Position numbers and translations under genes: made by a program. Positions 1-64,000 of a stretch of 64,000 nucleotides of DNA are shown here, in pieces. The notes beneath the pieces were generated by a model. The model was not told the origin of the DNA. It worked only from the letters and a program-made list of their open reading frames with translations, and did not search any database. Source of the stretch: an uncultured Bacillota bacterium. GTDB taxonomy: Bacteria; Bacillota; Clostridia; Peptostreptococcales; Anaerovoracaceae. The stretch lies in the NCBI GenBank assembly GCA_946614255.1, contig CAMOGS010000048.1, positions 18 to 64,017 of the forward strand, read 5' to 3'. Every line of letters starts with the position of its first letter. The first letter of the stretch is position 1.

Positions 1-829
1 TACCCGTGCCCGTTGTGGACAGGTCAAAGGTTATGCTTGGTGCCTGATATGCCGTTAGCTCCAGACTATCATCGCCTGCGCCCAAATTAACATTTGCCTC
101 ACCGCCCAGCTCTTCGAGCCGTATGTTGACATTATCATCGAGGGCTGTTCCGTAGTATGTGAACTCGTCCGCACCCTTTGCCTTTATCTGATCCTGCATG
201 GAAAGATAAATTCCGGCTATGAGTGTGGATATGCCTTCGAGGTTAATGTCACCCTGCATAGCTGCGCCGCCTGCAGAGCCGGCATTAACATGGTCCTTAA
301 CCTGGGCTTCGTTTTGAGTAGTTACTTCAAAGCCATCTTCGATAGCATCGTTTGCTATGATACGAAGAGTGATGTCTCTGCTCGCATCGGTATTGATGAC
401 ATTAATACCGCCTTCATATACACCGTTGTTTACAACGACAGTGATGCTGTTCTTTGCACCTGCAATTGCAGCATCGATTGCTGCCTGGATGGCGTTCTTT
501 TCGTGTGTGTTTTCAAAGGTGTTTTCTTCGTCACCCACGATGTACGCCGAACCTTCAGGCACTTCGTATTCAGCAACTGTACGTGCCGTTGCTTCTTCAG
601 TGTCAGCTTCGTTTTGATAAATCGTACTGCCGCCCGTGCCCGGATCACCCGGAGCATTATAAGCGACCATTGTTCTGCTCGCGCTACCTCCTTTCTCGAA
701 GGATGCGCTTCCGACATCTACGGAAGCAGTGCCCGCAAAAACTGTAGCAGGAACCAGCATGATGACAAGTAATAAAATCATCACACCGATAAAGCTCAGT
801 CTGCGGAATGCTTTGTTTCCAACTTGCAT
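1..829 (-). CDS. Secreted protein, N-terminal part (partial, continues beyond left edge)
   Basis: ATG at 827-829 with GAGAGG upstream. The translation MQVGNKAFRRLSFIGVMILLLVIMLVPATVFAGTAS is a signal peptide. The frame stays open to position 1. It is missing from the ORF track because its stop codon is outside the window. Confidence 0.6.
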   Translation of the reverse strand, partial: MQVGNKAFRRLSFIGVMILLLVIMLVPATVFAGTASVDVGSASFEKGGSASRTMVAYNAPGDPGTGGSTIYQNEADTEEATARTVAEYEVPEGSAYIVGDEENTFENTHEKNAIQAAIDAAIAGAKNSITVVVNNGVYEGGINVINTDASRDITLRIIANDAIEDGFEVTTQNEAQVKDHVNAGSAGGAAMQGDINLEGISTLIAGIYLSMQDQIKAKGADEFTYYGTALDDNVNIRLEELGGEANVNLGAGDDSLELTAYQAPSITFDLSTTGTG

Positions 830-908
830 ATTGGTACCTCTCTACCTTTTCTCTGATTTGGACCGTTCCTTCGGTCCGTTTGCATACATATATATAAATA
901 AGAAATAA

Positions 909-2021
909 TTAGAAGAATACATCGTAGAACGGATCAGTTTCTTCACCGCTACGCATAGCCTCGGCTGCCTCAATAGCTTCATCAAGCTTTGCCATTAGGT
1001 CGCTTGCCTGCTGAGATATCGTTGCATCTGTGCCGTCAATTGCCGCCTGAAGGTCTGCCTTTACATCGTCAATCTCATACTCTTCGAGCATCAGCGTGCA
1101 AACCGCTCTGGTGTAATGGCACGCTTCCGGAAGCTCATGTCTCGAAAGTGACCTGTTCAGGTCTTCAATCGCCGCTTCGTACTTGCCGTTTGACATTCGA
1201 CACACACCTCGGTAGTAATAGATGCAGTCGTAACTGTCGTCGAGATTGATTGCCGTCGTAAGACTCTTTTCTCCCTGGTCATAGGCTTCGTTTTGAATTG
1301 CCGTCAGACCGTAGAGGTAAAGTATCTTCGGGTCGGTTACTTCCTCGAGTATCTTGCCGTATTCCGTATTGGCTTCGCTGTAATTGTCCTGCATGAACTT
1401 TGCCTGAGCCAGGAGTCCGCGGATTTCCGTGTCGCCCGGAACCAGCCTGAGATAATTCTCGAGAGCTTCGATGAGGCCGCCATAGTTTTGTTGTTCGGCA
1501 TAAATCTGGGCCTCTATGAGGTAAGCGTCAGAGCTGTCCGGGTTGATTGCAATTGCCTTTCTGATTTGGGAAAGCGCATTGGCATAATCCTTTTGAAGTA
1601 CATAAAGGCACGCTTTCTTTAGTATCAGATCCAGGTAAAGTGACTGGTCATAGGCGCTTTCATCATAGAGCCCGATGCATTCATCGATGCTCGATATTGC
1701 GTCGCCATATTTACCGGTCGCAATCTGTCTGGCCGCTCTGTCGTAATAATCGTCAAGTGTAGTCGGCTCCGTAAAGGTCTGCTCGACTACTTCCGCCATT
1801 CGCTGAAGTCTTGATTCCTTGTTCAGATAATCGAAGTTATCAACGAGATAATTGGCAGAGGCGTCCTGCTTGCTGCCTGTGTGCTCAATTCCGACGCTCG
1901 CAGCCGTAGCCGTAAGCACAGTGGTCAGAACCAGAGCGAGCACCAGTACATAGCTGACAGGTCGCATTATCTGCTTCATATAATCAGGTCTTTTCTTTTC
2001 GTTAGTTGAAATATTATTCAT
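909..2021 (-). CDS. Membrane-anchored TPR-repeat protein
   Basis: 370-aa ORF with an AAGGAAA SD. An N-terminal TM helix (VSYVLVLALVLTTVLTATAA) is followed by several 34-aa TPR-like repeats (e.g. YANALSQIRKAIAINPDSSDAYLIEAQIY). Confidence 0.75.
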   Translation of the reverse strand: MNNISTNEKKRPDYMKQIMRPVSYVLVLALVLTTVLTATAASVGIEHTGSKQDASANYLVDNFDYLNKESRLQRMAEVVEQTFTEPTTLDDYYDRAARQIATGKYGDAISSIDECIGLYDESAYDQSLYLDLILKKACLYVLQKDYANALSQIRKAIAINPDSSDAYLIEAQIYAEQQNYGGLIEALENYLRLVPGDTEIRGLLAQAKFMQDNYSEANTEYGKILEEVTDPKILYLYGLTAIQNEAYDQGEKSLTTAINLDDSYDCIYYYRGVCRMSNGKYEAAIEDLNRSLSRHELPEACHYTRAVCTLMLEEYEIDDVKADLQAAIDGTDATISQQASDLMAKLDEAIEAAEAMRSGEETDPFYDVFF

Positions 2022-2442
2022 TCAGTATATTTCCTTGCTGTAAAAAGTGATTCGAAATCGCATCAGTTTGTAGACCAATGCATATATAATAGTAGCATTT
2101 TGCTATTTAGTTTGTGCATAACGTTACACTATATTTAATATTTATTGAATTTTTCCTCTTGTTTTTAAATTAATACAAGATTTTTTGCTTACAATTTTTG
2201 GTTTTTTGCTTTGTTTTTGGTAGCTATTCTATATCCTTGAAATTCTGTAATCCCTTGCAATTTCAACGTTTTCAAGTCTTCTCCAAAATACTGCCCACAG
2301 TTTAACAAAAGTGCAATTAAAGTGCAAGCAAAATGCATAATGTTTCATTTTATCCACAAGATTTTTTGCCGTTTTTTTCATGATGCGGAATTAATGCGGT
2401 TCTGCATGTGCACATTTGTTAATTATTCACAGCAAACTAATA

Positions 2443-2473
2443 GGGCGGAGCGATTATAAAAATCGCTCCGCCC
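2443..2473 (-). terminator. Intrinsic terminator downstream of pnp
   Basis: 13-bp perfect stem GGGCGGAGCGATT/AATCGCTCCGCCC with a 5-nt loop. On the minus strand it is followed by UAUUAGUUUG. Confidence 0.6.
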
Positions 2474-2520
2474 TTGAAACTACACGTTTCTGCGGTTTTA
2501 ATGCGGTTTGCCCAAAACTG

Positions 2521-4623
2521 CTATAAAAGCTCTTTTCTGGACAGGTTTATTCTGTTTTGACTGTCAATTTCCGTAACCTTTACTGTAACGGTGTCGCCAA
2601 TGTTCATAACATCTTCGACCTTTTCGACTCTTTCCTTTGCCATCTTTGAGATATGGAGCAGGCCTTCCTTACCCGGAAGGATTTCAATAAATGCGCCGAA
2701 GTTCATAATACGGGTAACCTTACCCTCGTAAATCTCTCCGACTTCTACGTCTCTTACAAGGAGTTCGATCGCCTTCTTGCAGGCTTCTGCCTGAGGTCCG
2801 TCAATTCCATATATTGAAACGAGTCCGTCATCAGTAATATCAATCTTTACGCCGTACTCTTCAACGAGTCCGTTGATGGTTTCGCCGCCCTTACCGATGA
2901 CTATGCGGATCTTGTCCGGATTAATCATCATGCTGATAGCGCGCGGAGCCCACTTGGAAAGCTCAGGACGAGGTGCAGGAATCTCTTCGAGCATCTTATC
3001 CATGATGAACATTCTGCCTTCCTTTGCCTGACGCAGAGCCTTTTCAAGGATTTCTCTGGAAAGACCGTGAACCTTGATATCCATCTGGATTGCAGTTACA
3101 CCTACTTCTGTACCTGTAACCTTAAAGTCCATATCACCGAGGAAGTCCTCCATACCCTGAATATCTGAAAGGATTGCAAACTCAGAGGTTCCATCTTCCT
3201 TGACTCTTTCAATCAGTCCCATTGCAATACCTGCTACAGGTCTCTTGATAGGTACGCCGGCATCCATAAGTGCCAGGCATGATCCGCATGTCGAACCCAT
3301 TGAAGTCGAACCGTTCGATGAAAGTACATCGGATACGACTCTGATTGCGTATGGGAACTCCTCTACAGGCGGAATTACCGGCAGCAGTGCTCTTTCAGCG
3401 AGAGCGCCGTGGCCGATTTCTCTTCTGCCCGGGCTGCGGCTGGTCTTTGCCTCGCCTACGGAATATCCCGGGAAGTTGTAGTGGTGGATATATCTCTTTT
3501 CGGTCTGTTCGGTGATGCCGTCGATAGTCTGTGCTTCGCTTGCCGGAGCAAGTGTGCATGAGGACAGCACCTGAGTCTGGCCGCGCTTAAAGAGGCCTGT
3601 GCCGTGAACTCTCGGAAGTATGCCTGTCTCGCAGTAGATAGGTCTGATTTCGTCGAGCTTGCGGTTATCCGGACGGATACCTTCGTCGAGAATCATTGTG
3701 CGTACTGTTTCCTTTGTGATGTTGTAAAGTACAGCATCGATGTCCTTGCCGCCTTCAGGATAAATCTCTGCAAAGTGTTCTTTGGTTTCAACCTCTACAG
3801 CGTCCATAGCGTCCAGTCTTGCCTGCTTTTCAGGTGTCTTTATAGCTTCCTTCATCTTTGGAACGGCGAACTCTCTGACTGCTGCGTCGATCTCTTCGAG
3901 CGGCTTATAGAGCTCTACTTCCATCTTTGGCTTGCCGACTTCGGCTACTACCTCTTCGATGAATTCTACAATCTTTTTAATTTCTTCGTGTGCAAAGAGG
4001 ATGGCATCGAGCATCTCCATTTCAGGAACCTCGTGTGCGCCTGCTTCTACCATCATGATGGCTTCCTTTGTGCCGGAAACTGTCATTTCGATGTCTGAAA
4101 CTTCTCTCTGTGCGAGCGTTGGATTTATAACCAGCTGACCGTCAACTCTGCCTACCTTTACCGATCCTGTCGGGCCATCCCAAGGGATGTCTGAGCAAGC
4201 AAGTGCAACGGATGAACCGATCATACCGCAGATTTCCGGTGAACAGTCAGGGTCAACCGACATTACAGTTGCCACAACAACGACGTCGTTGTAATAACCC
4301 TTTGGGAAAAGTGGTCTGATAGGTCTGTCAATCAGGCGGCTGGTCAGAATAGCGTGTTCGCTCGGTCTGCCTTCGCGCTTGATAAAGCCTCCCGGAATCT
4401 TACCTACGGAGTACATTCTCTCTTCGAAATCCACGCTGAGCGGGAAGAAATCGATGTCAGGCTTTGGCTCCTTTGACGCACATGCTGTCACGTTGACGAT
4501 TGTGTCGCCGTACTTTACCATAACCTGGCCGTTTGCCTGCTCGCAAACCTTGCCGATTTCGAGTTCGAGGAGTCTGCCTCCTACTGCGGTTCTAAACGTT
4601 CTGTAATCTTCAAATCTTGGCAT
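2521..4623 (-). CDS. pnp: Polynucleotide phosphorylase
   Basis: About 700-aa ORF with duplicated RNase PH cores plus KH and S1 tails ([41 protein letters not shown]). The ATG at 4623 with AGGAGG upstream is preferred over the TTG at 4632. Confidence 0.95.
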
Positions 4624-4673
4624 AATTAACAACTACCTCCTGTTAATTTTCTACTCTACCTTTTATCAAATAA

Positions 4674-4697
4674 AAGCGGGGACTTATTTCCCCGCTT
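4674..4697 (-). terminator. rpsO terminator / pnp leader hairpin
   Basis: Stem AAGCGGGGA/TCCCCGCTT followed by a T-rich run on the minus strand. It lies between the rpsO stop and the pnp start. Confidence 0.6.
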
Positions 4698-4719
4698 AAA
4701 TTTCTTACCGTAATGTGAA

Positions 4720-4986
4720 TTACTTTCTTAATCCTAAACGAGCAATCAGGTTTCTGTATCTTTCGAGATCCTTTTCTCTCAGGTAATTAAGAATGTTTCT
4801 TCTCTGTCCTACCATCTTTAAGAGGCCTCTTCTTGAGTGGTGGTCCTTCTTGTGAGTCTTTAAGTGCTCGTTAAGCTCATTGATTCTGTAAGTAAGGATT
4901 GCAACCTGTACTTCAGGGGAACCTGTGTCGCCTGCCTTCAGGCCGTATTCCTTGATAATTTCTGCTTTCTTTTCTGTTGTTAACAT
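4720..4986 (-). CDS. rpsO: 30S ribosomal protein S15
   Basis: 88 aa, [15 protein letters not shown]...[19 protein letters not shown]. The ATG at 4986 follows AAAGGAGAAAAAA. The track ORF (to 5082) is an upstream over-extension. Confidence 0.95.
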
Positions 4987-5096
4987 GATTTTTTCTCCTT
5001 TTTCGTTATTCGCCTGCTCTGAGTTCCGGTTGGAGTTTCCGAGAACTAAGGGAAGGTATAAAAGCGTTGCAAATCGCAACAATTAATATTAACACG

Positions 5097-6038
5097 CTAC
5101 TGCGTTGTTGTCAAGTTAAATCGGTGATAAGCCTTTGCGGTGATGCAATCTGATGTAATCTGCTTTGAAAGAGCGTCCACAGACTCAAATTTGAACTCGT
5201 CGCGGATTTTTTCAATGAAGTTTACTCTGATTACCTTTCCGTAAAGCTCCTCGTCAAAGTTAAATATATGGGTTTCCACGTTGCGGACAAACTTGCCTAT
5301 GGTCGGCTTGTTTCCGACATTGGTAACACTGGGATAAACCTTTCCGTTATATTCACAGGTAGTGATGTATACTCCGTTTGGCGGAGACACCATCCCGGGG
5401 TCGATGTTTAAATTGGAGGTTGGAAAGCCTATTGACTTTCCGAGTCTGTTTCCTACAACGACCTCTCCTTCAACGCTGTAGCAACGCCCCATATATTTTT
5501 TACATTCATCCACACGGCCCGTTTCAATCAGATTTCTGATAAAGGTGCTCGAAACGACATTTCCGTCTATGGTTACGGGACTTAAAACGTGGACACCAAA
5601 GCCCTTTTCAATTCCCATATGCATCAGTATTTCGGGCGTTCCGGCGCCCTTGAAGCCGAATCTGTAGTTAAACCCACAATACGCTTCACGCATGTTAAAT
5701 TTGCTAATTAACAGCTCATTTACAAAACTCTCGGGCTCCATTGTCCTGATTTCATCGGTGAAAGGAATATTGAACAGGTAATCAACGCCGAGCTCTCGCA
5801 TAATTTCCGCTTTGTCGCTCGCGTAGATGATGTTCTTTACCTCAGCACCTGTCTTCATCACATTGCGCGGATGATTTGAAAAGGTGAACACAGCAGCTTT
5901 AATCCCTGCGGTTTTGGCAGCCTCCGTGCAGCGCCTGATCAGCTCCCTGTGCCCTTTGTGCACACCGTCGAAATTGCCCAGAGCAACGACAGTGGCCTCT
6001 ATGTCTTTTATTTCTTCAAGGCTGTTATATACCTTCAT
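5097..6038 (-). CDS. ribF: Bifunctional riboflavin kinase / FAD synthetase
   Basis: 313 aa. GNFDGVHKGHRELI nucleotidyltransferase motif plus a C-terminal riboflavin kinase domain. Canonical position after truB. Confidence 0.92.
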   Translation of the reverse strand: MKVYNSLEEIKDIEATVVALGNFDGVHKGHRELIRRCTEAAKTAGIKAAVFTFSNHPRNVMKTGAEVKNIIYASDKAEIMRELGVDYLFNIPFTDEIRTMEPESFVNELLISKFNMREAYCGFNYRFGFKGAGTPEILMHMGIEKGFGVHVLSPVTIDGNVVSSTFIRNLIETGRVDECKKYMGRCYSVEGEVVVGNRLGKSIGFPTSNLNIDPGMVSPPNGVYITTCEYNGKVYPSVTNVGNKPTIGKFVRNVETHIFNFDEELYGKVIRVNFIEKIRDEFKFESVDALSKQITSDCITAKAYHRFNLTTTQ

Positions 6039-6048
6039 TTTCTGTCCC

Positions 6049-7218
6049 TTACCTAATTATATCTCTATTATCTCTATGGAAAAATACCTTGTCCGCTACC
6101 AGCTTTTTATATTTGAAATTATAAAATGCCACGCCCAAAAATATCATATCAGGCGAATACAGTCTGTAAGCATGCCTGAATTCCTCGCGAATCGGAAGCG
6201 GAAAATCTTCATTTTGGTACCTGGGTTTCTCCAAAACCTCGACCTCTTTCATTGCTATATGCCCGCCGCCTACAAACCAGTCTGCCAGATCGCCGGTGCA
6301 TATTTTAGCCCTTCCGAAGCTTTTAAGCGGTTCATCGGGATAAATTATTATCTTATTTACAACGCTGTCTATTTCGTCAAACTCCCCCTCCAGAGCGGCA
6401 TCCAGGGTTTCTTCCACGCCATAGAGCTTTGCCAAAACTCTGACTCCGCCCTTTAATATGTCGGCATCATTCATCCTGCCGCGCGGATGCTTGTTTTTCC
6501 TGCCCAGCTTTTCGAGAGCTCTTTCCCTGCGCTCACAGAGCTGCTTCAGAAACTCAAAGCTGACAGCATTGCCTAAATTGAAATAGCCGCTCGCCTCGCG
6601 TGTGAGCTCACACATCGCCGCTCCGCAGCCGAGCTTTTCGCCGACATCGGCACAGATAGACCGGATGTATGTCCCCTTTGAGCATGTAACACGAAAGGTT
6701 ACCTTTAACTCATTCATATCTATATCGATTACTTCTACTGAATCGATATAAATTGTTCTTTTCGGTATTTCGACCTCCTGACCGTTTCTGGCATAGTCAT
6801 AGAGTCTCCTGCCATTTACCCAAACAGCCGAATATTTTGGCGGAACCTGCTCCGTCACTCCTGAGAGGCTTTTTAGCGTATTAACGATATCTTGCTCGTC
6901 AAACGGCTTTTTCCCACCTGAAAACGCAATTTTGAGCCTCGATCTTTCGTCATGCACATCCTTACCCCAGATATCCTGAGTATCCGATGTCACACCCAGA
7001 TACATCGAGCAAAGATAGGTCTTCATATCCAGATCGAGATATTCCGTAATTCTCGAAGCTGTCCCGATACACACAGGAAGCACACCTGTCGCCTGTGGAT
7101 CAAGTGTGCCCGTATGTCCTATCCTTTTTACTCCGGTCAGTCGCCTCACCATGTTTACAAGGTCATGGGAAGACATCCCCGCCGGCTTGTTTATGTTAAT
7201 AATTCCTTCTAAAATCAT
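6049..7218 (-). CDS. truB: tRNA pseudouridine-55 synthase (with ~65-aa internal insertion)
   Basis: GHTGTLDP catalytic Asp motif, KGTYIRS, C-terminal PUA-like part. At 389 aa it is longer than usual. Confidence 0.9.
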   Translation of the reverse strand: MILEGIININKPAGMSSHDLVNMVRRLTGVKRIGHTGTLDPQATGVLPVCIGTASRITEYLDLDMKTYLCSMYLGVTSDTQDIWGKDVHDERSRLKIAFSGGKKPFDEQDIVNTLKSLSGVTEQVPPKYSAVWVNGRRLYDYARNGQEVEIPKRTIYIDSVEVIDIDMNELKVTFRVTCSKGTYIRSICADVGEKLGCGAAMCELTREASGYFNLGNAVSFEFLKQLCERRERALEKLGRKNKHPRGRMNDADILKGGVRVLAKLYGVEETLDAALEGEFDEIDSVVNKIIIYPDEPLKSFGRAKICTGDLADWFVGGGHIAMKEVEVLEKPRYQNEDFPLPIREEFRHAYRLYSPDMIFLGVAFYNFKYKKLVADKVFFHRDNRDIIR

Positions 7219-7235
7219 ACTAACGCATTTCTTAC

Positions 7236-8225
7236 TTAAACAGCTTTGGCTATTTCAGGTCCAAGCAGCTCTATCGCCTCTTTCATAGACATCTCCAAAG
7301 TGCAGCCTGCAGCACGAACATGGCCGCCGCCACCGAACTTTGACGCTACCTTTGAAACATCCGCATAAGCCTTTGCCCGCATGCTGAGCTTTATCTTTCT
7401 TTCCTCGTTTTCCTTGAAAAGCGCTGCAACTTCAACGCCTGCGATTCCGCGAAGCACATTGATTATGCCCTCCGTGTCCTCAAGTCTGGCGCCGCAGTCC
7501 TTTAGCATCTGCTGCGTAACATAGGCAATAGCAACCCTGCCGTCCGCAATAATCTGCATCGTGCCCATAATCTCGGCCTCGAGGCGTATCTTTTGCGGCG
7601 GATTGTTTTGGTAAATGGCGTTGCTGACGCCCGGAAGGTCAAAGCCGACTTCCATCAGCTCCACCATAATCTCGAATGTGCGCTTTGTCGTGTTCGAGTA
7701 TTGGAAATTGCCGCAGTCGGTGGTAATGGCCGCAAACAGAGCCTCGCAAATCAGCTTGTCCGGCTTCACGCCCATAGCCATCAGCAGGTCGTATATGATT
7801 TCGCCTGTAGCCGCAGCTGCCGGATCGATGTAGTTGTAGTCCGCGAAGGGCTTGCTTGTCAGATGGTGGTCGATGCAGACAAGTGTCTTGCCCTTGTAAA
7901 AGGCTTCCTTGCGCTTTGGAAATCTGTCCGGCTCGCCGTTGTCGACCGCTACGCAAATGTCCGGCGCATCGCCAAAGACCGTTTCGTCAAAGGTCGTGTA
8001 AGTTTCGCCCGCTCCGAGGCCGGCACTGTCGAGAAAGGCGAGGTTGTCCGCCACTTTGTCCTCAATCAGAACGCGACAAGTCACGCCACACATTCCGAGG
8101 GCGCGGGCAAGCGCTGTGCAAGACCCAAGCGCGTCGCCGTCCGCATTTGCATGCGGAAAGAGCAGCACCGTATGCGCCGATTTCAAAACCTCGGCGATTT
8201 CTTTTAAGCTGTTGTTTTTATCCAT
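7236..8225 (-). CDS. nrnA: DHH/DHHA1 phosphoesterase (oligoribonuclease / pAp phosphatase NrnA-like)
   Basis: Motifs HANADGDALGS, DHH (IDHH) and GGGH. The ATG at 8225 follows AGGTGG. The 21 upstream codons in the track ORF are a translated intergenic repeat. Confidence 0.85.
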   Translation of the reverse strand: MDKNNSLKEIAEVLKSAHTVLLFPHANADGDALGSCTALARALGMCGVTCRVLIEDKVADNLAFLDSAGLGAGETYTTFDETVFGDAPDICVAVDNGEPDRFPKRKEAFYKGKTLVCIDHHLTSKPFADYNYIDPAAAATGEIIYDLLMAMGVKPDKLICEALFAAITTDCGNFQYSNTTKRTFEIMVELMEVGFDLPGVSNAIYQNNPPQKIRLEAEIMGTMQIIADGRVAIAYVTQQMLKDCGARLEDTEGIINVLRGIAGVEVAALFKENEERKIKLSMRAKAYADVSKVASKFGGGGHVRAAGCTLEMSMKEAIELLGPEIAKAV

Positions 8226-8233
8226 TATTCCAC

Positions 8234-8318
8234 CTAATTCCAATTTGGGGACAGGCACCAAATTCGCCTTTTGGGAAGTTTGGTGCACGTCCCTAAATTC
8301 GCCTCGTCCCTAAATTAG
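8234..8318. repeat. Dispersed modular repeat, locus 1 (units A, B, partial B)
   Basis: CTAATTCCAATTTGGGGACAGGCACCAAATTCGCC...GGTGCACGTCCCTAAATTCGCC..CGTCCCTAAATTAG. It fills the rbfA-nrnA gap. Confidence 0.9.
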
Positions 8319-8319
8319 C

Positions 8320-8691
8320 CTATTTTGACAAGCCGTCAATTAGTTTTTCCATCTTTGCCCCGTACTCCATTGACGTATCAATCTTGAATGTCAGCTCGGG
8401 TACATGGTGTATCTGCAGCCTGTGGCCGACTTCTCTTCTGATTAGACCCTTCGCGTTCTCAAAGCCCTCGAGGACGGAGGCCTTTTGCTCATCGGTGGCA
8501 AAGCCGTCCTTGCCGAAGCCGAGAATCGACACGAAAACTGTGGCGTAGCTGCCATCGCCGCTGACGTCAACGGCCGACACGCTAACCATGCTTTCAGTCA
8601 GTCGCGGGTCTTTTATTTCGCGCAGCAGCATCTCAGAGATTATCTTCCTGATCTCTTCACCGATGCGGCCGGCTCTATATCCTTTTCCCAT
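8320..8691 (-). CDS. rbfA: Ribosome-binding factor A
   Basis: 123 aa, RIGEEIRKIISEML...KDPRL, typical of RbfA. Canonical position after infB. Confidence 0.92.
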   Translation of the reverse strand: MGKGYRAGRIGEEIRKIISEMLLREIKDPRLTESMVSVSAVDVSGDGSYATVFVSILGFGKDGFATDEQKASVLEGFENAKGLIRREVGHRLQIHHVPELTFKIDTSMEYGAKMEKLIDGLSK

Positions 8692-8760
8692 TTCTGTTTT
8701 TCCCTTCTCTTTATCGAGTTTATACCGAATCTTTACCGAATTTTTATCGGGACTTTATCG

Positions 8761-8817
8761 GGACCTGTCCCCAAATTTGCCAAAATTCCAATTTGGTGCC
8801 TGTCCCCAAATTCGCCG
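8761..8817. repeat. Dispersed modular repeat, locus 2 (units C, A in reverse orientation)
   Basis: GGACCTGTCCCCAAATTTGCCAAAATTCCAATTTGGTGCCTGTCCCCAAATTCGCC. It ends 1 nt from the infB stop codon. Confidence 0.9.
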
Positions 8818-8818
8818 C

Positions 8819-11554
8819 CTATTTGCGTTCGATTTCCTGCATCTCGAAGCACTCGATTACGTCGCCTTCCTTGATATCGTTGTAGTTTTCGATACCGATA
8901 CCGCATTCAAAGCCCTGTGCAACTTCCTTTGCGTCGTCTTTGAATCTCTTCAGTGAGGAAATGGTACCCTCGTGGATTACGATACCTTCGCGGACCAGAC
9001 GAATCTGAGCGTTTCTGACAACCTTACCGTCCGTAACATAAGCACCGCCTACGATGCCAACGCCCGGTACCTTGAAGGTATTTCTGATCTCGACCGAGCC
9101 AAGCACAACTTCCTTGTACTCAGGATCGAGCATACCCTTCATAGCGGCTTCAACATCATCGATGATGTCGTAGATTACGCGGTAGGTTCTGATTTCTATG
9201 CCGTCGCGTTCAGCCATAGCCGTAACGGATGCGGACGGACGAACGTTAAAGCCGATGATAACAGCTCCGGAGGTTCCTGCGAGCATTACGTCGGATTCGT
9301 TTACCGTACCAACACCTGTGTGGATAATCTTTACGCGTACATTTTCGTTGTGCAGCTTTTCAAGCGATGCTTCGATTGCGCCGACAGAGCCCTGTACGTC
9401 GCCCTTGATGATGAGATTGAGCTCCTTGACCTCGCCCTCCTGAATCTGTGAAAAGAGCTGCTCGAGAGTTGTGGAAGCATTGCGCGCCAGCACTTCTTCT
9501 CTCAGCTTTGTGCGTCTCTTTTCGGCGATTTCACGAGCTACGGAAGCTTCCTTAACTGCGTTGAACTCATCGCCTGCCTCCGGTACGTCATCCAGACCGA
9601 GGATTTCGACTGCCGTAGCAGGGCCTGCCTTTCCGATGCTGTCGCCCTTGAAGTTTGTCATCGCACGAATCTTGCCCGCGCATGTGCCGGCAACGACAGA
9701 CATGCCTGCCTTGAGTGTACCGTTCATTACGAGAAGCGTTGCAACAGGGCCCTTTGCCTTGTCGAGTCTTGCTTCGATGACTGTACCCATAGCCAGACGG
9801 TTAGGATTTGCCTTGAGCTCGAGCACCTCTGCCTGGAGCAGAATCATCTCGAGGAGGTCGGTAATGCCGTCGCCGCGCTTTGCCGAAACAGGTACGGAGA
9901 TAGTGTCGCCGCCCCAGTCTTCGACCAGAATGCCGTGCTCGGTGAGTTCCTGCTTTACGCGGTCAGGATTTGCGCCCGGCTTGTCCATCTTGTTGATTGC
10001 GACAATAATCGGAACGCCTGCTGCCTTTGCGTGAGAGATTGACTCGATTGTCTGCGGCATTACACCGTCATCTGCAGCTACTACGAGAACCGCGATGTCT
10101 GTTGCGTGTGCGCCGCGGGCACGCATTGCCGTGAACGCTTCATGTCCCGGTGTATCGAGGAATACGATCTTCTTTCCGTTGATCATAACCTCGGAAGCAC
10201 CGATATGCTGAGTGATACCGCCGGACTCGCCCGCAGTAACATTTGTCTTTCTGATTGCGTCGAGGAGCGAAGTCTTACCGTGGTCAACGTGGCCCATAAC
10301 GGTAACGATAGGAGGTCTTGCCTTCAGATCCTCTTCCTTGTCCTCGAAGTGTTCGATGCCTTCCTCGATATCGTCCTCTTCGACCTTGCCGACAACGATT
10401 GAAACGCCGATTTCATCCGCAAGAATCTGAACGGTGTCTTCGTCGAGGTTCTGGTTGATGTTTGCCATGATACCCATCTTCATGAGTGCCATGATGGCTG
10501 TGGCTGTCGAGCACTTTGTCTGCTCGCAAAAGCCCGCAACCGTGATAGGTACGGTAATTACAACGGTACCTGTTGGCAGCTCTTCCATATTGATTGTCGG
10601 CTCTTCTACAACCTTCTTTTCCTTCTTTACATGCTTCTTTGGCTTTTCTGCCTTTTCAAGCGACTGCTTGTCAAGCTTTGCAAACTTATCTCTTTCCTTG
10701 TCCTTGCCTCTGCCGTGCTCGTCACGCTTTCCGCGTGCGCCGCCTCTGTTATCGCGATTATCGCGGTTGTCGCGAGTATCTCTGCTGTCACGACTGTCGC
10801 GCGCCTCACGGTGAGGTCTTTCGGAAGTCGCGCCCGACGCACCCGGTGCGCTCTGACGCTGGCGAACAGGTGCAGGTGCCGGCTTTGGCTTGTCCGCCTG
10901 CTTTGGCTTTTCGGCAGGCTTTGCCTGAGGTGCCGGCTTTGGCTGCTCGGAAGCCTTTGAGATAATCTTTAATGTCATCGGCTCATCGTCAAGCTGCTTC
11001 TTCGGTGCAGTCTCCGCCTTTGGTGCAGGCTTTGCTTCTGCCTTCGGAGCCTCCTGTGCAGTCTGAGCTGCCTTTGCTTCGGCCTGTGCTGCCTGAGCTG
11101 CCGCTGCTTCCTTTTCTCTTTCCTCGTTTGACTTGTAAGCCACCGGCTTTCCGGCAGGAAGCGCCACCTTTGGTCTTACTTCCTGATTTGCCTTTGTCGC
11201 TTTGTTCTGCTCGTAGGAGACCGGTCTTCCCATTGGAGGAAGCTTCTTTGCGGCTCCTGCAGGCGCAGGTGCGGGCGCTACAGGCGGCATTTTGATGTTT
11301 GCTGCCTTTACGACAACCTTTGGCTCCTGCTCTGCTTCTTCGTTCTTTTTAGGCGTCACCTTTACGATTTTCGGTGTGCCTGCAGCATCTTCAGCCGCTT
11401 TCTTTGGGTTGAAAGCGTTTCTGAGCTTTTCCGCATCGGCGTCGCTGACATTGCTCTGCGCTGCCTTTGCTTCTATTCCGAGCTCTGCTGCCTTTTCAAG
11501 CAGAGCTTTACTGCTATTTAAATTCAATTCTTTCGCTAATTCGTGTATCTTCAT
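8819..11554 (-). CDS. infB: Translation initiation factor IF-2
   Basis: 911 aa. GTPase motifs [18 protein letters not shown]. Long low-complexity K/A/P/E-rich N-terminal region. AGGAGG SD. Confidence 0.97.
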
Positions 11555-11558
11555 TAAG

Positions 11559-12170
11559 CTAGAATACCTCCTTCTCTATTTCTGCCAATATACATTCCGC
11601 AAAGTGTTCATCGGTAACCGCGAAAACCGTTCTGCCGGATTTGCCCGTCATCTTTGAAAGATGATCGCCGCTTCCGTAGATTCTAAACGGCACACCGCTG
11701 CGCGAAGCCTCAAGCTGAAGCTTTTCCTTTGTGTTTTCGGCCGCATCTGCTGCCACAATCACAAGCTTCGCACTGCCCTTTTTCATGCTGATACTGCATG
11801 TATCGCTGCCGCTTACTATCTTGCGGGCGCGAGCCGCAAAGCCGAGGTAGCTGTCCACCTTTGCAGGCTTTTCCGCAGACCTTTCTGCCTGCTTTTCGCC
11901 GCCAAGCATGGCTCTTGCAGCCGCAAGCAGCGCACTGACAGTTTCGCCGTCAAGCTCCATATGAAGACTGCGTCCCACAGCCCTTTTTTTATCCGCCATG
12001 GCTATGCAATCGAGGCTTTTGCAAAGGTAAATCCCTCTGCCGCTCTCGCGATCCGCCATGTCGATGACAGCTCTGCCGTCTCTGCCCGCTATTCGGATAA
12101 GCTCACTCTTTGGGAAGCTTTTTCCGCAGCCGCAGCATCTTCGCATCGGTACATTGGTTCTTTCTCTCAT
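11559..12170 (-). CDS. Fusion protein: YlxR/RnpM (DUF448) N-terminal domain + L7Ae/YlxQ-like C-terminal domain
   Basis: One 203-aa frame. The N-terminal part [18 protein letters not shown]...GRGIYLC matches YlxR. The C-terminal part [16 protein letters not shown]...[17 protein letters not shown]...[17 protein letters not shown] matches L7Ae. It occupies the nusA-infB slot. Confidence 0.85.
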
Positions 12171-12179
12171 TCTCTGTTT

Positions 12180-13325
12180 TTACTCCTCTACTTCCACGAT
12201 CTCACTCTCGGAAGGTTCTTCGGGGTATTCTGCGATATCTTCGCCATCTGCGTCGTCTGCGCCGTCGTAATTCTCAAAGTACTGAGTGTGCGACTTGATG
12301 TCAATCTTCCATCCGCACAGCTTTGCGGCAAGGCGAACGTTCTGGCCTTCTTTACCTATTGCAAGCGAAAGCTGATAGTCAGGAACTACAACAGTTGCTG
12401 CCTTTTCGGTATCGCTTACTATAACCTGCTCCACCTTTGCCGGTGAGAGCACGGAAGCAATCAGCTCTGCCGGGTCGTCAGACCATACGATGATATCTAT
12501 CTTTTCGCCGCCAAGCTCGTCAACGATGGTCTGCACTCTGTTGCCTCTAGGGCCTACACAGCTGCCTACCGGGTCAACGTTCTCGTCGTCGGTGTAAACT
12601 GCAATCTTTGTTCTCGAGCCTGCTTCGCGGGCGATGTTCTTGATAACTACAACGCCGTCCTCGATTTCAGGAACTTCTCTTTCGAAAAGTCTTCTCACCA
12701 GGCCCGGGTGGCTGCGTGAAAGGAACACCTGAGGTCCCTTGTTGGTGCGGCGCACGTCCATGATGTAAACCTTTATGCGCTGGTCTACCTGGTAGTGCTC
12801 GCCCGGCACTTGCTCGGATGCGGAAAGGATGCCTTCCTCGTCACGACCGAGGTTTACGAAAATTGTGTTGCCGGAGATGCGCTGAACTGTGCCTGTGATC
12901 AGCTCGCCTTGTCTTTGGCTGTATTCGTCGTAGGTCATGCCTCTTTCAGCTTCGCGGATGCGCTGCAGAACTACCTGCTTTGCAGTCTGAGCCGCAATTC
13001 TGCCGAATTCCTTTGGTCTTACCTGCCACTCGATGATGTCGCCGACTTCATATCTGGAGTCGTACTCTCTGGCATCCTCGAGAGAAATCTGGCAAAGCTC
13101 GTCCTCGACCTCCTCTACTACATCTCTACGCATAAAGATATCGATTTCACCGCTTTCTCTGTCAAAGTTTACGCGAACATTCTGTGATGTTCCGTAATTC
13201 TTTTTGTAAGCGGATACGAGTGCAGATTCAATCGCTTCAATCAGAACCTCTTTGGATATGTGTTTGGTTCTTTCGACTTCCTCTATTGCATCGATAAAGG
13301 TGATTTCCTTTTTTTCCTGTTTCAT
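12180..13325 (-). CDS. nusA: Transcription termination/antitermination factor NusA
   Basis: N-terminal, S1 and two KH domains (GELITGTVQR, VGSCVGPRGNRVQ, LAIGKEGQNVRLAAKL). The ATG at 13325 follows AAAGGAGAAAAA. The track start at 13388 is over-extended. Confidence 0.95.
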   Translation of the reverse strand: MKQEKKEITFIDAIEEVERTKHISKEVLIEAIESALVSAYKKNYGTSQNVRVNFDRESGEIDIFMRRDVVEEVEDELCQISLEDAREYDSRYEVGDIIEWQVRPKEFGRIAAQTAKQVVLQRIREAERGMTYDEYSQRQGELITGTVQRISGNTIFVNLGRDEEGILSASEQVPGEHYQVDQRIKVYIMDVRRTNKGPQVFLSRSHPGLVRRLFEREVPEIEDGVVVIKNIAREAGSRTKIAVYTDDENVDPVGSCVGPRGNRVQTIVDELGGEKIDIIVWSDDPAELIASVLSPAKVEQVIVSDTEKAATVVVPDYQLSLAIGKEGQNVRLAAKLCGWKIDIKSHTQYFENYDGADDADGEDIAEYPEEPSESEIVEVEE

Positions 13326-13436
13326 TTTTTCTCCTTTCGGGATATACTGCTTTTTTATATAGGTGCGCAGGCTGTGGGGCTTGCGCATATATGTCTGTTT
13401 TGGTGCGGGCCGTTGTGGTCGGCGTGGCTGCCGGTG

Positions 13437-14015
13437 TTAGAAGATGACCGAAAGCCTTACCGTTTTAACCTGCTGTAGTGGAATGCTGCGGCGCACGGTT
13501 TCGCCAATTTTCGGCTTCATGCCCTTCTTTGGCGGAGGTATGATAGGTGTCTCCTCGATTACCAAGGTCTTTGCGGAGGCTTCGCTGTCTGTGCCTGCAG
13601 TGTCGCCTGCATCTTCAAGTCCGATAAGCGTGACTTCCTCGAAGGCTTTGCGGCCTTCAAAGGCTTGCTTTAGGGTGATGTCTATCTGTCTGCCTGCGAA
13701 GCGGCGGTAATCGTCATCGCGGATGAACTCTCTGTCCATGCCGGGTGAGCTGACCTCGAGGTAATAGTTTTCCTCTATCGGGTCAAGCCTGTCAAGCTCG
13801 CCGCTGAGGTACTCGCTGACAAGCGCACAGTCGTCGCTGCCGACGTAGGTTTCCGGCTCGCCCGGAGCAGGCTCCGGTTTTTCTATGTAGACTCTGAGGT
13901 AGCGCTCACCATCCTCCTTTACGTATTCGACCTTGTAGAGCTCGAGCCCGTTTGCCGGCAGGAACTCCTTCAGGATATTCGCAATCAGCTCCGCAATATC
14001 TGCTTTCGCCATCAT
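13437..14015 (-). CDS. rimP: Ribosome maturation factor RimP
   Basis: LELYKVEYVKEDGERYLRVYIE and LEVSSPGMDR motifs. ATGATG at 14010-14015 follows GGAGGA. The upstream codons of the track ORF are translated repeat. Confidence 0.88.
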   Translation of the reverse strand: MMAKADIAELIANILKEFLPANGLELYKVEYVKEDGERYLRVYIEKPEPAPGEPETYVGSDDCALVSEYLSGELDRLDPIEENYYLEVSSPGMDREFIRDDDYRRFAGRQIDITLKQAFEGRKAFEEVTLIGLEDAGDTAGTDSEASAKTLVIEETPIIPPPKKGMKPKIGETVRRSIPLQQVKTVRLSVIF

Positions 14016-14026
14016 TTCCTCCTTTT

Positions 14027-14151
14027 CCAATCTGGGGACAGGCACCAAATTCGCCTTTTTTCCAATTTGGGGACAGGCACCGAATTCGCCTTTTTTCCAA
14101 TTTGGGGCACGTCCCTAAATTCGCCTTTTGGGAAGTTTGGGGACAGGTCCC
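14027..14151. repeat. Dispersed modular repeat, locus 3 (composite A-A-B-C)
   Basis: Four direct units with cores GGGGACAGGCACC, GGGGACAGGCACC, GGGGCACGTCCCT and GGGGACAGGTCC, joined by CGCCTTTTTTCC-type linkers. Located in the rimP 5-prime leader. Confidence 0.92.
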
Positions 14152-14168
14152 AGCGTGGTGCAAATTGA

Positions 14169-14192
14169 AAGAGTGGACTGATGTCCACTCTT
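14169..14192 (-). terminator. Hairpin with weak U-tract: terminator of giant gene 1 and/or attenuator in rimP-nusA leader
   Basis: 10-bp stem AAGAGTGGAC/GTCCACTCTT with a 4-nt loop, followed by UCAAUUUG on the minus strand. It lies downstream of the candidate promoter at 14218-14246. Confidence 0.5.
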
Positions 14193-14217
14193 AAGTCTTA
14201 CCTTATTCGCTTTGTCT

Positions 14218-14246
14218 ATAATATCACAGAAATCGCAGAATGTCAA
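14218..14246 (-). promoter_or_regulatory. Candidate sigma-A promoter for rimP-nusA-infB operon
   Basis: Minus strand reads TTGACA-17 nt-TATTAT, 14 nt after the stop of the upstream giant gene. Confidence 0.45.
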
Positions 14247-14259
14247 ATGTTTTGAGGAA

Positions 14260-17200
14260 TTACTGTGCTGTAAATGTTCCGTTACGATGAGGGAATGTGA
14301 TTTCCACAAAGTGACCATCGCTATTTAACTCACTGTTATCTCCTGTTACAAAGAACGAGCCTCGAGGGAAATCGCCGTTTGCACTATCGTGGAATACTCT
14401 GTTGTCCCCGTCAAGCCTTGCGCCGAGGACCGTGCCGCCACCCGAGTAGGTGCAGAGTACTATGCCTTCTGAAACAGTTTCAAGGGAATTGCCTGACTGA
14501 TCAATTGGCTCAAAACGGTAATTCCCGTCGTAACTTATTCTTTCCGTTCCCTGCACGCTGAAAATTGCACGAGCACGCAGTGCAACCTTTGTTGTCGTAT
14601 TTTCAGGCTCAACCGAATCGCTTGTAATGGTGCGTCTCAAAGCTCCGCCCCAAAGCTTCATCGTGCCGCCGCTTTCAACTCCATATGTCGTGCGACCGCC
14701 TGTCAGACTCGAATTGCTGTTAAGCTTGATTTCTCTCCTGTCCCAAATCATGCCGCCATCATATTGCTCCAAGGTGCCGCCGCTGAAAATTTTTATTGGG
14801 TCAAGGCTGCCTGTTGCAGCAGCACTGATATAAATCTTGCCATAGTTTTGGACATCGCCATATATTTGCATTTGATATCCTAACGTAAATTCACCGGAAT
14901 TTATGAACGTAGCCTTTGAAGCGATATAAATACTTTGCACATTTTCAAGCTGAGTTTCCACATCACTTTCATTTGAACCCAGCTTTATATAAAGTTCGCC
15001 GTTTGTACCGGTTGCATTTGTATTTACAAATCCGCTATTACTCCAGCTGAACCCTGCTCCGGAAATGAAAACAGCTCTGTTGAAGCTACCCGTATTAATG
15101 ATCATATCATTACTAATCGGCTTTACCTCATCGCCCGTATCAATATACACGCTCGCATAAGATGTCGTATTCGCAAGAACGGCGACTATGTCTTCGATAG
15201 TGCAGCCTGCTTCGCGTCTTTCCGTATCGCCCTTGAAATATTTGTCGTAGACAGGAATCGGCGGTGCATCCGAACTGGTCGGATCCGCCTGGTTGCCGTT
15301 TGCGACAAAAGCTATATCATATTCGGTGCGGTCAGCCCACCGCCCCTGAGAGAAGAACGAACCGTCAACTTCGCTCGGTCCCGCAGAGCCGGTATTCCCG
15401 CCCGTATTGCCCTGCGAATCATCTATCAAGGTGTATTCATAGCTGCTACCGCCCGGATAATAGAAATTGTCGGTCTGGCTTACTACCGGACGGTTGTCCT
15501 GCCCGGGTACGCTAAGTCTGATCCCCTCAACAAGCAGCGAATACCCGGTTTGCGTCTGCGCAGGGCCGCTGTTCATAAATGCTCCGTACGGCATAAACTC
15601 AATTTCCTCAGTGCCATAGCCGCTTACTGTATCGTAATACACCTCCGTATACTCTCCGCCCATTGTCGTACAGAATGAAGGTCTTGCCGGACCCTGCCTG
15701 AAAATTGCTGCCGTGCTGACATAGCTTGCACCCGGTGTGGCCACTTCAGGCATGTCATGGCTTCCGCCGCTCACATACCATACAACCTCAAGAGGCGCGC
15801 GCGTGATTGACACGTCAAAGTCGCCCTCGTGTCTATCGGTATAATTGTCATTCTTTACCGCAAAGTAATAATATGTCCCGCTGTCGCTTACATTCGTAAC
15901 CTCATGCCCGGTCATCAGGTCATCGTTCATGCGACCGGTTTCTATTTGGCCTATGGCCTCCATGACAATTCCCAGAGCCTCATCATCACTGTAGTCACCC
16001 TCAGATAATGAATCCACCGCTGCATCATATACCGCTCTGAGGCTTTCATAAACCTCCATGTCGTTGGAATCACTTGCTTTGAATACCCAGATGCTGTACT
16101 GCTCCTTCTGCTCGCTAGGTGCACTCTCTAAAACATCATGCGCTGCGCCATCGTACACGCCCGTATATCCTCTAAGCCAGCCCTCCTGCTGTGATGTGCC
16201 GCCCGAATGACTGCTGCCGCCGCCGGAACTGCCCGAAGGTGTGTCGCTTACTGTAACGCCGCCGCCCTCAAATGTGACGCGGCCTGCATCGATGCTACCG
16301 CCTGCTTGCACGCTTACATTATCAAATACGCTCGCGGAAGCTGCGCCGCCTACGTTACCGCTGCCCGCATCGGTCTTTGCGCCTTCGATTGTCTGTGCCG
16401 CTGCTTCGGTCTGCTGCACGGCCTGCTGCTCTTCGTTTGCAATTTGCGCATCAAGTGCCTGCCCGTCAGAGGCTTGTGCAGTAAGCTGTTCCTTTACAGT
16501 ATCGGCAATTCCGAGGCTTGTTAGGCTATCGCCTGCCGCAGCAACGATCTGCTCCGTCGGCGCGCTAAGCGCTGTGCCTACCGAAACGCCGCCCTTGATT
16601 GCAGCTTGTTCGAGAATTGCTCTGGCTGCGAATGCATTAAGCTCCGCTGCACCTTTAATGATAACCTGCGCGCCGGCTGTGCCATCTCCAATCTGCGGTA
16701 TAACTGTCGTATTACTTGTAGCTCCGATTCCAAGCCCAAGCAGCTGTGCCGGTTTCGATGCCCCGCTGACTGAAAGGCTGCTGCCTGCGCTAACTCTTTC
16801 GGTCGCAGTACGAGCTGAGCTCATCTTCGTCTCGGTCACGCCGGAATAAAGATTAAAAATAGTTGTTGTGTCACTGGACACTAAATACACGGAATCCCCA
16901 CCGGACTTTTTACGCTGAACCTTGATATCGCCGCTGGTTCCGCGGATTCCGGTTGTCAGGTTGCTCGTCTTCATGTTCATCGATTCGCTCCCGCTGAGCT
17001 TTTTATCGACATCAAAAAAGACTTCACCGCTTTTTATGTTTATTTCAATCTTTTTGCCCGATTTTTCGATTTTAACCTTTGTGCTCTGGCCGAGCTTTAT
17101 GGCTTTCGCATCATCGAGGCTGATGTAGCAATACGAAGCTGCCGCAGTCTTTACGGTGTAGCCTGAAAGAAGCTTTGTGCCATCGCTCGGTGTAATATCT

Positions 17201-17367
17201 TTGCCCTTCTCGGTCGTGATCTTTACTGTACCGCTCACGCCCGCAATTTTCATTACAGTCGCGCTCGCAACTTCACCGGTGCCTGCAGAGCCCGCCGCAA
17301 AAGCGGAGCCTGCGCCGAAAGTAAACACCAGTGCCAAAGTAAGCATTAGACATAATAGTTTTCTCAT
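14260..17367 (-). CDS. Giant secreted repeat protein, paralog 1 (signal peptide, FecR-like domain, YDG/MBG-like module, beta-helix-like module)
   Basis: ATG at 17367 after GGAGG. MRKLLCLMLTLALVFTFGAGSAFA signal peptide. FecR-like block ATVMKIAGVSGTVKI...LTTGIRGTSG. GWLRGYTGVYDGAAH module. C-terminal N-x-G-rich region ending TFPHRNGTFTAQ. Confidence 0.85.
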   Translation of the reverse strand: MRKLLCLMLTLALVFTFGAGSAFAAGSAGTGEVASATVMKIAGVSGTVKITTEKGKDITPSDGTKLLSGYTVKTAAASYCYISLDDAKAIKLGQSTKVKIEKSGKKIEINIKSGEVFFDVDKKLSGSESMNMKTSNLTTGIRGTSGDIKVQRKKSGGDSVYLVSSDTTTIFNLYSGVTETKMSSARTATERVSAGSSLSVSGASKPAQLLGLGIGATSNTTVIPQIGDGTAGAQVIIKGAAELNAFAARAILEQAAIKGGVSVGTALSAPTEQIVAAAGDSLTSLGIADTVKEQLTAQASDGQALDAQIANEEQQAVQQTEAAAQTIEGAKTDAGSGNVGGAASASVFDNVSVQAGGSIDAGRVTFEGGGVTVSDTPSGSSGGGSSHSGGTSQQEGWLRGYTGVYDGAAHDVLESAPSEQKEQYSIWVFKASDSNDMEVYESLRAVYDAAVDSLSEGDYSDDEALGIVMEAIGQIETGRMNDDLMTGHEVTNVSDSGTYYYFAVKNDNYTDRHEGDFDVSITRAPLEVVWYVSGGSHDMPEVATPGASYVSTAAIFRQGPARPSFCTTMGGEYTEVYYDTVSGYGTEEIEFMPYGAFMNSGPAQTQTGYSLLVEGIRLSVPGQDNRPVVSQTDNFYYPGGSSYEYTLIDDSQGNTGGNTGSAGPSEVDGSFFSQGRWADRTEYDIAFVANGNQADPTSSDAPPIPVYDKYFKGDTERREAGCTIEDIVAVLANTTSYASVYIDTGDEVKPISNDMIINTGSFNRAVFISGAGFSWSNSGFVNTNATGTNGELYIKLGSNESDVETQLENVQSIYIASKATFINSGEFTLGYQMQIYGDVQNYGKIYISAAATGSLDPIKIFSGGTLEQYDGGMIWDRREIKLNSNSSLTGGRTTYGVESGGTMKLWGGALRRTITSDSVEPENTTTKVALRARAIFSVQGTERISYDGNYRFEPIDQSGNSLETVSEGIVLCTYSGGGTVLGARLDGDNRVFHDSANGDFPRGSFFVTGDNSELNSDGHFVEITFPHRNGTFTAQ

Positions 17368-17408
17368 TGTAAAATCCTCCGTTAACAGAGTGCACCCCAA
17401 TTACGATA

Positions 17409-17437
17409 ATTATACAGCAAGTCCGAATAAAAAGCAA
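17409..17437 (-). promoter_or_regulatory. Candidate promoter of giant gene 1
   Basis: Minus strand reads TTGCTT-17 nt-TATAAT, about 40 nt upstream of the ATG. Confidence 0.35.
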
Positions 17438-17511
17438 AATCGATATTCATAATAACCTGCTACCCATCTTCATCTTTGAGGTCACAGTTTGGGAGCTTTA
17501 AAAAACCGAAC

Positions 17512-17552
17512 CGGTTGACTCCAAATGCGATTTTTGCGTTTGGAGTCAACCG
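17512..17552. repeat. 41-bp palindromic element, copy 1 (14-bp arms GGTTGACTCCAAA)
   Basis: CGGTTGACTCCAAA-13 nt-TTTGGAGTCAACCG with T-runs on both sides, so it has the shape of a bidirectional terminator. Confidence 0.85.
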
Positions 17553-17689
17553 ATTTTCAATATTTTGCGTTTGAAAACGCTATTCGCTGCTGTTATTAGT
17601 TATTTTTGGTATTTTATTACTGTTAATTTTCCCCTTTGCTGACTGATTATTGAATTTCAAAGCTTTATTTCCACCTATTTCGCAATTTT

Positions 17690-17730
17690 TGGTTGACTCC
17701 AAATGCGAATTCTGTGTTTGGAGTCAACCA
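17690..17730. repeat. 41-bp palindromic element, copy 2
   Basis: TGGTTGACTCCAAA-13 nt-TTTGGAGTCAACCA followed by ATCATTTTTTT on the plus strand. Same arms as copy 1, 178 bp away. Confidence 0.85.
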
Positions 17731-17780
17731 ATCATTTTTTTCAAGTATTTTATGGTTGTTTTTCTCTTTATCGCCAAAAC

Positions 17781-17814
17781 AAAATCCACCTTAGGTTGCC
17801 CCTGGGTGGATTTT
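17781..17814 (-). terminator. Terminator after brnA-like gene (left copy of duplicated terminator)
   Basis: AAAATCCACC..GGTGGATTTT hairpin followed by GTTTTGG on the minus strand. 36 of 38 nt are identical to 18409-18446. Confidence 0.65.
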
Positions 17815-17817
17815 GGA

Positions 17818-18009
17818 TTAAACGGTTTCTCTCTCTCGGCGGCGACGATTTCTTTCACGTGCAGCGGCACGAAAGCCCTCAGCCGCTTTCGGTGTAAGTG
17901 CCGGAGAATCCTCATCAAAAACTATTGGCATCTTCTTTGCCTTTTCAATCATTTCAATCTGTTCCGGTGTAGGCTTTGCTCCCGGAGTAAATTCCTTAGT
18001 CACGATCAT
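17818..18009 (-). CDS. Putative antitoxin (BrnA position, 63 aa)
   Basis: AAGGAG SD. Overlaps the stop of the upstream BrnT gene by 14 nt. Small protein with a basic C-terminus. Assignment rests mainly on operon position. Confidence 0.5.
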   Translation of the reverse strand: MIVTKEFTPGAKPTPEQIEMIEKAKKMPIVFDEDSPALTPKAAEGFRAAARERNRRRRERETV

Positions 18010-18280
18010 AATATAAACTCCTTTCCCATCCTGTTGCCAGTCTTGCAGATATAATTCTAATATTATCCCTACGTTCTGTATAGACTACAAAAATCACATC
18101 ATGGACTAGCCCCAACACATTATACCTATCTTCCGTTTTGCTATGCTCTTCATCGTACCATTCCAGATAGTCTTCATCATTAAAAGCAAGCATTGCTGTT
18201 GAAAAATCGATTCCGTGCTTTTTTATATTCAAGTTTTCTTTTTCAGAATCCCACTCGAATATACCCCTGATAATATTCAA
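17996..18280 (-). CDS. brnT: BrnT-family (DUF497) ribonuclease toxin
   Basis: FEWDSEKENLNIKKHGIDFSTAMLAFND...IRIISARLAT matches the BrnT signature. The TTG at 18280 after GGAGG is preferred. An alternative ATG lies at 18307. Confidence 0.75.
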   Translation of the reverse strand: MNIIRGIFEWDSEKENLNIKKHGIDFSTAMLAFNDEDYLEWYDEEHSKTEDRYNVLGLVHDVIFVVYTERRDNIRIISARLATGWERSLYYDRD

Positions 18281-18410
18281 TTGTTTTCCTCCAATCCCTA
18301 ATAACATTATACACCTATTGTTGATTCCTGCAAGGCGAACTTACGATTGCATTTCTTGTTTGTTTTTCCATTATCTTCCATATGTAAATATTTGTCAATA
18401 GCTTTGATAA

Positions 18411-18444
18411 AAAATCCACCTTAGGTTGCCCCAAGGTGGATTTT
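18411..18444 (-). terminator. Terminator of giant gene 2 (right copy of duplicated terminator)
   Basis: 12-bp stem AAAATCCACCTT/AAGGTGGATTTT with a 10-nt loop, then a T6 run on the minus strand. Confidence 0.7.
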
Positions 18445-18509
18445 GGTTGCCCTTGATTTAATTGCGCTATTCCTGCGCATTTGTCGCGCTCTAAGCTGCG
18501 CGCTTATAC

Positions 18510-21500
18510 CTAAACTGCGAATGTGCCTGCAGGGATTGGGAATGACAGGTATACATAACAGTCACTGTCAGACACAAAATCAGCACTGTTGTATGTTGCC
18601 CAGAATGTATTATCAAGAAGGTTAGTGTCACCCGAGAATATATCTGAGCCAAGGTCATCATTTAATACAGGCTCGTCATCTAGCAGCACTGAACCGTGGA
18701 TGTTTCCGCTGCCTTCGTCCATTCTGCAAAGGACTGCCCTTGGGAATTCAGAAGCGGCTGTCTCCGGCGTGTACATGAAGTTTCCATCCACAATTTCAAT
18801 AGGATCTATTTCTCCTGCACGGAACATTACCTTTACAATAGCTTTTATAAGGTCACCGTTATCTTCAATTTCATTAAAGTTCGTGCCTACAGCTATGCTG
18901 CGTTTAAGGGTACCACCGTAGAGTTTCACCTCCGCACCCTCTCCAATATTGATTAGGCCAGCGTTATCTGCGGTGATAACTGCACTCCCGCCGCTTTCAA
19001 AGCTGCAGCTTACCTCTCTGCTATCCCAAATGCAGCCGGAACCGTTCTGCGTCATCTCGCCGCCTGCAGCGACTGCAATGCCGACATTTGTTCCGCCTTC
19101 AATGTTTATATTACCTTCATTCGAAAGCAAGCTGCCCGCGCCTATTGTAACAGTAGCGCCTTCGCTAATGATATTGCTGTCACTCATGTTAGCGAGGATT
19201 GCTCCATCGGTAATCGTTACAGGTGTTCCACCAATGTTCAATATACCGCTGTTTGTAACAGTTGCGCCACCACTTTGGATATTGAATGCGCCAACACTAC
19301 CGGTGCCGTATTCAGACAGCGTAAACATGGCGTCGTTTGACAAACAGCCTGCATTTGTTACATTAACATATTTCGCTTCAATAGCACCGATGTTGGTGAG
19401 CATCGCGCCTTCGTGCTGAACATTCAGTGTCTGCGTCTTTATTGAACCGCTGTTTATAAACTCAGCATTTTCATCGACCGTAACCGTAGTTGCGCCAAAG
19501 CTATAGTCCTGAGAATCCGATTCTGTCCTTACATAAACCTTTTTGCCATCTTCGGCGCTAAGGGTTACCCTTACGGTTCCAAAATTAATGCCTGCGCCGG
19601 TGATAAGCACCGCCTTGTTTGCTGTTTCTGCGCTTATTTCAACATCATTCGCGTAGGTATCAGGAACGGTTCTGCGTGAGTCACCTGTGTCCCAGTAGAT
19701 GCTGCTGTAAGTCGTACTCGACATAGCGGCAAGTACTTCATCTATGCCTACACTTGTACCCATCTCAGCACCATTCACATACTTCATATATGAGCTGTCA
19801 TTCACAGCCACATACCTTACATCGTAATTACTGCTGTCGCTCCAGTTTTCACGGTTTGACTCATCAAAGACTCCGTCCGTTACGACAAGGCCGGTAGTGC
19901 TGCCGCCGCCTTCAGGCCGCAGGGTATAGGTGTAGGTTGCCGTCGCCGGATCGATGTAGTAATTATCTACGTACATTTGCGGTGTAGCGATAGGATTTTC
20001 CGCATCGGCGTCGACATAGCACTCAATGCCTGTTACTGTCACGCAATATGTTCCGGCACCGCTTACTGCGGAATGAGTCGTAATCAGTTTATAATAGCCG
20101 AAATCCTCCCCATTAAGTTCATACCACCCAACCGTCGGCATGTAGTAGGAACCGGAAACTGCCGGACCACTCACAATGTACGGAACAACCGGAACGTCGG
20201 TTGTGTATGGATAAGCCGCTCCTGAGGCCGCAAGGCTTTCCGCCGGTACGATTTCCGGCTCAGGAAGATTCTCAATGTCTAAAGCATTAGGCACATCCGG
20301 ATGCACCGTAAACCACTTTACGCCGACTGCAGCACGAGTGATATCTATTGTGAAGTTGCCTGTAAATGCGCTGCCCGTCGGATATTTCGGAAGTGCAAAG
20401 TAGTAGTAATATCCGCTACTTAGAACATCGACTACTCCTATTTCTTGTACAAGCGTCTCCCTATTGGAGATAAGGTGCCAGTCATTGTATGTAAGTGTTC
20501 TGCTTGTGACGCTTGGAAGCTGCTCGCCTCCGATGCTCGACTGCACTTGCGCAAGACTTTCCTCAGTCGCCACGAAATCGCCGCTTTCAAAAATCGCCTT
20601 CATGGAAGCTAAGAAAGGAGTATAGTCAACTCCGTTCGGATTATCGGCATTAAAATCGTCGTCGTTAAACGCCCAAATCCAGTAGTCACTCTGCTGAACT
20701 GCACTTAGACTTACCGGCGAATGAGGGTCGCCATCATATGTTCCGCTGTATCCTGTGAGCCAACCGTCAGCTTCAGTTCCGGCGCCGCTTACGATATTGA
20801 TATGCGTTCCCGTAGGGTCAGTTGTGCCAACTACCACGAAGCTGATTGACAAAGCCCCGTCTGTGGCGTAGAGATTTGCCGTTTCCTTCTTGCCGCTTAC
20901 GGTATTGCCATTATATGTGTATGTGATACCCGAAGTTGTTGCGTAGTATGTTCCCGCCTCCGTATAAGAGTCTCTTTCCGGATAGCCAAGGCTGATGTTA
21001 ATCCTGCTTTCCGAAAGCTCGGCACTATCTTCGTCAATTATGTAATCTTGAGTGATTTCGACAAACTCACCATCCACAATTATTCCGATTTTCGGCGTTC
21101 CCAAATGGAGATCGGGTACTTCAGATATAGATATGGTTGTTCCGTCCGTAAACTCTTCGTCCGGCTCGTACTCGTAATACCACTTGGTCGCAATCGCTGC
21201 CTTTGTGATATCTACCTCGAAATTGCCGGCATAAGCATTATTCTGTGCAGTCTTCGGGATTGCTACATACCGCCACGAGCCGGAATCTACAACATTCTTT
21301 GCAAAGAGTGCATCCAAGGCTTGCCATGCCTCGCTGCTGTATTCATGCTGGTTTACGAATCCCGTAGCATGGTCGATACTAATAGCGTTTAATTGCTCCC
21401 TTATAGCCGAAAGAGAGGCTGCCATGGTATCGGTAGCCTGTGCCGGTGTGCATTCGCCAAGAAGCGCAGATGCAGAAGACTTTACTGTGTTAAATGACTC

Positions 21501-24500
21501 GGTTTCTTCCGGTCCAAAGAGCCAAATGTAGTAGTCCTCCTGCTGAATAGCAGTCGGGCTGATTGCAAGATGATTTTGCGTATCATACGTTCCCGTGTAT
21601 CCCGCCAGCCAGCTGTTTGCAGCAGCGCCGCTTACGATAGTAAGCCCTGTCGGGTTGGTAGCCACTTCATAAGTGCCTGCAGGTGCAGGGAAGGAAATCT
21701 TGTTGAAGACTGCTGCGCCCGGGGTGCTCTGTGCATCGCTTGTTACGTAGAAGTAGCCGCTTGTCTGCTCAATGCCGGTGCCTGATACAACAGAGCCGTT
21801 TATAGCATATCTTTCAGCTTGTGATCCGGAGTTGTTAAATTCGCACTTTATTGCCTGTGCAGTATCACCACCGTTTTGCGGAGTGTAATTCATGGCTTCA
21901 ACTGCTAATCTGGAACCTATAATTGCCTTTGCAATTGTTTCAAGCCTTAACCTCTCGTTAGCCGGATTTAACGGAACATTGTTAGTTATTAACTTTTGAA
22001 TGCTTCCTCCATATATATTTACGGTACCAACGGAACTGTTTGAACCGCGGAAGCCAAAGGTTGGATAATTTGCAGACGCGTCTGTACCTGCAAATGTTCC
22101 TGTTTCATCAAACGCTGAAGGTTTATAATCTCGAACATATACATTATCAGGATTTACACCTGTCGGAACCTCCTGTGTGAATGTGCCGCCGTGAATATCC
22201 AAATAATCCTCGTGTGTCTCCGAAATGTCAATTTTGCCTCTGTTAAGAAGCGTTGTACCTTCTGTTATCCACAGTCCGCACGGGATTACCATATGCCCTT
22301 CGTTGATAAGCGCGCCGGTGCCGTTAATAACTGTAGGCGATTCCAATCCGGCTGCGATTTCTCCGGCTGCAGCATTTTTGAATGTACCATTGCCATCTAA
22401 ATAAGCATTGCTCATGCCACTGTCTTTGAACTTCACCAGACCTTCATTTATAAATTCAGCGCCCGATGTGACAGTTATGCTGCTCAGGCTTGTAAGCCTG
22501 CCGCTGTTTATGATATCCACACCGCTGCCTACACTGATATTCGCTGACTCAATTGCAGTCTGTGAGGTTCCTGCAGCTGCCGCAGAACCATCGCCGACTC
22601 TTACAAAGAGCTTGTTGCTGCCGACTGCGCTAAAGGTTGTATAGCCTGCGGTCGCGATTCCCGGACCGCTGATAAATACAGCTTTGTTTGTGGTGGTTGC
22701 AATTATTTCGAAGTTTCCGTCGAGATGTAGCTGCTCATACATCGGATTATCAGCCCTAGGTACAAACAGCTCTGCCGCATCCGCAGGGGTAGGTTCCCAG
22801 TAGATGCTGCTGTTAGTTTCGCCTGCGTCTTTAAGCCAGTCACTTACCGTGTCAAGGCCAATTGGTTCATTCACAAATTCACCGTGCCTGTATAATTGAT
22901 ATTCCATGAGGCCGAAGTCATTAGGTTCCCCTGCAATGAGCGCAACATCATACTTTGTATAATCGCTCCAGTTTGCACGGTTTGAATCATCAAAGACTCC
23001 GTCCGTTACGGCAAGCCCCGTAGGCTGCGCCGGCTCAACATATTCCGTAAACGAAGCATCCGACCCTGCGATTGGGAAGGTAATCTGTGCATAAGCCGCG
23101 TTTGGATAGCTTGCTGCGCCAAAAGTTGTATTGAGCTCTGTCGCCCAAATATTTTTGCGCGTGATTGAACCGCCCATAGGATTGCTGTCCGTCGCCGTTG
23201 AAAGCGTCGTCACACCGTTATTTATAAACGAGCCCGCAATATTATTTCCGCCCGCAGCTGTATAATAGAACTTGTACGCTCTTGCCTGTGTTCCGTCAGG
23301 TGCAGTATATGTAAATGCCCTGCCGCTGTCCATAGCATGCATGGTCATATAGTTTCCAAAGCTTGCGTATACGAGCGTCTTTATATAATCATCAGGAAGC
23401 GTATATCCCGTAGCCACATTCAAATCGCGCTTCAGGCTGCCGCCGTAGATTTCGACATTTCCGCCACCCATAATATTGAACATCGGATGTGGTGGGTTCG
23501 GCTCCGTCGTTTCCGCATTAAGCAGTGTCTGCCGCTTGTCCCATATTGTGCCGCTCTCCTGTGTCAGGAAGCCGCCCCGCAGATATATCGTCTCTGCTGC
23601 ATTTTCATGCATTGTGAGATTTCGGTAGTTTACAAAATCGCCCGAAACAGTCATGCTGTTCATCAATGTGACTGTACCGTTGTTTGTAACATAAGTATTT
23701 GCGCCTACATTCAAATTCGGAACCTTGAACCTCGTTCCTTCATCACTTGCCGTAAGCCCCGCACCATCACCTATCTTTACAACCAGCAGTCCTCCGCCGG
23801 ATACCATGCTTATCGTGCCGCTTGTTTCAAAGCCGCAGTCGATTCCTGCGCCGGAAATGTAAATTGCGCGGTTTGAAGCTGTAGCTGCCATGGCCTGCGC
23901 TGCGCTCAGCACGTCAGGTGAAAGATACTGCGCAGTCCTGCCGGTATCCCAAAGAATCGTATTGTAGGTGTTCGATGAAGAACCCAGCGCCGCGAGGACT
24001 TCGCTCACAGTATGCCCCTCAGTTACTTCGCTCTGCGTTCCCGGACCGTTCACCCTCGCGTACTTTGTGTAAGTGCTCTCATTTCCGTCATTCTCCGCAA
24101 TAAATGCGAGATCGTATGTCGTATAGTCACCCCATGTTTCACGGTATGCCGCGCTGAAGAAGTCCTGATTTGCAACAACGCTTCCAACAGGAGGCGCCGC
24201 TACTCTGTAGGTATACTGCATATTTTGCCCCGACAAGAAGTAATTGTCGGTTTGAGTTCTGCCGGTGTAATTAGTGCCGTCATCATCTTGTATGTAGGAT
24301 GCGAGCCGCACGGTATATTCGCCTGCACGGCCCTGAGGAGCATCACCTGCCACAACCGGCTCGAAAGTGACATCGACTCCTCCGGAGCTGATGGTATCAG
24401 CTGCTCTGTAATCATCATCCGCACCAAATATTGCGAAATCCTGCGGAGTTCTGTATACGCCTATTACCGGCACCACAGGAATCTGCTCCGTACCTGCAGG

Positions 24501-26090
24501 GAATAAGGCATTCTGCGCTACTTCCTCATTTGTTTCGCGGTCATACCACTTTATCGAAATCTCTGCTTTACCAATTAATACCCGAACATCGCCATACCTG
24601 CTGCCGGCTACATCGCCCTTTTCGATTGCGAAATAGTAATATACGCCGCTGTCAGCCACATTTTCTACTGTTTGGCTGTCCGAAGTTGCCAGATTACTGT
24701 CAAACTCAGCGAGGTCGTCACTCCAGTAGTTTCTCAAATAAGCACCGAACGCCGGCACACCGCCGGGAGTTCCCGCCATGCTCTCGCTTACCTCGGCATA
24801 CTCGCTTTCCACACGGCTGTAAAGCGCAACCAATTCATTATATCTATCCGCATCATTGAAAAACCATATATCGTAGTCAGCAAGCCTTGCTGAAAGGTTT
24901 GTCGCTATCGCATGGCTTTGGCAGTCATATGTGCCCGTATAGCCGGTAAGCCAAGCTTCCTCCTGCTGGCCGCCCGAGCTGCTGCCGCCGCCTGTAGAAG
25001 GACGCGTAGTTGGAGTATCCTCCACTGTCACAGCATTGCCATCGAATACGGCCTTGCCTGCGTCAATGCCTGCGCTTTGCTGCACGCTGACATTTTCGAA
25101 AACCTGCTCGGAAGCTGCGCCTTCTGCGCTGCCGCTGCCTGCGTCTGTCTTTGCGCCTTCAATTGTCTGTGCCGCTGCTTCGGTCTGCTGTACAGCCTGC
25201 TGCTCTTCGCCGGCTATCTTTTCATCGAGAAGCTGTGGGTCTGAGACTGCATCGCTAATCTGCTGCAGCGCATTATCCGCAACCTGCAGAGTTTCCAGAG
25301 CTGCGCCGGCCTGCTCCACAATCTTTTCCGTCGAAGCCTGTAATGCTTCGCCCACAGGCATACCATTTTTGATTGCGGCATTTTCGATGATTGCTCTCGC
25401 GCCGAAGTTGTCAATCTCAAGCTCGGACTTTTGGATGAGCTGCTCAGGCGCCGGTAACGAAGGGGTCAGTAAACCCGGAGTGCCCGGAGTACTCGGAATG
25501 TCCGGAGTTAATGCGAAAGTGAGCTGCTCGCCGGCAGAGAGTTTGGCTGATGGACCTATTCCGATGCCCGGCTTTATTTCAGTCTGTCCGGAGAAAAGCT
25601 GCATGGTGGTTTTTTGATTTAGCCTCAAAGATGAGAAGGGTCTGGTGACCACCTGCATTGTACCGCTCGTTCCACGGATGCCGGTGGTGAGGTTGCTCGT
25701 TTTGATGTTCATCGACTCATTGCCCGAAAGCTTTTTTTCAACGTCAAAATAGAGTTGCCCGCTCTTTAGAGTAATTTCAATCTTTTTGCCCGACTTTTCA
25801 ATCTTTACCTTTGTGTTCTGGTCGAGCTTTATAGCCTTTGCGTCATCAAGGCTGATGTAGCAATACGAAGCTGCTGCGGTCTTTACAGTATATCCCGTAA
25901 GGAGCTTCGTGCCGTCAGACGGTGTTACGTCCTTTCCTTTCTCGGTCGCAATCTTTACGGTGCCGCTGGTGCCCGCAATTTTCATGACCGTTGCACTTGC
26001 ATCACCTGCAGAGTCTGCCGCAAAAGCAGAGGCTGCGCCGAATGTGAGCACGAGTGCCAGTGTCAGGATCAAACTAAATACTTTTCTCAT
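18510..26090 (-). CDS. Giant secreted repeat protein, paralog 2 (2526 aa; FecR-like domain + modules A1-B1-B2-A2-A3-B3)
   Basis: Signal peptide MRKVFSLILTLALVLTFGAASAFA and a FecR-like block. There are three W-L-x-G-Y-(T/S)-G-T-Y-D modules with GxYYYFA and KW motifs. There are also three beta-helix-like modules, each ending (I/L)YGG(S/T)(L/I)(K/Q)(R/K) ... (S/T)FP(I/A)(P/A)(A/G). Confidence 0.88.
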   Translation of the reverse strand: MRKVFSLILTLALVLTFGAASAFAADSAGDASATVMKIAGTSGTVKIATEKGKDVTPSDGTKLLTGYTVKTAAASYCYISLDDAKAIKLDQNTKVKIEKSGKKIEITLKSGQLYFDVEKKLSGNESMNIKTSNLTTGIRGTSGTMQVVTRPFSSLRLNQKTTMQLFSGQTEIKPGIGIGPSAKLSAGEQLTFALTPDIPSTPGTPGLLTPSLPAPEQLIQKSELEIDNFGARAIIENAAIKNGMPVGEALQASTEKIVEQAGAALETLQVADNALQQISDAVSDPQLLDEKIAGEEQQAVQQTEAAAQTIEGAKTDAGSGSAEGAASEQVFENVSVQQSAGIDAGKAVFDGNAVTVEDTPTTRPSTGGGSSSGGQQEEAWLTGYTGTYDCQSHAIATNLSARLADYDIWFFNDADRYNELVALYSRVESEYAEVSESMAGTPGGVPAFGAYLRNYWSDDLAEFDSNLATSDSQTVENVADSGVYYYFAIEKGDVAGSRYGDVRVLIGKAEISIKWYDRETNEEVAQNALFPAGTEQIPVVPVIGVYRTPQDFAIFGADDDYRAADTISSGGVDVTFEPVVAGDAPQGRAGEYTVRLASYIQDDDGTNYTGRTQTDNYFLSGQNMQYTYRVAAPPVGSVVANQDFFSAAYRETWGDYTTYDLAFIAENDGNESTYTKYARVNGPGTQSEVTEGHTVSEVLAALGSSSNTYNTILWDTGRTAQYLSPDVLSAAQAMAATASNRAIYISGAGIDCGFETSGTISMVSGGGLLVVKIGDGAGLTASDEGTRFKVPNLNVGANTYVTNNGTVTLMNSMTVSGDFVNYRNLTMHENAAETIYLRGGFLTQESGTIWDKRQTLLNAETTEPNPPHPMFNIMGGGNVEIYGGSLKRDLNVATGYTLPDDYIKTLVYASFGNYMTMHAMDSGRAFTYTAPDGTQARAYKFYYTAAGGNNIAGSFINNGVTTLSTATDSNPMGGSITRKNIWATELNTTFGAASYPNAAYAQITFPIAGSDASFTEYVEPAQPTGLAVTDGVFDDSNRANWSDYTKYDVALIAGEPNDFGLMEYQLYRHGEFVNEPIGLDTVSDWLKDAGETNSSIYWEPTPADAAELFVPRADNPMYEQLHLDGNFEIIATTTNKAVFISGPGIATAGYTTFSAVGSNKLFVRVGDGSAAAAGTSQTAIESANISVGSGVDIINSGRLTSLSSITVTSGAEFINEGLVKFKDSGMSNAYLDGNGTFKNAAAGEIAAGLESPTVINGTGALINEGHMVIPCGLWITEGTTLLNRGKIDISETHEDYLDIHGGTFTQEVPTGVNPDNVYVRDYKPSAFDETGTFAGTDASANYPTFGFRGSNSSVGTVNIYGGSIQKLITNNVPLNPANERLRLETIAKAIIGSRLAVEAMNYTPQNGGDTAQAIKCEFNNSGSQAERYAINGSVVSGTGIEQTSGYFYVTSDAQSTPGAAVFNKISFPAPAGTYEVATNPTGLTIVSGAAANSWLAGYTGTYDTQNHLAISPTAIQQEDYYIWLFGPEETESFNTVKSSASALLGECTPAQATDTMAASLSAIREQLNAISIDHATGFVNQHEYSSEAWQALDALFAKNVVDSGSWRYVAIPKTAQNNAYAGNFEVDITKAAIATKWYYEYEPDEEFTDGTTISISEVPDLHLGTPKIGIIVDGEFVEITQDYIIDEDSAELSESRINISLGYPERDSYTEAGTYYATTSGITYTYNGNTVSGKKETANLYATDGALSISFVVVGTTDPTGTHINIVSGAGTEADGWLTGYSGTYDGDPHSPVSLSAVQQSDYWIWAFNDDDFNADNPNGVDYTPFLASMKAIFESGDFVATEESLAQVQSSIGGEQLPSVTSRTLTYNDWHLISNRETLVQEIGVVDVLSSGYYYYFALPKYPTGSAFTGNFTIDITRAAVGVKWFTVHPDVPNALDIENLPEPEIVPAESLAASGAAYPYTTDVPVVPYIVSGPAVSGSYYMPTVGWYELNGEDFGYYKLITTHSAVSGAGTYCVTVTGIECYVDADAENPIATPQMYVDNYYIDPATATYTYTLRPEGGGSTTGLVVTDGVFDESNRENWSDSSNYDVRYVAVNDSSYMKYVNGAEMGTSVGIDEVLAAMSSTTYSSIYWDTGDSRRTVPDTYANDVEISAETANKAVLITGAGINFGTVRVTLSAEDGKKVYVRTESDSQDYSFGATTVTVDENAEFINSGSIKTQTLNVQHEGAMLTNIGAIEAKYVNVTNAGCLSNDAMFTLSEYGTGSVGAFNIQSGGATVTNSGILNIGGTPVTITDGAILANMSDSNIISEGATVTIGAGSLLSNEGNINIEGGTNVGIAVAAGGEMTQNGSGCIWDSREVSCSFESGGSAVITADNAGLINIGEGAEVKLYGGTLKRSIAVGTNFNEIEDNGDLIKAIVKVMFRAGEIDPIEIVDGNFMYTPETAASEFPRAVLCRMDEGSGNIHGSVLLDDEPVLNDDLGSDIFSGDTNLLDNTFWATYNSADFVSDSDCYVYLSFPIPAGTFAV

Positions 26091-26195
26091 GCGCGTTCCC
26101 TTCTTTATATTACCTTTATCTACTTAATTAAATTTAGACAGTTTATTATACAACAAGCTGAAATAATATGAAAGCAAAAACGCAAAAAATAGACG

Positions 26196-26227
26196 AAAAC
26201 CACTCTATCTGCAGATAGAGTGGTTTT
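26196..26227 (-). terminator. Terminator of giant gene 3
   Basis: AAAACCACTCTATC-loop-GATAGAGTGGTTTT followed by a T6 run on the minus strand. Confidence 0.7.
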
Positions 26228-26245
26228 ATGAAAAAACGCATGTTT

Positions 26246-29200
26246 TTATGGAACTACCGTAATCGGAATATCCGTAAGCTCGGTGATAATCGTGCCGTCG
26301 GCTGCGAGCAGCTCGTCAAAATAGTATAAACCATCATCTTCATGGATTCTACTTGTATATCCGAGAGTTGCGCCCTCCCAGTTTACCTCATCAGGGTCGA
26401 ATCCAAAGCCGCTCATTCCATATTCACCTGTATTGTCAAATACAAGCGAGTGAGCGTATCTGTCCGTATAGTTTCCTCTGAGTCTGAAGAGCTTTCCATC
26501 ACCGTCAATGATATAGAATCTGCAGTTCACCGCACCGCCGACTATGCTACTGCCCACTTCAAGCATTGAGCCCTCTTCGAATGTAAGGGTGAGGGTTGCG
26601 TCGGAGCTGTCATATACTGCCGAAGGGCTAGGCTCCTGTGTTGTAGCCGCTAATATAGCTGTAGCTCCAACCGGTTCCGAATCTACTTCTATTGTCTCGA
26701 GTGCCATATTCTTGCTGCCACTGTTAAGTCTCACAAAGAACCTGCCCTCAGGCACCTCACTCGGCAACCAATCTTCATCAATATGGAAGAAGGTAGTGCC
26801 AAGCTGCTGTGTATGGTTGTCGTTCCATCTGAACTCGTCGGTCCAGTCCATATCCGAGCCTTGTATCTGAGTTGAGTTATCCCAGCTGGTTCCGTACTTA
26901 ATCATATAAGTGCCGTTGGTAGTCGGATTCAAAAGCCTTCCTCTGAGGTCGACTCTGATGAGGCTCCTGTCCTCCGATGCGGCTACGCTGTCTATATTAA
27001 CTGCCGAATCCTGAATAGGGATAGGATTTTCTGCCGTTATTGCGGCCATAGGGTTTCCGTTCGTATCTGCAACCGCAGTTCCGTTATAGGTAAGGCCCAT
27101 ATTCATGCCTTCAAGGCTCTCCACACCAAGCTCCATAAAGTAGCGCGTTCTGCCGCTTACTGCAGCGGTTGTCGAAACGCTTACAGAGCTGATTGTACCT
27201 GCTGCGCCCGTAAAGCCAAAGCCCTCTCCGTTAGTCGGCACATCTACGTCTTCGCTCATTTCGACAACAATTTTGTTTCTCGCTCCATTTAAGAATGCCG
27301 ATAAAATGCGAGGTGCTACAGTGTCTCGAGCGTTCTCAGTGCCTGTAATGTACAGCTCGCCGAATTGCTGACTAGCCGCCACAAAAATCGGCTGGTCTGA
27401 AATTACATTACCCTGCTTTAGGATAAATGCAAAGAATGCGCCGGAGTCAGCATCCTGCCACTCATTAAAGTCTATACTTATCGTTTCTTCGTCTGCCGAG
27501 TCTATACGCCCGTAGACAAGTGCACTTGCCTGATTTACATAGTTTGAATGCCCGTGAAGCACATCATAGGAATCAGGGTAGCCATTACCTCGTTTTCCTA
27601 CAAATATTCCGTAAACCTCCGTATCCGCTGCCTCTGCAAGCTTTAGTGTTATATCAAAGCCATCTGCTCTGCAAGCTACCTGCGGATATCCATCCGCAAA
27701 GCCAACGATATTGCTGCTTAATATCGGCTGTGATGTTATAGGGTTACCCTCCGCGAGGCGGTAGGTGAAGGTGAGGTTGCTGCCTATTACATTGCAGTTT
27801 CCATCGTTAGCCGGGCAGTTTCCACCCTCGTTAAGAGGTGTTACTGTTGCCCCACCCATTTTAGGATTCATATATTCAATGCCCGTAACCTTTACGGTAT
27901 AAAGTCCGTCTGAGCCTTCAACAGGATTGGATGTTACAAGGCTATAACCACTGCCAAGGGAAACAGGGACTTTAGCCCCGCCCGTGCCGAGCATATATGT
28001 GTATGGACCCACGTCAACATATCCGTAATCATTAAGAGTGAGCGTTGAATCCGATGGTACATCGGTATAGGTTCCTGCTCCAAAGTTGTACATGCCCCAG
28101 CCGATATAAAGGTCTGCAGGCTCGATTACAACAGGAGTTCCGCCCGTCTTTATATCGTTAAGGTTTCCCTGCTTTGGAATTGCGTAGTATAGATATCTGC
28201 CGGTACGTGAAACGCTACGCACAGTCTCATAGCTTCCCGCAGGGTCGTAGAAATCCCAACCAAAGCCACCGCTTGCTGTGGAACTCAACCTCGTGATTAC
28301 TTCATCAAGATTAAGACCTTGACTTCTAAGCGCTGACCAAGAGGTTGCTATGTTTCTATACTTTTGTCTCTCACTAGAGCTGCTTCCGTCAAAGCAGAAG
28401 ATATAATAGTTATTTGCCTGGTCTTCTGTCAGATTAAACGCAGGATGATCCTGTCCGTCATATGTGCCGGTATATCCTGTAATCCAGCCCGGTTCTATTG
28501 TGTAGCTGTATGTATATTCACCTGTCAGGGAGAAGTTTGGTGTCTCGTAAACATATTCCGGCTCAGGATCTACAATCGGAATGCCATGTCCGATACTTGA
28601 CGGAGTGGTAACTGCAATACAATTAACCTTTACCGTGCCGGAGTTTGCGGTAAGTTTAAAGCCGCTGGCATAGCCCGGAGCCAATGTAAATATTTCTGTT
28701 GGCTGTCCATTATCGTCAAATCCTGCAATATCCATCGATATCGGCTCAAATATACCATCAGGCGATACAATGCCAAGCTGCGCGCTTACAGGAATCTCTG
28801 TCGTATCCGAAGGGAAAGTGCCTGAATTGCCGGTGACTTCATTTCCGCTTGCATCTACCCATCTAACCTCAAGTTCCTTTCTTGAAATCCTAACATGGAG
28901 TGTACCTGTCTTTTCCTCGTAAGGTGCTGTATGCCCTATTGCGTAGTAAGGATAGTCACCACTGTCAGCGACATACATTACCTCGCTGATATCTTGCCTA
29001 TTATCACTTATGTCATGTTCATTGCAATAGTTGTTCCTAAATTCATTATTGTAGAGAAGATATTGTTCCACTACCAGTCTGTAATAATCCGGTTCTGGCT
29101 CGCCTGCCTCAGCAAGGCTTACCTTTACCTCTTCATAGTTTGCCTTTGCATCCGCGAGGACTGCCGCAAAGGATGTATATTCCTCTACAGTCTTAAATAC

Positions 29201-30454
29201 AAAGATATCGCTTTCGCTGAACTTTACATATGGGTCTTCTGTGAATACACGCTTTGGTCCTTGTGAGAAATAATCAAATGCGCCTGTATATCCCGTGAGA
29301 TATCCCGACTCAGGAATACCGTTTTCGCTTGCGCTCGAGCTGCCGCTACTGTGGCTGCCCGAAGTCTGCGCTGCAGTGCCCTCTACAGTCACGCTGCCGC
29401 CTTCGAAGCTTACCTTTCCGGCGTCAATTGTGGCATTTTGGGAAACCTCCACCTTTTCGAAAACCTGCTCGGAGGCTACACTGCTCGCATTTCCGCTGCC
29501 TGCATCAGCCTTTGCATCGCTTATTGCCTGCAAGGTTTCTTCGGTCTTTGCAGTTTCCTGCTGCTCCTGCTCTGCGATGGCTTTGTCGAGTGCCTGCGGA
29601 TCGCTTGCCATTTCTGTAACCTGCTGCTTTGCGCTATCCGATACATTGAGCGTATCAAGCACCGTTTCGCCCACCTTTTCGAGAATCTGAGCAACGCTCG
29701 AGGTAAGTGCCTCGGCTACGGATGTACCCTGCTTGATTGCAGCATTTTCGATGATGGCTCTCGCGCCGAAGTTGTCGACAACGAGATCTCCCTTTACAAG
29801 AGTCTGCCCGGCTCCCGTGGTTTCCGCTGCTTTGTTTACGGCAAGCTGCTGACCTGCGGAAAGGCCGGTGGGCATGGCATTACCCATGCCTGTCTTTACA
29901 TCGGTAAATCCCGAAAAGAGCTGCATCGAAGTCTTTGGCATCAGTACATTTGCCAGCTGCGATTTCTGCGAGCCTGCGCGCTGTATAGCCTCAAGCACCT
30001 TTTCGAGGACAACCCTTATTGTGCCGCTCGTTCCGCGGACACCGGTTGTGAGGTTACTCGTCTTTATGTTCATTGACTCACTGCCTGAAAGCTTTTTGTC
30101 TACATCAAAGAACAGCTGCCCGCTTTTGACATTTATTTCTATTTTCTTTCCCGACTTTTCTATCTTTACCTTCGTATTCTGGTCGAGCTTTAACGCTTTT
30201 GCATCATCGAGACTGATGTAGCAATACGAAGCCACACCCGTCTTTACGGTATAGCCCGAAAGGAGCTTTGTACCGTCGCTGACGTTTACGTCCTTGCCCT
30301 TTTCGGTCGTGATGCTGACTTTTCCGTCAAAGCCCGCAATCTTCATCACAGTCGCAGTCGTGCTTCCCGCAGACGAGCCTGCCGCAAATGCGGAGCCTGC
30401 GCCGAAGGTAAATACGAGAGCAAGTATTAATACTAAACTTACTATCCTTTTCAT
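26246..30454 (-). CDS. Giant secreted repeat protein, paralog 3 (1402 aa; FecR-like domain, two YDG-like modules, divergent Ig-like/beta-sandwich-rich C-terminal half)
   Basis: Signal peptide MKRIVSLVLILALVFTFGAGSAFA. The FecR-like block is about 80 percent identical to its paralogs at DNA level. GYLTGYTGAFD and GWITGYTGTYDGQDH modules. The C-terminal 650 aa are unrelated to paralogs 1 and 2. Confidence 0.85.
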   Translation of the reverse strand: MKRIVSLVLILALVFTFGAGSAFAAGSSAGSTTATVMKIAGFDGKVSITTEKGKDVNVSDGTKLLSGYTVKTGVASYCYISLDDAKALKLDQNTKVKIEKSGKKIEINVKSGQLFFDVDKKLSGSESMNIKTSNLTTGVRGTSGTIRVVLEKVLEAIQRAGSQKSQLANVLMPKTSMQLFSGFTDVKTGMGNAMPTGLSAGQQLAVNKAAETTGAGQTLVKGDLVVDNFGARAIIENAAIKQGTSVAEALTSSVAQILEKVGETVLDTLNVSDSAKQQVTEMASDPQALDKAIAEQEQQETAKTEETLQAISDAKADAGSGNASSVASEQVFEKVEVSQNATIDAGKVSFEGGSVTVEGTAAQTSGSHSSGSSSASENGIPESGYLTGYTGAFDYFSQGPKRVFTEDPYVKFSESDIFVFKTVEEYTSFAAVLADAKANYEEVKVSLAEAGEPEPDYYRLVVEQYLLYNNEFRNNYCNEHDISDNRQDISEVMYVADSGDYPYYAIGHTAPYEEKTGTLHVRISRKELEVRWVDASGNEVTGNSGTFPSDTTEIPVSAQLGIVSPDGIFEPISMDIAGFDDNGQPTEIFTLAPGYASGFKLTANSGTVKVNCIAVTTPSSIGHGIPIVDPEPEYVYETPNFSLTGEYTYSYTIEPGWITGYTGTYDGQDHPAFNLTEDQANNYYIFCFDGSSSSERQKYRNIATSWSALRSQGLNLDEVITRLSSTASGGFGWDFYDPAGSYETVRSVSRTGRYLYYAIPKQGNLNDIKTGGTPVVIEPADLYIGWGMYNFGAGTYTDVPSDSTLTLNDYGYVDVGPYTYMLGTGGAKVPVSLGSGYSLVTSNPVEGSDGLYTVKVTGIEYMNPKMGGATVTPLNEGGNCPANDGNCNVIGSNLTFTYRLAEGNPITSQPILSSNIVGFADGYPQVACRADGFDITLKLAEAADTEVYGIFVGKRGNGYPDSYDVLHGHSNYVNQASALVYGRIDSADEETISIDFNEWQDADSGAFFAFILKQGNVISDQPIFVAASQQFGELYITGTENARDTVAPRILSAFLNGARNKIVVEMSEDVDVPTNGEGFGFTGAAGTISSVSVSTTAAVSGRTRYFMELGVESLEGMNMGLTYNGTAVADTNGNPMAAITAENPIPIQDSAVNIDSVAASEDRSLIRVDLRGRLLNPTTNGTYMIKYGTSWDNSTQIQGSDMDWTDEFRWNDNHTQQLGTTFFHIDEDWLPSEVPEGRFFVRLNSGSKNMALETIEVDSEPVGATAILAATTQEPSPSAVYDSSDATLTLTFEEGSMLEVGSSIVGGAVNCRFYIIDGDGKLFRLRGNYTDRYAHSLVFDNTGEYGMSGFGFDPDEVNWEGATLGYTSRIHEDDGLYYFDELLAADGTIITELTDIPITVVP

Positions 30455-30470
30455 TGTCTGTTCTCCAAAC

Positions 30471-31976
30471 TTACTTTACATCCGAAAGGTTCTTTAGAAT
30501 CTGCGCAACCTCTGCTCTGGTAGCAGTGTCACCGGCTGCCAGATTTCCGTCTTTACCCTTTATTACGCCCTTTCCGACTGCCCAGATCAGAGCATCCTTT
30601 GCCCATGACGGAGCCTTGTCCGCATCAGGCATGGCGTTAAAGCTTTCCTTTGCTGCACTGCTGAGCGTAGTATCCATCTTCATCAGCTTTGCATAAGAAT
30701 ATATGATTGCTGCCATCTGGCCGCGTGTAACATTGTCATTTGGTGCGAAAAGTCCGCCGCCTATGCCGTTTACCAGGCCATTGTCAGCAGCCCATGCAGC
30801 CGGGCCCGCATAGTAAGCACTGTCTGCCACGTCGCTGAACTTACTGTCGCCGCCGATAATTTCGCCTGCGTAGGTCTTTTCATAAAGCCTGCCAATGACT
30901 GTCACGAACATGCCGCGTGTCATGCTTGCCTGAGGCGAGAACATGCCCTTTGCGGTGCCGTTAAAGAGGCCTCCCGTGTAAGCATAGTCCACCGCATCAT
31001 AGTACCAAGCCTTTGCCGGCACGTCATAGAAGTCAGAGACCGACTTTGCCTCAGCCGAAAGGTCCAGAACTACAACTCCCGCATCGCTGTCGGCCACATA
31101 GAGCTTGCCATCCGAGATAGCCATATCTGCCGGGTCAGCCGGGAATGTATCGAGTGCCTTTGCATCAGCCTTTAAGAAGGTGGAAACTGTGCCGTCCTCA
31201 ATCACACGGATTGCATTGTTTCCGCAGTCGCCGACATAGAGCTTGTTTGAAGCTTTATCAAAGGCAAGTCCTGTCGGATTGAGGAAAAGTGCCTTGCTGC
31301 CGATTCCGTCAATATACCCGCCGTCAGCAGATGCGCCGGCAATGATGGAAAGAGCTTTGCCGTCGTATTTCAATACTCTGTGATTGCCCGTGTCTGCAAT
31401 ATAAAGGTTTTTACCGTCCCATGCGAGACCCTTTGGTGCGGAAAGACCGCTGACGATTGTCGCTACCTTTCCGTCCTTTGTGAGAGACAGAACTCTGTCA
31501 TTGCCTGTGTCAGCAATGTAGAGTGTGCCTTTACCGTCGCTTGCAAGAGCAGTCGGAAGTGAGAGCTTTGCTTCTTTACCGAGCAGCGTCTTTACACTGC
31601 CGCCTTCAATGTAGCGAAGGAGATTGTTTGCAGTGTCGCTCACCGCAAGGCCGTTCATGAAGCCTTCGATGTCGGTCGGACGGTTAAAGAGTGCCTTTGC
31701 GTTTTCGCTGTCAAGGAAACCGCCTGCCGCTTCGCCGAGCATGTCCTCAGGAAGGAGCTTTCCCGCAAAATCGGTCCACTCACTGCTGCCCTTTGCCTCT
31801 TTCATAATGAGGTTTGAAAGGTGGTCGACCGCATAGATATCGCCTGCCGCATCAACGTAGATGCCCGTTACTTCCTTGAACGTAACGCCTGTTTCATCTT
31901 CGCCTGCTGCAAATGCAGGAACACCCATTGCAAATACCATTACCGCTGCCATAAGGCACGCCAAAAGTCTTTTCAT
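30471..31976 (-). CDS. NHL-repeat beta-propeller protein with three C-terminal SLH domains
   Basis: Signal peptide. NHL repeats (LYIADTGNDRVL, LYIADTGNHRVLKY, LYVGDCGNNAIRVI). Three SLH-like repeats (FYDVPAKAWYYDAVDY..., FSDVADSAYYAGPAAW..., PSWAKDALIWAVGKGVIKG). Its stop lies 16 nt from the start of giant gene 3. Confidence 0.85.
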   Translation of the reverse strand: MKRLLACLMAAVMVFAMGVPAFAAGEDETGVTFKEVTGIYVDAAGDIYAVDHLSNLIMKEAKGSSEWTDFAGKLLPEDMLGEAAGGFLDSENAKALFNRPTDIEGFMNGLAVSDTANNLLRYIEGGSVKTLLGKEAKLSLPTALASDGKGTLYIADTGNDRVLSLTKDGKVATIVSGLSAPKGLAWDGKNLYIADTGNHRVLKYDGKALSIIAGASADGGYIDGIGSKALFLNPTGLAFDKASNKLYVGDCGNNAIRVIEDGTVSTFLKADAKALDTFPADPADMAISDGKLYVADSDAGVVVLDLSAEAKSVSDFYDVPAKAWYYDAVDYAYTGGLFNGTAKGMFSPQASMTRGMFVTVIGRLYEKTYAGEIIGGDSKFSDVADSAYYAGPAAWAADNGLVNGIGGGLFAPNDNVTRGQMAAIIYSYAKLMKMDTTLSSAAKESFNAMPDADKAPSWAKDALIWAVGKGVIKGKDGNLAAGDTATRAEVAQILKNLSDVK

Positions 31977-32104
31977 AGTATTTTCTCCATTTCATTATTA
32001 TATTACCTACCGGAGCGCCAATTATCCCGCTCGGCATCCCGGGAATTGATACACCAATCCAAGTTATTATTATAATATAAAACAAATTAATTGAAAAGTA
32101 TATA

Positions 32105-32139
32105 AAATCCACTTTGGGGGCAAATTCCAAAGTGGATTT
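32105..32139 (-). terminator. Terminator downstream of polC
   Basis: 13-bp stem AAATCCACTTTGG/CCAAAGTGGATTT with a 9-nt loop. Confidence 0.55.
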
Positions 32140-32164
32140 AAAGTGGATTTATAAAGCTTTTTTG

Positions 32165-35100
32165 TTAAAAAAGCGAAAGCTGGTCGGTTTCGGGCAGGCC
32201 GTTTAACAGACCGTTTGCCCGAAGCACTTCAATAGCGGATTTGTTCTGACCGCCGCGGATTCGAACATCCTCGACAGTTTCGTAAGGGCGCTCTCTGTAG
32301 CCGCAAACAAGTGCGTTTGCAGCTGTTTCGCCCATTCCCGTCAGTGCCAGGAAAGGAAGCAGCACGCGGGCCTTACCATGCTCGGCTTCGCCTGCCTTGC
32401 CATAGTCCTTTTCGTCTGCGGTTGCGCTTTCCGGGTAGTGGATTTTGAACTTTGTCGCATCGGAAAGCTCAAACGATGCGGGCTCGAACTCAAAGCCTCT
32501 CGCAAACATTTCGTATGCAACCTCGTAAACGAGATATTCGTCGCCTTCCTTTTGTGAAGCCTCTTTGCCCTTTGCCTCTATCAATTCCATTTCCTTTAGC
32601 ACGGCATTTTTGCCGCGAAGGATAACCTCTGAATTGAAGTTGTCTATTTTAGTGGTAAAATAAACTGCATAAAACGCTGCAGGGAAATGTACCTTGAACC
32701 ATGCGAGTCTGAATGACATCATTACATATGCCACCGCATGGGCGCGCGGGAACATGTACTCGATTCTTTGGCAGGATTCGATATACCAGTCCGGGACATC
32801 GTTTTTCTGCATCAAAGCCTTCCATTCATCCCATTCCTTGCACTTTCCCTTTGCAACCTTTCCCTTTCGGACATTCTCCATGATTTTGAAGGCTGTCTTG
32901 TTTGGCAGGCCCTTCAGAATCAGGTAGTTCATAATGTCGTCACGGGTTGATATTACTTCCTTCATTGTGGCATCGCCGCTCTTTATGAATTCCTTTGCGT
33001 TACCCAGCCACACCCCGGTTCCATGCGAAAAGCCCGAAAGGCGAACCAGGTCGGCAAACTTGTCAGGCTTTGTATCGTCGAGCATGCCGCGTACAAAGGA
33101 TGTTCCAAACTCAGGGATAGCATAGCTGCCGTGAGTGAATTTGTAATCCGGATCCTCTATCGAGAGTGACTCTATGCCGTTAAATATCTTTAATACATCC
33201 TTGTCGGAAAGGTCTGTATCCTGAGGGTCAATACCCGTTAATTCCTGAAGCTGTCTGATCTGCGAAGGCACATCATGACCGAGTATATCGAGCTTTAACA
33301 GGTTCTCGTCAATCTTGTGATAATCAAAATGTGTCGTTATCATATCCGATTTGACATCGTTTGCAGGATGCTGCACCGGACAGAATTCATAGATTTCATG
33401 ATCGTCCGGGCATATTACCATGCCGCCCGGGTGCTGACCTGTCGTGCGCTTTACGCCCGTGCAGCCCTTTGCCAGCCTGTCCGCCTCGAATTTGTTTACC
33501 GGAATACCTCTTTCCTCATGGTATTTCATTACATAGCCGTAAGCGGTTTTATCCGCTACCGTGCCTACGGTTCCGGCTTTGAATACGTTCTTTTCACCGA
33601 AGATTTCGCCTACGTATCTATGCGCAATCGGCTGATATTCACCCGCGAAATTAAGGTCGATATCAGGCTCCTTGTCGCCTTCGAATCCGAGGAAGGTTTC
33701 AAAAGGAATGGTAAAGCCGTCCCTCTTCATCATTGTGCCGCATTCGGGACATTTGCGCGGAGGCATATCGTTTCCGCAGTCGTATTCTCCCGCTCCGTAA
33801 ATGTCGTCGCCCCATTCGAGCTTTTTGCAGGCGGGACAGATATAGTGAACAGGCAGCGGATTAACCTCCGTAATCCCGGCCATGGTAGCCGCAAAGGATG
33901 AACCTACGGAACCACGCGAGCCTACCAGATATCCGTCGTCATTCGATTTTTTTACCAGCATCTGTGCCGAAACATACATCACGGCATAGCCGTTGTCGCA
34001 GACCGAGTTTACCTCTCTGTCGAGTCTGTCCTGAATGAACGGCGGCAGCGGATCGCCGTATATTTTGTGAGCCCTGTCGTAGCAGGTCTTTTTCAGTGTT
34101 TCTACTGCACCGTCGATTTTCGGAGGATACTTGCCCTTTGGCACCGGCAGAATCTCTTCCGTCATGTTCATGATAGCCTGCGTGTTTTCGACAACCACGC
34201 GGCGTGCTGTTTCTTCGCCGAGATATGCGAACTCTTCGAGCATTTCGTCGGTGGTGCGCATGTAGAGGCCTTCGCCGTCTTCCGCATCCTTGTAGCCCAT
34301 GCCCGCCATCAGTATGTTGCGATAAATCGCATCGTCAGGCTCGGCATAGTGTGAGTCGGTCGTCGCACAGACGGGCTTTCCGAGCTTGTCCGCGAGTGCC
34401 ACTATGCGGCGGTTTATATCGCGCAGACCTTCGATGTCCTGCACGCGGCGGCTCCTGTGCTCGCCCTTTGCCGTAACCGTGTCTTCCGTCAGGAAGCGGT
34501 TGTTTATCAGAGGCTGAATCTCAAGGTAGTCGTAAAATGATGCGACTTTCTCGATTTCGGATTCTTCCTTGCCTTCGAGAATTGCCTCGTAAAGCTCGCC
34601 CGCAGAGCAGGCGGAGCCCAGTATCAGACCCTCTCTGTGCGCCTCGATGACGGAGCGCGGGAGCCTCGGTTTTTTATAGAAATAATTAAGATGCGAATAT
34701 GAAACCAGCTTGTAGAGGTTTTTGAGCCCTGTCTGGTTTTTTGCGATGATTATAATGTGGTACGAGCGCTGAGTTTTATACTCGATTTTGCCGTCGTCAC
34801 CCTCGTAGCCCTCGGATTCCACTAGGTAGCCTTCCATGCCGTAGATAATCTTTATCGGCCTGCCTGCCTTTGCTTCATCCTGCGCCTGGCTGTGCGCATC
34901 CGGGAATGCCTGTACCACTCCGTGGTCGGTGACTGCGACTGCCGGCTGTCCCCACATGGCAGCTGTGTGAACGAGGTTTTTGACAGGGTTTAATCCGTCC
35001 ATCGCACTCATCTGAGTATGCGCATGAAGCTCCACTCTCTTTTCCTCGCAGGTATCCTTTCTGCCGACAGGGCGCTCGCCTTTTTCTATTGAATCTATCA

Positions 35101-36106
35101 TGGCGATGAGAGCTTTTTCGTACTCGTCGTACTTCATTTCGCCGTGAACCTTTACATAGTCGCCCTCCTGGAGGTTATTATTTATATCGTCCCATTTTTG
35201 CGGCAGGCAAAAGCATTTTAAGCCGATGCTCGTCTTTCCGTCCGTGATGGCCAGGCTGACGAGCTTTTTTGCGCCGTTTTGAACGTCTCTTTCGCTCTTT
35301 TCAAAGAGTATGCCGCGTAGGTTTACCATGCCCGTCTCGGCTGTAACGGTGCGCATGTCGGTGAATGCCGCATCGTCTCCTATAGGCTTTCCCATAATCA
35401 GATCGCCCTCTACAGGCTGGTATTTATCCTTTTTGCGCCATCCGCCCTGAGGTCTTGCGTTTTCTCCGCTTTTGCCCTCGCCAGAAGCCTTGGCAGCGCT
35501 GCCGCCGTATACCCTGTTTGGATCGCTTGCTGCCTCCTGCGCCAGCTTTGCGGCTGCGGCAAGCTCTGCGGCGTATGCGGCTTCTCTCGCCTCTTCACTC
35601 TTTCTGGTATATTCTTCGTCGTTTATGAAGACGATTTTTTGCGTTATGCCAAAGTCGCGGCTGAGGATTTCCTGAAAGCGGTAAGCGACCTCTGCATTCA
35701 GTCTGCCGACTACCGTTTCACCGACTGCCTTTATTGTTATTTTGCCCTCCGCCTCGTCGATTTTTGCGCTGTCGCAGTGAATTGTCCGCGTAAGCGGTGA
35801 AAAATCGCCGTTTATCTCTGCGATTGCGCGTGGCAGTGCCAGCCGCAGAATATCGGATTTATTCAAAGCCAGGTCCTTGTATATGTATTCGATGTTAACG
35901 CTCTTTAGCCCCGGAACTCCGCAGGTAAGCTGAGCCTTTAGCTTTTTCTCGTCCTCGAGCGGCATGATAAAATTGAGCTCCAGCTTTAATTCAAAGCAGC
36001 TCTTTTCCGTCAGGAGTACTGCCGAGCACACCTTGCAGCGCAGCTTTTCCCTGTCATAGTTTCCGATTTTATCCCAGCTTATTGCGTTTTCAATCAGGCT
36101 TATCAT
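32165..36106 (-). CDS. polC: PolC-type DNA polymerase III alpha subunit lacking the 3-prime-5-prime exonuclease insert
   Basis: N-terminal domain and OB fold precede the PHP domain (HAHTQMSAMDG, VTDHG). Also present are the PolC Zn-finger CPACKK...CPECG and the palm motif PDIDLNF. Only 17 aa separate IYGMEGYLVE from SYHIIIIAKNQTGLKNLYKLVS, the position where the DnaQ-like domain normally sits. 1313 aa. Confidence 0.9.
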   Translation of the reverse strand: MISLIENAISWDKIGNYDREKLRCKVCSAVLLTEKSCFELKLELNFIMPLEDEKKLKAQLTCGVPGLKSVNIEYIYKDLALNKSDILRLALPRAIAEINGDFSPLTRTIHCDSAKIDEAEGKITIKAVGETVVGRLNAEVAYRFQEILSRDFGITQKIVFINDEEYTRKSEEAREAAYAAELAAAAKLAQEAASDPNRVYGGSAAKASGEGKSGENARPQGGWRKKDKYQPVEGDLIMGKPIGDDAAFTDMRTVTAETGMVNLRGILFEKSERDVQNGAKKLVSLAITDGKTSIGLKCFCLPQKWDDINNNLQEGDYVKVHGEMKYDEYEKALIAMIDSIEKGERPVGRKDTCEEKRVELHAHTQMSAMDGLNPVKNLVHTAAMWGQPAVAVTDHGVVQAFPDAHSQAQDEAKAGRPIKIIYGMEGYLVESEGYEGDDGKIEYKTQRSYHIIIIAKNQTGLKNLYKLVSYSHLNYFYKKPRLPRSVIEAHREGLILGSACSAGELYEAILEGKEESEIEKVASFYDYLEIQPLINNRFLTEDTVTAKGEHRSRRVQDIEGLRDINRRIVALADKLGKPVCATTDSHYAEPDDAIYRNILMAGMGYKDAEDGEGLYMRTTDEMLEEFAYLGEETARRVVVENTQAIMNMTEEILPVPKGKYPPKIDGAVETLKKTCYDRAHKIYGDPLPPFIQDRLDREVNSVCDNGYAVMYVSAQMLVKKSNDDGYLVGSRGSVGSSFAATMAGITEVNPLPVHYICPACKKLEWGDDIYGAGEYDCGNDMPPRKCPECGTMMKRDGFTIPFETFLGFEGDKEPDIDLNFAGEYQPIAHRYVGEIFGEKNVFKAGTVGTVADKTAYGYVMKYHEERGIPVNKFEADRLAKGCTGVKRTTGQHPGGMVICPDDHEIYEFCPVQHPANDVKSDMITTHFDYHKIDENLLKLDILGHDVPSQIRQLQELTGIDPQDTDLSDKDVLKIFNGIESLSIEDPDYKFTHGSYAIPEFGTSFVRGMLDDTKPDKFADLVRLSGFSHGTGVWLGNAKEFIKSGDATMKEVISTRDDIMNYLILKGLPNKTAFKIMENVRKGKVAKGKCKEWDEWKALMQKNDVPDWYIESCQRIEYMFPRAHAVAYVMMSFRLAWFKVHFPAAFYAVYFTTKIDNFNSEVILRGKNAVLKEMELIEAKGKEASQKEGDEYLVYEVAYEMFARGFEFEPASFELSDATKFKIHYPESATADEKDYGKAGEAEHGKARVLLPFLALTGMGETAANALVCGYRERPYETVEDVRIRGGQNKSAIEVLRANGLLNGLPETDQLSLF

Positions 36107-37212
36107 TAATTAGTATCCTTTAGTATCCTTTTCTTTACCATTTCGGTCAGTTCTTCGGTGATTTTGTCCTCCGAAACGGCTTTAATTATTTCGCCCTTTG
36201 CGAAAATCAGGCCCTTGCCGTCGCCGCCCGCAACTCCGAGATCTGCCTCTTTGGCTTCTCCGGGACCGTTTACGGCGCAGCCCATAACGGCTACCTTAAG
36301 GCTCTTCCCTGCTGCCGCCAGCATTTCATCAAACGGGGCGAGTGCTCTTTCCACATCCGAAGCGATACGCACCAGGTCTACCCTCGTGCGTCCGCAGGTA
36401 GGGCACGAAACGAGGTCTATGCCTGTCTTTCTGAGCCCTATCGACTTTAGTATTGCCTTTGCGGCATAGATTTCTTCAATCGGGTCTGCCGTCAGAGAAA
36501 CCCGCATTGTGTCTCCGATTCCGCAAAGCAGCAGCGCTCCTATTCCGGCTGCGCTCTTGATTTTCCCCATTGAAAGCGTTCCCGCCTCAGTCACTCCGAT
36601 GTGGAGCGGGTGATCGGTCTTTTCGGAAACCAGCCTGCAAGCTTCAAAGTTCATGCGAACATCGGATGACTTCATGGATATGACGATGTCGCCAAAGTCC
36701 ATGTCTTCGACCAGCTTTACGTTTCTGAGTGCGCTTTCAGCAAGACCTTTTGCCGTAACTCCGCCCTCGCGAGTCAATATATCCTTTTCGAGCGATCCGC
36801 CGTTCACACCGATGCGAATCGGTATATGTCTTTCCTTTGCAGCATCTACTACGGCTCTTACTCTGCCCGTATCCCCGATGTTGCCCGGATTTATGCGAAT
36901 CTTGTCTGCGCCGTTTTTTATTGCCGCAAGTGCGAGACGGTAATCAAAGTGAATGTCGGCAACAACGGGTATGGTCAGTCCGCATTTCCTTAGCTCACGG
37001 ATTGTAACGCCCAGTGCATCCGCAGCTTCGCTGTCCGGCACCGCGAGTCTGATTATCTCGCAGCCCGCCTCGGAGAGACGCTTTATCTGCTCTACGCATG
37101 CCCTGCTGTCTCTTGTGTCGACATTACACATGGATTGTATGGAAATCGGCGCTGTGCCGCCTATTGCCACATCGCCGCATAATACCTTGTGAGTTTTTCT
37201 GTGTTCGTTCAT
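36106..37212 (-). CDS. ispG: 4-hydroxy-3-methylbut-2-enyl diphosphate synthase
   Basis: 368 aa. IRINPGNIG, the CPTCGR cluster motif and GCAVNGPGE. Its stop overlaps the polC ATG (TAATG). Confidence 0.93.
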   Translation of the reverse strand: MNEHRKTHKVLCGDVAIGGTAPISIQSMCNVDTRDSRACVEQIKRLSEAGCEIIRLAVPDSEAADALGVTIRELRKCGLTIPVVADIHFDYRLALAAIKNGADKIRINPGNIGDTGRVRAVVDAAKERHIPIRIGVNGGSLEKDILTREGGVTAKGLAESALRNVKLVEDMDFGDIVISMKSSDVRMNFEACRLVSEKTDHPLHIGVTEAGTLSMGKIKSAAGIGALLLCGIGDTMRVSLTADPIEEIYAAKAILKSIGLRKTGIDLVSCPTCGRTRVDLVRIASDVERALAPFDEMLAAAGKSLKVAVMGCAVNGPGEAKEADLGVAGGDGKGLIFAKGEIIKAVSEDKITEELTEMVKKRILKDTN

Positions 37213-37223
37213 ACTGATATCCT

Positions 37224-38243
37224 TTAGCCCAATAATCTTCCTATATCATGGTATGTTACAAATATCAAAAGCACCACCAAAAGCATCATACCCGCAAAAT
37301 GGAATTTGCTTTCGATTGAGTCCGTTATAGCCCTTCCTGTCAGCTTTCTGATGATGACGAATACTATTCTGCCGCCGTCGAGTGCAGGGAAAGGCAGGAG
37401 GTTGATTATACCCAGGTTCAGGCTGATCAGAGCTGCTATATAGGCCACGTAGACAATGCCCCGGCTAACCGACATTTCGATTACCTGAACTATGCCCACA
37501 GGGCCTGAAAGGTCGCTTGCCGAGCCGTGCCCCGTTACGAGATTTCCCAGCGAATCGAGCATCAGGCCGCCCAGATTCCACGTTCCCCTGACTCCCAAAT
37601 AGAGTGAGTAAAGCGGTCTGTGCTCTGCCTTTGGCATGATGCCGATCATGTAACGCTGCTCGTCCTCGTTAAACTGTGGAACGACTGAAAAGCTCAGACT
37701 TTCGCCGCCGCGAAGGACTTGCACGTCAAGCGCAGTGTCTGCCTTTGAGCGTTCAGCGAGGGTGGTTGTGATGTCAGCCCAGTCGCTTGTCTTAATGCCG
37801 TCTATGCTGATGATTTTATCGCCTGCCTCGATGCCTGCCGATGCGGCAGGAGAGTCTGCAATAACGCTTGAAAGCGTGTTCCCGACGGTTCCTGCAATCA
37901 GCGCAATCATCGCCATCAAAAGGATGCAGAGTATGAAATTCATCGCTGCGCCCGCTACGAGAACGCAAATCTTTTGCCACCATGGTTTTGTGACAAAATC
38001 TCCCTCTTTTCCCGTCTCTTCGTCCTCGCCTCCGAGCATACAGTATCCGCCGATTGGCAGTCCCCTGAGCGAATACATCGTCTCACCGCGCTGCTTTTGC
38101 CAAATCAGCGGGCCCATGCCGAGCGAAAACTCGTCGACTCTCGTTTTAAATGCCTTTGCGACTATGAAATGTCCAAACTCATGGACGAAAATCAGTAGCA
38201 GAAAAATCAGTACTGTTGCCAGAATTGTAAATATAACATGCAT
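37224..38243 (-). CDS. rseP: RIP zinc metalloprotease RseP/RasP
   Basis: HEFGH motif in TM1, one PDZ domain (AGIEAGDKIISIDG), and NLLPFPALDGG. Confidence 0.92.
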   Translation of the reverse strand: MHVIFTILATVLIFLLLIFVHEFGHFIVAKAFKTRVDEFSLGMGPLIWQKQRGETMYSLRGLPIGGYCMLGGEDEETGKEGDFVTKPWWQKICVLVAGAAMNFILCILLMAMIALIAGTVGNTLSSVIADSPAASAGIEAGDKIISIDGIKTSDWADITTTLAERSKADTALDVQVLRGGESLSFSVVPQFNEDEQRYMIGIMPKAEHRPLYSLYLGVRGTWNLGGLMLDSLGNLVTGHGSASDLSGPVGIVQVIEMSVSRGIVYVAYIAALISLNLGIINLLPFPALDGGRIVFVIIRKLTGRAITDSIESKFHFAGMMLLVVLLIFVTYHDIGRLLG

Positions 38244-38245
38244 CT

Positions 38246-39412
38246 CTAATACTCCCTAATCAGATTTTGTGTTTTTTCACGGACCGCCCTGTCGGTCTCC
38301 AGAATGTCTTCGAGGCTCTGATTGTAGCTGACCTCGTGCTCCTCCAGAATGCGGCCTATGCCCTCGGAAATGGCCGTAAAGCCGATACGCCCCTCGAGAA
38401 ATGCCTGCACCAGTTCTTCGTTTGCGGCATTCAGCGCAACAGGTGCGCTTCCGCCTACCTTAAGCACATCAAAGGCGTACTGCAGCGGCCTGAAGGTCTC
38501 TGTGTCAGGCTTTTCGAATGTCAGCCCGCCCTCGAGCGAAAAGAAGTCGAGCGAGGCAAGGTCGTTAGGTATGCGGCGCGGATAGCTGAGCGCATAGCTT
38601 ATTGGAATGCGCATGTCGGGATTTCCGAGCTGCGCGATAATGCTGTGGTCCTCGAACTCAACCGCCGAGTGAATGATGCTCTGCGGGTGAATCAGAACCT
38701 TTATTTGGTCGGGGCATACATCGAAAAGCCATTTGGCCTCGATAACCTCGAGCCCCTTGTTCATCAATGTGGCTGAATCTATCGTAATCTTCGGGCCCAT
38801 GCTCCATCGCGGGTGGTGCAGGGCTTGCTCCTTTGTGACGTGTTCGAGTTCGCTGCGCCTGTAGCCTCGAAACGGTCCGCCGGAGCCTGTCAGAAGTATG
38901 GTCTTTATCGGGTTTTCGCTGTTTCCCTGAATGCACTGGAAAATTGCGCTGTGCTCGCTGTCAATCGGAAGCAGCGCCACGCCCTTTTCCTTTACGCTCT
39001 TCATGACCAGCTCGCCGCCGACGACGAGGGTTTCCTTGTTTGCGAAAGCGAGCTCTTTGCCCGCCTGAATTGCCCTGCAGGTCGGGACCAGCCCGCGCAT
39101 TCCCATCAGTGAGTTTATGACGGTGTCTGCGCTTTCCAGCTCCGCTATGTGCGTCAGGCCCTCTGCGCCGTATTCGATTTCCGTGCCTTTGATGCCGCGC
39201 GTGGCGAGAACCTTTGAAAGCGTAACAGCGCCCTCTGCGTCCGCCGTTACAGCCAGCTCGGGACCAAACTCCGCAATCTGGTCCGCCATTTCCATTACTC
39301 TGCGTGCGCAGGATAGTGCGACAACCCGGTACTCGTCCGGGCTGCGTCTTATTATGTCAAGGCTCTGTGTACCGATTGAACCGGTCGAGCCTAATATCGC
39401 AATATTTTTCAT
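38246..39412 (-). CDS. dxr: 1-deoxy-D-xylulose 5-phosphate reductoisomerase
   Basis: MKNIAILGSTGSIGTQ NADPH motif, DSEHSAIFQC, and NKGLEVIEA. There is no SD. A repeat element ends 4 nt upstream of the ATG. Confidence 0.95.
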   Translation of the reverse strand: MKNIAILGSTGSIGTQSLDIIRRSPDEYRVVALSCARRVMEMADQIAEFGPELAVTADAEGAVTLSKVLATRGIKGTEIEYGAEGLTHIAELESADTVINSLMGMRGLVPTCRAIQAGKELAFANKETLVVGGELVMKSVKEKGVALLPIDSEHSAIFQCIQGNSENPIKTILLTGSGGPFRGYRRSELEHVTKEQALHHPRWSMGPKITIDSATLMNKGLEVIEAKWLFDVCPDQIKVLIHPQSIIHSAVEFEDHSIIAQLGNPDMRIPISYALSYPRRIPNDLASLDFFSLEGGLTFEKPDTETFRPLQYAFDVLKVGGSAPVALNAANEELVQAFLEGRIGFTAISEGIGRILEEHEVSYNQSLEDILETDRAVREKTQNLIREY

Positions 39413-39416
39413 AATT

Positions 39417-39470
39417 CTAATCTGGGGACAGGCACCAAATTGGAATTTTTTCTAATTTGGGGACAGGTCC
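39417..39470. repeat. Dispersed modular repeat, locus 4 (units A, C)
   Basis: CTAATCTGGGGACAGGCACCAAATTGGAATTTTTTCTAATTTGGGGACAGGTCC. Confidence 0.9.
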
Positions 39471-39518
39471 GAATATAATCTGAAATATAATCCTTTGAAA
39501 TATAATCCTTTGAAATGA
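39471..39518. repeat. 15-bp tandem repeat (GAAATATAATCCTTT x2 plus two partial copies)
   Basis: Perfect copies at 39482-39496 and 39497-39511, flanked by the partial copies GAATATAATCT and GAAATGA. Confidence 0.85.
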
Positions 39519-39540
39519 GGCCTGCTTGAAGTGTGGGCCT

Positions 39541-40338
39541 TTAAAGTAAAATGAACGTTATATAGTAATATACCAGCGGTGCGGTAAAGAGTATGCTGTC
39601 AAAGCGGTCCATTATGCCGCCGTGGCCCGGAATCAGCTTGCCGTAGTCCTTTATGCCCATCTTGCGCTTGAATATCGATGCGGTGAGGTCGCCAAACTGC
39701 GACAGGACGCCGCCGAGCACGCCGATTGCGATGCAGTGCGGCAGCAGGCTTGGTACCAGCGCCACTGCGAAAATCGCGCAGAGAATCACGCTTCCCAGCG
39801 CCCCGCCGACTGCGCCTTCGATGGTCTTTTTAGGACTGATGGTCGGGCAAAGCTTGTGCTTGCCGATGGCATAGCCTGTGAAGTAGGCAAAAATGTCCGT
39901 GCCGAAGGCTGTGATGAATATCAGCCAGATCAGGATTCTGTACTCGGATATGCCGTCCACGAGGAATACGTGGTACGAAAAGAACACTATGTAAAAGCAC
40001 GAAAGCATTGTAACCATCGCATCTTCGAGCTTTTCATGCTTTGGGCAAAACAACGTCAGCAGTGATAAAATCACCACAAGGAACAGCCAGAATGCGTAGA
40101 GGCTTTGCACCTGCACGCCGCCGAATCTGCCGGCCAAGCCCAGTGCATACAGCACCAGTGTGCAGACTGCCACCAGGCCGTAGTTTGCATGCACATCAAG
40201 CTCCTCATAGCCCTTTACAAACTCATGTGCGCCGATAAGCCCTATTGCCAGGCACGCCAGCGCAAGCGGAATTCCGCCAAAATACACCAAAAGCAGCAGC
40301 GGCAGCATTATGCACGCGCTGATTATTCTCGTCTTCAC
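39541..40338 (-). CDS. cdsA: Phosphatidate cytidylyltransferase
   Basis: 265-aa polytopic membrane protein with the C-terminal signature SQFGDLTASIFKRKMGIKDYGKLIPGHGGIMDRFDS. GTG start overlaps the uppS stop (GTGA). Confidence 0.92.
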   Translation of the reverse strand: MKTRIISACIMLPLLLLVYFGGIPLALACLAIGLIGAHEFVKGYEELDVHANYGLVAVCTLVLYALGLAGRFGGVQVQSLYAFWLFLVVILSLLTLFCPKHEKLEDAMVTMLSCFYIVFFSYHVFLVDGISEYRILIWLIFITAFGTDIFAYFTGYAIGKHKLCPTISPKKTIEGAVGGALGSVILCAIFAVALVPSLLPHCIAIGVLGGVLSQFGDLTASIFKRKMGIKDYGKLIPGHGGIMDRFDSILFTAPLVYYYITFILL

Positions 40339-41063
40339 TTATTTCTACCCCCAAATCTTCTGTCCCTTCCCTGAAATACTTCAATGCACTTCTCAAACTC
40401 CTCCGGAGTAAAGTCGGGCCAGAGTGTATTTGTTATAACGAATTCGCTGTAAGCGCACTGCCACAGCAGATAGTTCGAAAGTCTCAGCTCTCCGCTGGTT
40501 CTGATAATGAGCTCCGGATCGGGCACATTTGCGTGGTGTACACCGGTCCAGAGGTAGTCCGAAATCAGCTGCTCGTCTATATCATCCGGGCTTATCCTGC
40601 CGGCAGCGGCGAGCTTTGCTATATCTGTCACAGCCCTGCGAATGTCATCGCGTCCACCGTAATTGAGCGCGATGTTAAACTGCAGGCCTGTGTTGTTTTC
40701 TGTAGTTTTGAGTGCCTTTTCGAGGCTCTCCACCGATTTTTCGGGGAGCTTGCTGTAATCGCCGAGCACCTTGACCTTTACGTTGTTTTCGTCGAGCTCC
40801 TTAAGCTCCTTTGCTACATATACAACAATCAGGCCGAATATGCCGTTTATTTCCTCCACGCTGCGTTTCCAGTTCTCTGTCGAGAAAGCGTAAACTGTCA
40901 GATGCTCTATGCCAAGCGTGCTCGCACGCTTTACTATCTCTTTCATTGCCTGCATGCCGGCGTTGTGGCCGGACATCTTTGGCAGATTTCTTTTTGTCGC
41001 CCAGCGGCCGTTTCCATCCATTATAACCGCCACATGGCGAGGTATTCTGTCTTTGTCTAACAT
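40335..41063 (-). CDS. uppS: Undecaprenyl diphosphate synthase
   Basis: HVAVIMDGNGRWA and RTSGELRLSNYLLWQ motifs. ATG at 41063. The 44 upstream codons in the track ORF are translated repeat. Confidence 0.92.
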   Translation of the reverse strand: MLDKDRIPRHVAVIMDGNGRWATKRNLPKMSGHNAGMQAMKEIVKRASTLGIEHLTVYAFSTENWKRSVEEINGIFGLIVVYVAKELKELDENNVKVKVLGDYSKLPEKSVESLEKALKTTENNTGLQFNIALNYGGRDDIRRAVTDIAKLAAAGRISPDDIDEQLISDYLWTGVHHANVPDPELIIRTSGELRLSNYLLWQCAYSEFVITNTLWPDFTPEEFEKCIEVFQGRDRRFGGRNK

Positions 41064-41065
41064 TT

Positions 41066-41200
41066 CAACCTGTCCCTTTTTTAGAATTTTGGCGAATCTG
41101 GGGACAGGCACCAAATTGGAAAAAAGGCTAATTTGGTGCCTGTCCCTAAATTGGATTTTTGGCGAATTTGGTGCCTGTCCCCAGATTCGCCCCAAATTAG
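41066..41200. repeat. Dispersed modular repeat, locus 5 (C-like remnant, then A forward, A reverse, A reverse)
   Basis: AACCTGTCCC... GGGGACAGGCACCAAATT (41100-41117) ... AATTTGGTGCCTGTCCCT (41130-41147) ... AATTTGGTGCCTGTCCCC (41165-41182) ... CCAAATTAG. Confidence 0.9.
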
Positions 41201-41252
41201 AACGAGGGTGAGTTTTGCGCCCACCCTCTTATGCTCGTTTACGTTAAAGAAA

Positions 41253-41807
41253 CTAAACTTCCATGATTTCCTTTTCCTTCTGACCGCAGATAGCATCGAT
41301 GTCTTTCATGGCTTTGTCTGTTGTCTTTTGTACATCGTCGAGTGCCTTCTTCAGATCGTCCTCTGTCAGCTCGCCGCCCTTTTCCTGCTTTTTGAGATCG
41401 TCGTTTGCGTCGCGACGGATGTTTCTGACTGCAACCTTTGCGTCTTCACCCATCTTCTTAACGGTCTTTGTAAGTTCCTTACGGCGTTCCTCCGTAACCG
41501 GCGGAATCACGAGTCTCACGCACTTGCCGTCGTTTGTCGGATTGATACCGATATTGGCAATATTAATGGCCTTTTCAATATCTCCGATTGACTTTGCGTC
41601 AAACGGTGAAATCATCAGCGTGCGTGGGTCAGGTGTGCTAACATTGGCAAGGCTCTTCAGTGGTGTCGGTGTGCCATAGTATTCTACCATGACTTTGTCG
41701 AGAAGCGCAGGATTCGCTCTGCCCGCCCTGACGGTGTTAAGTTCTTCTTTCAGAACCTGCTCTGTTTTGGCGATTTTTTCTTCAAGAGTTTTCTTTATGT
41801 CTGCCAT
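41253..41807 (-). CDS. frr: Ribosome recycling factor
   Basis: 184 aa, LKEELNTVRAGRANPALLD...PPVTEERRKEL. Confidence 0.96.
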   Translation of the reverse strand: MADIKKTLEEKIAKTEQVLKEELNTVRAGRANPALLDKVMVEYYGTPTPLKSLANVSTPDPRTLMISPFDAKSIGDIEKAINIANIGINPTNDGKCVRLVIPPVTEERRKELTKTVKKMGEDAKVAVRNIRRDANDDLKKQEKGGELTEDDLKKALDDVQKTTDKAMKDIDAICGQKEKEIMEV

Positions 41808-41823
41808 GTCTTTTCTCCTTATC

Positions 41824-42528
41824 TCATCTGATAATAGTGCCTATCTTTTCGCCGCATACTGCCTTTAGCAAATTGCCATATTCAGCAAGCGCAAATACGT
41901 GAATAGCTATATTGTTATCCCTGCAAAGTGAAGCTGCCGTGCTGTCCATTACCTTCAGGTTCTGTTCGAGCACCTGACTGTGCGTCAGCTCGTCATATCT
42001 GATTGCATCCGGATTTTCTGCCGGGTCGTCCGAGTAAACGGCATCAACTTTTTTTGCAAGGAGGATAACCTCTGCTTCGATTTCGGCTGCTCTCAAGGCC
42101 GCTGCCGTATCTGTCGAGAAGAAAGGATTGCCTGTGCCTGCGCCGAAAATTACAACATTCTTTTCATCGAGCTCCGCTACCGCTCTGCGCTTTATGTAAG
42201 GCTCTGCAATTTCCTTCATCTCTATGGCTGTCTGCACTCTGGTCGGAATGCCGATGGCCTCAAATGCCGACTGAAGCGCAAGTGAATTAATGACCGTTGC
42301 GAGCATTCCCATATAGTCCGCAGTCGGTCTGTCCATGTCCTTGCTCTGTCTGCCTCTCCAGAAATTGCCGCCGCCTACGACTATTGCAATTTCAACGCCC
42401 ATGTCGTAAACTTCCTTTACCTGGGTGGCAACCTCCTTGAGCATTTTTTCGGAAAGCCCGAACTTTGTTTCACCTGCCAAAGATTCGCCGCTGATCTTTA
42501 GTACGATTCTCTTGTATTTGGCTTTCAT
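41824..42528 (-). CDS. pyrH: UMP kinase
   Basis: 234 aa, [35 protein letters not shown]. Confidence 0.96.
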
Positions 42529-42590
42529 ACCGTATGTTCTCCTTAATAATCCTGGCCCTATTTCAATTAAGCCTTAACAAAATAATTATA

Positions 42591-44669
42591 TCAAATTTTG
42601 CTTGCAAGCTCAATCTCAATTTCATTATCGCGAAGGATTTTAGCAATGACATTTTTCTGAAGCTCCAAATCCAGCCCCGCAATCAGCTGAGGCTCCACGA
42701 TTGCGGTGATTTCACCGCCCTCGATAGGTATTCTCCTCTCCGACAGATAGCCGACATGCTCAAAGCCGAGCATCTTGTAAGCATTGTACGCGCTGTAGTT
42801 AAAGGTATCCAGCCCCCTCCTGCCGTCCGGCGTCTCGCAGGCAGTGTTTTTGTAGAGAAGGCTCACAGAAACCTGCACGCCGCGAGAAAGGCACAAATCC
42901 GCCATCGCATAGTTCATTACAGCAAGCGCGCTTGGAAACTCCTCAGGCGCACTGCACACCGACTCAAGGCTCATCGCAATCCCCGCACCGTCAAGGAATC
43001 TCTCCCAGATTCGTGCCGCTCCCGCATACTCCTTTTTGAAGTGGAAGAGCGACATATCGACGAACCGGCCGCGTGAAAGACAAGCCCAGATTGCGCCGAC
43101 CAGCCTTTCGCTTTCTGCCCCATCGGCGCTGCCACCGGCGTAAGCACCAAGCACTATCCATTCATCACTCAGCACCATCTTTGCAAAGTCCTCCGGCGCA
43201 AAGCGTTCATACTTCCCACCAAAGCTGTAGCAGTCATCACAGTCGCTGATGCCAAGCCTTTTTTCGTAATTCTCGCCCGTTATGAGCCGGTCGCAATAAA
43301 GCTTTGACGCTGCGCCCACATCCGTTACCGGCAGCGGTTTTACAGTAAGTGTGCCCGTAGGAGAAACCGCTTTGTAAACATAATCATTTTTCATTTTTTT
43401 GCCCGTTTCCTTAACTGCATTTGCTTCCTTTACTGCCTTTGCTCCGCTGCCTGCATGCAGCTTCTTTTTACCTGCGAGCAGCAATCCTCCCTGAATCATT
43501 GTAAAGAGAGGTATGCAGTAAAGTATCGCCTCGTACGAGAATATGCTTGATACGCCTGTTCCGATCATCGGAGCTGTCATCATTCCGACGGAGTTCAGCG
43601 TTCCCATCAGTCCAAACAGCGTGCCTCTGTGCTGCGCATCCGTGTTTTCCGAAATGAGGCTGGTCAGTATCGGTTCCACCGCACCGCAGACAAAGAAGTA
43701 TATCAGATACATTCCGCAGAATATCGTAAGTGAATATCTCGGTAACAGCAAAAGTGACACAAAGAACGACATTGCGGTGAAGAAGAGTACTACCTTGTAC
43801 TTGTCGTGCTTGTCGCCGAGGCGTGAAAGTGTGACTGCCGCAAGAGCGGTGCCTACGCCGCTTGCTCCGTTTATAAAGCCTGTATAGCGCGCTGCCGCCG
43901 GAACTATGCCGATTCTGCCCTGCACAAAAAGTGCCACGAAAGGCGAGAATACGCTCCTTGTCACCCTTACGAAAAAGAGAACTGCGAAAGCGGCCACAAC
44001 TGCGGTGGTGATGATGCGCGTCTTGCTCTTTTTCTGCTTTGCGCTGCCGGAAACAGCAGCCTCGGCCCTGGCAATGGCTTCTCTGCCATACGTTGCGGGA
44101 TCTTCCTTTACGAGGAGCAGCACCAGCATGCAGCCGGTGAACATAACTCCTGCGCCTATGAAGAAGCAGTTGCTGTATCCCACGTATTCGACAATCATGC
44201 CGCCGAGCGCGGGCCCGATTGCATAGCCGAGGAAGTTCGAGCTGGTGAGAAACCCCAGAGCATAGGACATTTTATGCGAAGGTGTGTTTGCCGAGACAAA
44301 GGTCATTGCAGCGCTGACGGTTCCTGTAAATACGCCGTGGAGCGTCCGCAGCGCCATAAACAGAACTACGGATTTGCAAAGTCCGTAGCCTGTAAGTATG
44401 ACTGTCGCTCCTGCCATGGCACGCATCAGCATCATCTTTCGTCCGTAGAGGTCAGAAAGCTTTCCCCAGATAGGTGAAACTATTGCCATGGTCGCTGCCG
44501 GCAGAGTGCTCGAAAGTCCGACGAGGAAATTGAGCCATGCCTTATCTGTTACGCCGAGCTCCTGAAGGTAGAAAGGAATGAACGGAACGCCCAGCCCAAA
44601 TCCTACCATTGAAAAAATCTGCGTAACCCAGAGTGTATATAGATTTGTCTGCCAGCGCTGAAGTTTCAT
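42591..44669 (-). CDS. MFS transporter fused to a C-terminal GNAT-like domain
   Basis: 692 aa. Residues 1 to about 400 are a 12-TM MFS (WGKLSDLYGRKMML motif). A Lys/Ala linker joins a roughly 270-aa soluble domain ending ...NAYKMLGFEHVGY, which is GNAT-like. Confidence 0.7.
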   Translation of the reverse strand: MKLQRWQTNLYTLWVTQIFSMVGFGLGVPFIPFYLQELGVTDKAWLNFLVGLSSTLPAATMAIVSPIWGKLSDLYGRKMMLMRAMAGATVILTGYGLCKSVVLFMALRTLHGVFTGTVSAAMTFVSANTPSHKMSYALGFLTSSNFLGYAIGPALGGMIVEYVGYSNCFFIGAGVMFTGCMLVLLLVKEDPATYGREAIARAEAAVSGSAKQKKSKTRIITTAVVAAFAVLFFVRVTRSVFSPFVALFVQGRIGIVPAAARYTGFINGASGVGTALAAVTLSRLGDKHDKYKVVLFFTAMSFFVSLLLLPRYSLTIFCGMYLIYFFVCGAVEPILTSLISENTDAQHRGTLFGLMGTLNSVGMMTAPMIGTGVSSIFSYEAILYCIPLFTMIQGGLLLAGKKKLHAGSGAKAVKEANAVKETGKKMKNDYVYKAVSPTGTLTVKPLPVTDVGAASKLYCDRLITGENYEKRLGISDCDDCYSFGGKYERFAPEDFAKMVLSDEWIVLGAYAGGSADGAESERLVGAIWACLSRGRFVDMSLFHFKKEYAGAARIWERFLDGAGIAMSLESVCSAPEEFPSALAVMNYAMADLCLSRGVQVSVSLLYKNTACETPDGRRGLDTFNYSAYNAYKMLGFEHVGYLSERRIPIEGGEITAIVEPQLIAGLDLELQKNVIAKILRDNEIEIELASKI

Positions 44670-44702
44670 GTGTTATATTTTTCTCCGATTGTTTAATTTT
44701 GT

Positions 44703-46073
44703 TTAATTTGCCGCTTCTGTAATTCCTGCCGCCTTTGCGTTTGACAGGGTAACCTCCACGGTCTTTGAAGCATAGCCGTCCATACCGAGTTCATATACGG
44801 TAACTTCAACCTTTTCGCCGTGTTTGTAGTAAGCCAGCATGCTCTGAAGGGACGTCATATCCTCCACAGCATAGCCATCTACCGCCGAAATGATGTTGCC
44901 CTTTACGATGCCTGCCTTTTCAGCGCCGGCACCCTTTGCAACTTCACTGACATACACGCCTTTAGGCATGCCGTAAGCAGCCTGCGCATCGGCAGTTACC
45001 GTCTGCCCCGTTATTCCGAGGTAGCCTCTTTCCTGCGCCGGGACTTCTTCTCTCTGCGAGTGTTCAAGTATGCTTTCTATTATCGGTGCCGCCTCGTCGA
45101 TTGGGATGGCATAGCCGACAGCTTCCGCTTCAACGGCTTCAACCTTTCCCGAATTGATGCCTATCAGCTGGCCGTTCATGTTGAGCAGTGCGCCGCCGGA
45201 GTTGCCCGGGTTGATGGCTGCATCTGTCTGAAGGTACTTGCCCGTAACTGTTGTGCCGTCGGTACCCGAAAGCGTGCGGGTCCTTGGCAGTGTGCTTATA
45301 TAGCCTACGGTGACGGACTGGCCGTATCCGAGGGCGTTGCCGATTGCAACAACCTGCTGGCCGAGCACAATATCCGATGACTCGCCGAGCGTTGCAACCT
45401 TTATGTTTTCAAGAGTGTCTTTCTTTACGTCGCTGATGTTTACAGCGATTACGGCCACATCGCGCGAGGAATCATAGCCCTTTATAACTGCAGGTGCCGG
45501 GACTGCTTCGCCCATGTCTGCCTGAGTTCCGTCATAGTCAAAGACTACAGTCAGCTGATTGCTGCCCGAAACGACGTGGTAATTTGTAACGATATAAATC
45601 TGCTCGTCGCTCTGGCCGATGATTACGCCCGAGCCGCTTGACTCACTTTCCTGCTGGAAGGTTCCGAAAAATGTGCGAAGCTCCGTTACCCCTTTGTTTG
45701 TAATTGCAACTACCGACGGCATCGCGTTTTTAACAACATCCGCAACGCTCGCCTCGCCGCCGCTGCCACCGCCGGAAACCGGTGTGACAGTGCTGATTGC
45801 AAGGTTGTCATCGCCGTAGTGCTGCTTTACGTAGTGGCTTGAAACGGAAAATGCTGCGCCGGATATGCCTCCGAAGAGCAGCGCTGCAACGAGCAGTACT
45901 GCTATTTTACGTGCAAGCGTCCCCTCCCTGAAGGTATGCTTTACCTTTTTGGGCATCTCTGCTGCCATGTCTCCGATTTCGCTTTTTGGCATTTCGCCCG
46001 AGTAGGTTGACTGAAAGCCTCCGTACTGCGGCCCCTGATCGGTACTCTGATAATTTTGGTTTTCGTTATCCAT
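44703..46073 (-). CDS. htrA: Membrane-anchored HtrA/DegP-family serine protease with PDZ domain
   Basis: Catalytic triad context TNYHVV, DVAVIAV, GNSGGALLN. An N-terminal TM segment and a C-terminal PDZ (GIVKGNIISAVDG). Confidence 0.9.
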   Translation of the reverse strand: MDNENQNYQSTDQGPQYGGFQSTYSGEMPKSEIGDMAAEMPKKVKHTFREGTLARKIAVLLVAALLFGGISGAAFSVSSHYVKQHYGDDNLAISTVTPVSGGGSGGEASVADVVKNAMPSVVAITNKGVTELRTFFGTFQQESESSGSGVIIGQSDEQIYIVTNYHVVSGSNQLTVVFDYDGTQADMGEAVPAPAVIKGYDSSRDVAVIAVNISDVKKDTLENIKVATLGESSDIVLGQQVVAIGNALGYGQSVTVGYISTLPRTRTLSGTDGTTVTGKYLQTDAAINPGNSGGALLNMNGQLIGINSGKVEAVEAEAVGYAIPIDEAAPIIESILEHSQREEVPAQERGYLGITGQTVTADAQAAYGMPKGVYVSEVAKGAGAEKAGIVKGNIISAVDGYAVEDMTSLQSMLAYYKHGEKVEVTVYELGMDGYASKTVEVTLSNAKAAGITEAAN

Positions 46074-46276
46074 TTTTAATTCCCCCTTAGTTTAAATTAG
46101 TTTGGATATATTATCCAAAATTTTTCTTTTAATACTCTAATATTAATACCCTAATATTATAATACTAATTCGTTTGTTTTGGTGTAATTAATGTGTCTTT
46201 TATGTGAAAAGTATGCTAAAATATTTTTCGAAATCGGAAACAGCAGCAGTCAGAACCTGAAAATGGGGTAAGCATT

Positions 46277-47053
46277 ATGAAAAATATGGATTATATCCGT
46301 TTCAATATTAAAGAAGCAGCCGATGCTGTCGGTGTCGTTCCCGCTACCATCAGGAACTGGGAGCGGGCAGGTCTGTTTACATCCAAACGCTCCGGAAACA
46401 ACTATCGCTATTTTGATTCGGATGATATAGAGCTTTTGCGGAAAATCGTTTCCTACTCTTCCGAGGGTATGAGCATTTCCTTCATAAAAAAGCTCGTGTC
46501 CGAGAAAAGGCGCGGCGGCGCGGGTGATTACAGCAGCAAGCTTCACAACCTCAGAGTCAGCAGAGGTCTGACGCTGACTGAGGTAAGCAGAGAAATTGGG
46601 ATTTCGCCGTCTTACTTAAGCCGCATGGAGCAGGGGAAATGCAACATCACGCGGGATGCGCTGCAAAAGCTCACTGCATTCTACGGCGAGGAAGCGTCAG
46701 AGCTTGTGGCCACTGCTGCGGCGCTTGTGAAAAAGGGGCAGGGCCGGGTAGTTTCGGCGGAATCGGCGGGATGCGATTATCGCTTGCTTGACGGTGCTGA
46801 AAGTCCCTACTTCAAAGTGGCGGAGGTGTATGTAAAGCCGGGCGGCGGCACGGCTGAAGGCTTGCAGCATCAAAAGTCGGGCAACGATGTGGTCTTTGTG
46901 GTGAAGGGAGAAGTCCTCTTCACGCTTAATGACCTCTCCGAGTATCGCGTAAAAAAGGGCGATTCAATTTCGTTCCGGGCCGCAGAGCTGGAACGCTGGG
47001 TTAATCCGGCGAAAACCGAAGCACAGATTATTTGGATTCACAGCAATTTGTAA
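46277..47053 (+). CDS. Three-domain transcriptional regulator: MerR-type HTH + XRE-type HTH + cupin
   Basis: The N-terminal part NIKEAADAVGVVPATIRNWERAGLF...YRYFDSDDIELLRKI matches MerR. The middle part LRVSRGLTLTEVSREIGISPSYLSRMEQGK matches HTH_3. The C-terminal cupin-like barrel reads VVFVVKGEVLFTL...GDSISF. Confidence 0.75.
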   Translation: MKNMDYIRFNIKEAADAVGVVPATIRNWERAGLFTSKRSGNNYRYFDSDDIELLRKIVSYSSEGMSISFIKKLVSEKRRGGAGDYSSKLHNLRVSRGLTLTEVSREIGISPSYLSRMEQGKCNITRDALQKLTAFYGEEASELVATAAALVKKGQGRVVSAESAGCDYRLLDGAESPYFKVAEVYVKPGGGTAEGLQHQKSGNDVVFVVKGEVLFTLNDLSEYRVKKGDSISFRAAELERWVNPAKTEAQIIWIHSNL

Positions 47054-47060
47054 TTTTTTA

Positions 47061-47092
47061 GTCCCTGCAGACGCAGGGGCTTTTGTTTTTTT
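47061..47092 (+). terminator. Terminator of the regulator gene
   Basis: GTCCCTGC-AGAC-GCAGGGGC followed by TTTTGTTTTTTT. Confidence 0.6.
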
Positions 47093-47126
47093 GAGGTGGT
47101 TTTTGGGGGAGTCTAAAAAGAAAATG

Positions 47127-47151
47127 ACGCCGAATATTGCTATCCGGCGTC
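47127..47151 (-). terminator. Terminator of aminotransferase gene
   Basis: GACGCCG-11 nt-CGGCGTC followed by ATTTTCTTTTT on the minus strand. Confidence 0.55.
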
Positions 47152-47206
47152 GGTGTAAGATATCTAAGTTTTATTAACGCTTTCCCAATCGGATTTTAAT
47201 CCGGTA

Positions 47207-48412
47207 TTACTTTAAGAACGTCTTAAGTGTGTCTGCACAAGCCTTTACACCCTTGCGGAGTGTATCATCATCTACGAATGAGAAGTTGAAACGAGCTGTG
47301 TTAACCTTTGCTGTTTCTTCTGATGCATAGAATGGAGCGCCAGGAACGTATGCTACGCCGTTCTTGATGCATTCCTTGAGAGCTTCGCCGGCATCAATGC
47401 CTTCAGGAAGCTGGAGCCACAGGAAGAGGCCGCCTTCAGGAACAACCCAGGATACACCTTCAGGCATCTCTTTCTTGAGTGCGTCGAGCATAACTGCTCT
47501 TCTGTGTCCGTAGATTTCCATAACTTCCTTGATGTGTGCATCGAGGTCGAAGAGTTCGAGATACTTGTTGCAAACGTGCTGTGCGAAAGTACCTGACTGG
47601 AGGTCAGTAGCCTGCTTTGCAACTGCGATCTTTGTGATGATTTCCTTCTTTCCTGTCATCCAGCCAAGACGGAATCCAGGAGCGAGAACCTTGGAGAATG
47701 TGCACATGTACACAACCTTGTCCATAGTATCGAGAGTCTTGATGGAAGGAACCATTTCGCCTGTGTATCTGAGTTCGCCGTAAGGGTTATCTTCGAGAAC
47801 TACGATAGGATACTTGTTAACTACTTCGATGAGGCCCTTTCTTCTCTCGTATGTCATAGTCTTTCCTGTAGGGTTCTGGAAATCAGGAATTACATAGAGA
47901 AGCTTTGCATTAGGATACTTTTTGAGCATCTTTTCGAGTTCCTCAGGGATGATACCGTCTTCATCTGTAGGAACGCCGATAACTGTTGCCTGGTAAGCCT
48001 TGAAAGCATTGATAGCTGCGAGGTAAGTAGGCTCTTCTACGAATACTACATCGCCCTTGTTGAGGAAGATCTTTCCTGCGAGGTCGAGACCCTGCTGGGA
48101 ACCGTTAACCAGAATGATGTTGTCCATAGTCTGGCCCTTGATTCCGTTGTGCTCAGCCATTCTCTTTAAGAGCTTTTCTCTGAGGCCCGGATGTCCTTCT
48201 GTGGAGCAATACTGGAGTGCCTGTGGACCCTCTTCCTTCATTACGATGTCGATTGCCTTTTTGATGTCCTCGAGTGGGAACGATTCAGGTGAAGGCAGAC
48301 CACCGGCGAATGAAATAATGTTTCCGCCTGCAGCAAGCTTTAAGATTTCTCTGATCGCGGACGCATTTAAGTTGTCCATACGCTCAGCATAATTTGGGAA
48401 ATTGCTGTTCAT
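47207..48412 (-). CDS. PLP-dependent aminotransferase (class I/II, ARO8/LysN-like)
   Basis: 401 aa. NASAIREI, GGLPSPESFP, NPTGKTM, and SFSKVLAPGFRLGW (PLP lysine). Confidence 0.85.
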   Translation of the reverse strand: MNSNFPNYAERMDNLNASAIREILKLAAGGNIISFAGGLPSPESFPLEDIKKAIDIVMKEEGPQALQYCSTEGHPGLREKLLKRMAEHNGIKGQTMDNIILVNGSQQGLDLAGKIFLNKGDVVFVEEPTYLAAINAFKAYQATVIGVPTDEDGIIPEELEKMLKKYPNAKLLYVIPDFQNPTGKTMTYERRKGLIEVVNKYPIVVLEDNPYGELRYTGEMVPSIKTLDTMDKVVYMCTFSKVLAPGFRLGWMTGKKEIITKIAVAKQATDLQSGTFAQHVCNKYLELFDLDAHIKEVMEIYGHRRAVMLDALKKEMPEGVSWVVPEGGLFLWLQLPEGIDAGEALKECIKNGVAYVPGAPFYASEETAKVNTARFNFSFVDDDTLRKGVKACADTLKTFLK

Positions 48413-48546
48413 AAGATATACTCTCCTTTTTTTACAAAATATTTTGTTCTTTTATTATATCATCGAAACAATTTTTGTGCAATATTATTCTGTTAATTCT
48501 TTGACACACTGAAATATATTTTGTATTAATTTGCTTTTGGTTTGTT

Positions 48547-49023
48547 TTAAAGCTCCAGCTTCAGGAATATTGCGTAATCGAGAGGATTATCATTGTATTT
48601 TTCAGTGGGTTTAAATCCGATTTTCTCGTAGAGTTCGAGCGCATCCGTTAAATTCGGAAGAGTATCAAGAAGCATTGTTTTATATCCCTTTGCTCTCGCA
48701 TCCGTTATTATTCTGTCCATCATACTGCGGCCTATGCCAAGACCCCTGTATTCGTCATACAGGAAAACCCGTTTTACCTCGCAGGTCGTTTCATCGAGCT
48801 TTTTAAATGCGATGCAGCCGACATCTTTACCATCTACATTAACAATGTAGATGCCGCCTTCACCGTATTTTTCGTGCAAATGCTCGGTCTCGTCGTCAAA
48901 GCTTTGCATGATCAGAAACTTTCTGAGCTGCGGGTCTTTTTCCATTAGGAACTTATGATAGTCTTCAAAGAAAGGCAGGAGCCTTTCCGGTAATTCCAGA
49001 GCATTTATAATTTCCGGTTTCAT
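48547..49023 (-). CDS. GNAT-family N-acetyltransferase
   Basis: 158 aa. Motif A YRGLGIGRSMM and the LYEKIGF tail. Confidence 0.85.
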   Translation of the reverse strand: MKPEIINALELPERLLPFFEDYHKFLMEKDPQLRKFLIMQSFDDETEHLHEKYGEGGIYIVNVDGKDVGCIAFKKLDETTCEVKRVFLYDEYRGLGIGRSMMDRIITDARAKGYKTMLLDTLPNLTDALELYEKIGFKPTEKYNDNPLDYAIFLKLEL

Positions 49024-49047
49024 TTTCCTTACCTCACATTCTAAAGG

Positions 49048-49144
49048 CTAATCTGGGGACAGGCACCAAATTCGCCTTTTTTCCAATTTGGTGCCTGTCC
49101 CCAAATTCGCCTTTTTTCCAATTTGGTGCCTGTCCCCAAATTAG
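49048..49144. repeat. Dispersed modular repeat, locus 6 (A forward, A reverse, A reverse; identical linkers)
   Basis: CTAATCTGGGGACAGGCACCAAATTCGCCTTTTTTCCAATTTGGTGCCTGTCCCCAAATTCGCCTTTTTTCCAATTTGGTGCCTGTCCCCAAATTAG. The terminal TTA (49141-49143) is the nitrilase stop codon. Confidence 0.95.
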
Positions 49145-50067
49145 CGGTCGTCGATGGTGAGCTTTAGTGCGTCGGGACGGGCGTAGTGGCCGCAGACATC
49201 GTGTTCCATTCGGCTTGCAGGAACCTTTTCCATATCAAGCTCGGCAAAGATGATGCCTTCCTTGTCCCATATCGTTTCGCCCACAACATGGCCAAACGGA
49301 TCGATAATATTGCTGCCGCCTCGGCAGACGATGTCCGGAAGCTTTGCAATTTCCGCCTTTGAAGGCTCGCTTAAGCCTTGCGGATACATGTCTTTTGTGA
49401 AGAACATATCACAGTTGATGAAGTAGCAGTGGCCTTCGATTGCGATGTGGCGAACAGTGTCCTGCCACTCGGCGTTGTCGTTGGTATTTGCGGAAATATA
49501 GAGGCTTATGCCCTTCTGATACAGCGCTACTCGCGCCAGCGGCATATAGCTTTCCCAGCAGATTAGACAGCCCATTGGCCCCCAAGGAGTGTCCATAACC
49601 GGAAAATAGTCTCTGTCGGCATCGCCGAATACCACGCGCTCGCTGCCGGTCGGCTTCAGCTTGCGGTGGTTCATCTTTTCGCCCTCCGGCGAAATCATCA
49701 TATTTGAATTGTATAGTGTGGCTGTGACCGGATCGACTTCAGAATATCCGATGCTGACGTAGACCTTGTTATCCTTTGCCGCTTTAACGATTTCAGCCAT
49801 TTCGGGCCCGTCAGCCAGTATGGAATTGTCATAATAAAGCTTCCAGTCCTTGCGGCCGTCAGATGTGCGCGCGCCTACCGTAAAACCAAATGTCATTCCG
49901 TACGGATAGCACGGTATGAAAAGCTCCGGAAATACGATGAGCTCAGCTCCCTTTTCGGCGCATTCATTTATCAGCTTTATCGTCTTTTTTACGCAGGCAT
50001 CCTTGTCGAACATGACCGGTGCGCCCTGGATTACTGCGATTTTACAAGTACTTTTACGAATAATCAT
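49141..50067 (-). CDS. Nitrilase-superfamily carbon-nitrogen hydrolase (nitrilase branch)
   Basis: 308 aa. E-K-C triad contexts VFPELFIP, HRKLKPT, LICWESYMP. Confidence 0.85.
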   Translation of the reverse strand: MIIRKSTCKIAVIQGAPVMFDKDACVKKTIKLINECAEKGAELIVFPELFIPCYPYGMTFGFTVGARTSDGRKDWKLYYDNSILADGPEMAEIVKAAKDNKVYVSIGYSEVDPVTATLYNSNMMISPEGEKMNHRKLKPTGSERVVFGDADRDYFPVMDTPWGPMGCLICWESYMPLARVALYQKGISLYISANTNDNAEWQDTVRHIAIEGHCYFINCDMFFTKDMYPQGLSEPSKAEIAKLPDIVCRGGSNIIDPFGHVVGETIWDKEGIIFAELDMEKVPASRMEHDVCGHYARPDALKLTIDDR

Positions 50068-50140
50068 ATTTCACCTCGTATAGTTTTTTATCCCTTTATT
50101 TTTGAATTTTAACACAATGAGACTGACGGTGCAAATAAAA

Positions 50141-50166
50141 AAGCGAACCCGAAATCGGGTCCGCTT
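50141..50166 (-). terminator. tsf terminator
   Basis: AAGCGGACCCG-ATTT-CGGGTTCGCTT followed by TTTTATTTG on the minus strand. Confidence 0.65.
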
Positions 50167-50199
50167 GAACGCTTAATTTGTGCGTAATTTGTACGTATT

Positions 50200-51297
50200 T
50201 TAGTTTCCGCCCATCTGCTTTGCAACTTCCTCTGCAAAGTTCTCTTCCTTCTTTTCGATACCTTCGCCTACTTCGAAACGAATTACCTGCGGAATGGAGA
50301 GGCCCTTGTCAACAGTTGCGATGTACTGGCCTACAGTCTGCTTTCCGTCTTCAGCTCTTACATAAGTCTGGTCGAGGAGGCAGATGTCCTTGAGCTGCTT
50401 GGAAACACGGCCTTCAACAAGTCCTGTAAAGATCTTGTTGCCGGAGATGTTTGCCTTGTCAGCAACTGCGAGCTCTGCAAGCTTTGCCTTGCCTTCATCG
50501 GAGATGAAGTTAGGAAGATAGTTAAAGTTAAAGCCCTTGTCTGCTCTCTTTTCATTCAGAACTGCAGTGTCTTCTGCGCCCCAAACGCCTGCTACCGCCT
50601 TGTCGAGGAGCTCGTTTAAGATTGGCTTTGGAAGTGTGAACGGATCGTTTAATGCACTCTCAAGAGTGATGTTCTTGATGCTTGCGAGTTCTTCAGCGGA
50701 GATTTCATCTCTGGATACATACTGAGGATTCATTGCAGCAACCTGCATTGCAACGTTAGTGAGTGCTTCCTTGTTCGCATCGCTTGCTTCGCCCTTACCT
50801 ACTACGATAACGCCGATTCTGCCGCCGCCGTGAATGTAAGAAGTAAGCACGTCGCCGGAAACCTTTGCGATTCTTCTGAGGGACATGTTCTCACCGATCT
50901 TTGCAATCTTTGCTGTGAGAGTTTCGCCTACTGTAGAACCTTCATAAGGCATAGCCTTGAACTTTTCGATATCGTCGCTTTCAGCACTGAGTGCGAGCTT
51001 TGCGAGACCTTCTACGAAAGCTACGAACTCTTCGTTCTTTGCTGCGAAGTCTGTTTCAATGTTAACCTCTACTACAGCAGCAGTCTTTGCATCGTCAGAG
51101 AATGCGATTCTTACCAGACCCTCTGCAGCAGTTCTGCCTGCCTTCTTTGCAGCCTTTGCGAGACCCTTTTCCTTGAGGAATTCGATAGCCTTGTCCATAT
51201 CGCCATCTACTTCAACCAGAGCCTTTTTGCAATCCATCATGCCTGCGCCTGTTCTTTCACGCAGTTCCTTTACCATACCGGCTGTTACGTTTGCCAT
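50200..51297 (-). CDS. tsf: Elongation factor Ts
   Basis: MANVTAGMVKELRERTGAGMMDCKKAL. The ATG at 51297 follows GGAGGG. The track start at 51321 is over-extended. Confidence 0.95.
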   Translation of the reverse strand: MANVTAGMVKELRERTGAGMMDCKKALVEVDGDMDKAIEFLKEKGLAKAAKKAGRTAAEGLVRIAFSDDAKTAAVVEVNIETDFAAKNEEFVAFVEGLAKLALSAESDDIEKFKAMPYEGSTVGETLTAKIAKIGENMSLRRIAKVSGDVLTSYIHGGGRIGVIVVGKGEASDANKEALTNVAMQVAAMNPQYVSRDEISAEELASIKNITLESALNDPFTLPKPILNELLDKAVAGVWGAEDTAVLNEKRADKGFNFNYLPNFISDEGKAKLAELAVADKANISGNKIFTGLVEGRVSKQLKDICLLDQTYVRAEDGKQTVGQYIATVDKGLSIPQVIRFEVGEGIEKKEENFAEEVAKQMGGN

Positions 51298-51338
51298 ATA
51301 TATACCCTCCATAAATGCCAATCAATTCTTTGAATCGA

Positions 51339-52085
51339 TTAAGCCTCAGTTGTTTCTTCTACTGTTTCTGCTTCCTCAGCAGGAGTTCCTTCGTCAAAGC
51401 TTTCGCCCTGGTTAGCTTCGATAACAGCATCTGCCATGCGGCCTGCGATCAGCTTTACGGCTCTGATTGCGTCATCGTTTGCAGGAATTACATAGTCAAC
51501 ATCGTCAGGGTCGCAGTTTGTATCTACGATACCGATGATTGGAATGCCGAGGATGCGAGCTTCCTTAACAGCGATTCTTTCCTTCTTTGGGTCTACGATG
51601 AAGAGTGCGCCAGGCATTCCCTTCATGTCCTTGATACCGCCGAGATACTTTTCGAGCTTTTCAAGCTCCAGCTGAAGCTTTGTAACTTCCTTCTTTGACA
51701 GCTTGTCAAATGTGCCGTCTTCCTGCATAGTCTTGATCTCGTTGAGTCTCTTGATTCTGGTAGCGATAGTCTTGTGGTTTGTGAGCATACCGCCGAGCCA
51801 TCTCTCGGATACGAAGAACTGTCCGCATCTCTTTGCTTCGTCTTCGATAGCAGCCTGAGCCTGCTTCTTTGTACCTACGAAGAGGATTGGGCGTCCTGTG
51901 GATGCTGCTTCCTTCATGAATTCGTAAGCTTCGTCAATCTTCTTTACAGTCTTCTGTAAGTCGATGATGTAGATTCCGTTTCTTTCTGTGAAGATGTAAG
52001 GAGCCATCTTTGGGTTCCATCTTCTGGTCTGGTGTCCAAAGTGAACACCTGCTTCGAGTAATTGCTTCATTGAAATTACTGCCAT
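51339..52085 (-). CDS. rpsB: 30S ribosomal protein S2
   Basis: [27 protein letters not shown]. Confidence 0.97.
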
Positions 52086-52228
52086 TTTTTTAATACCTCC
52101 GGTTTTTTTCTTGCACCGCTTGCTTCCACCGAAAAAACCCTGTAGGGCACCGTTTTCGGGGCCGGCGCGGTGTGCAGAATAGAAATAAATTTATCATCGG
52201 CGCATAACGCCAACATCAATGATACTAC

Positions 52229-52256
52229 AAAAAGCTTGCGGTTGCAAGCTTTTTTT
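52229..52256. terminator. Bidirectional-looking terminator after LytTR gene
   Basis: AAAAAGCTTGC-GGTT-GCAAGCTTTTTTT. Confidence 0.65.
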
Positions 52257-52368
52257 GCTATATTCGTGATTCAAATTGCGTTTCAAATTGCGCTTCAATT
52301 TTGCCGCTTCAGTACCGGTCCATACACAACTTTTTAAGAAATAGGTAAATAATTGTTAGTCCTGCTTT

Positions 52369-52755
52369 TTAAAGCACTTTTTTGCGCCTTTCCTCGCTAA
52401 GTCGCACATATTCCCTACGGAAGCTCCCGCACTGCTTAGCGCTGAGATTGTAAACGCTCCCGTTAAAAAATTTTACAGCACCGCCTGCCGAAACCGAGTG
52501 TATGTGACTTGCATTCAGTGCCGCTTTTCCTACCACAATGAAATTATCGTTAAGGTATGGAATTGCATAAGACAGCTTTTCATACATTACGATATCCTTT
52601 ACGTCATGAACTGTGTGAAAGTAAAGTTTCCTGCCGCTTTGCTCAATAAACAGTATATTCGCAAGCAGCAGACGCTTTACCTCCGCCCTTGTCTTTACCA
52701 AGCAATATTCTCCGAAAATGTTAGTATTGTTTGTCCTTGCTTTGCTTTCGTCCAT
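52369..52755 (-). CDS. Stand-alone LytTR DNA-binding domain protein (no receiver domain)
   Basis: LLLANILFIEQSGRKLYFHT...YEKLSYAIPYLNDNFIVVGKAALNASHIHSV fits the LytTR pattern. The ATG at 52755 follows GAAGAGGAAA. The track ORF starts at TTG 52857, which has no SD. Confidence 0.7.
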   Translation of the reverse strand: MDESKARTNNTNIFGEYCLVKTRAEVKRLLLANILFIEQSGRKLYFHTVHDVKDIVMYEKLSYAIPYLNDNFIVVGKAALNASHIHSVSAGGAVKFFNGSVYNLSAKQCGSFRREYVRLSEERRKKVL

Positions 52756-52870
52756 TAGTATTTCCTCTTCCGGCCGACACTGAAGCGGCAAGCACAAGCT
52801 GATTATATCACAGGCGGATTTTGTCTGTCTCGGCAATGTTTGAATCTTTCCGTCCAATTTCGTACCAGTG

Positions 52871-53005
52871 TTAAAAATGCTCGATGCTGATTTTTGTCTG
52901 CAATAAAGGAAACGCTTTAATATAATTCAGACAATCTTTGCAAATGTGGTTTTCTCCAAACTGTATCAGGTTATAACTGTTCCTACATATCCTACAATAT
53001 CTCAT
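52871..53005 (-). CDS. 44-aa zinc-ribbon micro-protein (CxxC-14-CxxC)
   Basis: ATG at 53005 follows GAAGAGGAG. MRYCRICRNSYNLIQFGENHICKDCLNYIKAFPLLQTKISIEHF. It is below the 60-aa cutoff of the ORF track. Confidence 0.55.
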   Translation of the reverse strand: MRYCRICRNSYNLIQFGENHICKDCLNYIKAFPLLQTKISIEHF

Positions 53006-53115
53006 GTGCTCCTCTTCTTTCCCGGTAGGATTCAAAGCACTGCCGATTTCATATCATTAAGATAATTCCGGAACGCCGTTTTTTGCAATATATAATTTAT
53101 TAAAATGTCAAAAAA

Positions 53116-53140
53116 AGCCGATTAAATGTAATAATCGGCT
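53116..53140 (-). terminator. rqcH terminator
   Basis: AGCCGATTA-7 nt-TAATCGGCT followed by a T7 run on the minus strand. Confidence 0.65.
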
Positions 53141-53219
53141 ACTTTTCTGTATTTTTAATTCAATTTTCTACAATTATTATCCGGCTCTGCCCCGGCATTA
53201 TCCCGGCACCATTCCCGCT

Positions 53220-54938
53220 CTATTCCCGATTCTTTTCCCCCTTCGATAGTTTCGGGAGCCCCGGATTAACCCAGACCGTCCTGTTTCCCGTAAAAATCAC
53301 CATGCCCGGCTTCGCACCCGCAGGCTTTTTCACAAGCTTTACCGGAACATAATCCACCGGCACGTTTTCGCTGCCGCGAGCCTTGCTATGATAAGCCGCA
53401 ATTGCCGCAGCTTCATATATCGTCTCCTCGCCCAGCTCCTCCGCCGACAGCCCTTCCGCAAACAAAATTACATGCGACCCGTGGATGTCCTTTGTGTGCA
53501 TCCAGATGTCCCTGCTGCCCGCTGTCCGAAAGGTCAGAACATCATTTTCCACATTATTTCTGCCGACCAGCACGCGATAGCCCGCTTTGGTACGGTACTC
53601 CAGCGGCTTTTGCTTTACCTTCCTCGGCGCGTAAGCATTCTTTCTGCGGGACAGATATCCGCCGCTCACCAGCTCATCGCGAAGCGCTTCGGTTTCCTCT
53701 ATGCTCTCCGCTCTCTCCGCAAAGCTCTTTACCGACTCCAGATACTCTATGTCCGCATCAGCCTCAGCAAGCTGCGCAGTCTTTTCATGAATCGCAGTCT
53801 TTGCCTTGCCATACTTTTTGAAATAAGCCTGAGCATTACGCGAAGCATTCAGCCTCTCATCAAGAGGTATGCTTATATCGCTCCCGTCATAGTAATTTAC
53901 GACCGTTACACTCTTTGCGCCCGGCTTTACTAGGTGCAGATTTGCTGTGAGAAGCTCACCGTACAGTCTGTAGTCGTCAGAGTTTTGCGCATCAAGCAGA
54001 TCCTCAGACAGTCTCTGCTTTTTCAGGTACAGCTTGTCAAGCACTGCCTGCACCGCACGCACCAGATCGCCCGAGCGCTGACGCACACGGTTTGTCGTGC
54101 TCTTCCCTATGAAGTAATACTCGACAGCTTCGCTGATGCTGTCAAACTCCTTCTTTTTAGGCCCTGCCCCTACGCTGCCCGCAGCGGGTGCTGCGTCAAG
54201 CTCCGCCAGCGCGAAGGCGTGAAACTCCAGCGGCGCGCCCGACTCATCCAGATAGACTGAAGGCTTTAGCTTTGAAAGGCTTCGCATAGCGCAAATTTCC
54301 GCAAAAGCATCGGTGCTTGCCGCAAGCTCTCTTGCAACCGCCGGTGAGATTCCGCCTACTTTGCCGAGGAATGCTTTCTCGCCCGAAAGTGCAGCTATGT
54401 CGCCGGCCGTCACGCTGTCAAAGGGGATTTTGTCCTGCAGCGGCGGGTACTGATAGGTCTTGCCCGGAAGCAGCTGTCTGACGCGGCTTACATCAATTGA
54501 GATGTGCTTCATGCAGTCGATGATGCGGCCTGTGCCGGCGTCTGTCAGCGTGATGTTGCTGTGCTTGCCCATAATTTCGACTATCAGCTTTTTATTGACC
54601 GAAAAGCCGAGCTCGTTTTGAGTCTCAAAGCAGATTTCGATTATTCGCTCGCAGCCGGCTTGCTCGACGGATTTGATTCTTGCGCCGTGCAGGTGCTTTC
54701 GCATCAGCATGCACAGTGCCATGGGCTGTGCGGGGTTTTCGTAAGCCTGCTTTGAGAGGTGAATGCGCGCGTGGTTCGAGGCGCAGCTCATGTAGAGCTT
54801 GTGGTTGCCGTTTTGCGTATGTATGTTGAAAACCAGCTCGTCTGCTTCGGGCTGGTAAATTTTTTCTACTTTTCCGAGCGTCAGCTTTTCTGCGAGCTCA
54901 GCGGCCACCGCGCGGGTGACCAGACCGTCAAATGCCAT
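53220..54938 (-). CDS. rqcH: NFACT-family ribosome quality control protein (fibronectin-binding protein A homolog)
   Basis: 572 aa. MAFDGLVTRAVAAEL...KIYQPEADELVFNIH (NFACT-N), a coiled-coil middle region, and DIWMHTKDIHGSHVIL (NFACT-R). Confidence 0.88.
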   Translation of the reverse strand: MAFDGLVTRAVAAELAEKLTLGKVEKIYQPEADELVFNIHTQNGNHKLYMSCASNHARIHLSKQAYENPAQPMALCMLMRKHLHGARIKSVEQAGCERIIEICFETQNELGFSVNKKLIVEIMGKHSNITLTDAGTGRIIDCMKHISIDVSRVRQLLPGKTYQYPPLQDKIPFDSVTAGDIAALSGEKAFLGKVGGISPAVARELAASTDAFAEICAMRSLSKLKPSVYLDESGAPLEFHAFALAELDAAPAAGSVGAGPKKKEFDSISEAVEYYFIGKSTTNRVRQRSGDLVRAVQAVLDKLYLKKQRLSEDLLDAQNSDDYRLYGELLTANLHLVKPGAKSVTVVNYYDGSDISIPLDERLNASRNAQAYFKKYGKAKTAIHEKTAQLAEADADIEYLESVKSFAERAESIEETEALRDELVSGGYLSRRKNAYAPRKVKQKPLEYRTKAGYRVLVGRNNVENDVLTFRTAGSRDIWMHTKDIHGSHVILFAEGLSAEELGEETIYEAAAIAAYHSKARGSENVPVDYVPVKLVKKPAGAKPGMVIFTGNRTVWVNPGLPKLSKGEKNRE

Positions 54939-55025
54939 ATACCCACTTCCTTGTATTTTTTTCCATTCGGTAATATAATAATTATGTTATCATAAATTTT
55001 TATTAAAGAAAAGGAGCAGAATGTT

Positions 55026-55910
55026 ATGATAAAGAGTATGACAGGTTTCGGCCGTGCTGAATACAGCGACGGCAAGCGCAACATTACAGTGGAAATTCGT
55101 ACGGTGAACCACCGCTACAGCGACATCACAATCAAGATGCCGCGCCGCTATTCCTTTGCGGAGGACAAGATCAAGAACAAGATTAAAGAGACGATTGTTC
55201 GCGGAAAGGCGGACGTTTCGATTATGGTTGACAATCTGACGGAAAATGATTTGAATGTCACGCTGAACACGATGGTGGCAAAGCAGTACTACGACAATCT
55301 GCGCGAGCTTGCTACGACCTTTGAACTGCCGGGCGAGATTGACCTGCAGTTTGTGGCGAGCCTGCCGGATGTGATGAAGGCGGTTCCCGATGTGGACGAT
55401 GAGGAAGAGATCACAAAGAGCTTGCTCGTTCCTGTCGAGGAAGCCTGCAAAAAGCTCGACGAAATGCGAATCATCGAGGGTGCAAAGCTTGCTGAGGACC
55501 TCATCCACAGAGGTAAGCTCATTCGCGAGTTTGCCGCAAAGATAGAAAAGCGTGCGCCGATGGTTTCCGAGCAGTACGCAAAGAAGCTTAAAGAGCGCAT
55601 CACAGAGCTGATTGGCGGTTCGGTGAACATTCCGGAGGACCGCATACTCGTGGAAGCCGCGATTTTTGCCGACAAATGCAACATCACCGAAGAGCTGGTG
55701 CGCCTCGACAGCCACACCATACAGCTTGAGAGCATCATTACAAAGTCGAACCAGCCTGACGGTAAAAAGCTCGACTTTTTGGTTCAGGAGATGAACCGCG
55801 AAGCGAACACCATCGGCTCAAAGGCAAACGATATCGAAATTACGAACCTGATGCTCGACATAAAGGCCGAGGTCGAAAAGATTCGCGAGCAGGTGCAGAA
55901 TATACAGTAG
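55026..55910 (+). CDS. yicC: YicC/YloC-family endoribonuclease
   Basis: MIKSMTGFGRAE...VEIRTVNHRY and the C-terminal DFLVQEMNREANTIGSKA. Confidence 0.9.
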   Translation: MIKSMTGFGRAEYSDGKRNITVEIRTVNHRYSDITIKMPRRYSFAEDKIKNKIKETIVRGKADVSIMVDNLTENDLNVTLNTMVAKQYYDNLRELATTFELPGEIDLQFVASLPDVMKAVPDVDDEEEITKSLLVPVEEACKKLDEMRIIEGAKLAEDLIHRGKLIREFAAKIEKRAPMVSEQYAKKLKERITELIGGSVNIPEDRILVEAAIFADKCNITEELVRLDSHTIQLESIITKSNQPDGKKLDFLVQEMNREANTIGSKANDIEITNLMLDIKAEVEKIREQVQNIQ

Positions 55911-56008
55911 GCGTGCAAATAGGCGCAATGCTTGTGAAGGTGATTCTGTGACTGAAGTGTTTAGCTATTTTAAGTGGATTAGTGCATTAGAGAATTAAGG
56001 AGGATAGT

Positions 56009-56269
56009 ATGTTAGGGGGAATAATACTCGGTATAGTGCTGATTGCGTGTATAGTCAGCCCTTTCATAAAAGATTCACATACAAATAAGTATGCCGGGAA
56101 GATAGTGTCAAGTCACATGCTTAATGAAGATATTACCAAAGAACGCGACAAAGAACTCCCGCAAATAAATCCTGTAAATGGTAGTACCAACAACTATGCG
56201 CGATTAGATAAGTCTTGGAGTAGTTTCCCGGATTTTGTCATTAAGTTTATCAAGGGGTGGCGTAAATAA
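56009..56269 (+). CDS. Small membrane-anchored hypothetical protein (86 aa)
   Basis: Perfect AGGAGG SD, an N-terminal TM helix GGIILGIVLIACIVSPF, and its own terminator at 56355-56391. Confidence 0.65.
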   Translation: MLGGIILGIVLIACIVSPFIKDSHTNKYAGKIVSSHMLNEDITKERDKELPQINPVNGSTNNYARLDKSWSSFPDFVIKFIKGWRK

Positions 56270-56340
56270 TTTCGTGCTTGGCTAGCGTGATAGTTTCGTG
56301 CTTGGCAGGCGTGATAGTTTCGTGTTTGGCTAGCGTTGTA
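56270..56340. repeat. 24-bp tandem repeat x3 (TTTCGTGCTTGGCTAGCGTGATAG)
   Basis: Copies at 56270-56293, 56294-56317 and 56318-56340 (the third is diverged). The array starts at the first base after the stop codon. Confidence 0.9.
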
Positions 56341-56354
56341 AATGTCAATATAAA

Positions 56355-56391
56355 AATGTCGTAAGCTACAAAGGCGTACGACATTTTTTTA
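56355..56391 (+). terminator. Intrinsic terminator
   Basis: AATGTCGTA-13 nt-TACGACATT followed by a T7 run. Confidence 0.7.
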
Positions 56392-56485
56392 TTTGGATGT
56401 AATGACGATTCATACAACTTCTACTATAGTTTTACAAATTCCATGATTGTTTTTTTGAAAATTTTATGGCATTTTATTATATTTA

Positions 56486-56494
56486 TGGTATAAT
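56486..56494 (+). promoter_or_regulatory. Extended -10 promoter element (TGgTATAAT)
   Basis: TGGTATAAT lies 68 nt upstream of the 56562 ATG in an AT-rich region. Confidence 0.4.
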
Positions 56495-56561
56495 CTGGTT
56501 ATGATTTCTTATATTCCTATTGGCAGCAGTGCATATATCATATATGTCTTAGGGGGGTAAA

Positions 56562-57359
56562 ATGGACGAATTAGGCAGGCTTATCAAAAAAAGGATTAAT
56601 TTACTGGCAAAGGCTATTAATGTGGCCGAGAGCGAAAAAGACGGCTTTCCGGAGGGTAGGCTGCGGCTCTCGGGTTCATCGGACTACCGGCAGTACTACA
56701 ATGTCATTCCCGGCAGTTCTAAAAGCGGAGAATATATCAAATCCGAGAACAAAAATGTTGCAGCCCTTTTGGCACAAAAAGATTATAACAGGCATTTTCT
56801 CAGGTTCGCGCAAAAAGAGCTTGCTGCACTTGAAAAGCTGGAAGGACTGCTGATACCGTGCAAAACCGATTCGGCATTCACCGAGCTTTGCAAGGATAGG
56901 AAAGGATTAATAAAACCATACATCGAACCGGATGAGGTGTATTTGGGAAGCTGGCTCAGCCAAAGCTTTCAAACAAACCGGTATCATGAAGAATACAAGG
57001 TCTATTCAACTAAGCGCGGTGAAAAAGTGCGGTCTAAATCAGAGGCAATTATTGCCAATATCATCTATGATTTGAAGATTCCATATCACTATGAAAAACC
57101 TCTTAAGCTTAAAGACGGTATGATAGCTTATCCGGATTTCACCCTGCTGGATTTGGGGCGTCGTAAGGAAAAATATTGGGAACATTTTGGGCTCATAACC
57201 CAAAAAGACTATCTCGAAAATGCTCTCAACAAGCTTGATTATTACGGCCGCAGCGATATCTACACCGGTGACAATCTGATAATTACTTTCGAAACGGAAG
57301 AGCACCCTTTGAACGCTGACACTATCACAAGTATGCTACGCAAGTTGTTTCTGTGTTGA
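56562..57359 (+). CDS. Hypothetical protein, helical N-terminal half plus possible PD-(D/E)xK (restriction-endonuclease-fold) C-terminal half
   Basis: AGGGGGG SD, 265 aa. Candidate nuclease-core residues are SKSEAIIANI, IAYPDFTLL and KYWEHFG. The fold assignment is by eye only. Confidence 0.55.
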   Translation: MDELGRLIKKRINLLAKAINVAESEKDGFPEGRLRLSGSSDYRQYYNVIPGSSKSGEYIKSENKNVAALLAQKDYNRHFLRFAQKELAALEKLEGLLIPCKTDSAFTELCKDRKGLIKPYIEPDEVYLGSWLSQSFQTNRYHEEYKVYSTKRGEKVRSKSEAIIANIIYDLKIPYHYEKPLKLKDGMIAYPDFTLLDLGRRKEKYWEHFGLITQKDYLENALNKLDYYGRSDIYTGDNLIITFETEEHPLNADTITSMLRKLFLC

Positions 57360-57391
57360 CTACTTTAAGGACCTGACCGTGGAAATGGAGT

Positions 57392-57596
57392 TTTCATCCT
57401 AAAGCACATTATTTTGTTTTTGAGCTGAAAAATTTTTGAGATTTTTCATCCCATTTTAGCATTTTTCGGTTTTAGGCTGAAATTTTTCTTCTTGAGAAGC
57501 TTGGATTTCATCTTAAAATCGCATTTTCCCTCTATAGGATGAAAAAACATATTGTTACTTCATCCTAAAGTCGCTTTTCTATATTATGGGATGAAA
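57392..57596. repeat. Array of six GGATGAA(A) motifs (four on minus, two on plus strand) in non-coding DNA
   Basis: TTTCATCC at 57392, 57444 and 57558 (CTTCATCC), plus TTTCATCT at 57506. GGATGAAA at 57537 and 57589. The four minus-strand copies share the extended context GC(G/T)nnTTTA(G/A)GATGAA. Confidence 0.8.
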
Positions 57597-57676
57597 TTTG
57601 CGTATACGCAGCAAGCTGCACCGGGCGGTTAGCCGTCCACGGCGCAGGTAATCAGCGTGGCGCCAAAAGACAACAA

Positions 57677-57704
57677 AAAGAGCTTTCCCGTAGGAAAGCT
57701 CTTT
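57677..57704. terminator. Terminator after rpoZ (usable from both convergent directions)
   Basis: 12-bp stem AAAGAGCTTTCC-CGTA-GGAAAGCTCTTT, with a T-rich tail on the minus strand. Confidence 0.7.
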
Positions 57705-57724
57705 GGACTCTTTTCATGCTGCTT

Positions 57725-57919
57725 TTACTCTTCTCTCTTGTATGTGATGAGATCCTCTGCGATCTCGTTTGCAGCGATGGAAACCGGACGCTCTATGTCA
57801 ACCTCTGTGAGCTTTGGTTTTCCTTCGATTATGTCGCGAGCACGCTTTGCTGCGAGAATTACGAGAGTGTATCTGCTGTCAGCCTTTTTTCTGATTTCGT
57901 TGATTGATGGATAAAGCAT
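57725..57919 (-). CDS. rpoZ: RNA polymerase omega subunit
   Basis: 64 aa, SRYTLVILAAKRARDI. AGGAGG SD inside the end of gmk. Confidence 0.92.
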   Translation of the reverse strand: MLYPSINEIRKKADSRYTLVILAAKRARDIIEGKPKLTEVDIERPVSIAANEIAEDLITYKREE

Positions 57920-58528
57920 CTATATTTCCTCCTTGTATGTATCAATAAGATTGTATATTTCTTCCGTAACTCTGGAGTGCTCAGCGACGAGGATTGCTTT
58001 AGCCCTCGCAATTGCCTCCTCGAGCTCTCCGTTTACGATACAATAGTCATATTTGTCGATATAAGAGATTTCCTCCATCGCTTTGCCCAGACGCTTTTTA
58101 AGCGATTCCGGCGTCTCCGTGCCGCGCCCCGTGATGCGCTTACGAAGTTCTGCCATACTCGGTGGCAGGATGAAAATGAATACGCCTTTAGGATAAGACT
58201 TTTTGACGTTGATTGCGCCCTGGATGTCTATGTCGAGCAGCACATCCTGGCCGGCGTTCAGCTTTTCGAGTATCGGTGCCTTTGGTGTGCCGTAGCGGTT
58301 TCCGAAATTACCGGCGTATTCGAGAAAGCCGTCTTCCGCTATGGTCTTGTCGAACTCTTCATCGCTTACGAAGTAGTAGCTCTTGCCCTCGACTTCGCCG
58401 GGTCTCGGTGCGCGCGTAGTCATTGAAACCGAAAATGTGATGTCCATATCTTCGAGCAGACGCTGCGCAATCGTGCCCTTTCCGACGCCCGAAGGGCCGG
58501 AAATGATGAAAAGTTGTCCTTTTGCCAT
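57920..58528 (-). CDS. gmk: Guanylate kinase
   Basis: GPSGVGKGT P-loop, TTRAPRPGEVEGKSYYF. Confidence 0.96.
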   Translation of the reverse strand: MAKGQLFIISGPSGVGKGTIAQRLLEDMDITFSVSMTTRAPRPGEVEGKSYYFVSDEEFDKTIAEDGFLEYAGNFGNRYGTPKAPILEKLNAGQDVLLDIDIQGAINVKKSYPKGVFIFILPPSMAELRKRITGRGTETPESLKKRLGKAMEEISYIDKYDYCIVNGELEEAIARAKAILVAEHSRVTEEIYNLIDTYKEEI

Positions 58529-58599
58529 AACATTAATCTCCTCTTGTACAATGCTTCATTTTAGCACATATTCGGGCCGTTTTCAAGATTTTTATTTTA

Positions 58600-58733
58600 G
58601 ACCTGTCCCCAAATTCCCCAAAAGGCTAATTTAGGGACGTGCCCCAAATTGGAAAAAAGGCGAATTTGGTGCCTGTCCCCAAACTTCCAAAAAGGCGAAT
58701 TTGGTGCCTGTCCCCAAATTCGCCTCAGATTAG
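58600..58733. repeat. Dispersed modular repeat, locus 7 (composite C-B-A-A, the reverse complement of locus 3 architecture)
   Basis: GACCTGTCCCC...TAGGGACGTGCCCC...GGTGCCTGTCCCC...GGTGCCTGTCCCCAAATTCGCCTCAGATTAG. The terminal TTA (58730-58732) is the stop codon of the upstream gene. Confidence 0.92.
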
Positions 58734-59317
58734 CGTTTGGATTTGCGGCGGCGGGTGGATTTCTTCATTACGGAGAAGCCGAAGCCTCCGACGCTGCGGC
58801 GGCGAAGCGGAATGTACTCGCCGTGGCAGTAAGCCACCAGCCCCGCTGCATCCAGAGCTATGCGCCCCTTGGAATCCACAATTTTCTCGTCCGCATGCAT
58901 GCCCACTATTTCTGCCACAAACATTGTATGCGTGCCGTAGTCGTGAGTCTCCACCACCTTGCACTCGAGGTTTAGCGGCGATTCTGCAATCATGGGGCAC
59001 TTCACCTTTTCCGCCTTTTCGGGTGTAAGCTTCATTTCCTTCCATTTGTCGACCTTTGCGCCGCTTTTGACGCCGCACCAGTCGCACGCGCGCGTAAGCT
59101 CCTCACTTACGAGGTTTATCACAAACTCGCCCGATTTCTTTATTATGTCATAGGAATGCCTCTCGGGGCGCACCGATATGTAAGTCATCGGCGGCTCGGA
59201 GTTCACGATTCCCGTCCACGCTATTGTAATTATATTTTTCTCTTTCCCCTCTCCGCAGGATACCATCACCACAGGAAGCGGCGATTCCACACAGCCGGGG
59301 CCAAACGATTTTTTCAT
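58730..59317 (-). CDS. Flavin reductase-like (FMN-binding split-barrel) protein
   Basis: 195 aa. PLPVVMVSC...NIITIAWTG...PPMTYISVRPERHSYDII. ATGA overlap with the rluD stop. Confidence 0.8.
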   Translation of the reverse strand: MKKSFGPGCVESPLPVVMVSCGEGKEKNIITIAWTGIVNSEPPMTYISVRPERHSYDIIKKSGEFVINLVSEELTRACDWCGVKSGAKVDKWKEMKLTPEKAEKVKCPMIAESPLNLECKVVETHDYGTHTMFVAEIVGMHADEKIVDSKGRIALDAAGLVAYCHGEYIPLRRRSVGGFGFSVMKKSTRRRKSKR

Positions 59318-60240
59318 AGCTTCCTCACTTTCTCAAGCACTTTTGTAAACTCTTCGGGCAGCACGCTGTCAAACTCCATGTACTCTCCTGTGCGCGGATG
59401 CACAAAGCCCAGCACCTTTGCGTGAAGCATCTGACCGTCGGCGCCCAGATTGTTCTTTGGCGGGCCGTACACAAAATCGCCCAGCAGCGGATGCTTGATG
59501 TAAGCCATGTGCACGCGAATCTGATGAGTCCGGCCGGTTTCAAGCTGTGCCTCAATATACGAAAATCTGCCGAGGCGTTCAAGCACTTTATAGTGCGTAA
59601 CCGCCCTTCTGCCGCCTTGAACCACTGCCATCCGAAGTCTGTTTTTCGGATCCCGTCCTATAGGCGCATCGACGGTTCCGGAATCATCCGCAAAGCTGTT
59701 GTAGACTATTGCACGGTATCTTCTGGTGATGCTGTGTTCTTCGAGCTGAGCAGCAAGCGATGCATGCGCTGCATCGTTTTTTGCTATAACCAGAAGTCCC
59801 GATGTGTCTTTATCTATGCGATGCACTATGCCGGGACGTATCACACCGTTTATGGTGGAAAGTCTCCCTGCACAGTGGTGCATAATTGCATTCACAAGCG
59901 TCCCGTCCGGATTTCCGGGTGCCGGGTGGACCACCATGCCTCGCGGCTTGTTCACCACGAGCACATCCTCGTCTTCGTAAACTATATCAAGTGGAATGTC
60001 CTGCGGCAGCACCTCGAGATTTTCAGGCTCCGGAATTGTAATGCTGATGCACTGGCCTGCTTTAACCTTTTCCTTTTTACTCCTGACCGTGCTGCCGTCA
60101 ATAGCTACATTTCCTTCATCAATCAGCTTTTGAATGAAGCTGCGCGAAATGTCGGCAATGCAAAAAGAGAGAACTACATCAAGTCTAGTTCCCTGCTTTT
60201 CTTCATCAATAGTAATCTGATAAGTATTTGACTCTGCCAT
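59314..60240 (-). CDS. rluD: 23S rRNA pseudouridine synthase RluD family
   Basis: S4 domain followed by HRIDKDTSGLLV and GRTHQIRVH. ATG at 60240 (MAESNTYQ). The track start is over-extended. Confidence 0.92.
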   Translation of the reverse strand: MAESNTYQITIDEEKQGTRLDVVLSFCIADISRSFIQKLIDEGNVAIDGSTVRSKKEKVKAGQCISITIPEPENLEVLPQDIPLDIVYEDEDVLVVNKPRGMVVHPAPGNPDGTLVNAIMHHCAGRLSTINGVIRPGIVHRIDKDTSGLLVIAKNDAAHASLAAQLEEHSITRRYRAIVYNSFADDSGTVDAPIGRDPKNRLRMAVVQGGRRAVTHYKVLERLGRFSYIEAQLETGRTHQIRVHMAYIKHPLLGDFVYGPPKNNLGADGQMLHAKVLGFVHPRTGEYMEFDSVLPEEFTKVLEKVRKL

Positions 60241-60241
60241 G

Positions 60242-60694
60242 CTACTCTTTTTTCTTTTTTTTAGGTTCAATAAATAACATATAAACAACCAGCATTGCGC
60301 AGCCCAGGCATATTACTATGTCAGCTATGTTGAATACCGGCCAAAAGCCGAAGTCAAACATGTCCACCACAAAGCCGCGAAGCACACGATCTATCAGGTT
60401 TCCGACCCCGCCTGCTATTATAAAAGCAAGTGAAACCAGGAGAAATCTGTCATAGGATTTTCCCTTTACGGCAAGGTAACCCAAAAGAGCTGCGAGCACA
60501 ATCCCCGTTACAAAGCTCAGGAGACCCGGATGTCCTTCCATAAACGAAAAGGCCGCTCCGGTATTTTGAACATATGTTATTCGGAAAAAATCACCCCATA
60601 CCTGAACAGATTGCCCTACCTCCATGGACGAATCCACAAAAGCTTTGACAATCTGATCGAGTACTATGATTATTACTATACAAATATACTGCAT
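60242..60694 (-). CDS. lspA: Lipoprotein signal peptidase II
   Basis: 150 aa, four TM segments, NTGAAFS and FNIADI motifs. Confidence 0.93.
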   Translation of the reverse strand: MQYICIVIIIVLDQIVKAFVDSSMEVGQSVQVWGDFFRITYVQNTGAAFSFMEGHPGLLSFVTGIVLAALLGYLAVKGKSYDRFLLVSLAFIIAGGVGNLIDRVLRGFVVDMFDFGFWPVFNIADIVICLGCAMLVVYMLFIEPKKKKKE

Positions 60695-60696
60695 TG

Positions 60697-61347
60697 CTAC
60701 CTAGCGTCCTCTTCCGTCTTTCGTATAGGCTTGAAGTTCACCATGGTCTTTGCCATATCGTCAGCAGGCTTTTCATCCTTTATAGGCTCCATGATGCGGG
60801 TCTTGAAATCATCAGTCGGAGTTGTTTTGAAAACCTGAGCGTTTTTGCCTGTCTCGGGACTTGCAATGTCCTTTAAATCATCCATGCCGTACTGGGTATA
60901 AATCTCTGATGACATGGTCTCGAATCTTTCAAGCTCTGATTCGAGCAGGCTCTTGTAACGAGTGCGGAACTCAGCAAAGCGTCTCTTTAAGTTTGCATTT
61001 TCTTCGGTCAGACGCTCTACATTTTCGCGCGCCTCTCTCTGAATCAGCTCCGCATCGAGTTCTGCGTTCTTTAGCAGGATTTCAGCTCTCTTTTCAGCGC
61101 TCGCCGAAATATCTCCCATCAGTCTCTTTGCTGCCTCGAGAGTTTCCAGGACAGTGTTTTCACTGCCGCGATATTTGTCAAGGTCAATGTTCTGAGCGGC
61201 AACCTGCTCTTTGAGCGCAGCATTTTCCGCAATCAGTTTTTCGTAGTCGACGGTGAGGAGATCGAGGAATTCGTCGACCTCATCCTCCTTATAACCACGT
61301 ACTCCCTTTGAAAACTCTTTGTTTTGTATATCAAGTGGTGTAATCAT
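60697..61347 (-). CDS. divIVA: Cell-division protein DivIVA
   Basis: MITPLDIQNKEFSKGVRGYKEDEVDEFLD followed by coiled coil. Confidence 0.93.
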   Translation of the reverse strand: MITPLDIQNKEFSKGVRGYKEDEVDEFLDLLTVDYEKLIAENAALKEQVAAQNIDLDKYRGSENTVLETLEAAKRLMGDISASAEKRAEILLKNAELDAELIQREARENVERLTEENANLKRRFAEFRTRYKSLLESELERFETMSSEIYTQYGMDDLKDIASPETGKNAQVFKTTPTDDFKTRIMEPIKDEKPADDMAKTMVNFKPIRKTEEDAR

Positions 61348-61350
61348 TGC

Positions 61351-61869
61351 TTACCTCCAGATGTTCTTGCCGCCCGAAAAATCAATTCCCTTGTGCTCAA
61401 CATTCGCTGCTATGTCAACACTTTCAGGTGCAAATACGAAAATGTAGTCCGCAATCTTTTGCACATTGCCGTTGAGCGCATATGTCGCCCCGCTAAGGAA
61501 GTCAAATATCTTTCTCGCTACACCCGGATCGAGGTTCACAAGATTGATGATGACAGGCTTTCTAGCCTTTAAGTTGTCCACGAGCTTCGGTGCTTCGTCA
61601 AAACTGGACGGCTCGATGACCACCAGCTTCATAGCAGTGGTAGCGCTGGAGACTCTGGTCTGGCCCGGCATAGGCGTAACCTTCTGGTCTCTGGAAGGCG
61701 CTGCTGCAGGCTTGCTCGGTGCCGACTGCTTTGCATAGGACGACTTTGGCTCGATTGTCTTTCTTTCGAGCTTTGCAGATGCTGCCTCTATTTCTTCTTC
61801 GGTAATATCGTCATCGTCTTCAATTTCTTCAAGTCCGATAAGATCCTTTACTTTGTCAAATAAGCCCAT
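61351..61869 (-). CDS. sepF: Cell-division protein SepF
   Basis: The C-terminal domain VVIEPSSFDEAPKLVDNLKARKPVIINL...DFLSGATYAL. Confidence 0.92.
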   Translation of the reverse strand: MGLFDKVKDLIGLEEIEDDDDITEEEIEAASAKLERKTIEPKSSYAKQSAPSKPAAAPSRDQKVTPMPGQTRVSSATTAMKLVVIEPSSFDEAPKLVDNLKARKPVIINLVNLDPGVARKIFDFLSGATYALNGNVQKIADYIFVFAPESVDIAANVEHKGIDFSGGKNIWR

Positions 61870-61880
61870 GTTTTCCTCCG

Positions 61881-62585
61881 TTATGCTTTCTTGCTGTAAT
61901 CTCTTGCTCCAAATATTGCCGTACCGACTCTGATGAAGTTGCTGCCCTCGGCAATTGCAACCTCGAAGTCGCCGGACATGCCCATCGAAAGGTATTTGAA
62001 GTCAAGGCGTTCATGATCTATTTTTGCAAACTCATCAAACTGTCCTCGCACCTCTCTGAAGTAAACTGCCGCATCCTGCGGATTTTCTTCAAAAGGTGCT
62101 ATGCACATGAGTCCTCTGATTCGAATATTAGGACAGTTTTCAAGTATCCCGCGAATCATGTCCTCGGTCTCGGCTGTCGTAATTCCGAATTTGCTTTCCT
62201 CCATTGCGGAATTAACCTGAATCAGTATGTCCATCGTGACATTGTGAGCTGCCGCTCTCTTTTGGATTTCCTCGGCAAGCTTCATCGAATCCACCGAATG
62301 AATCATAGTCACCTTGTCTATGATGTACTTTACCTTGTTCGTCTGAAGATGCCCTATCAAATGCCATCTGACAGGATTAACCTTGTCATATTTATCGACA
62401 ATCTCCTGAACCTTGTTCTCCCCGATATCAGTGATACCGGCTGCGATGGCCTCATTGATTTCCTCAGGTGTTCTGGTCTTTGTCACCGCGCAGAGAGTGA
62501 TTTCCTCTCCGTCGCTTCTGCCTGCGGCCTTTGCTGCCGAAAGCTTTCTCGCATTGATTTCATCAATATTGCTCTTTATAGACAT
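61881..62585 (-). CDS. yggS: YggS/YlmE-family PLP-binding protein
   Basis: LCAVTKTR (PLP lysine), GENKVQE, HLIGHLQTNKV. The ATG at 62585 follows AAGAGG. Confidence 0.9.
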   Translation of the reverse strand: MSIKSNIDEINARKLSAAKAAGRSDGEEITLCAVTKTRTPEEINEAIAAGITDIGENKVQEIVDKYDKVNPVRWHLIGHLQTNKVKYIIDKVTMIHSVDSMKLAEEIQKRAAAHNVTMDILIQVNSAMEESKFGITTAETEDMIRGILENCPNIRIRGLMCIAPFEENPQDAAVYFREVRGQFDEFAKIDHERLDFKYLSMGMSGDFEVAIAEGSNFIRVGTAIFGARDYSKKA

Positions 62586-62601
62586 ATTTGCCTCTTTTCT
62601 G

Positions 62602-63570
62602 TCAGAGTGGCTTTCGCAGGATTTCATCATAGATATCTATGGTCCCCACGGTTTTGCCCTCCGAATCGGTATAAGTACCGGAATATGCCACGGAATTTGT
62701 TCCGTCGCTTGTTATTATTTTTATAGGTGTAAAGTTATATTCACCTTTTTTATCTTTAATATAAACCCCCGTCTGCTCATCAACTGTTGTGATGCATTCG
62801 TTTGGGATTATTACGCCCGAATAATCGGAAGCTATTATGGTTGCATCTGCTGAGCGAACCGTTGAAAAGCCATCATAGTAACGGTTTGTTTCCAAAATCA
62901 GCTGCCACTCATCGCCCTCGTCCTCGAGAGCCGTAACCGTTGCGGGAATCGTGCCGTCAGGAAGCGCTACCTGAACGCGGTTTCCCACCTCGTATTTATA
63001 TGTATCTCCCGGCAGTATCCATGTCGTGATATACCATTTTGTGTAGTCGCAAAGCTTGAAAAGCGGCTCCCCGCGGTTTGCCGTTTCCCTGGTCAGATTT
63101 ACAGGCTCGTCGCTCACCTTTTTCATATCGCCAAAGCTGAGCGCCAAAAGATTTTCCGGCGCAAACATAGGCTCATACCCGTCGGCGAAAAAGCTGATGC
63201 TGCCGTTTGCCGGCATTGCATAGTCAAGTGATGATACAGCTGCACCTGAAAGGCTCTTTGTAACAGCGGAGATATCCTTGCTCGGCTCTGCAGCTGTGCC
63301 CTGGGAAACAGAAAGAACCTTTGCACCCTTTCTGATCTGTGTGTCCTGACTGACATAGTAGTTCAAGCTGCCGCTCTGCCCTGCGGCGTAAACCGTCTCG
63401 TAGCGGCTGAAATAAACCGTTACTTCGTCGGTAGTCTGCAGCGATCCGTACTCTACAATCACAGTCGGCGTGAGTGCGCCCGTAACCTTTGGAACTGCGT
63501 AAATCGCAATGCTCAGCCCCGCAAGAATCAGTATGTATAAAATTATGATAGCTTTTTTATTCTTTTTCAT
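62602..63570 (-). CDS. Membrane-anchored HlyD-like (barrel-sandwich) protein of the division cluster
   Basis: 322 aa with an N-terminal TM segment. Beta-rich. Located between trmD and yggS. Confidence 0.55.
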
Positions 63571-64000
63571 CTTTTATGCCGCTCGCACACACTTTCATTT
63601 TATCACTGTTTAAATATCTTTCCAATATTTTTTTATGGTCTTTGTCCGGCACAGCGGTATTTTGGACGTACTCTTCAAACAGGTCCGGTCTGCGCTCCTT
63701 TGTAAGCGCCAGCGACTGCTCGTATTTCCAAAGCTCGATAAGCTTGTGGTTTCCGCCTGTCAGCACCTCCGGCACCTCCATGCCTTCGAAGTCACGGGGC
63801 CTGGTGTACTGATCCGCTTCAAGAAGTCCCGAGTACACCGATTCATCTTCAGCAGACTCCTCGTTCCCAAGCACTCCCGGGATGAATCTCGAAACTGCGT
63901 CTATCAGGACCATAGCCGGGAGTTCTCCTCCGGTGAGCACGTAATCACCTATCGAGACCTCCCTCATATTCCAGTAGTCCAGTATCCTCTGATCGACTCC
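63557..64000 (-). CDS. trmD: tRNA (guanine37-N1)-methyltransferase, C-terminal part (partial, 5-prime end outside window)
   Basis: The frame is open to the right edge. ...[44 protein letters not shown] is the TrmD SAM-binding knot region. Confidence 0.9.

Follow-up and report, generated by a model that had tools for sequence, protein, structure and literature searches.

A PolC without its DnaQ-like exonuclease module and with an intact PHP metal site in Anaerovoracaceae-like Clostridia

Firmicutes depend on PolC as their essential replicase, which is also an antibiotic target. The DnaQ exonuclease fused into it is regarded as a family hallmark. PolCs without this exonuclease are already known and were surveyed in 2013. 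Timinskas, Balvociute, Timinskas and Venclovas (NAR 2014) found that 6% of PolCs do not contain the Exo insertion, all of them from Clostridia or Negativicutes (PMC3919608). Each of the 12 genomes in their Table S2 with a PolC of the NTD-OB-PHP-POL3-HHH2 arrangement (12/12) holds no other PolC and has a typical DnaE1 alongside. Every exo-lacking PolC in that survey came from an organism of the PolC+DnaE1 type, and some Clostridia have DnaE1 alone (PMC3919608). In the same source, the exo-less PolCs of Acidaminococcus have nine of nine PHP ligands. Natural exo-less PolCs show that the hallmark exonuclease is dispensable in PolC+DnaE1 bacteria. Which nuclease provides fidelity in them is a question that was posed in 2013.

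The PHP domain of C-family polymerases is recognized as "active" by the nine-residue signature HHDHEH[C/H]DH (PMC12926913), and clostridial PolCs normally have the site intact (PMC3919608 Table 2; PMC12926913). The only statement on PHP exonuclease activity in a PolC that was found in the literature is negative and concerns the G. kaustophilus enzyme, for which one mutated residue among the nine and an inactive PHP exonuclease are reported (PMC5636811). A D226N substitution in the Mtb enzyme is likewise exonuclease-dead (PMC5636811). A paper on an exo-deficient PolC from S. aureus contains nothing on residual PHP-dependent exonuclease activity. PHP domains may also serve structural or pyrophosphatase roles (PMC3666897, PMC4822814), and nine intact ligands are necessary for PHP exonuclease activity, yet not sufficient.

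The locus described here lies in a 64-kb stretch of DNA, referred to below as the window. The open reading frame at 32165-36106 on the minus strand is unbroken, the window sequence contains zero N, and the features of the gene and its upstream neighbor are as follows.

36106..37212, minus strand: ispG (gcpE), immediately upstream of polC, with GcpE Pfam families in the gene table for L081
32165..36106, minus strand: polC coding sequence, 1313 aa plus stop, PolC-type DNA polymerase III alpha subunit without a DnaQ-like exonuclease module
35417..36106, minus strand: N-terminal region, aa 1-230, presumed PolC NTD, with a low-complexity Ala/Glu/Gly-rich linker preceding the OB domain
35120..35326, minus strand: OB domain, aa 261-329, Pfam PF01336 at 27.2 bits against a cut-off of 27, aligning to the OB domain of 3f2b
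34832..35032, minus strand: N-terminal half of the PHP domain, aa 359-425, with H361, H363, D370, H395 and E425, Pfam PHP at 118.8 bits
34760..34831, minus strand: 24-residue loop GYLVESEGYEGDDGKIEYKTQRSY, aa 426-449, where canonical PolC has a DnaQ-like exonuclease of ~200-220 aa
34337..34759, minus strand: C-terminal half of the PHP domain, aa 450-590, with H450, C500, D584 and H586
32801..34099, minus strand: polymerase core (palm, thumb, fingers), aa 670-1102, Pfam DNA_pol3_alpha at 193 bits and DNA_pol3_finger at 83 bits
33740..33838, minus strand: PolC-type Cys4 zinc finger in the palm, C757, C760, C786 and C789, aligning to 3f2b and 9qpc
32168..32374, minus strand: (HhH)2 C-terminal region, aa 1245-1313, Pfam HHH_6 at E=0.0013, under the gathering score
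32168-32182, minus strand: beta-clamp-binding motif QLSLF, aa 1309-1313, the terminal residues of the product

The gene product is a genuine PolC, as the original prediction had proposed for this 1313-aa protein. Both NCBIfam PolC equivalogs scored above their cut-offs (NF001688, 1393.3 bits against 873; TIGR01405, 1273.6 bits against 1043.45), the NCBIfam DnaE models all fell far under their own, and PDB entry 3f2b was matched with E=7e-302. Pfam identified OB (261-329), PHP (359-525), DNA_pol3_alpha, finger and HHH_6 domains, with the OB domain upstream of PHP, which is the PolC order. All of the motifs quoted in the prediction were located, with IYGMEGYLVE beginning at residue 421, SEGYEGDDGKIEYKTQR at 431, SYHIIII at 448, CPACKK at 757, CPECG at 786 and PDIDLNF at 814. 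The catalytic Asp triad of the core consists of D815 and D817 in PDIDLNF and D940 in KLDILGH; the first two are invariant in 121/121 members of the clade, and alignment A1 shows near-invariance for the KLDILGH Asp and the zinc-finger Cys columns. C-termini across the clade are conserved as DQLSLF, DQLSFF or DQLSMF, and the QLSLF motif type agrees with the motifs in Table S1 of PMC3919608. The product fits the exo-less class of Timinskas et al. in both its arrangement, NTD-OB-PHP-Pol3-(HhH)2 with the NTD presumed, and its origin in Clostridia.

The N-terminal region is presumably the PolC NTD with its two KH-like subdomains, assigned by transitivity only. No Pfam NTD family was found in the product at E<=1, and phmmer linked the N-terminal domain to no exo-containing PolC except P0140, the closest exo-containing relative, whose N-terminal domain is of the type found in the query clade. 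Residues 1-175 are homologous to 120/120 close relatives and to P0140, and several of the close relatives carry PF11490 in precomputed annotation. PolC NTDs are poorly conserved (PMC3919608).

The DnaQ-like exonuclease is missing from this PolC, which bears out the central claim of the prediction. The DEDDh insert that marks canonical PolC, found in 86-94% of PolCs, is absent here: a Pfam scan of the product gave no RNase_T match even at E<=1. An HMM was built from 99 PolC exo inserts, whose consensus includes DLETTG, AHNASFD and HHRADDDA; it had no match at E<=10 in six-frame translations of the whole window and 80 related loci (L001-L080), and zero matches among the 120 closest homologs. A cryptic or split exo domain was considered and rejected on the silence of this HMM in six frames. 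The protein aligned continuously to 3f2b, a G. kaustophilus PolC engineered without its exonuclease (delta-Exo); its alignment to the full-length PolC 9qpc was split in two (query 225-468 to chain 228-466, and 442-1313 to chain 633-1471), so that about 170 residues are missing. NF001688 and TIGR01405 each aligned as two stretches as well, the second running from query 440-1313 to profile positions 606-1444.

What is found in place of the exonuclease is a short loop. The minus-strand translation of window positions 34763-34822 is VESEGYEGDDGKIEYKTQRS, aa 429-448, and the spacing between PHP ligands E425 and H450 is 24 residues, compared with ~200-220 in canonical PolC. The 17-residue linker originally counted there does describe a stretch with no obvious counterpart, but it understates the actual spacing. 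Compared with the exo profile by hhalign, the loop gave a probability of 0.16%, and its alignment to the equivalent loop of Taq DnaE was gap-free. In PolCs that retain the exo domain, a strand comes after that domain (for example, NIEYKNIETYH in P0140), and the tail of the loop, IEYKTQRSYH, aligns to it, which suggests a clean excision. Of the 121 clade members, 107 have a loop of 24 aa, and the conserved motif G-x-I-D/E-Y-K within it is specific to the query clade. In Mtb DnaE1 the corresponding loop lines a groove toward the PHP active site (PMC5636811).

The nine PHP ligand positions are occupied as predicted, by H361, H363, D370, H395, E425, H450, C500, D584 and H586. The resulting string, HHDHEHCDH, fits the "active" signature and is kept in 121/121 clade members (55-98% identity). 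Position 8 is Asp (D584) here and Asn in G. kaustophilus PolC according to the alignments; D584 corresponds to D226 of the Mtb enzyme, and D370 to its D23. An AlphaFold2 model of aa 340-665 reached a pLDDT of 90.5 and a pTM of 0.89, with mean pLDDT of 76 and 84 in the 10-residue blocks over the loop. Its best PDB match by Foldseek was 3f2b (326 columns, TMq 0.79, 40% identity), and 4iqj, 7pu7 and 2hpi were matched as well. The model thus predicts a complete PHP barrel with an ordinary loop beside the active site.

The survey of relatives that had been proposed found the deletion to be widespread. The short-gene architecture is common to 120 protein clusters (55-98% identity) and 81 independent assemblies, including both isolates and MAGs, and its carriers are Anaerovoracaceae-like (Emergencia, Aminipila, Ihubacter and others), with relatives among further Clostridia too. 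The gene is single and full-length in 81/81 assemblies examined; the deletion is old and fixed, and the gene sits at the canonical locus. The conserved array there is tsf-pyrH-frr-uppS-cdsA-dxr-rseP-ispG-polC, with ispG directly upstream of polC on the same strand in 75/80 relatives; in the window, the ispG stop codon and the polC start codon share one base. Neither the 64 kb of the window nor the 10 kb on either side of polC in the 80 relatives contained a stand-alone dnaQ-like gene, which argues against an operonic DnaQ partner. Pfam scans of 30 further window ORFs identified housekeeping and surface proteins only, with no dnaE or dnaQ, and a phmmer search with aa 341-1160 against the six-frame window and L001-L080 recovered polC alone and no second C-family polymerase.

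A wider set of 138 PolC representatives was compared, using aa 230-1313 as the search query. Twenty-nine had a short linker and 109 a long insert, and seven of the 138 had an insert of 142-291 aa without a detectable DEDDh domain. Other PolC lineages with such degenerate, undetectable exo inserts likewise keep the PHP site intact. All nine ligands were kept in 35/36 PolCs with an absent or undetectable exo domain, compared with 63/102 of those in which it was detectable (Fisher p = 1.2e-5, a descriptive statistic that ignores phylogeny). This correlation is confounded by lineage. PHP-degenerate PolCs occur mainly in organisms with PolC+DnaE3 and exo loss occurs only in those with PolC+DnaE1, so that the permissive factor could be DnaE1 rather than the PHP site of PolC. 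On a neighbor-joining tree of the 138 representatives, in which exo-less PolCs are scattered, Fitch parsimony gave 17-22 changes of exo state, a rough count from simple distances over deep divergences. This suggests, roughly, that the exo module was lost several times independently.

The same comparison bears on the proposal in the original prediction that this PolC may have reverted to PHP-based proofreading. PHP-based proofreading is a reasonable hypothesis, but the idea of reversion has the wrong polarity, since the PHP site was never lost from clostridial PolCs. Among the long-insert representatives, 70/109 have HHDHEHCDH too, so the lineage dropped one of two nucleases and regained none.

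The explanation that we favor, with modest confidence in it as a whole, is that polC is the single-locus housekeeping ortholog of an uncultured, Anaerovoracaceae-related (Clostridiales Family XIII) Clostridia bacterium, that its exo module was excised in an ancestor, and that its PHP domain proofreads in cis with DnaE1 as a co-resident polymerase. A DnaQ-like 3'-5' exonuclease module would have been cut precisely from its host loop in the PHP domain in the ancestor of the lineage, leaving as its remnant a 24-residue loop of the DnaE1-type PHP kind. The polymerising parts have all been kept, including the catalytic Asp triad, the zinc finger, the OB fold, (HhH)2 and the clamp-binding QLSLF. By analogy with Mtb DnaE1 and Thermus Pol III alpha, the trinuclear-metal site of PHP most probably proofreads in cis, and judging from the genomes of the 2013 survey this genome very probably also encodes a DnaE1, itself with an intact PHP site. 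It is conceivable, though we put this forward only tentatively, that the PHP domain and not the DnaQ insert is the indispensable PolC proofreader in PolC+DnaE1 replisomes, with DnaQ being expendable and repeatedly decayed or deleted.

Proofreading in trans would place the activity elsewhere, with mismatched termini passed to a stand-alone DnaQ or to the PHP domain of DnaE1 and the PHP domain of PolC kept for structural or other reasons. Such an arrangement is possible in principle, as the DnaQ domain of B. subtilis PolC is reported to complement DnaE3, and bacterial proteomes contain on average >3 DnaQ homologs (PMC12926913). [quoted passage not shown] The exo-less-PolC genomes tabulated in PMC3919608 have DnaE1, and clostridial DnaE1s combine an intact PHP site with a conserved epsilon-binding patch. 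We nevertheless consider this unlikely, given that neither the window nor the 10-kb flanks of polC in 80 relatives contain a DnaQ-like ORF and that the PHP ligands of exo-lacking PolCs, at 121/121 in the clade and 35/36 among the representatives, are kept more strictly than in PolCs that have a DnaQ domain (63/102). A PolC that lacks proofreading altogether and is secondary to another replicase was one of two possibilities raised by Timinskas et al. (PMC3919608 Discussion); here DnaE1 would do the bulk of synthesis, PolC would be subsidiary, and PHP would be kept for its fold or as a pyrophosphatase. The many losses and degenerations of exo on the rough tree suggest a relaxed need and so fit this reading, but a subsidiary role is improbable for a gene with a canonical locus and strong conservation, including the invariant catalytic Asp, near-invariant zinc-finger Cys and conserved clamp motif, and retained as a single full-length copy in 81/81 assemblies. 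Fold stability is also a poor reason to keep the ligands, as E. coli Pol III alpha folds despite five of nine being altered (PMC5636811). That the missing domain is an artefact of a collapsed assembly or a frameshift, or that this copy is a paralog in decay beside a full-length polC, had been named as what would refute the prediction, and either is hardly credible, with no evidence found in favor. The unbroken frame without N and the same architecture in 120 clusters and 81 independent assemblies exclude an assembly artefact, and the conserved loop length and motif and the canonical synteny argue against both. The catalytic residues are invariant and the clamp-binding motif is conserved, which would also be unexpected in a decaying paralog, and the published complete genomes with the exo-less architecture hold no other PolC (PMC3919608 Table S2).

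The practical value of this protein lies in its use as a candidate for studying proofreading by the PHP domain in a PolC. If PHP is indeed the indispensable proofreader, natural exo-less PolCs would be a ready-made system in which to demonstrate the activity. The window adds one example, from a large gut and rumen Anaerovoracaceae-like lineage in which the deletion is fixed, and leaves the overall picture unchanged.

Among described proteins, the nearest in architecture is the PolC of Acidaminococcus fermentans (YP_003399045, 1191 aa), which according to PMC3919608 has the same NTD-OB-PHP-Pol3-(HhH)2 order with no exonuclease, the same HHDHEHCDH (9/9) and a C-terminal clamp-binding motif. It also comes from an anaerobic Firmicutes organism of the PolC+DnaE1 type. 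The lineages differ, A. fermentans belonging to the Negativicutes and the query to the Anaerovoracaceae-like Clostridia, and the scatter of exo-less PolCs on the neighbor-joining tree suggests that the deletion in the query is probably independent of the one in Negativicutes. With canonical PolCs (B. subtilis; G. kaustophilus 3F2B; 9QPC) the query shares the OB, PHP, palm with zinc finger, fingers and HhH, but not the DEDDh exonuclease of ~170-200 aa inside PHP. The protein crystallised as 3F2B is itself an engineered delta-N delta-Exo construct (PMC3656037), and the query is its natural counterpart.

The DnaE-type polymerases Mtb DnaE1 (5LEW) and Thermus Pol III alpha (2HPI) have, like the query, a complete nine-residue trinuclear metal site, a short loop between the E and H ligands and no fused DnaQ. 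They differ in having the OB domain and CTD at the C-terminus, with no PolC-type zinc finger and no PolC NTD, and are 23-26% identical to the PHP-region model of the query by Foldseek. PHP exonuclease activity has been demonstrated for these two enzymes and for no PolC. E. coli Pol III alpha, another replicase of the C family, likewise carries no DEDDh domain in its polypeptide, but five of its nine PHP ligands are altered and it needs epsilon (DnaQ in trans) (PMC5636811). Unlike E. coli alpha, the query has an intact PHP site and no dnaQ nearby.

The 1313-aa polC product is, as predicted from its sequence, a polymerase-competent PolC that has an intact PHP metal site, lacks the DnaQ module and is under purifying selection. 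It scored above the cut-offs of both NCBIfam PolC equivalog models (1393 bits vs 873, and 1274 vs 1043), and Pfam placed an OB fold at residues 261-329 and PHP at 359-525, together with DNA_pol3_alpha, DNA_pol3_finger and a weak HHH_6. The motifs IYGMEGYLVE, SYHIIIIAKNQTGLKNLYKLVS, CPACKK, CPECG and PDIDLNF were all found in the order originally described, and the minus-strand translation of window positions 34763-34822 is VESEGYEGDDGKIEYKTQRS (aa 429-448). The reading frame and its neighbors are as follows.

32165..36106, minus strand: polC ORF, 1313 aa (ORF call)
Upstream of polC: tsf, pyrH, frr, uppS, cdsA, dxr, rseP, ispG
Downstream of polC: rimP, nusA, ylxR/L7Ae, infB, rbfA, nrnA, truB, ribF, rpsO, pnp

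The absence of the DnaQ-like exonuclease (exo), which in canonical PolC is inserted in the PHP domain, was borne out by Pfam, by an exo HMM and by a split alignment to full-length PolC. Pfam detected no RNase_T/DnaQ family in the query, even at E<=1. Our alignment comprised 138 PolC sequences: 132 representatives no shorter than 1100 aa, retrieved by an exhaustive HMMER search, five close homologs and the query itself. The part lying between PHP ligands E425 and H450 has 24 residues in the query versus ~200-220 in canonical PolCs. The exo HMM was built from 99 inserts, and its consensus contains DLETTG, AHNASFD and HHRADDDA, the signatures of Exo I, II and III. Its score for P0140, the nearest relative that carries an exo, was 250 bits, and neither the whole window nor 80 related loci, translated in six frames, gave a match at E<=10. 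With 3f2b, a G. kaustophilus PolC engineered as delta-N delta-Exo, the query aligned in one stretch, but in two with full-length PolC 9qpc (225-468 with chain 228-466, and 442-1313 with chain 633-1471), leaving ~170 residues of canonical PolC without a counterpart. Both NCBIfam models also matched in two stretches; in the second, query residue 440 pairs with profile position 606, and part of the profile is therefore left out.

By these comparisons and those with its relatives, the exo loss is a fixed, old and clean deletion. The same deletion was present in the best 120 protein clusters (55-98% identity; 1237-1346 aa, except one partial of 1131 aa), where PF00929 was absent throughout and the exo HMM matched none. 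Together with the query, all 121 sequences retain HHDHEHCDH and the invariant D815 and D817, 107 of them have a 24-residue loop with a conserved G-x-I-D/E-Y-K, and a QLSLF-type clamp-binding motif is kept at the C-termini. A one-genome-per-species scan gave 80 loci with top identities of 72-75%, from Emergencia timonensis, Brotomerdimonas butyrica, Ihubacter, Aminipila, Aminicella, Senimuribacter, Clostridium aminobutyricum and many gut/rumen MAGs; here the deletion was again found, with matches of ~3.6-4.0 kb wherever the whole protein was covered. MAG GCA_016648415.1 encodes a protein with 98% identity, and the window contains no ambiguous bases. That the exo-less gene is an artefact or a pseudogene is thus a most improbable explanation. 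At the junction, the loop head GYLVE corresponds to the strand preceding the exo domain and the loop tail IEYKTQRSYH to the strand following it in exo-containing PolCs (NIEYKNIETYH in P0140), with a bridge of only ~ten residues. P0140 also has the same type of N-terminal domain as the clade, which supports deletion from an exo-containing ancestor.

The query polC is, by its gene context, the housekeeping copy in a classical Firmicutes array. Pfam backed the assignments of tsf, dxr, rseP, ispG, rimP, ylxR/L7Ae, the DHH protein (nrnA), truB and ribF directly, and those of the pyrH, frr, uppS and cdsA families by way of the gene table of the GCA_016648415.1 contig; nusA and infB were assigned by ORF size and matches in related loci, and rbfA, rpsO and pnp from ORF size and position only. 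Directly upstream of polC was ispG in 75/80 relatives, and rimP or nusA lay downstream in at least 27 of 80. Neither a second C-family polymerase nor a DnaQ-like gene was found in the window or the flanks of relatives.

Several other features of the region were observed. The ispG stop and polC start codons share one base, position 36106 (36104-36108, minus; ORF coordinates), which suggests that translation of polC is coupled to that of the upstream isoprenoid/membrane gene cluster. Between polC and rimP-nusA sits an ~18-kb block (14260-31976, minus). Its products are a 501-aa SLH/NHL-repeat protein and a trio of very large secreted proteins of 1402, 2526 and 1046 aa, all of which carry a FecR domain at the N-terminus. 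The GCA_016648415.1 contig contains a comparable block; of the 80 other relatives, only one gave matches to these genes, and in several rimP directly follows polC. A 203-aa ORF (11559-12170, minus) combines YlxR (DUF448, aa 10-80) with an L7Ae-family domain (aa 104-191); in B. subtilis, ylxR and ylxQ are two separate genes between nusA and infB. Three ORFs had no Pfam match at E<=0.001: 56562-57359 (plus, 265 aa), 52369-52857 (minus, 162 aa) and 54990-55715 (minus, 241 aa), the last of which overlaps a YicC-like gene on the other strand and is probably spurious.

Exo-less PolCs made up 29 of the 138 sequences and were scattered over a rough neighbor-joining tree, with linkers of 11 to 61 aa that are unrelated in sequence, which suggests several to many independent losses; Fitch parsimony on this tree gave 17 state changes, or 22 with degenerate inserts counted. 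Seven representatives (P0143, P0149, P0163, P0168, P0174, P0178 and P0202) carry inserts of 142-291 aa at the exo position that matched neither the exo HMM at E<=10 nor Pfam RNase_T at E<=0.1, and none of the seven has lost any of the nine PHP ligands. When inserts were aligned to the exo profile with hhalign, P0205 gave 96%, P0178 88% and P0174 80%; it did not link others to the profile. The seven inserts, and weakly also that of P0205, resemble successive stages in the decay of the DnaQ module, in contrast to a published account in which DnaQ is not the proofreader that becomes inactivated in Pol III alpha subunits (PMC12926913). In P0226 (1918 aa) and P0249 (1631 aa), PHP ligand E is separated from ligand H by ~411-413 residues, roughly double the usual length of an exo insert; an additional domain, a duplication or an intein might account for the surplus. 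P0220 (1178 aa) is PolC-like with an 11-aa linker, no exo and a degenerate PHP motif, HRSLENSDQ. No other exo-less sequence of the set has lost the integrity of its PHP site. P0220 could be a second copy or a phage/plasmid polymerase.

The exo-less PolC is an already published architecture. Timinskas et al. found it exclusively in Clostridia and Negativicutes, save one extra copy in Thermotogae, in hosts that always pair PolC with DnaE1 (PMC3919608). Their Table S2 gives NTD-OB-PHP-POL3-HHH2 in 12 genomes, as the sole PolC of each beside a typical DnaE1, and Table S1 lists PolCs of this type from Acidaminococcus fermentans and A. intestini with HHDHEHCDH, 9/9 (PMC3919608). Our literature search found no experimental study of any exo-less PolC, and no PolC PHP domain is known to be a nuclease.

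We somewhat favor the PHP site of the query PolC acting as proofreader in cis, the role that this site has in Mtb DnaE1 and in Thermus Pol III alpha. This is supported by the nine ligands being intact in 35/36 PolCs with an absent or undetectable exo insert versus 63/102 with a detectable one (Fisher p = 1.2e-5, uncorrected for phylogeny), a signal confounded with DnaE1 versus DnaE3 partnership. Proofreading in trans is an unlikely alternative in which a DnaQ homolog or the partner DnaE1 would supply the activity; the constant pairing with DnaE1 fits it, and the surveyed gene neighborhoods offered no DnaQ-like candidate. It is equally doubtful that the query PolC is non-proofreading and subsidiary, a role that would suit the question raised by Timinskas et al., whether DnaE1 is the main replicase in PolC+DnaE1 organisms with exo-less PolC (PMC3919608), but against which the conserved housekeeping locus speaks. 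The original prediction holds fully as an observation and in part as interpretation: rather than having "reverted" to PHP-based proofreading, the protein is better described as having lost one of several redundant nucleases.

The metal site was also compared with those of other C-family polymerases. The ligands H361, H363, D370, H395, E425, H450, C500, D584 and H586 fill all nine positions, as was first proposed, and HHDHEHCDH is the same as the "active" signature HHDHEH[C/H]DH of a 2026 polymerase survey (PMC12926913). An AlphaFold2 model of aa 340-665 made with 48 homologs (pLDDT 90.5, pTM 0.89) had 3f2b as its top structural match over all 326 columns; full-length PolC structures needed ~190 additional columns, and the next matches after PolCs were DnaE1-type PHP domains (Taq, Mtb, E. 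coli). G. kaustophilus PolC, with one of nine residues mutated, has no PHP exonuclease activity, and Mtb DnaE1 D226N is exonuclease-dead (Banos-Mateos et al., PMC5636811); the eighth ligand is Asp in the query, whereas G. kaustophilus PolC and 9qpc have Asn there. The DnaQ-like domain of PolC sits in a loop lining the groove to the PHP active site; this loop is 29 residues long in Mtb, 18 residues in Taq and 9 residues in E. coli (PMC5636811), and the query loop aligns with that of Taq without a gap.

Follow-up and report, generated by a model that had tools for sequence, protein, structure and literature searches.

Families of small hairpin repeats, REP, BIME and BOX among them, influence how operons are expressed and how genomes rearrange, and they matter for strain typing. 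To our knowledge, the way in which such repeats spread is understood for a few proteobacterial families only. The BOX elements of Streptococcus pneumoniae are intergenic hairpins with distinct terminal modules and a variable internal number; they have no known transposase and are co-transcribed with their neighbours. Their modules are 45-59 nt long and the family is confined to streptococci. In the dRS3 repeats of Neisseria the arms are conserved and an 8-nt centre varies, with the units flanking 50-150-nt segments of intergenic mosaic elements. Eukaryotic foldback elements and bacterial MITEs are non-coding, variable in length and built from long inverted arms of short tandem subrepeats around a short centre. 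In REP repeats the conserved parts are the stems and a head tetranucleotide, GTAG or CGTC, at one end of the palindrome, and the CGTC-type repeats of Neisseria form large clusters (PMC3733652). REP-type class 2 Y1 enzymes are sparse and tend to co-occur in Cyanobacteria, Bacteroidetes and Proteobacteria (PMC6006769).

The repeat family described here was found in a 64-kb stretch of DNA from an uncultured Bacillota bacterium, referred to below as the window. Like REP and BIME repeats, which are 20-40 nt long, it consists of short imperfect palindromes in high copy number, extragenic and often inside operons, occurring singly, as inverted doublets or in clusters with short linker motifs, and with several sequence variants per genome. 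It shares with BOX the modular logic, the terminal modules and the intergenic hairpins, although the sequences are seemingly unrelated. With dRS3 it shares a hairpin repeat of about 20 nt in intergenic arrays, but here it is the centre and not the arms that is conserved. Unlike REP, which conserves stems and head, the present family has a conserved loop and variable stems, and no GTAG or CGTC head was seen either in it or in the related hairpins of other taxa. A strict 35-nt period, a truncated end module and a tip common to several phyla also set it apart from REP and BIME.

Results

Anatomy of the repeat unit

The repeat unit comprises a 23-nt hairpin, termed K, followed by a 12-nt linker, giving a period of 35 nt. 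K has arms of 7 nt, AATTTGG and CCAAATT, on either side of a 9-nt centre, GGACAGGCA, and its tip is a near-invariant 13-mer, GGGGACAGGCACC. Each linker joins a 4-nt arm extension (CGCC, AGCC, GGAA or AGAA) to that of the following arm, also 4 nt, through a run of T or A. Since the arms of K are inverted repeats, the centre and the linker are each found in either orientation; the array at 49050-49142, for example, has the order K+, K-, K- and its two linkers share one orientation. Three core variants are present in the window, A (GGACAGGCA), B (GGACGTGCM) and C (GGACAGGTC), which diverge mainly at two central bases and on the 3' side (GGGAC-AG-GCACC, GGGAC-GT-GCMCC and GGGAC-AG-GTCCC respectively). 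The outer terminus carries its own variant, AATCTGG / CCAGATT.

Position-wise conservation among 236 distinct units peaks from TTTGG through GGACAGG, although the units were chosen by similarity to the query and their conservation is therefore somewhat inflated. A conserved C and G two bases beyond the K arms indicate that the stem is at least 9 bp long, and the hairpin unit ranges from 23 to 31 nt. The closed doublet at 49050-49107 folds as a hairpin of about 27 bp, with an energy of -31.9 kcal/mol as DNA (z = -9.2) and -61.9 kcal/mol as RNA (z = -10.2). The hairpin arrays have no coding capacity.

The seven arrays in the window

Allowing up to two mismatches, GGGGACAGGCACC occurs 15 times in the 64-kb window, whereas 0.89 occurrences are expected from dinucleotide-preserving shuffles and the shuffle maximum was 5. 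Scanning the window for the 23-nt hairpin AATTTGGGGACAGGCACCAAATT with up to six mismatches gave 20 units in seven arrays, which are listed in Table 1. Tandem Repeats Finder (TRF) reported the 35-nt period at 14023-14147, 49066-49142 and 58602-58721, and a 17-nt period at 8288-8321 (array 1). Identical arrays around rbfA are present in four other contigs from independent assemblies, so these arrays are not an assembly artefact.

Table 1. Arrays of the 35-nt repeat family in the 64-kb window. Flanking genes were named from ORFs, gene calls on an identical contig and Pfam. E, truncated end module; open and closed, form of the array end.
Array	Position	Gap	Form	Components and borders
1	8238-8319	nrnA/rbfA		K+ 8242-8264; linker 8265-8276; B-type inverted hairpin 8277-8299; 17-nt partial copy of outer end 8300-8319, final base touching the rbfA stop codon
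2	8760-8816	rbfA/infB	open	E module GGGACCTGTCCCCAAATTT from 8760; K- 8790-8812; CGCC 8813-8816; adjoins the infB stop codon
3	14025-14151	rimP/FecR-domain gene, upstream of rimP	open	K+ 14029-14051; K+ 14064-14086; B-type 14099-14121; E 14134-14150; left end touches the rimP ribosome-binding site
4	39415-39472	dxr/cdsA	open	K+ 39419-39441; linker; E ~39454-39471
5	41066-41200	uppS/frr		inward-facing end module 41066-41075; K+ 41095-41117; K- 41130-41152; K- 41165-41187; CGCC, then partial arm 41192-41200
6	49046-49144	GNAT/CN-hydrolase	closed	K+ 49050-49072; linker 49073-49084; K- 49085-49107; linker 49108-49119; K- 49120-49142; units 1+2 form the ~27-bp hairpin
7	58600-58735	gmk/flavin reductase	open	E 58600-58613; B-type 58628-58650; K- 58663-58685; K- 58698-58720; CGCC, then partial outer duplicate to ~58735

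The original prediction, made from the window alone, had placed about 20 units of a repeat at seven loci, with three core variants and shared outer termini, and all of this was recovered at the positions it gave. It had also stated that every locus lies between co-directional minus-strand genes; minus-strand genes indeed lie on both sides of all seven arrays, including those in the infB/rbfA/nrnA, dxr/cdsA and uppS/frr gaps. The unit of roughly 35 bp that it described stands as a period, but the unit itself had to be redrawn as the 23-nt hairpin plus the 12-nt linker, with core and linker each in either orientation. Its warning that the repeat corrupts ORF calling was justified, the mechanical ORFs of nrnA (350 aa versus 329 aa as called), rimP (203 aa versus 192 aa as called) and uppS (286 aa versus 242 aa in relatives) extending into the arrays. 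Three features described below go beyond that prediction: the strict grammar of the arrays, the differences between strains by whole 35-nt units, and the hairpin tip common to several phyla.

Two of the arrays have other short repeats beside them. Next to array 2, positions 8700-8760 contain five copies of an 11-nt phased repeat (CGATAAAGTCC / CGATAAAAATT / CGGTAAAGATT / CGGTATAAACT / CGATAAAGAGA) that occupies the remainder of the infB/rbfA gap; the entire 127-nt gap is missing from the closest relative. Next to array 4, a 15-nt tandem repeat, TGAAATATAATCCTT, is present in 2.4 copies at 39472-39545, and a 13-nt unit, AGTGTGGGCCTTT, is found in 1, 2 and 3 copies in the window, L049 and L058 respectively.

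Abundance and location in related genomes

Homologues of RbfA and Frr place the host among uncultured Clostridia, with Anaerovoracaceae and Anaerovorax as the nearest named relatives. When metagenome contigs were scanned with the 19-mer TGGGGACAGGCACCAAATT, at least 115 stretches matched, about 99 of which have the G+C content of the window, ~0.48, and several are 97-98% identical to parts of it. The matches listed, together with the window, amount to ~0.9 Mb and contain 345 hairpins as against 1 in shuffled DNA. These hairpins group into 173 arrays of 1-5 hairpins each, and the spacing of successive hairpins is exactly 35 nt in 167 of 172 cases. Arrays are dense: a single 118-kb contig holds at least 13, and the flanks contain about one more per 12 kb, compared with one per 9 kb in the window.

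Nearly all distinct arrays (135/141) are intergenic, though by a crude call ORFs make up ~92% of the DNA. The neighbouring genes are co-directional in 76 cases, convergent in 29 and divergent in 15. Two contigs, for example, L144 and L066, break off inside arrays.

Array grammar

The outer (left) end of an array consists of an arm extension and a hairpin whose outer arm is usually AATCTGG instead of AATTTGG; this outer unit contains …AATCTGGGG… and further K units follow it. The right end takes one of two forms. A 'closed' end is an inverted K that finishes in CCCCAGATT plus an extension and folds into the 27-bp hairpin. An 'open' end is the truncated module E, AATTTGGGGACAGGTC, in the form AATTTGGGGACAGGT(C/T), which stops directly after the centre. 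Open arrays are the majority.

Inverted doublets within arrays were '+-' in 30 cases and '-+' in none, so that the GGGG ends always point outward. As in REPINs, such doublets fold into one long hairpin. The orientation patterns of whole arrays include ++-, +-- and +++--; these runs of + followed by - differ from the alternation of BIMEs, although linkers are present in both. A 16-17-nt partial duplicate of the outer end is common, for example GGCGAATCTGGGGACA-A-GGCGAATCTGGGGACAGG, and 17-19-nt tandem half-units were observed in L093 and L062. The truncated E modules and the partial outer-end duplicates together indicate that breakpoints cluster in the hairpin centre. Outer borders vary, beginning at different points of the linker and with GGCG, GGCT, TTCC or TTCT as extension.

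Neighbouring open arrays were convergent in 31 cases, in the same direction in 7 and divergent in 1. Most convergent pairs lie 61-66 nt apart and form a long palindrome around a unique centre, ~4-11 nt long in the examples read. After removal of strain duplicates, counted by hand, 7 convergent, 4 same-direction and 1 divergent pairs remained, a weak excess. The genes enclosed by convergent arrays are ordinary native genes according to Pfam (rpmE, flavodoxin-like, EamA and RluA-like, with rbfA in the window). A gene-cassette system between convergent arrays was set aside, the convergent excess being only weak and the enclosed genes native.

Gain, loss and resizing of arrays

In strains 97-98% identical to the window the arrays are built in the same way, apart from a few substitutions. 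Some of these substitutions are clustered, as if one linker allele had replaced another in a conversion-like manner. Other strain pairs, whose flanks are 96-99% identical, differ in their number of complete 35-nt units, the arrays measuring 53 versus 158 nt, 123 versus 53, 123 versus 88 and 88 versus 53. Sites without an array were found in close relatives. The infB/rbfA gap is 1 nt long in the relative L028, whose RbfA is 91% identical, versus 127 nt in the window, and the frr/uppS gap of the relative L149 (Frr 93% identical) lacks a core and retains CTAAATCGCCAAAAAT, which from its sequence looks like an arm-plus-linker remnant. No arrays were present in more distant relatives compared at the same gaps. 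The differences in unit number between strains and the empty sites in relatives indicate that arrays come and go on a species time scale and change in length on a strain time scale.

Among the orthologous arrays of strains there was no flipped core and no inverted segment between inverted arrays. No target-site duplication was visible at array borders or in the comparisons of filled and empty sites, no fixed outer terminus was apparent across the oriented arrays, and no transposition event was caught among the strains compared.

In the rbfA/nrnA gap of L028 (GCA_017618375.1, 2284-2467) a different palindromic element of ~180 nt replaces the K array. It has the form CTCTGTGG…CCACAGAG with inner inverted repeats, and a fragment of it sits upstream of rbfA in L029.

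The hairpin tip in other phyla

The exact 19-mer TGGGGACAGGCACCAAATT was also found in species-representative genomes of other phyla, where about 4 matches would be expected by chance from the size of the collection. One match, in Paenibacillus, falls within a coding sequence and appears fortuitous. Many Collinsella genomes have the motif as the tip of hairpins such as CCTCAATTTGG-GGACAGGCA-CCAAATTGAGG, which are single, in inverted pairs or clustered, reaching 5 per 8 kb. Six copies lie within 4.6 kb of a Polyangiaceae MAG, among them inverted pairs and a K with a truncated copy after it, and the tips of the seven copies in an Armatimonadia MAG are slightly different. Metagenome contigs of high G+C content carry hairpins of the form ACTTAATTTGG-…-CCAAATTAAGT. 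Judged by their local repetition as inverted pairs or clusters, the copies outside Paenibacillus are not chance matches. The extensions flanking the arms in other taxa are CCTC, GTGC or ACTT.

In 34 hairpins from several taxa, 89.6% of the positions of an 11-bp stem were paired, a value somewhat inflated by the pre-filtering of the high-GC hairpins for at least 6 of 9 outer pairs; shifted registers of the same hairpins gave 25-57%. Both sides were altered in 9 of the 11 pairs, and positions 11-15 of the tip (G11-C15) were invariant. A conserved loop on drifting but complementary stems is as expected if the hairpin, and not the duplex, is recognised.

In one Collinsella species (L003, 7440-7690) two inverted K hairpins lie around ~187 nt, where another species (L010, 7900-7960) has a single hairpin. 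Comparison of the flanks suggests that an insertion took place beside a hairpin already present, and the segment lying between the two hairpins may also have been inverted. An XRE-cupin regulator occurs beside the hairpins in Collinsella L011 and also in the window; the two proteins are 23% identical and this was treated as a coincidence.

Searches for a partner gene, a named family or a function

In REP-bearing genomes the gene for the Y1 transposase, RAYT, is typically flanked by the repeats. A tblastn search with an IS200 transposase sequence gave no match in 1.2 Mb of fetched loci, and no RAYT was found in these loci. All-against-all clustering of 918 ORFs, with Pfam on the candidates, revealed no multi-copy family of transposase-like ORFs. 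Neither the 1.2 Mb of loci nor the plasmids and viral contigs searched yielded an autonomous element with the same ends; the plasmid collection and the viral contigs gave chance matches only, without hairpin context. Rfam 15 at the gathering score gave no match in the window and only tRNA and a TPP riboswitch in 15 other loci, and a scan of 48900-49300 at a permissive E-value gave spurious sub-threshold matches to miRNA models only. Motif strings searched in the literature returned only coincidences with eukaryotic primers.

The T run of the linker is in the sense strand 53 times and the A run 54 times, which indicates that arrays are neither selected nor counter-selected as terminators. No terminator-like site was called at the array, and with the T-run orientation random an intrinsic terminator was rejected. 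The K+ strand is in the sense direction in 31 pure arrays versus 15 antisense, or 100 versus 57 hairpins, a mild excess. With GC skew as a proxy, the leading-strand orientation was 42 versus 26 (p = 0.07). The strong strand bias expected for single-strand transposition on the lagging strand was thus not seen, the bias being weak by either count.

Several other identities were considered and dismissed. The 12-nt 'spacers' between hairpins are a few conserved linker alleles, contrary to a CRISPR array. The spacing is wrong for a sigma-54 promoter, and the sequence does not match dif/Xer sites, parS, CIRCE or CodY boxes. Sequencing adaptors would not explain arrays that are placed precisely between genes and recur in independent assemblies.

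Taken with the related genomes, these searches bear on the remaining parts of the original prediction. More than 115 further metagenome stretches carry the repeat outside the window, and the empty-site alleles that it proposed to look for exist in close relatives as empty or remnant sites. Its extrapolation to hundreds of copies per genome is supported by the window-like array density in related metagenome contigs. It had regarded the repeat as a non-coding, dispersed REP/BOX/MITE-like family, which agrees with the data, and had matched it to no named family; neither Rfam 15 at the gathering score nor the literature searched supplied one. The RAYT/IS200-like transposase that it suggested looking for did not turn up in the 1.2 Mb covered and may lie elsewhere.

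Discussion

The 35-nt family is non-coding, intergenic, hairpin-forming, modular and abundant, its array form is lineage-specific and its unit number is dynamic. The best reading of the analysis is that it resembles REP/BIME/REPIN and BOX in function and would have colonised the short gaps of an uncultured Clostridia lineage. On balance, and by no wide measure, we think it probable that the family is a non-autonomous, non-coding selfish repeat of the REP/BIME/REPIN kind that is spread by a hairpin-specific enzyme and resized by slippage. The hairpin, extruded from single-stranded DNA, would be recognised by a putative enzyme encoded elsewhere, and new loci would be seeded in this way. A candidate is a hairpin-specific nuclease or recombinase, for example an enzyme of the HUH/Y1 type akin to the REP-associated transposases. 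The taxa named for REP-type class 2 Y1 enzymes include neither Clostridia nor Actinobacteria (PMC6006769), so a partner, if one exists, may belong to another class of protein. If the enzyme reads the conserved tip, the tip would stay identical across phyla and the stems would drift and covary. Once seeded, arrays may lengthen, shorten and become more uniform through slippage during replication, through switches of template at the palindromic arms and through gene conversion. Consequences for operons, such as those of very stable RNA hairpins in polycistronic transcripts, would then be side effects and not the family's raison d'être.

The 13-nt core is nearly invariant in the family and identical across phyla, and the identical tip could just as well be where a conserved host protein binds. 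The arrays might then be duplex binding sites of a nucleoid-associated or topology factor, with TGGGGACAGG phased every 35 bp. BIMEs are reported to bind IHF, gyrase and Pol I, and it would suit such a protein that a half-motif occurs alone as a direct repeat (the E module, the half-units of L093 and L062, and the K with an E-like copy in Polyangiaceae) and that orientation relative to transcription is nearly neutral. However, the arms differ between taxa yet stay complementary, a pairing that a duplex reader does not need, although this complementarity could stem from fold-back copying instead of selection. The arrays are also dispensable because close relatives lack them at the same sites, no candidate protein surfaced, and the 35-bp period is out of helical phase. 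Binding sites of this sort seem unlikely to us, and because the arms covary and the relatives do without arrays we prefer spread by a hairpin-specific enzyme. The same preference holds over a miniature derivative of a DDE transposon, moved by its parent through cut-and-paste. The ends of Tn7-, Mu- and Tc1-like elements carry several transposase-binding sites in inward orientation, and the patterns ++-, +-- and +++--, never -+, recall this, as do the outermost unit with its own variant AATCTGG and the ~27-nt terminal inverted repeats of closed arrays, in which foldback elements and MITEs are likewise resembled. The open majority is without such repeats, one-armed copies predominate, no target-site duplication accompanies arrays whose outer boundaries vary, and neither a parent or related autonomous element nor a transposase was found in 1.2 Mb; the covariation of stems between taxa also speaks against it. 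With no target duplications, variable borders and no parent element, a DDE origin is improbable.

The position of the window arrays, all inside or between co-directional transcription units and touching stop codons and ribosome-binding sites, raises the question of whether they act mainly as RNA elements of operon transcripts (stabilisers, RNase processing sites or protein sponges) kept by selection. The very stable RNA fold of the closed doublet and the mild excess of K+ in the sense direction would agree with this. Yet both orientations are common, the T runs are evenly divided and no terminator-like site was seen; moreover the essential operons of close relatives manage without arrays, and there is no Rfam match at the gathering threshold. 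A mainly RNA-based role is very improbable, and enzyme-driven spread is again preferred, given the frequency of either orientation and the relatives that do without arrays. Local, VNTR-like tandem expansion by slippage, with no mechanism of dispersal, would account for the exact 35-nt steps between strains, but leaves unexplained the same unit at hundreds of unrelated intergenic sites, the defined end modules, the absence from the sites of relatives and the presence in other phyla. Slippage by itself is unlikely from the dispersal data, to the extent that we give it hardly any weight.

Returning to a hairpin-specific enzyme, a wider version of the proposal can be put forward tentatively, as possible but short of probable. 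The invariant tip GGGGACAGGCACC may be the substrate of a hairpin-specific enzyme or protein common to Bacillota, Actinomycetota, Myxococcota and Armatimonadota, that is, a REP-like system with loop-based recognition whose partner has spread horizontally with the repeats. If true, this would be a REP-like system distinct from the GTAG and CGTC superfamilies, in which the loop is read instead of stem and head. A loop identical in distant phyla, including the cultivable Collinsella, points to a conserved partner within reach of experimental isolation.

Also notable are a clean grammar, with a strict 35-nt period and defined end modules, and a position inside the core operons infB-rbfA and frr-uppS-cdsA-dxr of an uncultured gut or rumen-type Clostridia lineage. 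In practical terms the arrays cause wrong start-codon calls and break metagenome assemblies, and their unit-number polymorphism is a ready strain marker.

Other features of the window

A low-G+C island (0.40 versus ~0.48) extends from 55900 to 57720. Its orphan gene (56562-57359, 265 aa) is on the plus strand, unlike the minus-strand genes around it, and matched nothing by sequence in Pfam, NCBIfam or PDB. Strains with 97-99% identity in the flanks have only ~79% identity in the gene itself, and other contigs contain paralogues with at least 43% identity. The C-terminal half of the protein contains a YPDF…EHFG pattern, which we take to be reminiscent of PD-(D/E)XK nucleases. Downstream, at 57390-57620, are 4-5 dispersed iteron-like motifs of ~19 nt, TTCATCCTAAAG(C/T)CGC…, plus an inverted GGATGAAA, and upstream, at 56266-56336, is a 24-nt tandem repeat in three copies (ATAGTTTCGTGCTTGGCTAGCGTG). 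Gene, iteron-like motifs and tandem repeat together look like a small integrated element.

At 46095-46125 a palindrome, AGTTTGG-ATATATTAT-CCAAAAT, has K-like arms around an A+T centre. It lies in a divergent promoter region upstream of the gene for a MerR-HTH-cupin regulator (46277-47053) and is probably an operator, its likeness to the K arms being coincidental.

On the minus strand at 11559-12170, YlxR (DUF448) and an L7Ae-like protein form one ORF of 203 aa, called as 195 aa with both domains on an identical contig. In the relatives L030 and L032 they are two genes of ~95 and 105 aa. Upstream of rimP, also on the minus strand, 14260-17400 and 18510-26090 encode very large FecR-domain proteins of 1046 and 2526 aa, and in L030 and L032 polC takes the position of these genes.
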